Positions 1-32,000 of a DNA stretch of 32,000 nucleotides are shown piece after piece. The stretch is from Moraxella nasovis. GTDB lineage: Bacteria > Pseudomonadota > Gammaproteobacteria > Pseudomonadales > Moraxellaceae. The stretch spans positions 1,980,001-2,012,000 of the forward strand of contig NZ_CP089976.1 in assembly GCF_022701215.1 (NCBI RefSeq). The letters run 5' to 3'. Positions within the stretch are counted from its first letter, which is position 1; each line of letters opens with the position of its first letter. The notes beneath the pieces were generated by a model. That model ran no database searches and was not told the origin of the DNA. It was given only the letters and a program-made list of their open reading frames with translations. Made by a program: the position numbers and the translations under genes.

Positions 1-58
1 GAGATGAGCTAGGGTTTCCCCTAACTCCACCTTAGGCTAAGCCCTTAGGTGCTTGATG

Positions 59-112
59 TTAGTAAGCTGGCAGGCTATATAACACCAAGATAATCACAAT
101 GACTACTCTCAT
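59..112 (-). CDS. 17-codon hydrophobic peptide (MRVVIVIILVLYSLPAY); candidate small membrane toxin or leader peptide
   Basis: ATG at 112-110 is preceded by AGGAG (124-120) with a 7-nt spacer, and TAA lies at 61-59. It sits about 70 nt downstream of a near-consensus minus-strand promoter. It is too short to appear in the ORF track. Confidence 0.3.
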   Translation of the reverse strand: MRVVIVIILVLYSLPAY

Positions 113-190
113 TGGTTATCTCCTGTTGGTTAATGTTCCCTTTTTGGGGCTTCCTTAGTCAAGTGTGCCACCACTTGCTAAGTTGGTGTT

Positions 191-219
191 ATTATAGATT
201 AACCTATAATAAAAGTCAA
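191..219 (-). promoter_or_regulatory. sigma70-type promoter reading leftward (TTGACT-17 nt-TATAAT)
   Basis: The reverse complement of 214-219 is TTGACT and that of 191-196 is TATAAT, with a 17-nt spacer. A plus-strand TATAAT at 205-210 overlaps it, giving a back-to-back promoter arrangement. Confidence 0.45.
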
Positions 220-277
220 GTAAATTATACGTTTTCGTGTAAATTGCTTGGCTTTTTTTTCGTTTTTAAGGAGTAAC

Positions 278-454
278 ATGTTCATTCAAATTTATGTTTA
301 TGACAAGACAACAGGTCAATATCTTTATCAAGACGTGGGCAATCCAAATGGTGTCATACGTGATTTATCCGATGATAAAGATTTTACACTAACCCCACCG
401 CCTGACAACGTCAAGCCTTGGCGTTGGATAGACGATAAGTGGATTGCCGCCTAA
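278..454 (+). CDS. small phage-like protein (tail-fibre-assembly-like N-terminal pattern)
   Basis: ATG at 278 follows AAGGAG (269-274). The pattern IYVYDKTTGQY...TLTPPPDNVKPWRWIDDKW resembles the N-terminal signature of phage tail fibre assembly proteins. The 248 start in the track lacks an SD. Confidence 0.45.
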   Translation: MFIQIYVYDKTTGQYLYQDVGNPNGVIRDLSDDKDFTLTPPPDNVKPWRWIDDKWIAA

Positions 455-467
455 TGGGCGGTTTTTT
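447..467 (+). terminator. Rho-independent terminator
   Basis: CCGCC (447-451) pairs with GGCGG (457-461) around a 5-nt loop, followed by T6 (462-467). Confidence 0.5.
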
Positions 468-479
468 ATTGGAGAAAAC

Positions 480-800
480 ATGACAGAAAACCAGTGGCTT
501 CAAGTCTTAGTCACCTTGCCTTATGTACTTGTGTTATCGCTATTAGGTGGCTTGGCAAGCTTTATCATGCGACTTAATCAAGCAACCGAGCCTAAGCCAT
601 TAGGCAAGATATTTTTAAACTTATTTGGTGAACTGTTTTTAAGTGGCTTTGCAGGTCTTACAACCTTTTTACTGTGCCGTGAATGGGAATTATCCTTAAA
701 CATCACCGCCGTGGCTGTGGCAATCAGCGGACACTTGGGCGGTAATGCCATTAATCAGTTAACCAAAATCTATGACAACGTAATCAACAAGGGGAGCTAA
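480..800 (+). CDS. phage holin, LydA-like (three predicted TM segments)
   Basis: ATG at 480 follows GGAGA (471-475). Three hydrophobic segments are present. The C-terminal ITAVAVAISGHLGGNAINQLTKIY resembles P1 LydA ITSVFIGYIGTDSIGSLIKRF. Confidence 0.6.
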   Translation: MTENQWLQVLVTLPYVLVLSLLGGLASFIMRLNQATEPKPLGKIFLNLFGELFLSGFAGLTTFLLCREWELSLNITAVAVAISGHLGGNAINQLTKIYDNVINKGS

Positions 801-1336
801 TGCCACCAAAAATCAAACTTAGCTTGTATCGTGGTGATGATACTGCCAAGCGATTTAGATTTACGCAAGGCGATGCACCATACGATACAAGCCAAATTGC
901 AAGGCTTGATTTACAAGCATATACTGAAACTAAAACTAAGCGTACACAAGTGCTGTCATTGTCTAGCGATGACGGCATTTTTATTGTAGATACTGGCGTT
1001 ATTGTCGTGAACTTTTCGCACGGCATGACAGATAACGCCACATGGTCAATGGCAAAATACGACTTACAAGCAACGATGAAAGATGGGCGTATTAAGACGC
1101 TTGTGCAGGGGGTGATAAGCCTTACACAGCCAAGTTTGACCTGTGCCTCGACACGCTCAATTTATTCCTTAGCGAATGATTCTTTACTAAGAGTCTTTGA
1201 TTGTGTACAATCTGCCAAGCTTAACAATAAACATACCAAAGATGCAACCACACACTTTACTTACTACTTTACAAATAGGCGACGAGATTATAAACAACAG
1301 AATCTGGCTGGCACCTATGGCTGGAGTTACGGATAA
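800..1336 (+). CDS. phage-related hypothetical protein; the 3' end is probably non-native read-through into the dusB leader
   Basis: The ATG overlaps the holin stop (TAATG) and follows GGGGAG. The first ~110 codons look protein-like. The rest overlaps the dusB start and looks like translated non-coding DNA. Confidence 0.4.
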   Translation: MPPKIKLSLYRGDDTAKRFRFTQGDAPYDTSQIARLDLQAYTETKTKRTQVLSLSSDDGIFIVDTGVIVVNFSHGMTDNATWSMAKYDLQATMKDGRIKTLVQGVISLTQPSLTCASTRSIYSLANDSLLRVFDCVQSAKLNNKHTKDATTHFTYYFTNRRRDYKQQNLAGTYGWSYG

Positions 1337-2249
1337 TCCTTTTCGACGTCTTTGCAAGTCTTTTGGGGCAGGGCATGCTGTGAGTGAGATGATGACCTCA
1401 GATGCGACATTATTTGCTAATCATAAGACGCTTTATCGTGCCAATTTTGAGGGAGAAATTGCTCCAATTTCAGCTCAAATTGTCGGCTCAGAGCCAGATA
1501 AATTAGCAGAATCTGCTCGTTATCAAGTCGCCAATGGTGCTAAGATTATCGATATTAATATGGGCTGCCCTGCTAAAAAAGTATGTCGCAAGCTTGCAGG
1601 CTCGGCATTATTGCAGGATGTGGATTTGGTTAAGCGGCTGCTAGAGGCGGTGGTCGGTGCGGTGGATGTGCCAGTTACGCTAAAGACTCGGCTTGGCTTT
1701 GAAAATGGTAAAGAAAATATTTTAACTGTCGCAAAGATTGCCGAAAATATCGGTGTTAAGGCACTCACAATTCATGGGCGTACCAGAGAAGATAAGTATT
1801 TAGGGGAGGCTCGTTATGATCTTATTGCTCAAGTTAAGCAAAATGCCACAATCCCAATCATCGCTAACGGCGATATTGACAGCCCACAAAAAGCAAAGGC
1901 TGTCTTTGACGCCACAGGGGTGGATGCGGTGATGATTGGTCGCTCAGCACAGGGTAAGCCGTGGATTTTTCGTAATATCGCCCATTATTTAAATACAGGC
2001 GATTTATTGCCAGACCCTGATATCAATGAGCTTCGTGCTATTGTACTAACTCATTTAGAAGAGCTGTACCGATTTTATGGGGAATATTCTGGCTGTCGTA
2101 TTGCTCGCAAACATATCGCTTGGTATACGTCAGGTATAGCTAACTCAAATGCCTTTCGTCAGGCGATGTATGCCAAAGAAAGCACAGCAGGGCAATTTAA
2201 GGTGGTAGAAGCATTCTTAAAAGAGGCGTATTTTGAGCAAGATAATTGA
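1242..2249 (+). CDS. dusB: tRNA-dihydrouridine synthase B
   Basis: It aligns end to end with E. coli DusB (LAPMAGVTDNPFRRLC, IDINMGCPAKKVCRKLAGSALL, ALTIHGRTRE, IANGDI, MIGRSAQGKPWIF). The ATG at 1242 matches the homolog N-terminus. Confidence 0.92.
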   Translation: MQPHTLLTTLQIGDEIINNRIWLAPMAGVTDNPFRRLCKSFGAGHAVSEMMTSDATLFANHKTLYRANFEGEIAPISAQIVGSEPDKLAESARYQVANGAKIIDINMGCPAKKVCRKLAGSALLQDVDLVKRLLEAVVGAVDVPVTLKTRLGFENGKENILTVAKIAENIGVKALTIHGRTREDKYLGEARYDLIAQVKQNATIPIIANGDIDSPQKAKAVFDATGVDAVMIGRSAQGKPWIFRNIAHYLNTGDLLPDPDINELRAIVLTHLEELYRFYGEYSGCRIARKHIAWYTSGIANSNAFRQAMYAKESTAGQFKVVEAFLKEAYFEQDN

Positions 2250-2265
2250 CGATTATACGCCAAAA

Positions 2266-2904
2266 TTACCCACCAATTAGACCATATCTCATCGCCAAAT
2301 GCGTAAGCTTAACATCGCTATCTACGCCTAATTTCTCAAAAATACGATAACGGTATGTATTGACTGTTTTGACACTAACGAACAGTTTATCAGCGATTTG
2401 TTGGGCACTTTGGCAGTTTACCACCATCATTGCCACTTGACGTTCTCTTTGTGATAGAGCATCAAAAGGGGATTGATTTGTCTCACCAAGCACCGCTGCT
2501 GCAAGCTCAGAGGCGACGTCATGGCTAAAGTAGCGATTCCCTGAGTGGAGTTTTTTAATCGCCAAAACCATCTCATCAAGTGGCGTTCCTTTTGTGATAT
2601 AGCCGTTCACGCCTGCCTTTAGTAGCATAGAGGGGTAGGGTTGGGCAGATAGGCTTGATACCGCAAGAATTTTAATGCTGTCATCTATTTGTTTGATTTT
2701 TTTAGTAGCATCTACGCCGTTCATGCTTGGCATATTGACATCTAATAAAACCACGTCAGGGCGGTGTGTACGCACCTTACTGACTGCTACATCGCCATCA
2801 TTTGCTTGAGCGACCACTTCGATATCATGGTCATCATCTAGCATTCGGACAATACCCATACGCACCAAATCATGATCATCTGCCACCAAAACTTTAATCG
2901 TCAT
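2266..2904 (-). CDS. gacA: two-component response regulator, NarL/FixJ family, GacA/UvrY-like
   Basis: It has a receiver domain (VLVADDHDLVR...DVVLLDVNMP) and a LuxR-type HTH (LSQRERQV...KTVNTYRYRIFEKLGV..DVKLTHLAMRYGL). It is collinear with UvrY/GacA. Confidence 0.85.
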   Translation of the reverse strand: MTIKVLVADDHDLVRMGIVRMLDDDHDIEVVAQANDGDVAVSKVRTHRPDVVLLDVNMPSMNGVDATKKIKQIDDSIKILAVSSLSAQPYPSMLLKAGVNGYITKGTPLDEMVLAIKKLHSGNRYFSHDVASELAAAVLGETNQSPFDALSQRERQVAMMVVNCQSAQQIADKLFVSVKTVNTYRYRIFEKLGVDSDVKLTHLAMRYGLIGG

Positions 2905-3112
2905 ACCATTCCTTTTGTCTTAATTGCATTTGATTTTATATGCTACTGGGTGATTTTGCAAATAAATTTAGCAAAAAGTAATACAGTGGCAAGATTGGGG
3001 TCACAACCGCACTACACTTGGCATCTTTTTGTGATTTTTTGTATTAGGATTTGGTGCTTGTTGGTGATTTATGTTAAACTTAATAAATTAATCTAACTAA
3101 TAAGGGTGACGC

Positions 3113-4237
3113 ATGAGATCGAATCTAAAAAAATATACGATACAATTAACCATGCTAATGACAGTGGGTGCAGCTTATCAGAATGCTCAAGCTTTCATTG
3201 TGGATAATAGCCACCAAAAGACAGTAACTTTATCACGATCTCAATTTAGCCCATCTCAGTCTAGCTCTACCTATGCTGTGACAGCTACTCCTATTACTGA
3301 AATTAATCAAGTCATTAAAGCTGAACCAACTCAAACGATTACAAGGCACGCCCCTAAAGTAGTTCAGACGATAACAAAGCCCACCTATACACCTGTAACT
3401 ACAACCCCTGTCACTGCACAAGCAAGCTCTCAGTTTAGCAGTAGCTATGCCCAAAATGATAGCTTTGAGAACTTTCCTATAACAACAGAATCATCTTCTG
3501 TGGCAGTCGTTGACCTACAAACTGGCAAGCTGATATACGGTAAAAACATCGATCATCAGCGTTCAATCGCTTCGGTGTCTAAAGTAATGACGGCTATGGT
3601 GATTTTAGATTCTGGTCTTGATATGCGTGAAGAGATTACTTTGATTGCGTCAGACTTAGTTGGGGCAAAAAAAGCAAGTACCAAACTAAAAGCAGGCGAT
3701 AGAATGAGTCGTTCTGAGCTGACATTATTAATGCTTATGAAATCTGAAAATCCTGCTGCCAAGGCTTTAGCACGCACCTACACAGGCGGTTATGATGCCT
3801 TTATTAGGGCTATGAATCAAAAAGCATACAGTCTAGGTATGTATCAAACAAGCTTTGCTGACTCATCTGGGTTAAATCCGAATAATAAGTCATCTGCCAG
3901 CGACTTGGTGAAGATGATGACAGCAGTAAGCAGTCAGCCGCGTTATCAGACAATTCGCAACTTCTCAACTGCACCAAGCTATGATTTTTATATTGCAAAT
4001 GACATCTTAGGCGATCGTGTTCTTAAGTCAAATAACACAAGTCGCCTTGTGCGTGCAGGTGCTTATCCTATCGGCGTGTCAAAGACAGGTTACATTCGTG
4101 AGGCGGGCTATTGCGTCGTCATGGAAACGCACGTTAATAACCGTCCTGCCATTGTTGTACTGCTTGGGGCAAAAGCTTCTAACAGTCGCTGGAATGATGC
4201 CGAGAACATTTTAACTGAGCTTGCCTATCGTAATTGA
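3113..4237 (+). CDS. pbpG: D-alanyl-D-alanine endopeptidase/carboxypeptidase (S11, PBP7/PbpG-like) with a long Thr/Gln/Ser-rich N-terminal linker
   Basis: It has a signal peptide, the SxxK motif (SVSK in SIASVSKVMTAMVILD) and KTG (VSKTGYI). About 110 low-complexity residues precede the catalytic domain. Confidence 0.82.
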   Translation: MRSNLKKYTIQLTMLMTVGAAYQNAQAFIVDNSHQKTVTLSRSQFSPSQSSSTYAVTATPITEINQVIKAEPTQTITRHAPKVVQTITKPTYTPVTTTPVTAQASSQFSSSYAQNDSFENFPITTESSSVAVVDLQTGKLIYGKNIDHQRSIASVSKVMTAMVILDSGLDMREEITLIASDLVGAKKASTKLKAGDRMSRSELTLLMLMKSENPAAKALARTYTGGYDAFIRAMNQKAYSLGMYQTSFADSSGLNPNNKSSASDLVKMMTAVSSQPRYQTIRNFSTAPSYDFYIANDILGDRVLKSNNTSRLVRAGAYPIGVSKTGYIREAGYCVVMETHVNNRPAIVVLLGAKASNSRWNDAENILTELAYRN

Positions 4238-4253
4238 TAGAGCATTATCTTGT

Positions 4254-4288
4254 AAGCCGCCTAAATCCGTTGGGCGGTTTTGTTTTGG
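4254..4288 (+). terminator. Rho-independent terminator after the pbpG-like gene
   Basis: AAGCCGCC (4254-4261) pairs with GGCGGTTT (4273-4280), followed by a T-rich tail. Confidence 0.55.
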
Positions 4289-4327
4289 TGATAATTTGGT
4301 TATAATGCAGTAAATATGGAGCTAATC

Positions 4328-4981
4328 ATGAAAAACACACCACCAAAACTATACTTATTAACCAATGACGATGAAATTACGACATTGATGGATAAGCTTG
4401 AGCGTGCCTTTGATACAGGGGCGATATCTGTTTTGCAGATTCGCCGCAAAAAAACGTTACAGCAGTATGATTTGGCGACTGTATATCGAGAGGCTGAGCT
4501 GTTAATTAGCCTTGCTTATGACTATGATATTGATGTGATTATTAATGATGATTTACAACTGGCATCGCATTTTTGTACAGGGTTACATCTAGGGCAACGT
4601 GATGGCAGTGTGCGTGTAGCTCGTGAACTTTTGGGGAATGATGTGATTATCGGACGCACCTGTCATTCTGATATGGCATTATTTAAAGAAGCAAAAAAGC
4701 AAGGTGCCAGCTATGGAGCGATGGGTACGGTTTTTACTTCCTTAACCAAGCCTAGAGCGTCTCTTGTGCCTATTGAGATACTACAAAAAGCAGCCCAAAC
4801 AGACTTTGCACTTTGTGCCATTGGTGGCATTACACTAGATAATGTTGATTATCTTAGAAATCAGATGGGTGATTTACCACTGTCTTATATTGCTGTTACT
4901 GCTGATATCATGGGGCATAGTCATGACACCATCGCCAAAAAATGCAGAGCATGGCAAATTAAACTAAATCAATGGTACTAA
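4328..4981 (+). CDS. thiE: thiamine-phosphate synthase
   Basis: It is collinear with E. coli ThiE (LQIRRK, INDD, GLHLGQRDG, GRTCHS, GTVFTSLTKP, AIGGI). The ATG at 4328 follows GGAG (4318-4321). Confidence 0.85.
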   Translation: MKNTPPKLYLLTNDDEITTLMDKLERAFDTGAISVLQIRRKKTLQQYDLATVYREAELLISLAYDYDIDVIINDDLQLASHFCTGLHLGQRDGSVRVARELLGNDVIIGRTCHSDMALFKEAKKQGASYGAMGTVFTSLTKPRASLVPIEILQKAAQTDFALCAIGGITLDNVDYLRNQMGDLPLSYIAVTADIMGHSHDTIAKKCRAWQIKLNQWY

Positions 4982-4984
4982 GAT

Positions 4985-7900
4985 ATGCATATGCCACAGA
5001 TTAATATTCCAACCCTAAAAGACGCCCATACCGCCCATGTTCAGAATCTAGAAGGATTAGCATTTGCGTTTTGGCTATCTGGCTTTATAAAAGTGCAGGC
5101 AGACACCTTACATGTTGTTATCGCAGATACCCAAGAAAGACTGTATCAGCTTGAGCATGAATTGCGATTTTTTGGGGTTGTTGCTCATAGTTTTGCCGAT
5201 TATGAAACGCTTGTTTATGATCAGCTGGCTGTACACCAAGATATTATCTCAGAACGCATTCATTTGCTAACCAATATGCCAAAAAGCGGCGTGCTTTTGG
5301 TGAGTGTTCAGACATTAATGCAAAGAATCTGCCCGCCCCAATTTCTACTAGGTCATCATTTTGATTTACGTGTAGGGGATAGCTTTGATATTGACAGCGA
5401 GCGAGAACGCTTGATTAAGGCAGGCTATCGTCATGTAGATAATGTGTTTGAGGCGGGTGAGTTTGCTATTCGTGGTAGTGTCGTGGATATTTTTGCGATG
5501 GGTCAGGCATTGCCATTTCGCTTAGATTTATTTGACGATGAGATTGAGTACATTAAGTTTTTTGACCCCCAAAATCAAAGAACGTTATCTGATGAGGCTT
5601 TAGATAAATTAAAAAAAGACAGCTTAGCTCATAATAATGATTTTGAGTACAGCCGTCTGCCTGATAAGCCAAAGACTGATGAGTTTATGGTACTGCCTGC
5701 TCGTGAGTTTGCTTTAGTAGATGGGCGTGAGAATTTTCGCCAAAATTTTGCTAAGATTTTTGGCGATGTGTCTGCTCGTAAAGTGGAGCTATACATAGAT
5801 GTTTTGGCAGGTATTGCTCCTGCTGGTATTGAATATTATGCACCGCTGTTTTTTGACTTAGATGAATGGCAAGCAAGTGGGACGCTGTTTGATTATTTAC
5901 CAAAAAATACGTCGATGATTATGATGGGTGATGTGGCGCATCATCACACCCAAGTGTGGGATCAGCTACAAGCACGCTACCATAATTATGGACATGATAA
6001 GCAAACACCAATCTTAGCACCAAAATGGCTATTTTTGCCATTTAATGAGTTTTTTGCACGGCTAAAGCCTTTTGCCAAGGTGCAGTTTGACAAAAAAGCC
6101 TGTGCTAACGATGCTTTTATAGGTTGGCAGAATTCTCTTGTGCCAAGTGTGAGCATTAACCATAAACAAAGCGAGCCATTAGCAGATCTTTTGCAGTTCC
6201 TCCAACATGCCAACCAAAAAACCTTGATCGTTGCTGAAAGTGCGGGGCGGCGAGAAATTTTATTGGAGCTTTTAAAGGATAAAGTTCGTGTAACGGTTGT
6301 GGCAGATTTTAATGAGTTTTTGGGCGATTTGTCTAACTTTAATGAAAATCATATCGCCTTGACAGTTGCTCCTATCGAGCAAGGCTTAATGCTGCATAAT
6401 AATGCAACGACAATCTGTGTGCTTAGTGAAGCCCAAATTTTTGGTAGACAGATTACCACAACCCAAAGACGAACTCGCACCATGTCGCAAGCATTAATTG
6501 TTAAGTCAGTTAGCGAGATGAGTAAGGGTAGTTTGGTGGTGCATATCGAGCATGGCATAGGTCGCTATCAGGGGCTTACCATGCTTGACTTAGGCGATGG
6601 TGAACAAGAGTTTATCCACCTAAAATATGCCGATGATGCCAGCATTTATGTGCCAATCACTCAGCTTGCCTTGATAGGGCGATACAGCGGAACTGACAGT
6701 GAGGCGGTACAATTATCTAAGATTGGCAGTGGTAAATGGGATAAAGCTAAGCAAAAAACGCTTGAGCAGATTTATGATGTGGCAGCCGAGCTTTTAAATG
6801 TGCAAGCACGCCGTAACGCCAAAAGCGGTATCAGTTTTGATATAGATATGCAAAGCTATGAGCTGTTTGCCAGCAGTTTTGAGTATGAAGAAACGATCGA
6901 TCAGATGGTCGCTATTGATAATATCTTGCATGACATGAAGCAAAATAAGCCGATGGATAGGCTGATTTGTGGCGATGTTGGCTTTGGTAAGACCGAGGTT
7001 GCAATGCGAGCGGCATTTGTCGCAGTGCAAGCAGGCTATCAAGTAGCGGTGCTTGTGCCAACCACGCTACTAGCCGGGCAGCACGAGGATAGCTTTAAGA
7101 CCAGATTTGCCGATTGGGCGGTGCGTATTGAAAGCTTGTCTCGATTCGTCAGTAAAAAATCCCAAGACGCAGTGCTTGCTGATCTGGCAGCAGGTAAGGT
7201 GGATATTGTTATCGGCACACATAAGCTATTACAAGATGATGTTAAGTTTAAAAATCTAGGCTTGATGATTATTGATGAAGAGCACCGTTTTGGCGTGCGT
7301 CATAAAGATAAGATTAAGGCAATGCAATCAGATGTAGATAGCCTATCTATGACGGCAACGCCCATTCCACGCACGCTAAACATGGCATTATCAGGCATGC
7401 AAGATATCTCTATTATCGCCACACCGCCTGCCAGACGGCTTGCGATTAAGACATTTGTTACCCCAAAGTCAGACATCGCCATCAAAGAGGCAATGCTGCG
7501 TGAAATATTGCGTGGCGGTCAGGTGTATTTTTTGCACAATGATGTGGCAAGCATTGAAACAATGGCAGAAACGCTAAAAGAACTCGTTCCACAAGCACGT
7601 GTCGGCGTGGCACATGGGCAAATGCCAGAACGAGAATTATCAGCGGTGATGAGTGATTTTTATCATAAGAGATTTAATGTACTGATTGCCAGCACGATTA
7701 TTGAGACAGGTATTGATGTGCCAAATGCCAATACCATCATCATCAACCGTGCCGATAAATTTGGTCTAGCTCAGCTGCATCAGCTCCGTGGGCGAGTGGG
7801 ACGCTCACACCATCAGGCGTATTGTTATTTGCTTGTGCCTTCATTAAAGGGCTTGACAGCAGATGCTAAGAAACGCTTGGAAGCGATTAGCCGTGCTAAT

Positions 7901-8563
7901 ACGCTTGGGGCAGGGTTTGTGCTTGCCAGTGAAGACTTAGAAATTCGTGGGGCAGGCGAGATTTTGGGTAAGGAGCAATCAGGTAATATGCAGACCATTG
8001 GCTTTGGGCTATATATGGATATGCTTGAGCGTGCCACTAAAGCAATCAAGCAAGGCAAAACGCCTAACCTTGCAACACCGCTTGAGTTAGTCAGTGATAT
8101 CAATGTGCATGCATCTGCCTTAATCCCTGACGATTATTTAGGCGATGTGTCAGAGCGGCTACTATTTTATAAGCGTATTAGCAATCTTGATGAAATTGAT
8201 GAGCTTAATGACATCAAAACTGAGATGATTGATCGATTTGGTGCATTGCCTATCCCAACAAAGACACTATTTGCTGTCCACGCCCTACGAATTAAGGCTC
8301 ATGCCTTAGGTATCGGTAAGATTGACGCAAATGCAAAAGCGATTACCCTTGAGTTTAATCAAGATACACCCGTTGATGGTCTGGCAATCGTTAAGCTTAT
8401 CCAGTCCGTTGATAAAGATGGTAGTTACCGCATGAATGGAGCGATGGGAGTGAGATTTAGTACAAAAGTTGAGATGAGCTTAGAGCAAAGAATGGCGAAA
8501 GTTGGCGAGATGCTGCATTATTTTTATCAAAGCATCCATGATGACAAAAGGCAGTCGGTGTGA
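4985..8563 (+). CDS. mfd: transcription-repair coupling factor
   Basis: The 1192-aa product has CarD-like and SF2 helicase motifs (GDVGFGKTEVAMRAAF, IIDEEHRFG, TATPIPRT, QLHQLRGRVGR). Confidence 0.95.
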   Translation: MHMPQINIPTLKDAHTAHVQNLEGLAFAFWLSGFIKVQADTLHVVIADTQERLYQLEHELRFFGVVAHSFADYETLVYDQLAVHQDIISERIHLLTNMPKSGVLLVSVQTLMQRICPPQFLLGHHFDLRVGDSFDIDSERERLIKAGYRHVDNVFEAGEFAIRGSVVDIFAMGQALPFRLDLFDDEIEYIKFFDPQNQRTLSDEALDKLKKDSLAHNNDFEYSRLPDKPKTDEFMVLPAREFALVDGRENFRQNFAKIFGDVSARKVELYIDVLAGIAPAGIEYYAPLFFDLDEWQASGTLFDYLPKNTSMIMMGDVAHHHTQVWDQLQARYHNYGHDKQTPILAPKWLFLPFNEFFARLKPFAKVQFDKKACANDAFIGWQNSLVPSVSINHKQSEPLADLLQFLQHANQKTLIVAESAGRREILLELLKDKVRVTVVADFNEFLGDLSNFNENHIALTVAPIEQGLMLHNNATTICVLSEAQIFGRQITTTQRRTRTMSQALIVKSVSEMSKGSLVVHIEHGIGRYQGLTMLDLGDGEQEFIHLKYADDASIYVPITQLALIGRYSGTDSEAVQLSKIGSGKWDKAKQKTLEQIYDVAAELLNVQARRNAKSGISFDIDMQSYELFASSFEYEETIDQMVAIDNILHDMKQNKPMDRLICGDVGFGKTEVAMRAAFVAVQAGYQVAVLVPTTLLAGQHEDSFKTRFADWAVRIESLSRFVSKKSQDAVLADLAAGKVDIVIGTHKLLQDDVKFKNLGLMIIDEEHRFGVRHKDKIKAMQSDVDSLSMTATPIPRTLNMALSGMQDISIIATPPARRLAIKTFVTPKSDIAIKEAMLREILRGGQVYFLHNDVASIETMAETLKELVPQARVGVAHGQMPERELSAVMSDFYHKRFNVLIASTIIETGIDVPNANTIIINRADKFGLAQLHQLRGRVGRSHHQAYCYLLVPSLKGLTADAKKRLEAISRANTLGAGFVLASEDLEIRGAGEILGKEQSGNMQTIGFGLYMDMLERATKAIKQGKTPNLATPLELVSDINVHASALIPDDYLGDVSERLLFYKRISNLDEIDELNDIKTEMIDRFGALPIPTKTLFAVHALRIKAHALGIGKIDANAKAITLEFNQDTPVDGLAIVKLIQSVDKDGSYRMNGAMGVRFSTKVEMSLEQRMAKVGEMLHYFYQSIHDDKRQSV

Positions 8564-8628
8564 TGATAATGACACGGCTGGCAAGCCTATGCTTGAGTGG
8601 ATTTTAAGTAGGCAGATAAAATGGTCTA

Positions 8629-8637
8629 TGCTATAAT
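8629..8637 (+). promoter_or_regulatory. extended -10 element (TGCTATAAT) upstream of queH
   Basis: It is an exact TGnTATAAT match lying 27 nt upstream of the ATG. Confidence 0.4.
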
Positions 8638-8663
8638 TAACAGTTAATTTAAATTTATCATAT

Positions 8664-9458
8664 ATGAAGATTATGACAAAAGTAAAAGCAAAGCAGGTCT
8701 TTGACCGAGATTATCCCAATAAAGCCATTAAAACCATCACCTTAGATGACATCGCCAAAGATGTGATGACAGTGTTTGACAAGCCTGATGATGCTGATAT
8801 TGTCGTCAGTGATATTTTGCGGGAAAAACTTATCCCGCCAAATGGTCAAAATAAAGTGTTACTGCATTCTTGCTGTGCTCCTTGTTCAGGAGAAGTTATG
8901 GAAGCTATGCTAGCAAGCGGCGTGGATTTTACCATTTATTTTTATAATCCCAACATTCACCCTAAAAAAGAGTACGAAATTCGCAAAAACGAAAATATTG
9001 CTTTTGCCAAAAAACACGGTATTCCTTTTGTGGACGCTGATTATGATATGGATAACTGGTTTGAGCGTGCAAAAGGCATGGAAAATGACCCTGAGCGTGG
9101 CAGACGCTGCACCATGTGTTTTGATATGCGGTTTGAGCGGACAGCGTTATATGCCCATGAGCATGGATTTCCTGTGATTACCAGCTCGTTGGGGATTTCT
9201 CGTTGGAAAAACATGGCACAGATTAATGATTGCGGGGTGCGTGCTGCCAGTCCTTATGATGATGTGGTGTACTGGGAGTATAACTGGCGTAAAGGCGGTG
9301 GGAGTTCTCGCATGATTGAAATTAGTAAGCGTGAGCATTTTTATCAGCAAGAATACTGTGGCTGTGCTTACTCTATGCGTGATAGCAATAACTACCGCCG
9401 AAGTGTGGGGCGTGAGCCGATTAAAATTGGCGTCAAATATTATGGTGATGAAGAATAA
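8664..9458 (+). CDS. queH: epoxyqueuosine reductase QueH (DUF208 family)
   Basis: It carries the conserved Cys clusters [18 protein letters not shown] and QEYCGCAYS typical of QueH. Confidence 0.82.
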
Positions 9459-9523
9459 CACCGATTATCATAACCTTATGGGTAAAATTGATTTGTGCAT
9501 TGCCATGATAAGTCCACAATTTA

Positions 9524-9532
9524 TGCTATAAT
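9524..9532 (+). promoter_or_regulatory. extended -10 element (TGCTATAAT) upstream of the HIT gene
   Basis: It is an exact TGnTATAAT match lying 38 nt upstream of the ATG. Confidence 0.4.
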
Positions 9533-9569
9533 TTAATGAATTTTAAATAAAAATAAGAGAAAATAAATC

Positions 9570-10007
9570 ATGTTTCAATTACATCCAACACTTGCTAAAG
9601 ATACGTTTTTGGTAGGTGATTTTCCGTTATCTACTGTGCGTTTGATGAACGACTGCCAGTTTCCTTGGCTAATTTTGGTGCCACGTGTATCAGGCGTTAA
9701 AGAAATTTATGAGCTGTCGCACGTTGATCAAGTGCAGTTTTTGCGTGAATCAAGCTGGGTATCTAGTCAGATGGCGAAGATTTTTGGTGCAGATAAGATG
9801 AATGTTGCTGCACTTGGCAATCAAGTGTCTCAGCTGCATTTTCATCACATCGTCCGCTATCAAAACGACGCTAAATGGCCAAATCCTGTATGGGGCTCGC
9901 CTGCTATTCCCTATACCGCAGAAGTATTACAGCATATGCAACAGACACTGATGATAACCTTACGTGGTCACCACGAAATGCCTTTTGATTGGAAGATGAG
10001 TGTTTAG
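9570..10007 (+). CDS. HIT (histidine triad) family protein
   Basis: It has the histidine triad QLHFHHIVRY and the length typical of the family. An AAGAGA SD lies upstream. Confidence 0.82.
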   Translation: MFQLHPTLAKDTFLVGDFPLSTVRLMNDCQFPWLILVPRVSGVKEIYELSHVDQVQFLRESSWVSSQMAKIFGADKMNVAALGNQVSQLHFHHIVRYQNDAKWPNPVWGSPAIPYTAEVLQHMQQTLMITLRGHHEMPFDWKMSV

Positions 10008-10174
10008 AGATTAAGGCAGGATTATAGTTGGAAGCTGTTGAGATTTATATCATCAAGATTTGCGTCAATCTGCCCTACTAAATAGGTGGTAATTTCTGTT
10101 TCTTGTGGGGCAACTTGCACATTATCCGATGATAGCCAAGTGTTAATCCATGGTATTGGGTTAGATTTAGTAGG

Positions 10175-10489
10175 ATGTTCTATGGTAGTAAGTGGGAACT
10201 AAATCCCACAACTGCTTTTTATGATTGGCTGTATATCAATGCACTAAACCAAAACAAACAGTACCATCATGAGCTGTTAAGCTACCAAGCATTTACTGAC
10301 ATTGAATTCAACCCTGAAAAATCCATTAACTGCCAAGCCTATTCTGTGGCGATGTTTGTTGCCTTAGCAAAGAATGATATGCTCGGTGTATTAAAAGATA
10401 AAGAAGCATTTTTAGGTTTGTATCAAAAATACAAGATAGATAACACAACCAAATACCATAAAGAATTAAAACAGACAAGCCTACTATAA
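10175..10489 (+). CDS. hypothetical protein, possibly the 3' fragment of a longer gene
   Basis: The 104-codon ORF has plausible composition ([32 protein letters not shown]) but no SD. It starts abruptly at the island edge. I cannot assign a family. Confidence 0.4.
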
Positions 10490-10493
10490 ACCA

Positions 10494-10522
10494 AATAAAC
10501 CAAGCATATCACTTGGTTTATT
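10494..10522. terminator. bidirectional stem-loop between convergent genes
   Basis: AATAAACCAAG (10494-10504) pairs with CTTGGTTTATT (10512-10522) in an 11-bp stem flanked by A/T runs. Confidence 0.6.
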
Positions 10523-10880
10523 TTAATGTATTAAGGGTAGGTAGTCTAAACGGTGGGTGATAATCTAAATCTACAAGGACGATATAATCATCATAGCGTT
10601 GGTAATGTAACACATATTTACTGGTACAATCACCATACTCACCTACATACTCAGGTATGCCGATGTGGTAATGCCATAGATGATGTTGTTGTGCAAATCT
10701 GACATCATCAAGCCAAGTATATTTATGTCTAGGTACATTGTCTGATGACTTATTTCGTCCTATCAAACCTACCAATCCATACGCTTCAATATGCTTAACA
10801 AAAGTAGCAATCTTGGTTAGGTCATCATCACTTAACTTATCTAAGATATTTAAAAAGTGATTGGTATAGCTTACTTTCAT
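10518..10880 (-). CDS. putative type II toxin (RelE/ParE-superfamily-like, family unassigned)
   Basis: The ATG at 10880 overlaps the antitoxin stop (ATGA). The product is 120 aa with a C-terminal KYVLHYQRYDDYIVLVDLDYH strand pattern and a LWHYHIG motif. Its position lies downstream of an RHH antitoxin. Confidence 0.5.
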   Translation of the reverse strand: MKVSYTNHFLNILDKLSDDDLTKIATFVKHIEAYGLVGLIGRNKSSDNVPRHKYTWLDDVRFAQQHHLWHYHIGIPEYVGEYGDCTSKYVLHYQRYDDYIVLVDLDYHPPFRLPTLNTLK

Positions 10881-11107
10881 CGTGAACGTACCCAAGCAAC
10901 AAATTCTGTATTAGAATTAAACTTTGGTGCTTCTACAATACCACTGTTGATAGAAGCAAGAATACGTTCTTTATTAAAAGGGAAATCTTCCATATCACGC
11001 AACAACACATACTCTGCATATTCTTGTATGCTTAGGTCATGTGCTTTGGCTTGATGTTCAAAAGCACCTTGTAATTCATCAGGGATACTTACCATAAACT
11101 GTAACAT
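10877..11107 (-). CDS. ribbon-helix-helix (CopG/MetJ-like) antitoxin
   Basis: A strong AAGGAG SD precedes the start. The N-terminal MVSIPDELQGAFEHQAKAHDLSIQEYAEYVL is a typical RHH. A 4-nt ATGA overlap couples it to the downstream toxin. Confidence 0.65.
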   Translation of the reverse strand: MLQFMVSIPDELQGAFEHQAKAHDLSIQEYAEYVLLRDMEDFPFNKERILASINSGIVEAPKFNSNTEFVAWVRSR

Positions 11108-11128
11108 ATCAGCTCCTTAATTATTATC

Positions 11129-11160
11129 TTAGTATAACCCAAATTTAGTATAACCCAAAT
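11129..11160. promoter_or_regulatory. perfect 2 x 16-bp direct repeat (TTAGTATAACCCAAAT); likely TA operator overlapping the promoter
   Basis: The two copies are 11129-11144 and 11145-11160, lying 22-53 nt upstream of the antitoxin ATG. On the minus strand each copy contains TATACT. Confidence 0.55.
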
Positions 11161-11554
11161 CAAAACCAAGTAATAATAACTAATTATTATATTAAATATA
11201 AAACCAATAGTATAAGGTTATAAAAACCACATGAGATAAAAGAATAAAAGATATTAAAAATAAACACTTATTATATTATTTAATATTTAACCGTAACACA
11301 TAAACCATAATAACACTTCACTCATTCGCTATCGCTCATGGCTGGTTTGACGCAAGCTAACGGAATGTAAGGTGGTGTAAGTTGTGTGATGATGATATAG
11401 TAAATTTATATAATATATGATAATACAGGGGGTATTTGATAGATTAGGTCATCTAGATGGGTAGTAGGGTGTGAAAAAACAGCTCGTAGTATAGATTACT
11501 TAAAATACATTTGTCAATGCTATTTTTGTATTAATGTTATTATGCTATTGTAAC

Positions 11555-11590
11555 AAAGACATGATTGCTGTAATCATGTCTTTTTTATTG
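11555..11590 (+). terminator. intrinsic-terminator-like hairpin immediately upstream of the giant ORF
   Basis: AAAGACATGATT (11555-11566) pairs with AATCATGTCTTT (11572-11583) in a 12-bp stem, followed by TTTTATT. There is no upstream plus-strand gene for it to terminate. Confidence 0.55.
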
Positions 11591-11619
11591 TCTAAACAAA
11601 ATATGCTGTAACCCTTAGG

Positions 11620-14600
11620 GTGTACGGAGCAGGTATTGCAAATACGGTGAATACAGTACAAGATGGCTTGGTTGATGCTATTAGAACAGAGTATGAAAAC
11701 ATCAGTAAGCTTGTTCGTAAGAATGACTACACACAAGCAACTGAAAGAGCCTTAAAGCTACAAGAGCAGTTAAGAGTACTATTAGCAGACCCTAATTTTA
11801 ATCTACCTAATGCTGACCAGCTACTATCAAAACAAACGTGGCTTGATGCACAACCTTCTACAGGCTGGTATGCTAACCCTAAAAATAAATATAGAGTATT
11901 TAACCTAGAGCAACAGCTTAGAGCTAATACGTCATGGGTGTTAAAAGAAATTTTTGATACAGCACGTATGTCTTATATGGGTGAGATGATACAGACTCAA
12001 CACGATAATACAGCATTAGCAGAAAGAGCTACTAATATCTATATACGTGTCTTTGATGAAAAAGTAAAACAAGTAATTGAGCAAAATAAACAACAAGCCA
12101 ACACACCACAGCAAGCTGATGCTATAAACTTAAGCATAGAGCAATACCAACAAATCCAAGAAGAGCTTAAAGCGATATTCCCAAGCATTAAAACCCCGTT
12201 TATTGGTGAAAATGCTTTAGATTGGACAGATAATGGGTATCACCCTGTTAAGAGTGTAGAAACCTTACAAGAAGACCTAAGCAGTGAGCCACTAACTAGA
12301 GATAGCAATGGCAATATAAATTATCATCAGCTATCAGCAAGTATGCGTAAGATGGTGTTTAAGGGTTTAGCAACAACGTCATTCCAAACCCAAAGCGTAG
12401 ATGCTTATGTCACAGCAATCACAAGCTCTGGTGGTGGACACCCTAATAACCACATATCTATGAATAACCACGATAGTAACAGCGGTGGTATTCATTTTGT
12501 TACAGATATGGCTAAAGCCCAAAATAAAGCATTCTTTTATGGTTTAGCTACTTATCATGCTAATGAAGCTACCTTAGATGCCTTTTTGCGAACTATATTA
12601 GGTGCATTAAACACTTATCAAGGTAAGAAACCACCTATAGCATTAGTTGGTTCTTCTACAGGAAATATAGATTCCTTACTTAATCTTGTGAAAACTACCA
12701 AACAACAAGAGCTAGCTAAACTAAAAGGCTTACTAGCTTTACAAAAAATTCAGCAATACGCTACAGAAGGGGGTGAGTACCTTGTTGCAGGTGAAGATAG
12801 AACCTTTGTGATAAAGCAGATTGAAGCTTTAGAAGAACGGTTTGAAGACTACGAAAAACAAGCCAAGCAGATTCACACAGCTTATAAGGCACTAGCTAAA
12901 AAGCAAAATAATGGTGAACAAACAAATAAAGCTGTGACTAAACCTAACTTAAAAGAAAGCTTAACTCTTAGTGAGAGAAATGGTAGTGTTATCAACATCT
13001 GGCACGGCTCTAATGAGAACGCTAATTTATCTAACTTGGCTTTAAGACCATTTACTGCTAAGAATGGTAGAAAATACCAATCTGTAGAACACTTCTACCA
13101 AAGCCATAAAACAGGTAAATTTGATGAAACCATCTATGGAAATGTGGGTTGGTTTAAAGCAGGAACTAAGATAAAAAAAGGGACAGCAAAGACAGAAAAT
13201 GACTTTAATATTAAGCTAATGAAAGCAGGTATTAAAATGTCATTTGAGCAAAACCCAAGAGCATTACGAGAACTATTAGCAACAGGTAATGCTACCTTAA
13301 CGCATACCCAAGAAACAGGTATGTGGAGAGAGATGTTCCCTAAACTTTTAATGGAAGTTAGAGATGAGTTAGGACAAGTAGAGCAACAAGAAAGTACTGA
13401 TAACCTAGTTAAAGAGACTAAAGCATATTTTGATAAATACTTAAAAGGTAAATCGTTCGATACCGTGATTGGTAAAGTTCATGTATTGGGAAGTAGCTGG
13501 CAGAAGAAGTTGAAGCATGGAATAAAAACAGACCACCTAAGAGCTAAGGCAATTCCGTTTATCCCTGATATTCTTACTAAAGGTGTTTATGAAGGTAAGC
13601 AGGATTTGGGGAAAATAAGAAATGATACTTACGTTGCTTTCCACTCTTTTACAAAAGAGTTAGACATCGATGACGAAAAAGTATTCGCAAGATTATTGGT
13701 AGGTGAAAGGGCAAATAATGAGTATAAATTTGTAGCTTATAGTATTTACCCTAAAAAAGAGAACTCCGATATTGGTGATTCTGGAGACTTAGCCAGAGCC
13801 GTATCGGAGTTCGAAGATAGTGTAGCAAACCAAGATGAAGATGTCAAACCAACCCTAACAGGTAAATCTCCTTACTTGGCTAAAGACCAAGCTAAATCTG
13901 ACATAGCTAATAAGTTTATTGGTTTTGGGGCAAAAGGTAGTTCTACTGATGTATATAGACAAGATTGGGGCAATAAAGCCAATACAGGGAGCTATACAAG
14001 TACAGATAAGGTATTTGTATCTATAAATGGTAAACGCCCTAACAGGATAGGTGTAGAAGCATATAAAGCAGAACTGGATTTAGCCATTCAAGCAGGTGCT
14101 GTACTCATTACTGATAAAGCGTATGATAGAAATAGACCCTTTAATGTAGGGGAAAGGGAAGTAGCTGAGTACTTAAATCAAAAAGGGTATGTAGAAACTT
14201 CAGATGGTATTTGGGGTAGGGCATCTAATGAATCTAAAGACGTGAAATACCAAGCTAATAGCTTTGGTGAAAGACCAAACTTAAAAGATGTAGCTGATAT
14301 TGATGTCGTTGAGATAAACGCTAAAGAGCTTGGCTTTAAGCAAACTAAACAATTAGCTGATGAAATTTTAAGACAGCTACAACAAACAGACGCAATATAC
14401 AACCATGATACTGGCTGGAATTTACAGGTAGGTAAAAAAGACCGTAAAAAGATGGGAGATAATAATAATCTATCCCACGCTACTAGCCAAGCGGTACAAG
14501 GTATAAAAGAGCTTGTAAGAAATGCTGTTGTTGCTGAAACTCACCAAGACGTTAAGCATGGTAATGAAAGAGTTACGGCAATACATAGAATGTATGTTCC

Positions 14601-17600
14601 TGCAGACATCAATGGGCAATTACACCGTGTTAAATTGACTATTAAAGATTACAGCTTAAATGATGGTACAAAAAGAAAAAATCTCCATGCTATTGAAGCG
14701 ATAGAGATTGAAAATGCCCTGCTGGGAACTCTGCCACCCGATGCTACCAATGGGGTAATTCAAGGGGTAGCTCAACCAACCACAGGGCATAAACTAAGTA
14801 TAGTTAATCTTTTAAAAGGAGTCAAGCACGATGGAGATGATGGGGTGTTTTTTGATACAGCACCTACAAGACGTCTTGGTTTTAAAGATTTAGAAACAGA
14901 CAAATTACAAGCACAGAATGTAATAGCATCTGACACAGACATTAGAGTAAATAACACACAAGTGCTAAAGCGTCTGTTAATATCTAAATTTGATAAAGAA
15001 GATACCACACATCTGTATGCTCGTCAGCATTTACGAAACGTACTTGCTCTAGTTCAACCAATCAACCCTACGGTTGAAATTAAAGTAACAGCAGATGGGG
15101 ATTATCAAGGTGTGTATGATATATCAGATAATACCATTACGATTAGTGAAACGTACGCAAATACAGCAAGCTATAAAAACTTAGTGGGTGTGTTAACTCA
15201 TGAGTTAGGACACGCCACAACCATGCAACGCTTAAGAGATATTCGTGCAGGTAAAGTGACTTCACCTAAAGTACTACAAGCTTTAAACCATCTTATCAAT
15301 AAACGAAACACCATCTTAACTGAACTAAATAAAGCAGGTGTAGCTTTAAGTGATAAACAAGCTTATATCCTAGAAGCAGGGAAGTATAGCGATGAAAATC
15401 AGTATGGGATAGAAGAGCTTATCAGTCATGTCTTAGGTAACGATGTAGAAGCTTTACGTTTATTAACTGAGTATGGGGGTAATAAGACAGACTTATCCAA
15501 AAATACCAAAGGGATTAAAGCCTTTATAAATGCAGTTAAAAACTTATTTACACCAAACTTGGATAATAAAAAAGCTCAAGGTAAAAAGCAGTTTGAAGCT
15601 CAGTATTCAGACTTTATGGGTGCATTAATAGAGCTTACCCAACCACTAGATGACATATCAGATAACACAGACCTTACACCAAATGGTTTAGATTTATTAG
15701 ATGAGTTAACAACTCAAGATGTCACAACCCAAGTGATTGCTAACCATAAACTAGCTGCTCATGCTTATTTTAATGAAGCAGATGAAGTTTACGCTCACTA
15801 TCAAGATGTGGCTCATAAATCCACGATTGAAGTGCTTAAACAACTTCCTAAAGGTAACATTAGTGAGACGCATAACGCTAAGCTAGATGGTTTAATAGAT
15901 ACACTACTTTCCAGCTTTTATAATAAACACCACAATGCTAGTGCCTTATTGGCTAACCAAGATAAACTAGATAAAGCGATAATAAGTGATGATAACCAAG
16001 TGCTTAGTCATGGCTTTAACTTAAGTGCAAAAGAACTGGCAAGTTATCAAGCAGTAAAAGCTGTGTTAGATAGCTTTGGGAATGCACAGCGTCATGAAGC
16101 CTATCAAGAGCTACGGCATATCTATGAAGAAATGCTAGATAACAAGGCAGGGTATCAGCAATTTATAAACTCTGATAACCCAACCAAAGATGATATTGAG
16201 CTGGCTAAAAAACAGTATGATTTTTTATTTCCTAAAAAAGAAACTGACCATACACCAGCACATAGATTGGTTGCACTTAGTTTAACCAGTGAGCAGATGT
16301 ACAATCTGTTAAACCAAAAACGTCAAATATTAAAAAATAAGTCTGATAATCAAAGCTGGTTTGATAAAGCTATGGGGTTATTTAAAACACTATTAGATGT
16401 GCTACTACAAAAAGTGAAAGGGGATAAGTCTAAGCCTATTAATGCACAGATTGATTTTTTGGTAAATAAACTAACAAAATTAGATGAGCATTATAGATTA
16501 CAAAGTCTAAGACGCTCTGATAAGCTATGGGAGTACAGAAAGTTTATTACTGTACCTGCTAATAAAGCGGTGAAAGGGGCACTTGATGTGGGTAAATCAG
16601 TTACTGTGGCTGTATTTCCTAAAACACAGACTTATTTTGATGCTGTGGTAAAAACACCATCACAGATTGCACGAGACATATCAAATGCCATCAATGCGTC
16701 AGATTCGTCTGATAAACCACTAGGCACACTAAGAGAGCTGATGAATGAATATGGTACAACAACCATCATGCAAAAGCTTATGACTCGTATGCTAGCAACA
16801 ACTCAAAGCATAGGACAAGAACGAGAGTTAACACGAGCTTCTACCAAGAGTCAGTTACTGGCATTTTTTAAGGATAAGCCTACAGCAAACCAAGCACAAG
16901 CAATAACTAAGGGGCTATATGAGACAGACGCAAGTAGCTTACTTAATTATCATGATATGGATACCACGCTTGGGTTAATCGTAAATCATAGCTTACGAGA
17001 TGGGCGTATCACAGCGATACGTAATCAGATTACACATAACTTTCAGCTAAACTTAGATGAGATAAATGGGATTATTAAAGCAACAATGGTCGCTGCTCGT
17101 AAAATGTATGATGGGGCAACTTTAGCAGATTATTTCTCAAATCCTGAGTTAATTGCCTTTACTTATAATAAACCAAATAATAAAGAATTAATTGGTTTAA
17201 TTGATGAGCTAACCACGCTTACTGCGTTACGTTATTCACACGATGGTGTATATAAAAAAGCAGATATGAGTGAGCTTATCGCATTAATCCAAAATGATGA
17301 AGATGCCATTCGTCAAGTTTTAAAGCACCATCATACGCATATGACTGCATTTAAAACACAAGAATTTGCATCAAATCCTTTTAGTTTTACCAAAGGCTAT
17401 ACACCTGAGCTATATGATGAGCTAAGAGCGGTAAAAGCTGTAACAGGTGAAGAGCTTCAAGAATACTTAAATAAAGGATGGGCGTTAGAAACACCTGATG
17501 GGATAAAACAAGATGACTTTGATGATACACATACACGCTATTTGGTAACAACAGCAGATGCTGGTAAACCCCATTATCAATCAGGTGTGTTAGAGTTATC

Positions 17601-19152
17601 TGATACCCATGCTAAAGGTACGGTGGTTTATGAAGATTCTATACAAGTTGCTCAGATAGTTAAAAAACAAATCAAAGAGCGAGCTTTACATAATAAAGAA
17701 GTAAGCTGGCAATCTTTTAGTCCTTTTGATGAAGATACAAATCCAAAGGGTAGATTTATTGCATCTTATAATCCAGATGGTTCAGTTGCAAATCTACATT
17801 ATGAGATGGAATCTAAAACAAGAGATAGACTGCTAAACCGTAATTTAAATTTTAGTGACATTATGGGTTCTATGGTAGGTAACACACAAGCCAAACAACC
17901 AATGAGAGAACATCAAAGAGATATTGTGCGTGCATTACATAAAGACTATACAGATGCAATGAAATCACCAGATGCTAATATGTTGGATTTTTTGGTATTA
18001 ACACCTGATTCTTCTGACCCACAAATTGCAGAGCATTACAGATTACTACCTTATAGTTTTAAAGATGAAGCCAATAAGTTATTTGGATATAACCGTCCTA
18101 TTTATATTCGTAAAGATATTTATAATATGGTACTAGGCTATAGACGAGTAAGTTTAGCTAATGTGTGGGATAAACCAGAAAACGAGCTTAATGAGTTTGA
18201 AAAACGATTTAAAAATCTGGTTACATCTAAATGGGGTGATAAAGCACGTGGTAGAGTGTTATGGACAGGTAAACATTGGGGTGCTTTAGTTAAACAAGTA
18301 CAAAAATCTTGGGTAGTACGTAATCCATCTACATTAAAAGGTAATGTGATTTCTAATGCACTACTGTTAAGCTTAAAAGGTGTAAATCCAAAAGAAGTGA
18401 TAACAGGTCATGTACGAGTATGGAAACATGGTAAAGAGTATCGTGACCTTGTCACTAAGGTAGCTCGTATTAAGGTACAACTAGAAGCAGGTACAGCTAA
18501 TCAAGACCATCTACTAAGACAGCTAACAAACCTAACAGCAAGCATTAATTCACATTATTTACATAAGTTTATGCAAGCTGGTTTGATGAGTACGATTGTA
18601 GAAGACATTTCAGATGATAAAGGTCAATACACGTCAGCTTTAACGCGTAAGTTAGATAAATTTTATAATAATTTACCTAAGCCTTTAAAAGCTACGTTAG
18701 ATTTTGTGTTTATTACTGAAGATTCTAAGTTGTATAAAGCTCTTTATGATGCAACGCAATTTAGTGACTTTGCTGCTAAAGTGTTATTAATGGAGCAATT
18801 AATGAAAGAAGGACATAGTTTTAATTATGCTTATAGTGAAGCTCAAGATGCCTTTATTGCTTTTGATGTGCCTACCAGTAAGTATATGGATTATGCAAAT
18901 CGTATTGGTTTATTTATGTTTACTAAGTGGGCAATACGCTTTCAACGAGTGCTTGAAAAGCAATTTAAGAAAACACCAGCATCTGTCATAATGCAACACC
19001 TGTTAATAGAGAAGTTTACTGATGAAGCAGGTATTGCTAATCCTTGGGTAGGATTTGATATTATCTCTGGGAATACTGGTTTAGAAGATGGTGCATTTGG
19101 TTTATTAGATGCCTATTTACATACGCCTGTGATAGACCATATCGTTGATTAG
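11620..19152 (+). CDS. giant multidomain (polyvalent-type) protein, 2510 codons: N-terminal unknown region, NADAR domain, nuclease-like modules, HEXXH zincin, ~1200-aa helical C-terminal region
   Basis: It is an uninterrupted 7.5-kb frame. The NADAR alignment to YbiA covers residues ~456-584. HELGH lies at residues 1194-1198 (nt 15199-15213). The start is uncertain: GTG with no SD, and the first ATG in frame is codon 117. Confidence 0.85.
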   Translation: MYGAGIANTVNTVQDGLVDAIRTEYENISKLVRKNDYTQATERALKLQEQLRVLLADPNFNLPNADQLLSKQTWLDAQPSTGWYANPKNKYRVFNLEQQLRANTSWVLKEIFDTARMSYMGEMIQTQHDNTALAERATNIYIRVFDEKVKQVIEQNKQQANTPQQADAINLSIEQYQQIQEELKAIFPSIKTPFIGENALDWTDNGYHPVKSVETLQEDLSSEPLTRDSNGNINYHQLSASMRKMVFKGLATTSFQTQSVDAYVTAITSSGGGHPNNHISMNNHDSNSGGIHFVTDMAKAQNKAFFYGLATYHANEATLDAFLRTILGALNTYQGKKPPIALVGSSTGNIDSLLNLVKTTKQQELAKLKGLLALQKIQQYATEGGEYLVAGEDRTFVIKQIEALEERFEDYEKQAKQIHTAYKALAKKQNNGEQTNKAVTKPNLKESLTLSERNGSVINIWHGSNENANLSNLALRPFTAKNGRKYQSVEHFYQSHKTGKFDETIYGNVGWFKAGTKIKKGTAKTENDFNIKLMKAGIKMSFEQNPRALRELLATGNATLTHTQETGMWREMFPKLLMEVRDELGQVEQQESTDNLVKETKAYFDKYLKGKSFDTVIGKVHVLGSSWQKKLKHGIKTDHLRAKAIPFIPDILTKGVYEGKQDLGKIRNDTYVAFHSFTKELDIDDEKVFARLLVGERANNEYKFVAYSIYPKKENSDIGDSGDLARAVSEFEDSVANQDEDVKPTLTGKSPYLAKDQAKSDIANKFIGFGAKGSSTDVYRQDWGNKANTGSYTSTDKVFVSINGKRPNRIGVEAYKAELDLAIQAGAVLITDKAYDRNRPFNVGEREVAEYLNQKGYVETSDGIWGRASNESKDVKYQANSFGERPNLKDVADIDVVEINAKELGFKQTKQLADEILRQLQQTDAIYNHDTGWNLQVGKKDRKKMGDNNNLSHATSQAVQGIKELVRNAVVAETHQDVKHGNERVTAIHRMYVPADINGQLHRVKLTIKDYSLNDGTKRKNLHAIEAIEIENALLGTLPPDATNGVIQGVAQPTTGHKLSIVNLLKGVKHDGDDGVFFDTAPTRRLGFKDLETDKLQAQNVIASDTDIRVNNTQVLKRLLISKFDKEDTTHLYARQHLRNVLALVQPINPTVEIKVTADGDYQGVYDISDNTITISETYANTASYKNLVGVLTHELGHATTMQRLRDIRAGKVTSPKVLQALNHLINKRNTILTELNKAGVALSDKQAYILEAGKYSDENQYGIEELISHVLGNDVEALRLLTEYGGNKTDLSKNTKGIKAFINAVKNLFTPNLDNKKAQGKKQFEAQYSDFMGALIELTQPLDDISDNTDLTPNGLDLLDELTTQDVTTQVIANHKLAAHAYFNEADEVYAHYQDVAHKSTIEVLKQLPKGNISETHNAKLDGLIDTLLSSFYNKHHNASALLANQDKLDKAIISDDNQVLSHGFNLSAKELASYQAVKAVLDSFGNAQRHEAYQELRHIYEEMLDNKAGYQQFINSDNPTKDDIELAKKQYDFLFPKKETDHTPAHRLVALSLTSEQMYNLLNQKRQILKNKSDNQSWFDKAMGLFKTLLDVLLQKVKGDKSKPINAQIDFLVNKLTKLDEHYRLQSLRRSDKLWEYRKFITVPANKAVKGALDVGKSVTVAVFPKTQTYFDAVVKTPSQIARDISNAINASDSSDKPLGTLRELMNEYGTTTIMQKLMTRMLATTQSIGQERELTRASTKSQLLAFFKDKPTANQAQAITKGLYETDASSLLNYHDMDTTLGLIVNHSLRDGRITAIRNQITHNFQLNLDEINGIIKATMVAARKMYDGATLADYFSNPELIAFTYNKPNNKELIGLIDELTTLTALRYSHDGVYKKADMSELIALIQNDEDAIRQVLKHHHTHMTAFKTQEFASNPFSFTKGYTPELYDELRAVKAVTGEELQEYLNKGWALETPDGIKQDDFDDTHTRYLVTTADAGKPHYQSGVLELSDTHAKGTVVYEDSIQVAQIVKKQIKERALHNKEVSWQSFSPFDEDTNPKGRFIASYNPDGSVANLHYEMESKTRDRLLNRNLNFSDIMGSMVGNTQAKQPMREHQRDIVRALHKDYTDAMKSPDANMLDFLVLTPDSSDPQIAEHYRLLPYSFKDEANKLFGYNRPIYIRKDIYNMVLGYRRVSLANVWDKPENELNEFEKRFKNLVTSKWGDKARGRVLWTGKHWGALVKQVQKSWVVRNPSTLKGNVISNALLLSLKGVNPKEVITGHVRVWKHGKEYRDLVTKVARIKVQLEAGTANQDHLLRQLTNLTASINSHYLHKFMQAGLMSTIVEDISDDKGQYTSALTRKLDKFYNNLPKPLKATLDFVFITEDSKLYKALYDATQFSDFAAKVLLMEQLMKEGHSFNYAYSEAQDAFIAFDVPTSKYMDYANRIGLFMFTKWAIRFQRVLEKQFKKTPASVIMQHLLIEKFTDEAGIANPWVGFDIISGNTGLEDGAFGLLDAYLHTPVIDHIVD

Positions 19153-19180
19153 GGAAAAACCATAATAAAATAAATTAAAT

Positions 19181-19210
19181 AAACCCACTTAATTGGTGGG
19201 TTTATTTATT
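19181..19210. terminator. bidirectional terminator between the giant ORF and the convergent small ORF
   Basis: AAACCCAC (19181-19188) pairs with GTGGGTTT (19196-19203), with A-rich sequence upstream and T-rich sequence downstream. Confidence 0.65.
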
Positions 19211-19231
19211 ATATGGTTTACAAATTATGGG

Positions 19232-19567
19232 TTAGTTAGCACTAAAAACTTTATCTAAGTTTACCCCATGAACTACTAACCATGCTTGAGCAGGGTAGCT
19301 ATTGACTGTTAAACGTCCTACTTCTACTTGGTGGAATTCCAGCTCATTTTCTAAACAGTAGTGACGTAAACTATGCCATGAGTAAGATTGTCCTGTAATA
19401 TTACTAACTTCAGAAGTAGATGCAGAAGGTACTTTAAACTTAAGGGGTTCAGCTGGTTTATCTGATTCATCAGCTAGTACTTCGTTAGTTAGATAATCTA
19501 TCATAATTTGAATCGCATTTCGTACTTCATCTTTTGAATAAATGTGGTTTAGCGTGGTCATTGACAT
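19232..19567 (-). CDS. hypothetical protein co-transcribed with the integrase (possible DNA-binding/recombination directionality factor)
   Basis: An AAGGAG SD precedes the start, which lies 28 nt downstream of the integrase stop. The 111-aa product has an acidic linker. No recognisable motif is present. Confidence 0.55.
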   Translation of the reverse strand: MSMTTLNHIYSKDEVRNAIQIMIDYLTNEVLADESDKPAEPLKFKVPSASTSEVSNITGQSYSWHSLRHYCLENELEFHQVEVGRLTVNSYPAQAWLVVHGVNLDKVFSAN

Positions 19568-19595
19568 AATAACTCCTTAGTTTTGTTGATTAAAA

Positions 19596-20501
19596 TTAAA
19601 GTTTAGTTGCTTGTTGTTTTAGACTATTCAAATAATTAAACCACAAGCGATAAGCATTGGTTTGTTCAGGTAAGTAATGGTAATGGTCGTAAACACTACG
19701 AATACCTGTGACTTGATGCCCTAGCATCATCTCAGCAACTGTAAGTGACGTAAAACTACTAAATCTAGTTCTTGCTGTGCGTCTTAGGTCGTGAATACAC
19801 CAAGGCTTCATCACATAGTGATACTGCTGATTTAGGTGTTGTCTGATACGTAGGGGTATTAAATTAGCCCAAGTGCGGGCTATAGGCTCATTAGCAGATA
19901 TTTTCTTAATTTGACGATTGCAAAGCAGTAATTCATTACCACTTAAAGCAATTAACTCATCAATAACTGCCAAAGATTCGTCCAGTATGGGACGAAAGAT
20001 AGGCGTGTGGGTACGATACCCCATCTTATGGTTAGACTGTGGTACAGTCCAAACCATCTGGATAAAATCAAAATCAGCCTTACGAGCTAATCTTAACTCT
20101 CCATTACGACAACCGTACAACAAAAGAAACTGAATGGCTAGACAGTTACGTTTAAATAAAGCACCATCTTGTAGTGCTTTAAATAACCATATCAATTCTT
20201 CATCATTCAGTACTCTTGACTTTTGTGGTTTTACAATCCCAAAATCAGCATAAGCGGTTAATTCTTTTAAGGGATTAGTAGTGATATAGCCGTGAGTTAC
20301 GCACCATTTCATTACCATACGAGCATAGATTAAAATTCTGTTGGCTATGCTAGGGGATTTTTGTTTAACTTCATCAATCAAACTGACCCAAAAACTCGTG
20401 CTAAGCTTATCTACAGGTATATCACCATATTTTTTTGAGGGGGGTTGATGTTGGATAAAAATATGGCATGGAGGCGGTAGGTGAAGTGGTTTGATGGGCA
20501 T
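19596..20501 (-). CDS. tyrosine recombinase, P4-type integrase lacking the N-terminal arm-binding domain (likely 5'-truncated)
   Basis: The catalytic signature is retained (GCRNGELRLAR, HDLRRTARTR, LGHQVTGIRSVYDHY). The product is only 301 aa, against about 400 for the family. An in-frame stop lies 4 codons upstream of the ATG. Confidence 0.8.
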   Translation of the reverse strand: MPIKPLHLPPPCHIFIQHQPPSKKYGDIPVDKLSTSFWVSLIDEVKQKSPSIANRILIYARMVMKWCVTHGYITTNPLKELTAYADFGIVKPQKSRVLNDEELIWLFKALQDGALFKRNCLAIQFLLLYGCRNGELRLARKADFDFIQMVWTVPQSNHKMGYRTHTPIFRPILDESLAVIDELIALSGNELLLCNRQIKKISANEPIARTWANLIPLRIRQHLNQQYHYVMKPWCIHDLRRTARTRFSSFTSLTVAEMMLGHQVTGIRSVYDHYHYLPEQTNAYRLWFNYLNSLKQQATKL

Positions 20502-20544
20502 CGTGATGATCGATTATTGTTCATGATGGGTTAAGCTGATGGTT

Positions 20545-20934
20545 TTATCTTGGCTGATGTTTGTGTGTTGTTTGGCGTGGTTTTTTGTGGGTAGGCTTGA
20601 TATGTACCTTAACGATGCCTTGTGATAACGGTGCAAGATGTGAGAACGCTTTTTTGGTCAAATCAATACGACCTGATTTACCGATACGGTCATTGACTTT
20701 GCAGATGATGGATTTGCCATTTTTTGCGTTGATGACTTTAACATAACTGCCAAGTTTGAACTGGTTGGACGCACAAGTCATGCCTTGATTGCTAAATCGC
20801 TCGCCATTGGCGGTTTTGCGTCCATTGAATTTATCGGCATAATAAGAGGCGGTTGCTGCTTGAGCGTGAATGGAGAGCGTGGTCAGTGCAATTGCCAAAA
20901 AAGCAGCAAAATAACTTTTTAAAGAATGATTCAT
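20545..20934 (-). CDS. RlpA-like double-psi beta-barrel (DPBB) secreted protein
   Basis: A signal peptide ends at AQA. The motif ASYYADKFNGRKTANGERF...VKVINAKNGKSIICKVNDRIG is typical of the RlpA family. Confidence 0.8.
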   Translation of the reverse strand: MNHSLKSYFAAFLAIALTTLSIHAQAATASYYADKFNGRKTANGERFSNQGMTCASNQFKLGSYVKVINAKNGKSIICKVNDRIGKSGRIDLTKKAFSHLAPLSQGIVKVHIKPTHKKPRQTTHKHQPR

Positions 20935-21293
20935 AATATTTGTTGGTTACAATGAATGGTCATTATACTAGATGATAAATTGTATTTGCAAATAATATGC
21001 CATAGCTTTACTTTGTCATCACAAAAAGATAAGGTTTGGGAAATATTGTTAAAAACGATGATTCAAAAACCACTATTTAAAAATAAGCCATCTTAAATCA
21101 TAACCTACCTTAAATCAAATCTACCCTACCTAATGCAAAAAGCACTACTTAAAAGCACTCAAATTGCAAAGATGAATTGGTAGGTTGAGAATAACTATGT
21201 GTGGTGATGTTGCAGTGGTATGATGAATTGTTTATAATATTTGGATATCTTTTATCATTATTTTTTATTATCATTAACAAAGGGTGTTAGGCT

Positions 21294-22502
21294 GTGGCAA
21301 TTTTATCTATGCAGGATTTGGATTTATTAGGCAAGCGTGTGCTGATTCGTGAAGATTTGAATGTGCCGATTAAAGACGGCGTAATTACAAGTGATATACG
21401 TCTTAAAGCTGCTATTCCTACCGTTGAAGAAGCCTTGAAAAAAGGAGCAGCAGTTATTGTGGCATCGCATTTAGGTCGTCCAACTGAAGGGGAAAAGGAG
21501 CAAAAATACTCGCTTAAGCCTGTGGCAGATTATTTGGCAAAAAACTTAGATTACCCTGTGTCTTTTTCAAATGACTACCTAGAGCATGGCGTAGACGCTA
21601 AGGCAGGCGAGCTGATAGTACTAGAAAACGTACGTTTTAACCAAGGCGAAAAGAAAAACAGCGAAACACTATCTAAACAATATGCCGATTTGTGTGACGT
21701 TTTCGTGATGGACGCATTTGGCACGGCACACAGAGCCCAAGCATCAACCGAAGGGGTTATTCGTGCAGCTGCTCGTGACGGTAAGCCTGTGTGTGCTGGT
21801 AATCTTTTATCAACGGAACTATCAGCACTGGCTACCGCACTAAATCAGCCAAAGCCACCTGTGCTTGCCATTGTTGGTGGCTCAAAAGTATCTACCAAGC
21901 TTGATGTGTTATTAAGCCTAGCTAAGATATGCGATAGTATTGTTGTGGGCGGTGGTATTGCCAATACGTTTTTGGCAGCCCAAGGGGTGAATGTCGGTGC
22001 ATCACTATATGAGCCTGACTTGATTGACACTGCTAAGGCTATCATGACGCAGACAAACATTTTATTACCAGATTATGTCGTTGTCGCTGATAAAGCCCAG
22101 ATTGATTTTGATGACTTTTTAGGTTCACTTTCTAAGGCAGATGCAGTCGTTAAGTCTGTTACTGAAATAGGCGAAAATGATATGATTTTAGACATTGCCA
22201 AACAAAGTGCTGAAAAAATTGGCGATGCGATTAAAAATGCCAAAACCATACTTTGGAATGGACCTGTGGGCGTCTTTGAAGTGGATAAATTTGGTATAGG
22301 TACACAGATTTTGTCTTTGGCAGTAAAAGACAGTGATGCTTTTAGTATTGCAGGTGGTGGTGATACATTGGCAGCAATTGATAAATATGGCGTAGCAGAT
22401 GATGTCAGTTATCTATCCACAGGCGGTGGGGCGTTTTTAGAGTTTGTTGAAGGTAAGACTTTGCCTGCCATTGCAGCATTAGAAGAGTTTGTTGCCAAAT
22501 AA
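21294..22502 (+). CDS. pgk: phosphoglycerate kinase
   Basis: It aligns fully with Pgk ([45 protein letters not shown]). The GTG start at 21294 matches the homolog N-terminus. Confidence 0.95.
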
Positions 22503-22664
22503 ATTGAAATAATTTTATTTTATATTAAGCTAAAAATCATTAATAGGTTAAATTATTGTAATGTTTTGTATTTAGACGGTAAAATCTATTGCAAATCATT
22601 GCAAATTTACCTATGATAGCATATTGTTTGATATAGATTACACGTTTAACTAGGTAGGTTTATC

Positions 22665-22919
22665 ATGAAAAAATTAGCTATATTTGGAGCGATGGTGGCA
22701 CTTGTGGCTTTGACAGCGTGCAGTCAAGAGACACAAGATAAAGCTGCTGAAGCTGTAGATTCAGCGAAAACAGATACTGCTGAAGTTGCTAAGCAAGCAG
22801 AAGCCGCAGCTCAAGGTGTTGCAGATGAAGCTGTCGCTGTCGCTCAAGATGTTAGCAGCGAAGTTGCAGCAGCAGAGAATACCGCAGAAAGCCAAGTGCC
22901 AGAAGATCAAAAATACTAA
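22665..22919 (+). CDS. small Ala/Glu-rich lipoprotein
   Basis: It has a signal peptide with the lipobox LTAC and a low-complexity acidic mature part, and a terminator follows. Confidence 0.6.
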   Translation: MKKLAIFGAMVALVALTACSQETQDKAAEAVDSAKTDTAEVAKQAEAAAQGVADEAVAVAQDVSSEVAAAENTAESQVPEDQKY

Positions 22920-22956
22920 GCTTGGCTACTTGGTATGTTAAGCTAACAGCGTACTA

Positions 22957-22983
22957 AGCTCGACTTATCGTCGGGCTTTTTTG
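22957..22983 (+). terminator. Rho-independent terminator
   Basis: AGCTCGAC (22957-22964) pairs with GTCGGGCT (22970-22977), followed by a T6 run. Confidence 0.6.
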
Positions 22984-23013
22984 TTGATTAGTCATGCAAG
23001 ACAGCTTATTATT

Positions 23014-23022
23014 TGGTATAAT
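23014..23022 (+). promoter_or_regulatory. extended -10 element (TGGTATAAT) upstream of fba
   Basis: It is an exact TGnTATAAT match lying 37 nt upstream of the ATG. Confidence 0.4.
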
Positions 23023-23058
23023 ACCAGGTAAATTTATCACTATCTTAAGGAGAATTTC

Positions 23059-24096
23059 ATGGCACTCGTATCACTACGCCAATTACTTGATCATGCAGGC
23101 GAACACGCTTATGGCTTACCCGCCTTTAATGTCAATAACTTAGAGCAAATGCGTGCCATTATGATGGCGGCTGATGAGACCGACTCACCAGTCATTGTCC
23201 AAGCATCGGCAGGTGCCAGAAAATATGCAGGCGCACCTTTTTTGCGTCATTTGATTTTATCTGCCATTGAAGAGTGGCCACACATTCCTGTGGTCATGCA
23301 CCAAGACCACGGCACAAGCCCAGCTGTCTGTCAGCGTTCTATTCAGCTTGGATTTAGTTCGGTGATGATGGACGGCTCACTACGTGAAGACGGCAAAACT
23401 CCTGCTGATTATGAATATAACGTCGCCGTTACTCGTGAAGTGGTCAAGATGGCTCATGCGTGTGGTGTGTCGGTTGAAGGCGAAATTGGCTGTTTGGGTA
23501 GCTTAGAAACTGGCATGGCAGGCGAAGAAGACGGCGTGGGTGCAGAAGGGGTGTTAGATCATAGCCAATTATTGACCTCAGTAGAAGAAGCTCGTCAATT
23601 TGTATCAGACACGAACGTTGACGCTTTGGCGATTGCTGTGGGGACATCGCACGGTGCTTATAAATTCACACGACCACCAACAGGCGATATTTTGGCAATA
23701 GACCGCATTAAAGAGATTCACGAAGCCCTACCAAATACGCATTTGGTCATGCACGGCTCATCTAGCGTGCCACAAGAATGGCTACAAATCATCAATGAAA
23801 ATGGTGGTAATATCGGTGAGACTTATGGCGTGCCTGTTGAGCAGTTGGTTGATGCCATCAAACATGGCGTGCGTAAGATTAACATTGATACCGATTTGCG
23901 TTTGGCAAGCACTGGGGCTATTCGTCAATTTTTAAATGAACACCCTGCTGAATTTGACCCACGCAAATATCTAACTGCATCTATCAATGCCATGAAAGAC
24001 ATCTGTGTGGCACGTTATGAAGCCTTTGGTTCGGCAGGCAATGCCAGTAAGATTCGCCCCATCTCGCTTGAAAAAATGGTAGATTATTATAATTAA
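23059..24096 (+). CDS. fba: class II fructose-bisphosphate aldolase
   Basis: It carries the motifs [33 protein letters not shown] and LVMHGSS. An AAGGAG SD precedes the start. Confidence 0.95.
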
Positions 24097-24111
24097 GCTA
24101 TTGCTTTTTAT

Positions 24112-24140
24112 AAAACCCAGCTTTTTTTGTTGGGTTTTAT
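24112..24140 (+). terminator. Rho-independent terminator after fba
   Basis: AAAACCCAG (24112-24120) pairs with TTGGGTTTT (24130-24138), with a T-rich loop and tail. Confidence 0.5.
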
Positions 24141-24162
24141 AGTTTTAAGACAAAGGATTTTT

Positions 24163-24786
24163 ATGATTGCAATGATTACAGGGCAAGTGCAATACCTAAA
24201 TGCACCATTTGCTTGTATTATGACAACGCACGGCGTTGGCTATGAGATTGAGTTGCCCATCCCTGCATTTTGTACATTAGCGGTGGGTGCTCAAGCGTCA
24301 CTTTTTACGCATTTACACGTGCGTGAAGATGCGCAGCTGCTTTTTGGGTTCATAAGTCAGACCGAACGAGATACATTTCGAAAGCTTATTAAGATTACAG
24401 GTGTGGGGGCAAAAATGGCGGTGGCAATCTTATCCACGCTATCGGTTGATGAACTTCGCCAAGCAGTCGAATGTAATAATGATGCAGCTTTGGTTCGTGT
24501 CCCCGGCATTGGCAAAAAAACCGCTCAGCGTCTAGTGATAGACTTAAAAGGCAAACTTACGCAGTTTGGCGGTGGGATACTTGATGGTCAAGGTGAATTT
24601 TTTGATGTTGGCGTGATAGGCGATACCACCATGAGAGTGATTGCTGAAGTGGAGAGTGCTTTGGTTAGCTTAGGCTATAAAGAAAAAGAAGCTCAAAAAG
24701 CGATTAAAAACGCCCAGCAGGATTTGGACGATATAAATACCCAAACCCTACTAAAAGCCGCTTTAAAGGCTCTGTCTGGATTCTGA
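24163..24786 (+). CDS. ruvA: Holliday junction branch migration complex subunit RuvA
   Basis: It is collinear with E. coli RuvA (GVGYEI, VREDAQLLFGF, FRKLIKITGVGAKMA, VPGIGKKTAQRLVIDLK). The ATG at 24163 follows AAGGA. Confidence 0.9.
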   Translation: MIAMITGQVQYLNAPFACIMTTHGVGYEIELPIPAFCTLAVGAQASLFTHLHVREDAQLLFGFISQTERDTFRKLIKITGVGAKMAVAILSTLSVDELRQAVECNNDAALVRVPGIGKKTAQRLVIDLKGKLTQFGGGILDGQGEFFDVGVIGDTTMRVIAEVESALVSLGYKEKEAQKAIKNAQQDLDDINTQTLLKAALKALSGF

Positions 24787-25665
24787 TTCATAGGGGTATT
24801 GCACTTGCAGCAGGTCTATAAGTGCTTGGGTGCTGCCAGAACGAGTTAGATTTGGGTTGGTCACCACGCCTAAGTGACGCTGTAATTCAATATCGTCTGC
24901 CATGTCAATCTTGACCAAATCTTGATTGATTAAAGTCTCTGGCAATACCGACCAGCCTAAGCCTATTGAGACAAGCATACGTATGGATTCAAGTGGATTG
25001 GTACTCATTGTGGCATAAGGACGTAAATTGTGCTTACCAAATTCTGCCAAAGTGATTTGACTGGTAAAGGTATTTGCCGCAGGCAATATGGCAGGGTGAT
25101 GGGCAAGCTGTAAAAGGCTGACGTCGCTTTTTTGGGCAAGTGTGCTGAGCGTCCCTGTTACAAAATACAGCGGATCTGACCATAGTGTATGGTACTGCAA
25201 TCTGCGATCATAGGTAGGCGGTAGGGTTAAGAATGCTAAAGCAACATCACCATCGAGTACGGCTTTATGTGCCTCTTCACTATCCATAAATCGCACTTCA
25301 AGCTGTACAGCAGGGTGGGTTTGGATAAATTGCTTAAGCACAGAAGAAAGATGGTGCAATCCGATATGGTGGCTTGTGCCGATAACAAGCTTCCCTGCAG
25401 CGATTTCCTTAGATTTTTGTAAATGAATGCGGCATAACTCATAGTCTTCAAGCCATTTTTTGGCATGGGGTAATAATTCATGTGCGGTCGCTGTTGGAAT
25501 AATGCCTCGACCGACTGTATCAAAGAGTGTTACGCCAAATTCTTCTTCTAGGTTTTTGATGCGTTTACTGACAGCAGGCTGGGTGATGAATAAGTTCTCG
25601 GCTGCACCAGAGATACTGCCCGTTTTCATCACGGTAATAAAAGTAGTTAGATTTGTAGTATTCAT
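24763..25665 (-). CDS. LysR-family transcriptional regulator, divergent from leuC
   Basis: The N-terminal wHTH (FITVMKTGSISGAAENLFITQPAVSKRIKNLEEEFG) is followed by a LysR substrate-binding domain. The ATG at 25665 has an AAGGA SD. Its 3' end overlaps ruvA by 24 nt. Confidence 0.85.
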   Translation of the reverse strand: MNTTNLTTFITVMKTGSISGAAENLFITQPAVSKRIKNLEEEFGVTLFDTVGRGIIPTATAHELLPHAKKWLEDYELCRIHLQKSKEIAAGKLVIGTSHHIGLHHLSSVLKQFIQTHPAVQLEVRFMDSEEAHKAVLDGDVALAFLTLPPTYDRRLQYHTLWSDPLYFVTGTLSTLAQKSDVSLLQLAHHPAILPAANTFTSQITLAEFGKHNLRPYATMSTNPLESIRMLVSIGLGWSVLPETLINQDLVKIDMADDIELQRHLGVVTNPNLTRSGSTQALIDLLQVQYPYESESRQSL

Positions 25666-25867
25666 GAAGATAGTCCTTATTTTCATAATAGAAAGCAGTA
25701 TTATAATAAATTTTTTGTTATAGATAAACCAATTTCTAGAAATTTTAGTTAAAATTAATCATTTTCTTATAATTAGCTAAACTTTATATTTTATATTCGA
25801 CTTTATATTTATAAAAATAAGGAATTAAAAAAATAAAAAATAATAAATAATTATTATTATAAAGCTA

Positions 25868-25876
25868 TGCTATACT
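25868..25876 (+). promoter_or_regulatory. extended -10-like element (TGCTATACT) upstream of leuC
   Basis: It fits the TGnTATAcT pattern and lies 80 nt upstream of the leuC ATG in a very AT-rich spacer. Confidence 0.35.
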
Positions 25877-25955
25877 GCTTTTAAACAAACTATAGCCTAG
25901 CTTTAAACACACCCCAACTTACGCTTGCTAAGATATAGACATAACGGAGCAACTC

Positions 25956-27374
25956 ATGGTAGGCAAAACCCTATACGATAAATTATGGCAAGACCATTTG
26001 GTCAAACAGCGTGATGATGGCTCGGCACTCATCTATATTGACCGCCATTTATTGCATGAAGTAACTAGCCCCCAAGCTTTTGAAGGCTTATCTTTGGCAG
26101 GGCGGACACCTTGGCGATTGTCTGCTAATATCGCAACGCCTGACCATAACGTCCCCACTTCCACTTTTGAGCGTACACAAGGCATTAGCGGCATTAGCGA
26201 TGACATCTCACGCATTCAAGTCAAAACGCTTGATGACAACTGCAAAAATTTTAATGTCATGCAGTTTGGTATTAATGACGAACGCCAAGGCATTGTGCAT
26301 GTGGTCGGGCCTGAGCAAGGGCTTGTTTTACCGGGTATGACGGTGGTGTGCGGTGATAGTCATACTGCCACGCATGGGGCTTTGGGCTGTTTGGCACATG
26401 GTATTGGCACAAGTGAAGTGGAACACGTCTTGGCAACAGGGTGCTTGATTGCCAAAAAAATGAAAAATATGCGTATCGTGGTTGATGGCAGACTTGCCAA
26501 AGGCGTAACGCCAAAAGACGTGGTGCTGGCGATTATCGGTAACATTGGTACGGCTGGTGGTACAGGCTATGCCATTGAATTTGCAGGCGAAGTATTCAAT
26601 GATATGTCTATTGAAGGGCGTATGACTGTTTGTAATATGGCGATTGAAGCTGGGGCAAGGGTGGGACTTGTGGCGGTGGACGATAAAACCATTGACTATG
26701 TCAAAGGTCGTCCTTATGCACCCACAGGCGAGGATTGGGAGTGTGCGGCTACTTATTGGCGGTCGTTGCATTCTGACGAAGGGGCTGTCTTTGATAAAGA
26801 GATTTGGCTTGATGGCAGTCAAATTGCACCGCAGGTATCGTGGGGGACATCGCCTGAAATGGTGGTGGACATCACCCAATCTGTTCCGACTTTGCAGATG
26901 GCAAAAGATGAGACGCAAAAGGCAGATTGGCAACGTGCCTATGCTTATATGGGGCTGACAGCAGGTCAGTCATTAAGCGACATCAAGCTTGACCGTGTAT
27001 TTATTGGGTCGTGTACCAATTCACGCATTGAAGATTTGCGAGCGGCGGCAAGCGTGATAAAAGGTCGCAAAGTAGCGGATACTATCAAAGAAGCGTTGGT
27101 GGTGGCAGGCTCTGGATTGGTTAAAGCCCAAGCCGAACAAGAAGGTTTGGACAAAATCTTTAAAGAGGCAGGGTTTGAATGGCGGCAGCCGGGGTGTTCT
27201 ATGTGCCTTGCGATGAATGCTGATAAACTTAAAGCAGGTGAGCATTGTGCCAGTACCAGTAACCGTAATTTTGAAGGTCGTCAAGGCAATGGTGGACGCA
27301 CGCACCTTGTCAGTCCAGAAATGGCGGCAGCGGCAGCGATAGCAGGGCATTTTGTGGACGTGCGGACGTTTTGA
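25956..27374 (+). CDS. leuC: 3-isopropylmalate dehydratase large subunit
   Basis: It has aconitase-family motifs ([44 protein letters not shown]) and full-length collinearity. Confidence 0.95.
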
Positions 27375-27382
27375 TTTTGACC

Positions 27383-27420
27383 AATGAACGCGCTAAGATA
27401 AACTAGTGCGTTCATTTTGG
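27383..27420 (+). terminator. terminator-like hairpin directly after leuC, inside the leu cluster
   Basis: AATGAACGC (27383-27391) pairs with GCGTTCATT (27408-27416), followed by TTGG. The T-run is partly within the stem. Confidence 0.45.
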
Positions 27421-27462
27421 AGAAAATTATGCTGTTATCAATTTTTGAGCAACATTAATCAA

Positions 27463-27615
27463 ATGGTTCAGCATTTGGATAATGCCGTCAAAATACAATT
27501 GATTGAGCAGTTACAAAAAGATATTGCCAATAAACCACCTGATGATTTATCAAAATTCACCCCAAGAAATGATTTGGTTGTGGGTAACTTTGATGATTTG
27601 GGAAATATCAGTTAG
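27463..27615 (+). CDS. short antitoxin-like ORF upstream of the PIN pseudogene (possibly itself decayed)
   Basis: The 50-codon ORF ends 16 nt before the PIN start and has a C-terminal acidic GNFDDLGNIS tail. There is no SD. A separate SD+ATG at 27429 opens only a 9-codon frame, suggesting frameshift decay. Confidence 0.3.
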   Translation: MVQHLDNAVKIQLIEQLQKDIANKPPDDLSKFTPRNDLVVGNFDDLGNIS

Positions 27616-27631
27616 GAAAAGGAGTTAAGTC

Positions 27632-28011
27632 TTGAATTTCCCCAATAGTGTATGTCTTGATACTCATGCGGTTGTTTGGCTTGAAAATGGCGAAATATAT
27701 AGATTTGGTAAACGGTCGCTAGATTATTTGGCAAATTGTCGTTTGCTGATACAGTTATTTAAAATATTGCTAATAAAGCAAATTTTAATATTTACCAAAA
27801 ATCTTGGTTTGATAAAAATCTTGGTTTGATAAAAATCTTGGTTTGATAAAAATCTTGGTTTGATAAAAATCTTGGTTTGATAAAAATCTTGGTTTGATGC
27901 TGTTAATATCGCCTTGCATTGCAATTTTACTAAAGACGCATTTGACGCTTGATTATCACACATGCCATGATAGATAATAGCATGCTAATCAGTACAGATG
28001 AAAAAAATTAA
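27632..28011 (+). pseudogene. vapC-like PIN-domain toxin gene, disrupted by a tandem array and a 1-nt frameshift
   Basis: The N-terminal CLDTHAVVWLENGE (PIN LDTHxxxW signature) follows an AAGGAG SD. The C-terminal KDAFD / RLIITHAMIDNSMLISTDEKN matches the PIN DPFDRLIIAQA...T.D end if one nt is restored near 27946-27948. Stops occur inside the 17-bp repeats. Confidence 0.6.
27797..27898. repeat. perfect tandem repeat, 6 x 17 bp (AAAAATCTTGGTTTGAT)
   Basis: Six identical head-to-tail units were counted directly: 27797-27813, 27814-27830, 27831-27847, 27848-27864, 27865-27881 and 27882-27898. Confidence 0.97.
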
Positions 28012-28085
28012 CTAAGCATTATACCAATTATGTTTGGTAAAATTTCAGCAATTAAATTTTGTAAAACAATCACAAGGAAAATCCC

Positions 28086-28616
28086 ATGAATCTAACTGCC
28101 AACACCTACCTAGATGTCCGTAATCCCACCCAGCCCACAGGCGAGATGATATTGACCTGTGCCGATATTGCCAATGAAAGCACATTATCTAATGACTATG
28201 TCGCCAATATTTGGGGCTATACAGGGGGTAATATCAGCCCAGAATTGATGTGGCAAAATGCCCCCAAAGACACCAAAAGTTTTGTCATCACGCTATTTGA
28301 CCCTGACGCACCCACAGGCTCTGGCTTTTGGCATTGGAATGTGTTTAATATTCCTGCTGATTGGACGGCATTACCCAAAAATAAATCCAATGATTTTGGT
28401 GATGGTATTATTGAGCTTAAAAATGACGCAGGACTAACTGGCTTTATTGGGGCATTTCCACCCAAAGGCGATAAACCACACCGCTATATTTTTACGCTAT
28501 ACGCCCTAAATGAAAAACTGGATTTAAACAATAGCATTAGCCCTGCGGTATTGGGATTTAATTTAAATGGTAAAGTTTTGGCGACAGCTAAATTGACGGC
28601 TTATTATCATTGGTAA
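28086..28616 (+). CDS. YbhB/YbcL-family PEBP (Raf kinase inhibitor-like) protein
   Basis: It has the DPDAPTGSGFWHWNVFNIP and PPKGDKPHRYIFTLYAL signatures of bacterial PEBP. An AAGGA SD precedes the start. Confidence 0.88.
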   Translation: MNLTANTYLDVRNPTQPTGEMILTCADIANESTLSNDYVANIWGYTGGNISPELMWQNAPKDTKSFVITLFDPDAPTGSGFWHWNVFNIPADWTALPKNKSNDFGDGIIELKNDAGLTGFIGAFPPKGDKPHRYIFTLYALNEKLDLNNSISPAVLGFNLNGKVLATAKLTAYYHW

Positions 28617-28626
28617 TTATTGAACA

Positions 28627-29004
28627 ATGAAAGAAAATAGCGATTTTTTAGACTTTTATAGAAATATCACATTTTCTGATAACTATGATGTTAATTCATT
28701 TATTGGTAAATGGATTGATGATGCGATTTGGTCGGATGAAGAGTATATCAAATTAGAAAAATCGCTATTGACTATTCAAAAAGCATATCCCTATCCAACC
28801 GATATTCCAAGAGAAATTATCATATCACTTTATAGAATTATTGAGTTGATGATGATACCAAATTGGTTAGATTTTGATGTTGAAAAATCCAATCTGAATG
28901 ATGAGAGTGATATCTTTGATAGATTTGAGAGATTAAAATTGGTCATTTCTTATGTTTTGTCTGGCAATGATATTCAAGAAATAGGATTTGGTTATAATCC
29001 ATAA
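28627..29004 (+). CDS. hypothetical all-alpha acidic protein (immunity-protein-like; speculative)
   Basis: The 125-codon ORF is very AT-rich and starts 10 nt after the PEBP stop. It has no signal peptide and no motif I can assign. Confidence 0.55.
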   Translation: MKENSDFLDFYRNITFSDNYDVNSFIGKWIDDAIWSDEEYIKLEKSLLTIQKAYPYPTDIPREIIISLYRIIELMMIPNWLDFDVEKSNLNDESDIFDRFERLKLVISYVLSGNDIQEIGFGYNP

Positions 29005-29067
29005 TTATTTGTTAAAATTAAGGCAATCTATTTGGATTATCTTATTTTTTTGAAATTAAGGTGTAAA

Positions 29068-29715
29068 ATGAAAAAATACCTAACCGAAATCGGCATTGTT
29101 GCCCCATTAGACCGTGCCAATGTAGATACCGATTTAATTATCCCCAAGCAGTTTTTAAAATCCATCAAACGCACAGGGTTTGGTGATAATTTATTTGATG
29201 AACTGCGTTATTTGGACGAAGGCTACTTGGGGCAAGACATCAATAAACGCCCCAAAAATCCTGATTTTATCTTAAATCAAGACCGCTATGCCAACGCCAC
29301 CATCTTGCTTGCTCGTGCTAATTTTGGCTGTGGGTCTAGCCGTGAACACGCACCGTGGGCGTTGAATGAATTTGGGTTTCGCACGGTGATCGCCCCAAGT
29401 TTTGCTGATATTTTTTATAATAACTGTTTTAAAAACGGAATGCTCCCTGTTATTTTAAAAGAAAGTGAAATTGATGAATTATTCAAAGAATGTTTTGATA
29501 ATATCGGCTACCAATTAACGGTGGATTTGGCAAATCAAAAAGTGATTAGCCCAAGTGGTAAAGAATACCATTTTGAAGTTGATGAATTTCGTAAGCATTG
29601 CTTGCTTAATGGCTTAGATGATATTGGTTTGACGTTGCAAAATAGCGATGAAATTCGTGCCTTTGAAGAAAAGGCGAGAGCGGATAGACCTTGGGTGTTT
29701 AGAGAGTTAAGATGA
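29068..29715 (+). CDS. leuD: 3-isopropylmalate dehydratase small subunit
   Basis: It is collinear with E. coli LeuD ([58 protein letters not shown]). The ATG at 29068 matches the homolog start. Confidence 0.95.
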
Positions 29716-30358
29716 ATGAAAAACTTATTTTTATCATCTTCTTTGTTTGATGTTGCAAAATTTTTGCCGAGTTTTTTAAGTGGTATTGACAAAAATAAGC
29801 AATTTAAAAGCGTGGCTTTTATTGATGTTGCCAGTCAAATAGAAGAGTATAAAGCCAATATTGACCGTGCCAAATGTGCTTTTGATGAGCTTGGTTTTTT
29901 GATTGAAATGATTGACTTTAACCAATCATCTGATGACATCAAAAAATCCATTGTTTATTGCGATATGGTTTATGTTGCTGGTGGTAATACGCCTTATTTA
30001 TTAGAGAAATTAAAAGCCAAAAATTTATTAGAGCAATTAAAAGCCAAAAAGATTGATGTTTTTTTTAATTGAATGGATTGGACAAGGCAAACCCTATATC
30101 GGTGAGAGTGCAGGCAGTGCCATTTTGGCTCAGGATATTAAATATATTTTACCACTAGAAAATGAAGTAGAGCGATTTGATGATTTTGTTGGATTGGGTG
30201 TGATAGATTTTTATCCTTTGGTGCATTTTGGTGATAAACCATTTGATGAAGCTACCAAAACGATTTTTGATAATTATTCATCAAAAGATAAAATGATAGC
30301 ATTAAACAATCGGCAAGCATTGATAATCTATGACAATAAAATGTTAATTCCATCTTAA
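29716..30358 (+). pseudogene. S51 peptidase (dipeptidase E-like) gene split by a +1 frameshift in a T8 tract
   Basis: Two adjacent ORFs (29716-30072 and 30053-30358) together give the family pattern (VAFIDVAS, VYVAGGNT, YIGESAGS). Removing one T from T8 (30059-30066) fuses them as ...KKIDVFLIEWIGQGKPYIGESAGS. Confidence 0.7.
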
Positions 30359-30378
30359 TTAAATCAAAAGGTAATCCT

Positions 30379-31449
30379 ATGACCAAACACATCGCCATCT
30401 TAGAAGGAGATGGTATTGGACCTGAAATTATCCAGCAGGCGGTCAAAGTCTTGGATAAATTAAAATCGCAAGGGCTTGACGTGTCCTATGAATACGGACT
30501 TTTGGGCGGGTCGGCATATGACAAGTACGGCAAGCCTTACCCAGATGAGACCCGCACGCTTTGCCAAAAGGCGGATGCCGTACTGCTTGGGGCGGTGGGG
30601 TCGCCACAGTATGACAGCTTGCCACGAGATGTCCGCCCTGAACGTGGACTACTTGCCATTCGCCGTGATTTAAATTTATTTGCCAATCTGCGTCCTGCGA
30701 TTTTATATAAGGAGCTGGCGAACGCTTCTACTTTAAAGCCTGATGTGGTGGCAGGGCTTGATATTTTGATAGTCAGAGAGCTGACAGGCGACATTTATTT
30801 TGGCGAGCCACGGGGTATTCGTGTGCTTGAAAACGGCGAGCGTGAAGGCTTTAATACGATGAAATATTCAGAGAGCGAGATTTATCGTATCGCCCATGTG
30901 TCGTTTAGGTCGGCTCAAAAACGACACAAAAAACTGTGTAGCGTAGACAAAGCCAATGTGTTAGAAACCACCGAGCTTTGGAGACAGATTTTTAATGACG
31001 TTGCCAAAGAGTATCCAGATGTTGAGCTTAGTCATATGTATGTGGACAATGCGGCAATGCAACTTGTCAAAAACCCCAAACAGTTTGATGTGATTGCCAC
31101 AGGTAATATTTTTGGTGATATTTTGTCAGATTTGGCAAGTATGCTCACAGGCTCCATCGGTATGCTCCCATCAGCCAGCCTAAATGAGACTGGCAAAGGG
31201 CTGTATGAGCCAAGCCATGGCTCAGCCCCTGATATTGCAGGTCTTGATAAAGCCAATCCACTTGCCACGATTTTGTCACTCGCCATGCTTGTGCGGTATA
31301 GTTTGGGTGATGAAAGCCGTGCTGTACAAATTGAGACAGCGGTACAAAACGTGCTAAAACAAGGCTATCGTACAGCGGATATTTTTGAAGATGGTTGTAC
31401 GCTTGTTGGCTGTGAACAAATGGGGGATTTGGTAGCTAATTGCCTGTAA
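30379..31449 (+). CDS. leuB: 3-isopropylmalate dehydrogenase
   Basis: It has full-length LeuB motifs ([51 protein letters not shown]). Confidence 0.95.
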
Positions 31450-31475
31450 TTTTTTGATTGATCGAACATGAGAAT

Positions 31476-31515
31476 AAATCGGGATTGGGTATCAGTTCCG
31501 ATTTTATTATTTTAT
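31476..31515 (+). terminator. Rho-independent terminator after leuB
   Basis: AAATCGGGA (31476-31484) pairs with TTCCGATTT (31496-31504), followed by a T-rich tail. Confidence 0.5.
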
Positions 31516-31597
31516 AGGCAGATATTTTATTTTCACATTGTCGGGTGGTGGTTTTTTATTGTAAAATGGTTGATAAGTCATTTTTAAGGGGGATAAG

Positions 31598-32000
31598 ATG
31601 AGATTAAAAGTATTAACAGGCGTAATTTTAGTGGTGCTTGGTTTGGCAGGGTGTCAAGATGCCAACACTTTTCAAAGACCTGTGGTTAATCAAGAGCAAA
31701 ACGCCACCACGCCAAAAATTGATGAGCAAAAAAGCATTTCTGATACGCTAAAGGCGGTTGATGAGAATCTTGCCAATGTCGCCAAAGGCATTAAAAAAGT
31801 AACTTTTAAGGAAGTGCCGGTAGAATACACCCTTCCAAAATCAGTCTCATCGGTGTGTAAAGCTGAACCAGATTGGGAAAAACAAGAAATCGCCTGCCCA
31901 AATATCAATATCTCAGTAGCCGACGTTGAACCTAAATGGATTGAGCGGTCGGTTAATCTTGCCATTACAAATGATGATAATCCAAAATTACTCAAATTTC
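31598..32000 (+). CDS. lipoprotein, 5' part (continues beyond the window)
   Basis: ATG at 31598 follows GGGGGA. The signal peptide carries the lipobox LAGC (MRLKVLTGVILVVLGLAGCQD). The frame stays open to the window end. It is absent from the ORF track because no stop is present. Confidence 0.6.
   Translation, partial: MRLKVLTGVILVVLGLAGCQDANTFQRPVVNQEQNATTPKIDEQKSISDTLKAVDENLANVAKGIKKVTFKEVPVEYTLPKSVSSVCKAEPDWEKQEIACPNINISVADVEPKWIERSVNLAITNDDNPKLLKF

Follow-up and report, generated by a model that had tools for sequence, protein, structure and literature searches.

The low-GC island between a HIT gene and an rlpA-like gene in a 32,000-nucleotide stretch of Moraxella nasovis DNA (the window, by which the whole stretch analysed is meant) is very probably all that repeated deletion has left of a temperate N4-like (Schitoviridae-type) prophage, now cryptic; prophages of this kind are common in Moraxella. 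We read this prophage as recently decayed and see no evidence of its domestication. It would have inserted between the converging HIT and rlpA-like genes, after which at least three deletions would have taken most of it, leaving a remnant that is unable to excise, to replicate or to build particles; the order of these deletions, and the descent of all pieces from one element, are what we infer.

The truncation explains a 2510-codon orphan polyvalent open reading frame without virion genes, an anomalous object since N4-like RNA polymerases have been reported only alongside virion late genes (Iyer et al., 2017, PMC5512222). Furthermore, the island offers a worked example of the decay of a temperate N4-like prophage in Moraxella, with three deletion joints (J1 to J3) and every fragment still open.

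Borders and contents of the island

The GC content of the island (10022-20500) is 0.356, as compared to 0.421 for the genome (z = -3.97), and only 0.3% of all 10.5-kb intervals of the 2.03-Mb genome are equally low. The GC profile falls from about 0.42 to 0.33-0.37 across approximately 10,000-20,500 and is uniform throughout the island, which bears out the low-GC block between the HIT and rlpA-like genes described in an earlier, sequence-only reading of this DNA. The following features were assigned (positions in the window, residues in the giant open reading frame):

10022..10171, minus strand: 3' fragment of an RNR small-subunit (nrdB-like) gene, last 49 codons and stop
10175..10489, plus strand: 3' fragment of a NADAR antitoxin gene, last 102 codons
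10493..10523: terminator-like hairpin between the converging NADAR fragment and toxin gene
10518..10880, minus strand: toxin gene, 120 aa, ATG at 10880, predicted RelE/ParE-superfamily fold
10877..11107, minus strand: antitoxin gene, 76 aa, probably ribbon-helix-helix
11129..11160: pair of perfect 16-bp repeats (TTAGTATAACCCAAAT) that abut each other, found by repeat search
11161..11554: AT-rich spacer
11555..11590, plus strand: intrinsic-terminator-like hairpin, 13-bp stem and T-run
11620..19152, plus strand: 5'-truncated N4-like polyvalent virion RNA polymerase gene (giant open reading frame), 2510 codons, frame opens at 11596
Residues 1-427: rear RNA polymerase domain
Residues 465-564: NADAR
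Residues 907-1017: LPD3
Residues 1152-1203: HEXXH zincin
Residues 1460-2455: region homologous to the C-terminal domain of N4 gp50
19170..19214: hairpin at which the giant open reading frame and regulator gene converge
19232..19567, minus strand: small phage regulator, 111 aa, full length, phrog_4936
19596..20501, minus strand: P4-type tyrosine integrase fragment, 301-aa open reading frame, PF00589 and PF22022

The small open reading frame, toxin-antitoxin pair, spacer, giant open reading frame, 111-aa open reading frame and integrase listed earlier are thus all present, but the RNR small-subunit tail had been missed, and what had passed for an orphan open reading frame at 10175-10489 is the tail of a NADAR antitoxin gene. 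All fragments, the 7.5-kb giant open reading frame included, are without stops or frameshifts.

Both ends of the island adjoin truncated genes. On the left, phage-derived DNA begins at 10022, 14 bp past the HIT stop. On the right, the ancestral rlpA-like stop lies at 20514-20516 and a frameshift near the 3' end of the gene creates the present stop at 20545; the integrase ATG is therefore 12 nt from host-derived sequence, instead of the 43 previously given. No tRNA or tmRNA gene is present in the window, in the roughly 20 kb before it or in the roughly 56 kb after it, and an Rfam scan of the island matched zero families. A direct repeat with one copy at each island end was not found, the left-end 20-mer has no second copy in the window when 3 mismatches are allowed, and megablast of the whole island against phage and plasmid collections gave no match. 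Terminase, portal and head genes are absent from the island and from elsewhere in the genome, as are other N4-like virion or RNA polymerase II genes from the remaining genome. The absence of att repeats, tRNA, capsid and transfer genes from the island had been correctly noted; the residual att repeats that were to be sought did not appear at the island ends.

The site in related species

The gene order mfd-HIT-rlpA-pgk is found in 6 other Moraxella species with the island absent, the HIT and rlpA-like genes being convergent neighbours with a gap of about 190-550 bp between their aligned ends. The empty junction that had been proposed as a check exists in these species. The block was horizontally acquired, as had been claimed. 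The island was not seen in 41 other species of the genus. Within the species, an exact HIT protein look-up and a 27-mer metagenome scan revealed no empty site, and the island ends are hence defined only against other species. A 16-nt motif, GTTGRAAGCTGTTGA, lies just past the HIT stop in the genomes G019, G031 and G013. The same motif occurs in the island, as the final codons of the RNR fragment, and it may represent the att core.

Parent-type prophages in Moraxella

Full-length relatives of the giant protein (4,430-4,893 aa) are encoded by prophages in other species of Moraxella. The G013 prophage, which is the one relative prophage examined at both ends, is 42.5 kb long, low in GC and bounded by an 88-bp direct repeat; these exact att repeats confirm true integration of such N4-like prophages. 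It carries genes for an integrase, an RNR small subunit, N4-type RNA polymerase II, DarT and NADAR, and a regulator, together with the late genes for terminase, portal and major head protein and the giant gene, and the G011 prophage encodes DNA polymerase, primase, helicase and SSB.

The integration of N4-like proviruses in Moraxella has been published before: 28 of 40 integrated N4-like proviruses were found in this genus, with SF83-85 as the proposed subfamilies (Zheng et al., 2023, PMC10654107). N4-like RNA polymerases fused to metallopeptidase, lysozyme or PBECR1 domains have also been described, the example being a polyvalent protein of a Moraxella prophage, DR90_1081 (Iyer et al., 2017, PMC5512222). 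The island shares with these proviruses the genus, a giant polymerase with gp50-like C-terminal domain, zincin and LPD3, and the accessory genes for RNR small subunit, NADAR and small regulator in the same order and orientation; RNR (minus strand), NADAR (plus) and the giant gene (plus) are likewise arranged as in G013. In contrast to them, it consists of fragments only and is devoid of att repeats, of replication genes and of genes for capsid, portal, terminase and RNA polymerase II, its integrase is of a different (P4) type and itself truncated, and the identity of its proteins to the sampled relatives is only 34-78%.

The truncated virion RNA polymerase gene

Judged from its alignments, the giant open reading frame is the 3' part, 7.5 kb in length, of a gene of about 13-15 kb for a polyvalent virion RNA polymerase. 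Its residues 1-427 correspond to positions 1580-1954 of 3406 in the PHROG profile of virion RNA polymerase (E 8e-20), its residues 1460-2455 align with residues 2440-3444 of N4 gp50 (E 9e-25), demonstrating that a counterpart of the gp50 C-terminal domain, about residues 2100-3500 of that protein, is present, and phrog_2206 matches it with E 2e-198. By profile position, the first ~46% of the polymerase gene has been lost. A four-sequence polymerase-domain profile did not reach the N4 mini-vRNAP in the PDB, and it was the PHROG profile that placed the region. The zincin fusion scores as SprT-like at 25.7 bits, for a cut-off of 25.6, and its HELGH is located at about residues 1193-1197.

The breakpoint falls within a catalytic motif. 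The open reading frame opens with V-YGAG, where the relatives have RQGAKEVLIPAGYGAG or KRSAAKSVLVPFNYGAG (motif B, Rx3Kx7YG), so that the motif B tail YGAG stands at residues 2-5, with motif C (HDS) following about 280 residues later, at residue 284. A complete T7-like polymerase domain is absent: G011, G012 and G013 all have the motifs T/DxxGR and A and the Arg and Lys of motif B, none of which is left here. The counterpart of residue 2 in the 4430-aa G013 protein is residue 2140. A natural short variant was considered and rejected, as the frame starts within a conserved motif and homology to the longer relatives reaches residue 2. The deletion at J2 (about 11596-11622) would have run from past the NADAR and toxin-antitoxin region into motif B of the polymerase, taking with it the genes for terminase, portal and capsid as well as about 6.4 kb from the polymerase gene itself.

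The open reading frame is most probably a silent pseudogene, still unbroken by mutation, since it has no credible start and lies behind a terminator. The terminator hairpin (11555-11590) stops about 30 nt upstream of the GTG, no promoter-like site occurs between the two, and neither a Shine-Dalgarno sequence nor an ATG is present at the start. No virion late-gene neighbourhood of this open reading frame was found in the island or in the whole genome. An exact look-up retrieved no record of the giant or integrase products with these start codons, and a single-protein query of IMG/VR found no relative of the giant protein. Its nearest full-length relative is only 34-51% identical, and the direct parent was consequently not found; of the intact parent element that had been suggested as a search target, the type is represented in other Moraxella species. 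The idea that the element was immobilised by deletion while keeping the giant gene survives in its first half only, the gene being 5'-truncated up to profile position 1580 of 3406.

The RNR and NADAR fragments

Throughout the genus, the RNR small subunits of chromosomes and prophages have C-termini with 77-86% identity to the RNR fragment, including the RNR genes that adjoin the integrase in the G013 and G011 N4-like prophages, and the genome's own nrdB shows 85% DNA identity to it over 123 bp. NADAR homology begins at 10178, within 6 bp of the RNR fragment, and marks the deletion joint J1. The 10175-10489 frame matches PF22397 at profile positions 130-211 of 212 (E 1.3e-33). Its identity to the complete NADAR of the G013 prophage (231 aa) is 78% over residues 129-230 of the latter, a protein that comes after a 563-aa DarT-domain protein. 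The first 128 codons of the antitoxin and the DarT toxin gene are missing from the island, and no DarT remnant was found in it. The deletion at J1 would thus have had one end within the RNR small-subunit gene and the other within the NADAR antitoxin gene; the equivalent interval in G013 spans about 9 kb and holds the N4-type RNA polymerase II genes and DarT. With its toxin gene lost, and 60% of its antitoxin gene too, the DarT1-NADAR system cannot work here.

The integrase and the regulator

The integrase retains its catalytic and central domains (PF00589, E 7e-9; PF22022, E 2e-4, which is below the cut-off of that family), and the residues GCRNGEL, HDLRRTAR and LGH...Y can be read from the sequence. 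It lacks the arm-binding domain PF13356, about 135 N-terminal residues and part of the core-binding region. Of the integrase itself, a 261-aa version is on record. Nearly all of its roughly 100 database homologues are about 400 aa long with PF13356, PF22022 and PF00589; PF13356 occurs in nearly all of the ~400-aa homologues, which upholds the earlier description of a P4-type integrase without its N-terminal domain. Homology to full-length relatives begins at about residue 23 (about nt 20435), placing joint J3 at approximately 20436-20513, where the integrase would have lost its 5' end, along with the att site beside it and the terminator in the host intergenic region. A full-length paralogue in the same genome (413 aa, 43% identical, G000:881378) has no tRNA beside it.

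The regulator matches phrog_4936 (E 8e-13; annotated in PHROGs as a transcriptional regulator) and is 41% and 38% identical, aligned over its whole length, to genes of the G013 and G012 N4-like prophages. It and the toxin-antitoxin pair are the only parts of the island that look intact.

The toxin-antitoxin pair

On the strength of its structural model, the toxin is assigned to the RelE/ParE-superfamily fold, in an unnamed family without a Pfam model. The AlphaFold model has a pLDDT of 88.5, and its best 50 PDB fold matches are all RelE, YoeB, YafQ, HigB or ParE toxins or a homologue (H. pylori HP0894), with Foldseek probabilities up to 0.99, target-normalised TM-scores of 0.44-0.72 and weak E-values of 0.02-1.4. 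By sequence, neither toxin nor antitoxin matched the PDB, the pair has no match to any Pfam, NCBIfam or PDB toxin, and a Pfam domain occurs in none of 175 toxin homologues. The antitoxin shows a weak match to FitA-like ribbon-helix-helix proteins (E 0.15) and, as read from its sequence, a putative strand-helix-helix pattern at the N-terminus. The antitoxin stop and toxin start overlap in ATGA, and the TTAGTATAACCCAAAT repeat pair, 21 bp upstream of the antitoxin start, is probably the operator of the toxin-antitoxin promoter. We take the pair to be probably an ordinary type II module with a labile antitoxin, an autoregulated promoter and an mRNA-cleaving toxin, which may have slowed loss of the surrounding stretch.

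The same two-gene cassette stands alone amid housekeeping genes in M. equi and M. bovis. The pair has no counterpart in the sampled N4-like prophages, and the spacer at 11161-11554 has no homologue in the sampled Moraxella N4-like prophages, elsewhere in the genome or in Rfam.

Alternative explanations

The previous interpretation as a domesticated conflict or defence island, in which the host keeps the truncated polyvalent protein and the toxin-antitoxin pair against phages or other elements, would possibly act by keeping incoming N4-like virion polymerases from being packaged or ejected or, alternatively, by reversal of DNA ADP-ribosylation. A 2510-codon frame open in 36%-GC DNA, recognisable NADAR, LPD3 and zincin modules, and an intact-looking toxin-antitoxin pair and regulator would fit such a role, and the absence of stops over 7.5 kb could also reflect selection on the giant open reading frame rather than the youth of a prophage remnant. 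However, this frame starts inside a catalytic motif, behind a terminator and devoid of recognisable start signals, and the RNR and NADAR tails, certainly useless at 49 and 102 codons, are equally stop-free, so that its openness points to recent deletion and not to selection. The island is also confined to this one of the species surveyed in the genus, and PADLOC models gave no meaningful match to its products, the sole hit (16.5 bits) relating the antitoxin to a restriction-enzyme model. We therefore consider domestication improbable and do not retain it. Even less probable is a specific form of it, in which the polymerase fragment is expressed by read-through or from an internal start and kept by the host as a decoy for N4-like phages or as a NADAR eraser; if true, half a virion protein would have been domesticated. 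Such a decoy would poison the assembly or ejection of incoming N4-like phages, and the eraser would act on guanine ADP-ribosylation.

A composite origin deserves more weight, although we hold it to be the less likely account: an N4-like remnant (the RNR, NADAR and polymerase fragments, perhaps also the regulator), a separate remnant of a P4-type-integrase island and a free-moving toxin-antitoxin cassette would have met at one hot spot. The integrase does not match those adjoining the giant gene in the sampled relatives (E <= 1e-20; no tblastx match either), its nearest homologues, from a variety of Proteobacteria, do not exceed 43% identity, and the solitary occurrence of the cassette in M. 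equi and M. bovis agrees with this account. As pair and spacer are without counterpart in the sampled prophages, part of the island may come from other insertions, and the distance to the nearest full-length giant relative likewise weighs against a single prophage remnant. On the other hand, the circular maps of G013 and G011 place the integrase module between the giant gene and the RNR gene, and joining the island ends gives the same adjacency (giant gene, regulator, integrase, then RNR), which fits one phage with a swapped integrase module and an attP located where the integrase 5' end faces the 3' end of the RNR gene. The regulator adjoining the integrase is of phage type, and the uniform GC also speaks against separate sources. 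Finally, a still-mobile satellite or mini-element, using a helper N4-like phage for excision and packaging, could draw on the retained integrase catalytic domain, on the regulator and on the C-terminal domain by which the virion polymerase is targeted to the capsid, but it is hardly credible for an element with truncated genes at both ends, no att repeats and an integrase without its arm-binding domain and part of its core-binding region, in a genome from which a helper phage is absent.

Relation to known systems

A single decayed N4-like prophage, the reading that we prefer, can be compared with coliphage N4, which is itself strictly lytic. Like N4 gp50 (3500 aa; PDB 9pnq, 11gp), the giant open reading frame has the C-terminal domain and, motif C included, the rear portion of a T7-like polymerase domain. 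It differs in having neither the front of that domain nor the N-terminal domain, and in an extra NADAR and LPD3 between the polymerase and C-terminal domains. As a remnant, the island resembles the cryptic prophages of E. coli K-12 (e14, Rac, Qin, CP4-57), in which deletion has likewise left phage genes truncated while a residual integrase and a toxin-antitoxin module survive; their parents were lambdoid or P4-like, whereas that of the island would be an N4-type podovirus.

Two leads extend beyond the island. The dedicated NADAR antitoxin family of the DarT1-NADAR anti-phage system is represented here by 82 C-terminal profile positions, while the related G013 prophage holds the complete DarT and NADAR pair; N4-like prophages thus bear DarT1-NADAR pairs, and their injected polymerase has a NADAR domain of its own. 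Like RelBE and ParDE modules, the toxin-antitoxin pair consists of two small genes that overlap, the antitoxin gene preceding that of a toxin with a RelE/ParE fold; it too has tandem repeats resembling an operator and the nature of a mobile two-gene cassette. Its toxin differs in being about 30 residues longer than RelE or YoeB, and would represent an unnamed RelE-fold family that is widespread in Moraxella, Neisseria, Acinetobacter and Psychrobacter.

An accessory island at an otherwise empty site

The window lies at G000:C1:1,980,001-2,012,000 of the complete 2.03-Mb genome of Moraxella nasovis (G000), and the GC profile along it drops from about 0.42 to 0.33-0.37 between about 10,000 and 20,500. 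The island has a GC of 0.356 where the genome has 0.421 (z = -3.97), and just 0.3% of 10.5-kb windows reach so low a value, which bears out the compositional shift described in the sequence-only reading, all of whose ORFs were found again. The same reading had reported neither a tRNA nor att sites, and this holds: searches found no tRNA or tmRNA in the window or nearby and no direct repeats bridging both island ends. An Rfam scan of the sequence matched no family.

The pgk gene was found in 41 further Moraxella species, and its flanks were fetched from 20 of these. In six, the order mfd, HIT, rlpA-like and pgk is found, with the HIT and rlpA-like genes converging and their aligned ends approximately 190-550 bp apart, and the spacer contains a terminator hairpin and none of the island genes. 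Because the site is empty in these six relatives, the island is accessory; the refuting case set by the earlier reading, a gene order kept as core in all relatives, does not hold. The RlpA-like protein ends in ...ISLAYN(E/D) in all six. In the window this ancestral ending is legible only out of frame, as ISLTHHEQ* with its stop at 20514-20516, so the gene has a late frameshift, about ten codons ahead of the ancestral stop, that produces the stop at 20545. Sequence of host origin therefore starts again by about 20514, leaving 12 nt to the ATG of the integrase, and this replaces the gap of 43 bp previously given between the integrase and the rlpA-like gene.

On the other side of the HIT gene, queH (8664-9458) lies between mfd and HIT in this genome only; in the six syntenic relatives HIT directly follows mfd, and queH is sited elsewhere in about half of the genus (e.g., G013:C3:1710415). 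Its placement looks like a local rearrangement beside the island.

Left-end fragments and parent-type prophages

Two gene fragments occupy the left end:

10022-10171, minus strand: RNR small-subunit tail, last 49 residues and stop, 14 bp past the HIT stop
10178-10489, plus strand: DarT1-associated NADAR antitoxin, last 102 codons, at most 6 bp from the RNR fragment

The RNR tail shares 77-86% identity with the C-termini of nrdB products from throughout the genus, and its matches include the RNR genes adjoining the integrase in the N4-like prophages of two other Moraxella genomes, G013 and G011. Compared with the genome's own nrdB (window 10060-10160 vs G000:C1:1912632-1912781), DNA identity is about 94% over the first 96 bp or so and 85% across 123 bp, which suggests that the phage acquired its copy from a Moraxella nrdB or that the two recombined. 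The NADAR fragment covers positions 130-211 of the 212 in Pfam PF22397 and shares 78% identity with the full-length NADAR (231 aa) encoded in the G013 prophage, where a 563-aa DarT-domain protein precedes it.

In G013, a 42.5-kb low-GC block lies between 88-bp direct repeats that duplicate the 3' end of a host gene. It begins with the integrase, RNR small subunit, ATPase and two-subunit N4-type RNA polymerase II, continues with DarT and NADAR, a small regulator, terminase, portal and major head protein, and ends with the giant gene (4,430 aa) followed by two small ones. This apparently intact prophage (G013:C3:1081200-1123843; L046, L033-L035) has its att repeat where a host gene for a 359-aa protein ends (3'), and its DarT and NADAR genes form a complete pair. 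G011 (Moraxella sp. ZJ142) further carries DNA polymerase, primase, exonuclease, helicase and SSB genes. Two of its contigs (C1:2018388-2036975 and C3:1-18588; L036-L040) share 18.6 kb at 99.995% identity, and on contig C3 the phage also has a gene for an RlpA-like (DPBB) protein, with 56% identity to the window's host rlpA-like gene. The shared block stops 136 bp short of the phage integrase gene, on its upstream side, in the interval separating it from the giant gene; this end probably marks the attP crossover point.

The giant ORF

Over its C-terminal 1000 residues the giant ORF aligns to gp50, the virion RNA polymerase of coliphage N4 (residues 2440-3444; E 9e-25). In the 3406-position PHROG profile for this polymerase, residues 1060-2468 correspond to positions 2004-3365 (E 2e-198) and the first 427 residues to positions 1580-1954 (E 8e-20), so that the ORF starts in the middle of the polymerase domain. 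Homologues in the genus are single ORFs of 4,430-4,893 aa, and residue 2 of the giant ORF aligns to residue 2140 of the G013 protein. At the break point the relatives read RQGAKEVLIPAGYGAG, KRSAAKSVLVPFNYGAG and KRAVAKSVLIPFNYGAG, while the giant ORF begins V-YGAG. The relatives' Rx3Kx7YG stretch is motif B of T7-like polymerases (motif name after Kazmierczak et al., 2002). Motif C (HD) lies about 280 residues past the YGAG start; motifs A and T/DxxGR, which are evident in the relatives, fall upstream of the break. The eight codons that run from the upstream stop (11593-11595) to the GTG resemble nothing in the relatives, no Shine-Dalgarno sequence is present at the start, and the earliest in-frame ATG is codon 117.

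NADAR, LPD3 and an HEXXH zincin sit between the rear of the polymerase and the gp50-like domain. Such modules have been described for N4-type polyvalent proteins, one example being a Moraxella prophage protein, and N4-like polymerases are stated to occur only alongside virion late genes (Iyer et al., PMC5512222). The lack of late genes beside the giant ORF is accounted for by truncation, and no other N4-like virion genes were found in the G000 genome. The RNR and NADAR tails, although useless, are as stop-free as the giant ORF, whose openness is therefore attributed to recent deletion, not selection. The claim that the giant gene had been kept is thus unsupported, since the ORF starts inside motif B, and it is best read as a young pseudogene.

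Toxin-antitoxin cassette, regulator and integrase

After the NADAR fragment, two minus-strand genes overlap as ATGA. The product of the upstream one (76 aa) gives a weak RHH signal; the downstream one encodes a 120-aa protein. The AlphaFold model of the latter (pLDDT 88.5) retrieved only RelE/YoeB/YafQ/HigB/ParE-type toxins among its best 50 PDB matches, and no Pfam domain was found among 175 homologues. This RelE-fold toxin family has no family name; one of its members, from Neisseria gonorrhoeae, carries the label 'phage associated protein'. The same two genes stand isolated among housekeeping genes as a conserved cassette in M. equi and M. bovis, flanked by phosphoglucomutase-family and pyridoxamine-phosphate oxidase genes (L062 10001-10360; L063 and L064 10001-10372). 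Two perfect 16-bp repeats lie 21 bp upstream of the antitoxin start, and beyond them comes a spacer of about 400 bp without homologues in the sampled Moraxella N4-like prophages or in the rest of the genome. A terminator hairpin on the plus strand (11555-11590) closes it.

At the right end, a full-length 111-aa gene (phrog_4936) is 41% and 38% identical to genes of the G013 prophage and of that in a further Moraxella genome, G012, respectively. The integrase ORF retains only the catalytic and central domains; its homologues are at most 43% identical, and nearly all have about 400 aa with PF13356 (arm-binding), PF22022 and PF00589. Homology to a 413-aa paralogue at 881 kb begins at about residue 23 of the integrase ORF, so that approximately 135 integrase residues are missing, in agreement with the N-terminal loss proposed earlier.

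One element or several

The RNR (minus), NADAR (plus) and giant (plus) genes have the order and orientation seen in G013. On the circular map, the prophages of G013 and G011 have their integrase module flanked by the giant and RNR genes, and joining the island ends gives the same adjacency: giant, regulator, integrase, RNR. This fits a single phage whose attP was bordered by the 5' end of the integrase gene and the 3' end of the RNR gene, which would account for the RNR tail abutting HIT and the integrase head abutting rlpA. Against this, the integrase is of a type unlike that of the relatives, and the toxin-antitoxin cassette moves by itself, being found alone in M. equi and M. bovis. Assembly from several insertions has the lower, but still appreciable, probability. 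Just past the HIT stop, three empty-site species (L013/L014/L015) carry the 16-nt motif GTTGRAAGCTGTTGA, the island copy of which encodes the last RNR codons (10027-10046). Coincidence is a very unlikely explanation for a match at this position; the motif may represent an att core or else host sequence that is conserved.

Remaining functions

The element is unable to move or to make particles. Its immobilisation by deletion was rightly recognised in the sequence-only reading, as the integrase is about 135 residues short and no repeats bridge the ends. Domestication is unsupported: no island product matches the PADLOC defence models, and the open giant frame is ascribed to recent deletion. Probably only the regulator and the toxin-antitoxin pair still work. 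The island is an ordinary cryptic prophage of a kind already published, 28 of 40 reported integrated N4-like proviruses being in Moraxella (Zheng et al., 2023, PMC10654107).

A second low-GC stretch (0.33-0.36) lies at 27400-30400, within the leu operon. There, leuC is separated from leuD by a PEBP-family gene and an orphan Imm41 immunity gene, and leuD from leuB by a peptidase S51 gene that is broken into two ORFs (29716-30072 and 30053-30358). In G013 the apparent leuC, leuD and leuB, assigned by ORF sizes (472, 216 and 356 aa), are contiguous.

Follow-up and report, generated by a model that had tools for sequence, protein, structure and literature searches.

The window analysed here, a 32-kb stretch of Moraxella nasovis DNA, is dominated by a giant open reading frame that begins with GTG, carries the locus tag LU293_09615 and is annotated as a hypothetical protein of 2501 amino acids. 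As an earlier sequence-only reading had stated, this single frame of 2510 codons is open throughout, and it lies in AT-richer DNA (33–37% GC against 40–47% in the flanks). Because chance cannot yield 2510 open codons at 36% GC, the frame must be an inherited coding frame. Ordinary chromosomal genes lie on both sides of the island, mfd, queH and HIT to the left and rlpA-like, pgk, fba and ruvA to the right. Between them the following features were found:

10175–10489, + strand: 104-aa ORF, C-terminal piece of a NADAR antitoxin of the DarT1-associated type (Pfam PF22397, E 1e-33)
10518–11107, − strand: toxin-antitoxin-like two-gene cassette (125 and 76 aa; PHROG 5954, unknown function)
11555–11590, + strand: terminator-like hairpin with a T-run (13-pair stem, inverted repeat I20), directly upstream of the junction described below
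11596–11619, + strand: in-frame codons preceding the giant ORF, TKYAVTLR, which align with polymerase motif B including its lysine
11620–19152, + strand: giant ORF
19170–19214, no strand assigned: hairpin between the convergent giant ORF and orf111 (inverted repeat I13)
19232–19567, − strand: orf111, 111 aa, relative of a small phage regulator (PHROG 4936, E 8e-13)
19596–20501, − strand: tyrosine integrase without its N-terminal part, 301 aa (PHROG 1 and Pfam Phage_integrase)

The companions of the giant ORF agree with the first description; they are a toxin-antitoxin-like pair, small ORFs of 104 and 111 aa and a short integrase. The 104-aa ORF, at the left edge of the island, covers only positions 130–211 of the 212-position PF22397 profile, and the integrase, whose R, HxxR and Y catalytic motifs can be read off the sequence, covers positions 199–455 of 611 in PHROG 1 (E 9e-42; Pfam Phage_integrase, E 7e-9). 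At least two of the neighbours, the NADAR antitoxin tail and the integrase, are thus gene fragments as well. orf111 matches only positions 197–257 of the 257 in its PHROG profile and is the sole element of the window with a match among 96 related loci (tblastn hits in L006, L014, L015, L095 and L096). Its homologs adjoin giant virion RNA polymerase (vRNAP) genes in other Moraxella-type N4-like proviruses, and for this reason orf111 probably comes from the same prophage as the giant ORF. The hairpin between the two could act as a terminator in either direction. The toxin-antitoxin-like cassette has a promoter-like site (11517–11488), a tandem 16-nt repeat (11129–11160) and a terminator (10523–10493) of its own. 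An NCBIfam search of the island genes returned nothing useful, a megablast of positions 8000–23000 against phage and plasmid collections gave zero matches, and direct repeats of the att type sought around the island were limited to short pairs at chance level. The earlier statement that the island lacks virion genes also holds, as neither virion nor replication genes occur elsewhere in the window.

An intact vRNAP, about 3500–4800 aa long, is carried inside the capsid and ejected along with the DNA; its N-terminal domain aids envelope crossing, its T7-like polymerase domain transcribes the early genes, and its C-terminal domain, comprising an HExxH subdomain (C1) and a helical subdomain (C2), is required for packaging and holds the polymerase in check. 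The domains recognised in the giant ORF, all on the + strand, were as follows:

aa 1–445 (11620–12954): C-terminal part of a single-subunit RNA polymerase domain (BLASTP, tblastn and motif alignments)
aa 456–584 (12985–13371): NADAR domain, ADP-ribosyl glycohydrolase superfamily (Pfam, PDB and relatives)
aa 598–701 (13411–13722): LPD3, copy 1 (Pfam PF18798, E 5e-14, 52.9 bits against a cutoff of 27)
aa 745–875 (13852–14244): alpha/beta module shared with other giant phage proteins
aa 907–1017 (14338–14670): LPD3, copy 2 (Pfam PF18798, best stretch)
aa ~1130–1400 (15007–15819): zincin-like HExxH domain, corresponding to the metallopeptidase-like (MPTase) domain of polyvalent proteins and to subdomain C1 of N4 gp50
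aa ~1401–2510 (15820–19149): helical domain, corresponding to subdomain C2 of N4 gp50 (PDB and PHROG)

The N-terminal region of about 450 residues, left unassigned by the sequence-only reading, is the back end of a vRNAP polymerase domain whose gene has been cut in motif B. This assignment was made by transitive and pairwise homology via phage Presley and metagenomic vRNAPs, together with motif alignment. In BLASTP searches aa 1–445 matched residues 1768–2094 of the Presley vRNAP (E 1e-18, with a tblastn match also), residues 865–1289 of the relative P0002 (E 4e-16) and residues 2361–2788 of L006, the provirus of M. nonliquefaciens CCUG 348. An HMM of eight relatives did not match N4 among the PDB sequences, and hhalign of the same eight-relative profile against the N4 mini-vRNAP aligned motif B only (K670–Y678, probability 0.75%). 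In four relatives that cover the front of the frame the alignment starts at query residue 2, corresponding to position 865 in P0002, 1153 in P0003, 2361 in L006 and 371 in L010. The ORF start, VYGAG, falls on motif B, for which the N4 counterpart is IYGSG (Y1675); the motif B tyrosine is Y2 and its YG occupies aa 2–3. Motif C is kept (NNHDSN, with HD and D285), as is the conserved QYAxEGGEY of the polymerase domain at aa 379–387.

Homology does not begin with the start codon but reaches eight codons upstream of it, as far as the motif B lysine, and the K-x7-Y spacing of the motif is preserved across the preceding codons and the ORF start (query, a stop codon followed by TKYAVTLRVYGAG; P0002, RKMLKAILIPFGYGAG; N4, RGIAKNPLTITIYGSG). 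A TAA stop at 11593–11595 lies two codons before the lysine, and since the homology to the polymerase ends there, this stop marks the truncation junction. The ORF has no motif A, no T/DxxGR and no motif B arginine, the first two being missing from the whole window, so that of the full T7-like polymerase domain (T/DxxGR, A, B as R-x3-K-x7-YG, and C) only a part is encoded; because these elements are gone, the remnant is predicted to be incapable of polymerising RNA. The N-terminal domain (about 1000 aa, for ejection and membrane passage) is missing, no trace of vRNAP N-terminal homology was found within the 32-kb window, and relatives that cover the ORF's start point have 370–2360 more residues upstream of it, the figure for intact relatives being 865–2360. 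The terminator-like hairpin about 30 nt upstream of the ORF has no relation to vRNAP genes; it is part of the DNA that took the place of the gene's 5′ portion, and the toxin-antitoxin-like cassette and an AT-rich spacer fill the space where that portion would be expected. A sequence scan found no promoter-like site between the hairpin and the ORF start and no usefully spaced Shine-Dalgarno sequence ahead of either GTG, and an in-frame ATG first appears at about codon 116.

Between the polymerase part and the C-terminal domain lie about 680 aa of inserted modules, in the order NADAR, LPD3, alpha/beta module and LPD3. The NADAR domain predicted from the sequence at ~456–584 is probably present: Pfam PF08719 matches aa 465–564 with E 8e-6, at 26.6 bits against a cutoff of 35.1 and hence below the gathering score, the match to YbiA (PDB 2b3w) has E 0.004, and the module is 52–56% identical to its counterparts in P0002, P0003, P0013 and P0014, which come with precomputed PF08719 matches. 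The two modules described as nuclease-like (~601–712 and ~893–1032) do exist; their identity is a different one, as both are LPD3 domains (PF18798 over the whole protein, E 1.2e-30, 106 bits, in two stretches), and aa 879–1083 share 63% identity with a gene of a Moraxella sp. metagenome-assembled genome (L005). The alpha/beta module proposed at ~745–867 is likewise real and is common to giant phage proteins, with 51% identity to P0004 (918–1051) and 42% to P0020 (930–1083) and further copies in L085, L022 and L026. Its position varies among these proteins, and in P0004 it precedes the polymerase domain. An AlphaFold model of the module (pLDDT 75) has a beta-alpha pattern; Pfam and PDB sequence searches with aa 745–875 gave no match and Foldseek nothing significant. 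The top Foldseek match, to the SLOG domain of ThsA, had E 0.65, and every such assignment was rejected.

The HEXXH metallopeptidase-like motif had also been read correctly. HELGH lies at aa 1194–1198 (nt 15199–15213; Pfam SprT-like, E 1e-5), aligns with LIHELVHAST of N4 (HELVH), and its key residues H1194, E1195 and H1198 are invariant across the family alignment; the domain follows the inserted modules rather than the polymerase domain directly. The C-terminal half had been thought a possible new family and is instead, over ~1400 residues, the conserved gp50 C-terminal domain, described for N4 as C1 (HExxH) plus C2 (PMC13434306): aa 1460–2455 match residues 2440–3444 of gp50 in N4 vRNAP structures (PDB 9pnq, 11gp and 11fw; E ~1e-24), aa 1060–2468 match positions 2004–3365 of the 3406 in PHROG 2206, 'virion RNA polymerase' (E 2e-198), and the ORF also matches PHROG 19273 (E 4e-133). 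A known single-function family had been named beforehand as the outcome that would tell against a conflict effector, and apart from the inserted modules such a family, the virion RNA polymerase, is what the searches returned. In the alignment of the C-terminal 1400 aa the query deviates at five positions and one gap of 35 otherwise invariant columns, against 0–3 deviations in most relatives, and these extra departures may be a weak sign of relaxed constraint.

The relatives place the gene in phages. All 27 non-self homologs are 1833–4359 aa long, 24 of them more than 3200 aa, and the contigs that carry them measure up to ~79 kb; 206 relatives were found in IMG/VR, many on 70–79-kb contigs. Phage context of the homologs was another outcome named as making the present copy debris, and the relatives do lie on phage-sized contigs, with both of the gene neighbourhoods that were read (P0003 and P0004) in N4 gene order: portal, capsid, an SLT-domain gp51-like protein, vRNAP and a replication module on the opposite strand. 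This stereotyped neighbourhood, with gp51-53-type ejection and virion genes and the replication module, is absent around the ORF. Searches of all the collections, including by exact peptide patterns in viral and metagenome contigs, yielded no close relative above 30% identity, and the truncated ORF is known from a single genome. Integrated N4-like proviruses have been reported in 27 Moraxella contigs (Zheng et al., 2023, PMC10654107). L006, identified in the present analysis, resembles our locus in several respects: the host genus is the same, the giant gene sits at the margin of the integrated DNA and has a small, regulator-like homolog of orf111 as its neighbour, and its motif B context, RKTLKAILIPFGYGAG, aligns with the start of the truncated ORF. 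It differs in being intact (4610 aa, abutting chromosomal genes), with 2360 aa before the truncated ORF's start point, in sharing only ~25–27% identity, and in occupying another chromosomal site (trmA-like, bipA, ompA). Three other Moraxella genomes carry 3′ stubs of 223, 187 and 108 aa, which suggest that the 3′ end of the vRNAP gene lies at the prophage border; the stub in M. cuniculi is genuine, an in-frame stop preceding it in the ORF list.

The description of the ORF as a 'polyvalent'-type protein is supported, as it is N4 gp50 itself that serves as the published example of such proteins (Iyer, Burroughs, Anand, de Souza and Aravind, 2017, PMC5512222), in a study that describes its HEXXH metallopeptidase-like domain and cites a Moraxella prophage homolog, DR90_1081. 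The ORF resembles these proteins as a beads-on-a-string giant with a zincin-like MPTase, LPD domains and an N4-type polymerase module, and it combines several effector and LPD domains with the MPTase (NADAR, two LPD3, the alpha/beta module, HExxH and a polymerase remnant). It differs in being a truncated remnant away from packaging genes, there being no packaging, transfer or conjugation genes in the window for delivery into a recipient, and in having NADAR, a term that does not occur anywhere in that study, where the polymerase partners given are ART, lysozyme and PBECR. Compared with N4 gp50 (PDB 9pnq, 11gp and 2PO4; PHROG 2206), the domain order of polymerase, HExxH and helical domain is the same, C1 and the ~1100-aa C2 (gp50 residues ~2376–3500) align end to end, and the motif B Tyr-Gly and motif C Asp are recognisable. 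In contrast to gp50, however, the ORF is missing the N-terminal domain together with the first ~60% of the polymerase domain, carries ~680 aa of modules ahead of C1 that N4 does not have, shares only ~18% identity in the C-terminal domain and lies away from gp51–gp53-type ejection genes and all virion genes. Its NADAR belongs to the same superfamily as the orphan phage enzyme AdfN (PMC11257639) and the DarT1-associated NADAR antitoxins, a fragment of one of which sits 1.1 kb upstream, but AdfN is free-standing whereas the NADAR here is a predicted domain inside a giant ejected protein.

We propose that the ORF is a 5′-truncated gp50-type vRNAP gene of an N4-like (Schitoviridae-like) prophage, which is very probable on this evidence, and most likely recent debris. 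A temperate N4-like phage would once have resided in the M. nasovis chromosome, and the ORF would represent the 3′ ~72% of its gp50-type gene. The parent gene would have had NADAR, the two LPD3 domains and the alpha/beta module inserted between the polymerase and C-terminal domains as counter-defence modules, making its product polyvalent as Iyer et al. (2017) use the term. A deletion or replacement would then have eliminated all sequence ahead of the motif B tyrosine, along with whatever else of the prophage lay in that direction, so that the break is now bordered by the toxin-antitoxin-like cassette and AT-rich spacer, and the remnant would have been left with neither a virion to be packed into nor recognisable expression signals. 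The uninterrupted 7.5-kb frame is also what selection would yield and counts against a reading as debris. By a rough estimate rather than a computation, a neutral frame of this length would be broken after about 0.1% divergence; therefore either the truncation is very recent or the frame has been maintained. We infer that it is still open owing to recent truncation and not to selection.

One alternative is that the remnant has been domesticated, a truncated or internally initiated product being expressed and kept by selection. The sequence-only reading had taken the intact frame in this way, as arguing for continued selection and possibly for a domesticated effector. Such a product might use its NADAR against DNA ADP-ribosylation or its C-terminal domain to interfere with an incoming N4-like vRNAP or its ejection (superinfection exclusion), and besides the unbroken 2510 codons the HExxH motif survives, as do most of the C-terminal residues that are invariant in the family. 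There is precedent for both activities, as free-standing phage NADAR enzymes neutralise DarTG1 (PMC11257639) and a high excess of the C-terminal domain of N4, supplied on its own, inhibits the polymerase domain in trans (PMC13434306). However, the ORF has no native start, no promoter and no ribosome-binding site at suitable spacing, it is immediately preceded by a terminator, and its start falls in the middle of a folded catalytic domain; the neighbours are fragments, the ORF occurs in one genome only, the short 3′ stubs in other Moraxella look like decay rather than retention, and invariant positions are lost slightly more often than in relatives. The selection argument is unsupported on these grounds, and we consider domestication unlikely. 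A more specific proposal, that a NADAR–LPD3–HExxH–C-terminal product made by read-through or internal initiation protects the host from related N4-like phages, is more doubtful; its C-terminal domain could inhibit the incoming vRNAP or compete in ejectosome assembly, and if this were true the remnant would amount to a decoy of prophage origin that brings about superinfection exclusion.

Another possibility is that the gene is complete and naturally without a polymerase, a stand-alone conflict effector of a small integrative island. An integrase with a toxin-antitoxin-like pair is common in small defence islands, and NADAR, LPD3 and MPTase domains are typical of polyvalent proteins. The break point already largely refutes this reading, which we regard as very improbable: motif B homology runs upstream of the start codon until the TAA, aa 1–445 are a partial catalytic domain with motif C and no motif A, all relatives covering the region extend further upstream by the 370–2360 residues noted above, and the integrase itself lacks its N-terminal part. 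That a chimeric join in the assembly, or its annotation, created the apparent truncation is hardly credible, as nothing specific favours it beyond the junction coinciding with a hairpin, while the source contig is a 2.03-Mb replicon-size record, coherent chromosomal genes flank both sides and similar remnants occur in independent Moraxella assemblies.

Returning to the truncated prophage gene as the preferred explanation, LU293_09615 would be better labelled a truncated N4-like virion RNA polymerase (prophage remnant) than a hypothetical LPD3 protein, and the locus illustrates that a very long intact ORF is alone no proof of function. The gp50-type family and N4-like Moraxella prophages are already known, and the locus opens no long-standing question; it adds one more instance of temperate N4-like phages having resided in Moraxella and decaying there, and it shows a lineage with NADAR and LPD3 modules between the polymerase and C-terminal domains of the ejected polymerase. 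In the literature on polyvalent proteins, N4 vRNAP and phage NADAR we found no description of NADAR within an ejected polymerase. It appears more likely than the decoy function considered above that some N4-like phages have built NADAR into this protein, in which case an anti-DarT enzyme would enter the cell together with the DNA.

The giant ORF (2510 codons from a GTG start, 11620-19152, + strand) is a real sequence feature with an ordinary explanation: we regard it as a truncated virion RNA polymerase (vRNAP) gene, of the known family exemplified by gp50 of coliphage N4, and very probably as recent prophage debris. Its product matches Moraxella nasovis LU293_09615 exactly across 2501 residues; that entry, on a 2.03-Mb bacterial chromosome contig, carries the annotation 'hypothetical protein'. 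It lies within ~10.5 kb of DNA of 33-37% GC, the features of which are as follows.

Left flank: mfd, queH and a HIT-family gene, 40-47% GC
10175-10489 (+): 104-aa ORF, covering just the last 82 residues of a DarT1-associated NADAR antitoxin (E 1e-33 to PF22397, positions 130-211 of 212)
10493-11590 (-): toxin-antitoxin-like two-gene cassette, 125 aa (PHROG 5954, no function annotated) and 76 aa
11620-19152 (+): giant ORF
Giant ORF residues 465-564: NADAR domain
Giant ORF residues 598-701 and 907-1017: two copies of LPD3
13852-14244 (+), residues ~745-875: alpha/beta module of ~130 aa, common to other giant vRNAP-type proteins
Giant ORF residues 1194-1198: HELGH
19232-19567 (-): orf111, 111 aa, matching the last 60 positions only of a regulator family
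19596-20501 (-): integrase, 301 aa
Right flank: rlpA-like gene, pgk, fba and ruvA, 40-47% GC

All of the modules picked out by the sequence-only reading (NADAR, two nuclease-like modules, the alpha/beta module and HELGH) are present, the nuclease-like pair being LPD3; from NADAR to the second LPD3 they form an insertion of ~680 aa between the polymerase and HExxH domains. The C-terminal half, proposed in that reading as a possible new family, instead belongs to a known one. Positions 2004-3365 of 3406 in the PHROG 2206 profile ('virion RNA polymerase') match residues 1060-2468 (E 2e-198), residues 2440-3444 of the solved N4 gp50 structures 9pnq, 11gp and 11fw align with residues 1460-2455 (E ~1e-24), and in the alignment to the solved N4 vRNAP its HELVH is in register with HELGH. 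The gp50 C-terminal domain, which holds back the N4 polymerase, consists of C1 (2124-2375, with the conserved HExxH) and C2 (2376-3500), which is large, helical and without structural relatives (2026 N4 structure paper, PMC13434306). The HEXXH region was recognised as a zincin-like MPTase by Iyer et al. 2017, where gp50 is the worked example of a polyvalent protein (PMC5512222).

Residues 1-445, previously left unassigned, match vRNAP polymerase domains and are assigned to the back end of that domain, as judged by transitive homology via annotated or Pfam-marked vRNAPs and by motif register; direct statistical links to the solved N4 polymerase domain were not obtained. Two giant homologues from the protein database, P0002 (865-1289, E 4e-16) and P0003 (1153-1577), align with residues 2-423 by BLASTP, a 4610-aa Moraxella nonliquefaciens protein (2361-2788) with residues 2-424, and the Acinetobacter phage Presley vRNAP (1768-2094) with residues 121-442 (E 1e-18). 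The alignment starts at query residue 2 in all four relatives whose match extends to the front of the frame. The N4 motif B residues R1663, K1667 and Y1675 lie within "RGIAKNPLTITIYGSGARGI"; the giant ORF begins VYGAGIANTV, and the eight in-frame codons 5' of it, TKYAVTLR, align with LKAILIPFG of the relatives, keeping the K-x7-Y spacing. A TAA stop (11593-11595) stands two codons 5' of the motif B lysine. Motif C is retained (NNHDSN, with D285 invariant in alignments); motif A, T/DxxGR, the motif B arginine and the entire N-terminal domain are absent, and the N-terminal parts of eight relatives had no match in the rest of the window by tblastn. The motif register, the stop and the absent N-terminal parts therefore put the cut at 11591-11596, give or take a few nucleotides. 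Its cause is deletion or replacement, not point mutation, and what is left cannot work as an RNA polymerase.

Directly 5' of the break is a hairpin of 13 pairs with a T-run (11555-11590); the frame's sole upstream promoter-like site on the + strand (11392-11421, 9/12 matches) is situated 5' of this hairpin. Within the spacer, the top-scoring promoter-like site (11/12 matches) points the opposite way, facing the toxin-antitoxin-like pair. No Shine-Dalgarno sequence at workable spacing precedes the GTG at 11620 or that at 11647, from which the 2501-aa NCBI product would begin, and no in-frame ATG occurs before about codon 116.

Several neighbours (the 104-aa ORF, the integrase and orf111) are likewise partial by their profile matches. 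The integrase lacks its N-terminal part, its PHROG match being limited to positions 199-455 of 611. There is no DarT toxin gene near the 104-aa ORF; a DarT-NADAR system remnant thus stands 1.1 kb from a phage gene with its own NADAR domain. In other proviruses of the Moraxella type, homologues of orf111 adjoin the giant genes, which links it to a prophage of that kind, and besides the giant ORF it is the only island sequence matching any ORF of the 96 related loci collected (the sole further window match is dus, an ordinary chromosomal gene). The cassette, without a match in Pfam or NCBIfam, has a near-consensus promoter (11517-11488, 11/12 matches), a terminator (10523-10493) and a perfect tandem 16-nt repeat (TTAGTATAACCCAAAT x2, 11129-11160) adjoining the start of its first gene.

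We propose that a temperate N4-like phage once integrated in the M. nasovis chromosome and that later deletions took nearly the whole prophage, sparing 7.5 kb at the 3' end of the vRNAP gene, the regulator-like orf111 and a shortened integrase. The cassette, complete with promoter-like site, repeat and terminator of its own, now adjoins the break. By a rough estimate, about 0.1% divergence should suffice to introduce a stop or frameshift into a 7.5-kb frame evolving neutrally; either the truncation happened very recently, therefore, or the frame is being maintained. Domestication would account for the frame still being open. The giant ORF deviates at five positions and one gap among 35 otherwise invariant C-terminal-domain columns, where most relatives deviate at 0-3, a weak hint of relaxed constraint and not proof of it. 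We consider domestication unlikely, and likewise a role for the remnant as a decoy or exclusion factor.

Recent prophage debris fits a genus already known to carry N4-like prophages, with proviruses on 27 contigs (PMC10654107) and a prophage vRNAP-type polyvalent protein already reported (PMC5512222). Among species-representative bacterial genomes, those of Moraxella yielded a single intact gene plus three short remnants, the latter comprising only the extreme C-terminus of vRNAP (38-41% identity).

M. nonliquefaciens CCUG 348, locus L006 2921-16753: intact 4610-aa vRNAP-type gene, two HExxH motifs
Moraxella sp. VT-16-12, locus L011 10004-10675: 223-aa stub
Moraxella MAG, locus L012 10136-10699: 187-aa stub
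M. cuniculi, locus L013 65-391: 108-aa stub

The intact gene is followed directly by chromosomal genes (a tRNA methyltransferase gene, bipA and ompA). Before it stands a small divergent ORF, a homologue of orf111, and not gp51-53-type genes, an order unlike canonical N4. The VT-16-12 stub sits in ordinary chromosomal surroundings, flanked by genes for an acyl-CoA dehydrogenase and a DUF4760 protein. The 3' end thus seems to be the part that survives prophage decay, perhaps through its position at the prophage border. An isolate-derived provirus (IMGVR_UViG_2744054833_000002), with a 4.8-kaa vRNAP-type gene, a primase of which only the C-terminal 210 aa remain and a fragment of a virion structural protein, suggests another degraded N4-like prophage.

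Elsewhere in the window, overlapping ORFs at 29716-30072 and 30053-30358 (+) match the two halves of Peptidase_S51 (positions 27-110 and 110-203); they form a frameshifted pseudogene, which suggests ongoing gene decay in this genome. PEBP-family and Imm41 immunity-protein genes (28086-29004, +, a 35% GC patch) lie between a leuC-like aconitase-family large subunit (25956-27374) and a leuD-like small subunit (29032-29715), and resemble a small insert that has split the leu genes. An orphan LydA-type phage holin gene (444-800, +, PF16083, E 5e-16) adjoins the dihydrouridine synthase gene and may be another prophage remnant; no further phage genes lie beside it, the only other ORF nearby being an unassigned 178-aa frame that partly overlaps dus.

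The 27 non-self homologues in the protein database range from 1833 to 4359 aa, 24 of them being longer than 3200 aa, and their contigs reach ~79 kb at most. P0003 and another, P0004, have neighbourhoods arranged as in N4: vRNAP comes after the portal, capsid and SLT-domain gp51-like genes, and beyond it, on the opposite strand, lies a module with Sak4-like, HNH and primase genes. IMG/VR contains 206 or more relatives, many of them on contigs of 70-79 kb. No close relatives were found in viral or metagenome contigs; identity across the C-terminal domain peaks at ~29%, and the parental lineage is therefore unsampled.

The inserted modules change place among the giant proteins: NADAR is 5' of the polymerase in P0018, as is the alpha/beta module in P0004 (918-1051), with further copies in P0020 (930-1083) and loci L085, L022 and L026. 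The alpha/beta module has invariant motifs (AKDQ, FIG.G..G.ST, NG..NR and GER) and no match in Pfam or PDB; its top Foldseek match, the ThsA SLOG domain, was not significant (E 0.65) and was rejected. As the same modules occupy other positions in other vRNAPs, they act as mobile cargo carried by the ejected protein. DarTG1 can be neutralised by free-standing phage NADARs (PMC11257639), and we found no description of a NADAR embedded in a vRNAP in the literature examined. The modest novelty is thus a NADAR-bearing vRNAP lineage, and it concerns the family, not the decayed copy in M. nasovis.

Follow-up and report, generated by a model that had tools for sequence, protein, structure and literature searches.

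The virion RNA polymerase (vRNAP) of N4 is delivered into the cell together with the DNA and begins transcription at single-stranded promoter hairpins. N4-like vRNAPs belong to a class of polyvalent proteins that are carried inside virions and injected, and all of them carry a zincin metallopeptidase (MPTase) (PMC5512222). Examples include the vRNAP-ART fusion of Roseovarius Plymouth podovirus 1 and the Moraxella prophage protein DR90_1081 (PMC5512222). All of the NADARs tested (DarG1, YbiA, a sigma70-linked type, T4 gp30.3, Bas32, and Bas60) strip guanine-linked ADP-ribose from DNA, and phage NADARs rescue phages from DarTG1 (PMC11543638, PMC11125620, PMC11825919). The initial annotation of the locus described here proposed an injected or resident NADAR 'eraser' of nucleic-acid ADP-ribosylation. 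Removal of the guanine ADP-ribosylation introduced by DarT1 is experimentally established for phage NADARs (PMC11825919, PMC11125620).

The window (the whole stretch of DNA that was analysed, 32,000 nucleotides) contains a 2510-codon open reading frame (ORF) that we identified as a 5'-truncated N4-like vRNAP, a polyvalent protein (Table 1). The ORF was colinear with the vRNAP profile phrog_2206, with aa 1-427 corresponding to profile positions 1580-1954 and aa 1060-2468 to positions 2004-3365 (E 2e-198). It was also colinear with the vRNAP of Acinetobacter phage Presley, its best cultured match, in which residues 2208-3475 aligned to aa 1190-2495 (E 2e-90). N4 mini-vRNAP was not reached from aa 1-455 in a phmmer search of the PDB, and the assignment of the N-terminal part to an N4-type polymerase is based on the matches to the Presley vRNAP and the PHROG profile. 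The polymerase remnant opens within motif B ('TKYAVTLRVYGAG', K-x7-YG) directly after an in-frame TAA (11593-11595). Of the complete T7-like RNAP module, which comprises T/DxxGR and motifs A, B, and C, the ORF retains only motif C (HD) and the end of motif B (K-x7-YG), and motif A and all N-terminal parts are missing. No counterpart of phrog_2206 positions 1-1579, or of approximately 2150 residues of the full-length relative P0031, was found anywhere within the window.

Table 1. Features of the truncated vRNAP gene and its surroundings (window coordinates; aa, residues of the 2510-codon ORF)
Feature	Coordinates	Strand	Remarks
darG1 3' fragment (DarT1-associated NADAR antitoxin)	10175..10489	+	PF22397, E 1.3e-33, positions 130-211 of 212
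Terminator-like hairpin	11555..11583	+	13-bp stem then T-run; 10-35 nt 5' of truncated ORF
RNA polymerase module remnant	11596..12939	+	phrog_2206 positions 1580-1954 vs aa 1-427
2510-codon ORF, 5'-truncated N4-like vRNAP	11620..19152	+	polyvalent protein
Motif C 'NNHDSNSGG'	12463-12489		aa 282-290
NADAR domain	12985..13371	+	aa 456-584; profile, sequence, and fold matches
NADAR key residues	E490 13087-13089; K497 13108-13110; T561-H562 13303-13305		also S471/N472, R476, Q494, N545, Q564, E565, W569, F573
LPD3 copy 1	13396..13722	+	aa 593-701; PF18798, E 2.8e-14
Domain X, conserved alpha/beta module	13846..14229	+	aa 743-870
LPD3 copy 2	14338..14670	+	aa 907-1017; E 1e-30 and 9e-19
Zincin metallopeptidase core (MPTase/SprT-like)	15073..15228	+	HELGH aa 1194-1198 (15199-15213)
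C-terminal domain similar to N4-like vRNAP encapsidation/ejection domain	15817..19152	+	aa ~1400-2510
Inverted repeat, terminator-like	19170..19214	.	just past ORF stop codon
Short tyrosine recombinase, 301 aa	19596..20501	-	low-GC island, right side

The N-terminal part of the protein, which had been described as nuclease-like, is instead the C-terminal third of a T7/N4-type RNA polymerase, extending from the motif B Lys/Tyr-Gly to the motif C 'HD'; no nuclease family or module was detected in the carrier protein. The protease module described alongside it is indeed a metallopeptidase, more specifically the zincin MPTase of N4-like vRNAPs, with HELGH corresponding to HEIMH in Presley. This HExxH MPTase lies after the RNAP module, and a gp50-type C-terminal domain is also present. 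Domain X had many invariant polar residues, was often found in the same giant proteins as NADAR (18 of 60), and was without a Pfam, PHROG, or PDB match. The public gene call for the ORF, P0030 (2501 aa), starts at a GTG, codon 10 (11647). P0030, which had appeared as a '94% identical' sequence, was rejected as a diverged orthologue for dN/dS, since it is identical in sequence to the ORF apart from where it starts.

The NADAR domain that had been claimed within this giant protein was borne out by Pfam, PHROG, and phmmer matches, by the AlphaFold2 fold, and by annotated relatives. The domain comprises 129 residues without stops (SVINIWHGSNENANLSNLALRPF...KLLMEVRDEL). A comparison with the Pfam NADAR profile (PF08719/DUF1768), which the initial annotation had suggested as a check, gave a significant match (E 6.6e-8), but the domain scored 33.4 bits by itself and 26.6 bits when the full protein was searched, both below the curated gathering cut-off of 35.1 bits, so it would be missed at strict hmmscan thresholds. 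The PHROG profile phrog_1017 spanned aa 466-563 (E 2.4e-9). YbiA (2b3w) was the sole significant match when all PDB sequences were searched with phmmer (E 1.5e-4), and the three E. coli YbiA alignments quoted earlier were all recovered with HMMER and MAFFT. The closest relatives, at E 1e-25 and 50% identity, one of them a phage protein, bear PF08719 in precomputed annotation. The AlphaFold2 model of the domain (pLDDT 77.9) had the alpha+beta fold of YbiA and matched two PDB structures, each with probability 1.00, YbiA 2b3w (E 1.8e-4, TM 0.66) and Phytophthora NADAR 8bau (E 2.4e-3, TM 0.59), with E > 3 for all remaining structures. Dozens of viral NADAR proteins in BFVD resembled the model. These results confirm that the segment encodes a genuine NADAR domain, with similarity far beyond chance.

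All 11 residues that are invariant among 61 subfamily homologues were retained, including E490 and K497, with just four mild deviations where conservation among these homologues is 80% or more. E490 and K497, within 'SVEHFYQSHK', correspond to E43/K50 of PnNADAR and E88/K95 of E. coli C7. Both were 100% conserved in the 61 homologues, and their spacing is the same as in PnNADAR and in T4 AdfN (E36/K43). At the position of the YbiA-type Glu (E125 of PnNADAR, 'LVEH' in YbiA) the sequence reads 'L-T-H-T-Q-E', in which the Glu is replaced by Thr or deleted and an invariant His follows, giving a His-type third catalytic motif (L-T-H-x-Q-E…W). Inspection of the catalytic residues, a further check that had been proposed, therefore found the Glu/Lys pair intact but Thr-His at the third position. 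Phage NADARs have His at the PnNADAR E125 site according to Schuller 2023, and T4 AdfN aligns there as 'LKHS', which makes 'L-x-H-[ST]' common to T4 AdfN and the NADAR domain. The diphosphate-contacting Arg and Trp of PnNADAR are Thr and Phe in the NADAR domain; in the closest homologue, P0001, the Arg is likewise replaced by Thr, yet the Trp is retained. There is no N-terminal DNA-binding extension of the DarG1 kind. More than half of the homologues (32 of 61) reside in proteins that are 2000 aa or longer. As judged from these sequences, the NADAR belongs to a phage-borne subfamily that appears mostly as a cargo module in giant 'polyvalent' virion proteins.

Homologues of the giant protein were gathered by exhaustive HMMER search. 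In the full-length vRNAP P0031 (4807 aa; SRR24915849; Pfam vRNAP_dom_2, NADAR, and LPD3), the corresponding position is occupied by a NADAR that is 71% identical, and aa ~2655-2810 of P0031 are equivalent to aa ~440-600 of the ORF. P0050, P0052, P0070, and at least nine further proteins join NADAR to the vRNAP C-terminal domain, and NADAR and an N4-type vRNAP delivery domain occur together in at least 13 different giant proteins from metagenomes. Proteins that lack the RNAP and combine NADAR, MPTase, and the vRNAP C-terminal domain occur naturally (P0103 and P0176). The neighbour genes of P0031 were not assignable to a known phage, a megablast comparison of the ORF with 50,697 phage records gave no match, and protein pattern scans of IMG/VR and 185,579 GTDB species-representative genomes yielded no relative. 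No record was returned when the exact sequences of the giant protein, P0030, HIT, PGK, and FBA were looked up. The carrier protein suggests that the NADAR domain is of phage origin. Because full-length metagenomic vRNAPs have NADAR at the same position, it is plausible that the ancestral phage injected a polymerase-tethered enzyme that erased ADP-ribosylation from DNA.

The setting of the copy in the window is different. The ORF lies in a low-GC island of approximately 10 kb of gene fragments (GC 0.33-0.37 versus 0.40-0.47 in the flanks), bordered by the housekeeping genes mfd, queH, and HIT upstream and pgk, fba, and ruvA downstream. Its other neighbours are the darG1 fragment, a toxin-antitoxin (TA)-like pair, the integrase, and an RlpA-like gene, and none of the virion or late genes expected around an N4-like vRNAP surrounds it. 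The upstream hairpin marks the junction with unrelated AT-rich DNA, and the break in the ORF falls inside a catalytic motif (motif B) rather than at a domain boundary. ATG is absent from the first 116 codons, no usable Shine-Dalgarno sequence was found, and no promoter-like site was found downstream of the hairpin. The darG1 fragment, 1.1 kb upstream of the ORF, represents a NADAR subfamily other than the embedded one. DarT was sought in all ORFs of the window and none was found, and the embedded NADAR gave no match to PF22397, the NADAR found beside DarT1 in DarTG1 systems. The island had no convincing att-like direct repeats at its bounds, no tRNA is present, Rfam had no match within 9900-11800, and PADLOC and NCBIfam returned nothing for the small ORFs of the island or the giant protein. 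At the mfd loci of Moraxella and Psychrobacter, examined as possible empty sites, synteny beyond mfd-HIT was not conserved at approximately 70% protein identity. The integrase and regulator-like ORFs of the island also appear truncated.

With no start signals, no virion genes, and a location in a bacterial chromosome, the giant protein cannot be injected from here. The earlier suggestion of an injected eraser fits the carrier class, which is packaged and injected (PMC5512222), but not this 5'-truncated chromosomal fragment, and a resident enzyme expressed from the fragment would be hypothetical. The window copy is the 3' 7.5 kb of a vRNAP gene cut in motif B and most likely has no current function. 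However, 2510 codons without an internal stop in DNA of 36% GC are unexpected for an old pseudogene, which indicates that the truncation is recent or that selection is ongoing. As the gene is a truncated vRNAP remnant, its NADAR points to a phage counter-defence design and not to a working system at this site.

Three other views of the NADAR or its gene have to be weighed. Iyer et al. 2022 considered that phage NADARs act mainly on soluble ADP-ribose derivatives (PMC9503650), and the NADAR might accordingly degrade soluble molecules, such as immune signals or toxins (cADPR variants and ADPr-phosphates), rather than ADP-ribosylated DNA. Several observations are in line with this proposal. The closest standalone homologue, P0001, has NADAR fused to DUF4326, a predicted ADPr-phosphate phosphatase, SLOG-like 'GGAxGxD' segments were spotted by eye near NADAR in the giant proteins P0029, P0052, and P0141, domain X co-occurs with NADAR, and the DNA-binding N-terminal extension of DarG1 is missing. 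Yet the assayed NADARs, including the minimal T4 AdfN (152 aa) and YbiA, all act on guanine-ADPr DNA (PMC11125620, PMC11825919), and cleavage of a defence signal has been shown for no NADAR to date. We therefore regard a soluble substrate as possible but doubtful. A housekeeping role as a YbiA-type N-glycosidase of riboflavin-pathway intermediates is hardly credible for the NADAR, even though YbiA is the best PDB sequence match and TIGR02464 gave a weak match (E 2.4e-5). That match scored 24.6 bits against a cut-off of 73.7, the Glu that defines YbiA is absent, and the NADAR is embedded in a phage virion protein within a subfamily found mostly in giant phage-type proteins.

The remaining view concerns the gene, which might be a functional host gene that provides a resident NADAR in place of darG1 or a polymerase-dead decoy that poisons superinfecting N4-like phages. 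The frame of 2510 codons is intact with all NADAR invariant residues retained, the ORF is publicly annotated as a CDS (P0030) and adjoins the darG1 fragment in an apparent defence/mobile-element hotspot, and P0103 and P0176 show that RNAP-less proteins with NADAR, MPTase, and the vRNAP C-terminal domain exist in nature. Nevertheless, a host function is improbable given the lack of an early ATG, a usable Shine-Dalgarno sequence, and a promoter after the upstream terminator, the break within the catalytic motif, the state of the surroundings (darG1 is a fragment, the integrase and regulator-like ORFs seem truncated, and the window has no DarT), and the lack of a relative among the 185,579 species-representative genomes. 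A more elaborate version, which we consider very improbable, is that the gene is a domesticated anti-phage decoy, the product of which is packaged instead of functional vRNAP when a related phage infects the cell. The polymerase-dead protein would retain a capsid-targeting MPTase/C-terminal domain, progeny virions would be unable to start transcription, and the NADAR could also substitute for the destroyed DarG1.

We consider it probable, though by no means assured, that this genuine NADAR domain served natively as the eraser of DarT1-type ADP-ribosylation in an N4-like vRNAP and that the copy in the window is a relic. In its native setting the NADAR follows the polymerase module and precedes the zincin-peptidase/C-terminal delivery domain, and, by analogy with N4 vRNAP, the protein would travel in the capsid and reach the cell when the DNA is ejected. 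There, the NADAR would most likely hydrolyse the N-glycosidic bond that links ADP-ribose to guanine in DNA, and DarT1-type ADP-ribosylation of the incoming genome would be erased ahead of phage gene expression. E490 and K497 are predicted to hold the distal ribose and diphosphate, with T561-H562...E565...W569 probably taking the place of the Glu...Asp...Trp of YbiA and PnNADAR, as in T4 AdfN. In the window, what is present is the 3' part of such a gene, stranded in a low-GC island of approximately 10 kb in a Moraxella-like chromosome with its NADAR residues undamaged.

The AdfN phage NADARs recently shown to neutralise DarTG1 are standalone genes, whereas the vRNAP has its NADAR built in. If this reading is correct, a prepackaged, polymerase-tethered eraser acts before phage gene expression on the type of DNA that DarT enzymes attack, and vRNAP-NADAR proteins provide a model for 'injected counter-defence' against DNA ADP-ribosylation. 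Of lesser import, the window copy is a lytic-phage gene captured and decaying in a bacterial island beside a decayed DarG1 gene.

Among the known systems, E. coli YbiA (2b3w) is the best solved-structure match, with an alignment that spans the whole NADAR domain, but identity is 23-28%, the genomic context is unrelated, and the NADAR domain has a shorter loop before the last helix and lacks the 'LVEH' Glu. DarG1 (PF22397; G. lovleyi and E. coli C7 structures; PMC11543638) has the superfamily, fold, and Glu/Lys pair in common with the NADAR domain, which, unlike DarG1, has no PF22397 match, adjacent DarT, basic N-terminal extension, or D171-x-E173 motif. The AdfN proteins (T4 gp30.3, AdfN-Bas32, and AdfN-Bas60; PMC11825919, PMC11125620) are also phage-borne orphans with a minimal core, with no DarG1-type N-terminal extension and with the catalytic Glu/Lys at identical spacing, and T4 AdfN likewise has 'L-x-H-[ST]' replacing the YbiA Glu. 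However, T4 gp30.3 is only 22% identical to the NADAR domain, the motif T-H-x-Q-[DE]-x3-W is peculiar to the latter's subfamily, and AdfN are small standalone proteins, whereas the NADAR domain forms part of a giant protein from a virion-packaged class. The same NADAR subfamily occurs in giant 'DUF1768 domain-containing' proteins of crAss-like phages (cr126_1 gp003, 2402 aa; cr272_1, cr130_1, and cr131_1), but these are different carrier proteins from the order Crassvirales, and the likeness to the ORF is the embedded NADAR rather than vRNAP-type colinearity. The N4-like vRNAP polyvalent proteins (PMC5512222) have the same order as the ORF (RNAP, accessory effectors, HExxH MPTase, and C-terminal domain), share LPD3 domains with it, and have relatives in Moraxellaceae phages; the ORF differs in missing approximately 2150 N-terminal residues and the virion-gene neighbourhood. 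The accessory domains described for vRNAPs are ART, lysozyme/transglycosylase, and PBECR, and the word NADAR is absent from that paper (PMC5512222). The domain architectures reported here indicate that NADAR is a further accessory domain of vRNAP polyvalent proteins.

Translation of positions 12985 to 13371 (+) yielded 129 residues without a stop, corresponding to residues 456 to 584 of the 2,510-codon open reading frame at 11620 to 19152 (the ORF). The initial annotation had placed a NADAR domain here, and profile, homologues, and a match to the AlphaFold2 fold confirmed that assignment. All three of the alignments that it quoted with E. coli YbiA were recovered with HMMER and MAFFT, and YbiA was the sole significant match in a PDB sequence search (E = 1.5e-4). 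The Pfam NADAR profile matched with an E value of 6.6e-8 but a score of 33.4 bits, short of the gathering score of 35.1. PHROG phrog_1017 covered residues 466 to 563. The nearest proteins in a collection of 5.8 billion were phage-type and annotated with PF08719 (50% identity, E = 1e-25), among them a NADAR-DUF4326 fusion from Bacillus phage AgentSmith. An AlphaFold2 model based on these homologues (pLDDT 77.9) matched only YbiA and 8bau, a Phytophthora NADAR (PnNADAR)-ADPr complex, in the PDB, with E values above 3 for all else. Its BFVD matches included dozens of viral NADAR proteins, headed by segments of giant crAss-like phage proteins.

The residue groups described for PnNADAR (Schuller et al. 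2023, PMC11543638) are E43 and K50; E125, D130, and W133, which belong to a C-terminal motif; and the diphosphate contacts R79, W89, and R93. The counterparts of E43 and K50 in E. coli DarG1, the DarT1-associated NADAR antitoxin, are E88 and K95, and mutagenesis showed that activity needs both and that K95 is essential (PMC11543638). In the ORF NADAR, E490 and K497, in 'SVEHFYQSHK', are intact and align with E43 and K50 with identical spacing, but the Glu at the E125 position, counted back from the invariant Trp, is Thr, followed by His562. The acid of the motif, E565, is displaced by one residue, the sequence reading L-T-H-T-Q-E-T-G-M-W, compared with LYEASRHDAIW in PnNADAR and LVEHTENDAYW in YbiA. 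Because the ORF NADAR keeps all 11 residues that are 100% conserved among 61 full-length homologues (S471, N472, R476, E490, Q494, K497, N545, L552, H562, W569, and F573), the altered motif is a subfamily signature, not damage. Only four departures were found at positions with at least 80% conservation: F492 (consensus A), T498 (S), K520 (G), and E565 (D). His replaces the Glu at the E125 position in 'phage NADARs' (Schuller et al., PMC11543638), and 'LKHS' of T4 gp30.3, an anti-DarT factor NADAR (AdfN) active on guanine-ADPr DNA in experiments (PMC11125620, PMC11825919), aligns at the His-containing site. Where PnNADAR has its diphosphate-binding Arg and Trp, the ORF NADAR has Thr and Phe; the closest homologue shares the Thr but retains the Trp. 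The domain is a NADAR with the active site of its subfamily intact.

The carrier of the NADAR is a polyvalent protein of the virion RNA polymerase (vRNAP) type. Residues 1 to 427 matched positions 1580 to 1954 of the PHROG 'virion RNA polymerase' profile (E = 8.5e-20) and, colinear with this block, residues 1060 to 2468 matched positions 2004 to 3365 (E = 2e-198). A tblastn search with the ORF matched 481 phage records; those among the matches listed were N4-like phages, assigned to the Schitoviridae where taxonomy was checked, and the best was Acinetobacter phage Presley. In a pairwise comparison, Presley vRNAP residues 1768 to 2094 aligned with residues 121 to 442, with motif C of the ORF ('NNHDSNSGG') opposite 'NFHDANAGN'. 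This alignment and the profile match identify the N terminus, which had been called 'nuclease-like', as the tail of the polymerase. Presley residues 2208 to 3475 aligned with residues 1190 to 2495, placing HELGH opposite HEIMH, and all N4-like vRNAPs have a zincin MPTase (Iyer et al. 2017, PMC5512222). Therefore, the module annotated as a 'protease' is this MPTase. An insertion of ~630 residues (428 to 1060), at profile positions 1954 to 2004, contains the NADAR, two copies of LPD3, and a further domain, designated domain X. Invariant polar residues are numerous in domain X (K, D, SST, N, D, S, G, TD, R, N-GER, W), and its AlphaFold2 model is confident (pLDDT 89.7), with no match in Pfam, PHROG, or the PDB (best Foldseek E = 0.59). 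It is common in giant phage-type proteins, also exists in standalone versions of 128 to 200 aa, and may be an uncharacterised enzyme.

Features of the ORF and the surrounding window, with alignments to the metagenomic vRNAP P0031
Feature	Window position	Strand	ORF residues	Detail
Polymerase remnant			2-426	P0031 2153-2582, 24% identity
NADAR	12985-13371	+	456-584	Residues 456-588 align with P0031 2670-2802, 71% identity
LPD3, first copy		+	593-701
Domain X	13846-14229	+	743-870
LPD3, second copy		+	907-1017
LPD3 copy 2 and MPTase start			882-1206	P0031 2827-3138, 51% identity
C-terminal domain			1401-2476	P0031 3742-4774, 29% identity
LydA-type holin (PF16083)	444-800	+		Adjoins dus, at the left window edge; possibly a further phage remnant
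Upstream flank				dus, LuxR-type regulator, DD-carboxypeptidase, thiE-like, mfd, queH, HIT
darG1 3' fragment	10175-10489	+		PF22397, E = 1.3e-33, profile positions 130-211 of 212 (last 82)
Small TA-like two-gene cassette	10518-11107	-		phrog_5954 and a 76-aa ORF
Exact tandem 16-mer, two copies	11129-11160			TTAGTATAACCCAAAT; just upstream of the start of the TA-like cassette
Near-consensus sigma70 promoter	11517-11488	-
Terminator hairpin	11555-11583			13-bp stem, 5' of the break
111-aa ORF	19232-19567	-		Last ~60 positions only of a phage transcriptional-regulator PHROG
Short tyrosine recombinase, 301 aa	19596-20501	-		N-terminal arm-binding part apparently absent
Downstream flank				RlpA-like gene, pgk, fba, ruvA, LysR regulator, leuCDB
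PEBP-family and Imm41 immunity-protein genes	28086-29004	+		Between leuC and leuD
Peptidase_S51, two overlapping ORFs	29716-30072, 30053-30358	+		Between leuD and leuB; profile positions 27-110 and 110-203; the split reflects either a frameshift in the gene or a sequencing error

The ORF is truncated at its 5' end. An in-frame TAA lies directly upstream (11593 to 11595), the codons T-K-Y-A-V-T-L-R separate it from the GTG, and the frame after the TAA therefore reads TKYAVTLRVYGAG. This is the K-x7-YG of polymerase motif B, where full-length homologues have '..RKxxKAILIPFGYGAG'. No counterpart of motif A, the T/DxxGR motif, or the entire N-terminal domain was found anywhere within the window. 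There was no promoter-like site 3' of the terminator hairpin and no ATG among the first 116 codons of the ORF. The public gene call (2,501 aa; P0030) starts at a GTG at codon 10 and is otherwise identical.

HMMER, run exhaustively with residues 1 to 1200 against 1.84 billion representative proteins, returned 1,475 matches. Full-length vRNAP-NADAR versions exist. For example, P0031, a protein of 4,807 aa on a 16.8-kb contig (L085) with Pfam vRNAP_dom_2, NADAR, LPD3, and MuF_C domains, is colinear with the ORF, and its alignment indicates that ~2,150 residues are missing from the latter. DNA identity to this contig was 75% for the NADAR (12985 to 13371) and 72% for the second LPD3 segment (14306 to 14841), compared with almost no similarity over the remainder of the gene. 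The high identity of the NADAR and LPD3 modules, against 24 to 29% protein identity in the polymerase and C-terminal domains, points to cassette exchange or shuffling, or to far stronger constraint on these modules. Additional vRNAPs with this NADAR subfamily are P0050 (5,126 aa), P0052, and P0070, and a vRNAP-type C-terminal domain was present in at least 13 of 60 NADAR-bearing representatives. Two metagenomic proteins of ~2,820 aa (P0103 and P0176) have the NADAR at the very N terminus, an HExxH motif, and the vRNAP-type C-terminal domain, but no polymerase match could be detected in them. Their C-terminal domain may thus serve more generally as a module that delivers effector cargo with the virion. 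The carriers of the 61 full-length homologues were at least 2,000 aa in 32 cases and shorter than 300 aa in 7. The same NADAR subfamily occurs in a 2,402-aa 'DUF1768 domain-containing protein' of crAss-like phage cr126_1.

The flanks of the locus are bacterial housekeeping genes; Mfd was 69 to 72% identical to that of Moraxella species. GC content was 0.33 to 0.37 across 10.0 to 20.5 kb versus 0.40 to 0.47 outside, and this region looks like a scrapyard of gene fragments. The 111-aa ORF and the tyrosine recombinase both appear fragmentary, consistent with an island made up of decayed mobile-element genes. The locus has no virion genes and cannot give rise to a packaged or injected protein; the initial annotation had suggested an injected or resident 'eraser'. 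The darG1 fragment keeps the D-x-E motif ('DIE') and has lost the Glu/Lys half; the decayed carrier of a phage NADAR is thus 1.1 kb away from a decayed host NADAR antitoxin. No DarT was found in the entire window.

The N4 vRNAP enters alongside the DNA and begins to transcribe early genes as soon as the phage invades (PMC5512222). By ADP-ribosylating guanine in phage DNA, DarT1 blocks replication, and the modification can be undone by DarG1 and by the AdfN NADARs of phages (PMC11543638, PMC11825919). The NADAR of the ancestral phage would probably have been delivered together with the polymerase and have stripped guanine-linked ADP-ribose off the entering genome, with or without release from the polyprotein by the MPTase. 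As the main rival explanation, the NADAR degrades soluble ADPr-derived signals, a role that Iyer et al. (2022) proposed for phage NADARs. Consistent with that role, DUF4326 is fused to NADAR in the closest standalone homologue, domain X is often in the same protein as NADAR (18 of 60), and SLOG-like segments are apparent, by eye only, in related giant proteins.

A recent relic is the most economical interpretation of the copy in the window. That it is instead a 'domesticated' gene is kept alive by one fact, the unbroken 7.5-kb frame; searches found no close but non-identical homologue of the kind needed for a selection test.

NADAR erasers, phage AdfN counter-defence, and vRNAP polyvalent proteins are already known. 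The vRNAP-NADAR architecture is recurrent in metagenomes, and the window holds a decayed example, which offers a testable model of an injected eraser rather than a working system at this locus. Two papers were found in which both 'virion RNA polymerase' and 'NADAR' appear, and neither, going by its title and the opening of its abstract, deals with such a fusion. The word 'NADAR' is absent from Iyer et al. (2017, PMC5512222), in which the accessory domains of vRNAP fusions are ART, lysozyme/transglycosylase, and PBECR. As NADAR is not among these reported accessory domains, the vRNAP-NADAR architecture is a new form within known kinds.
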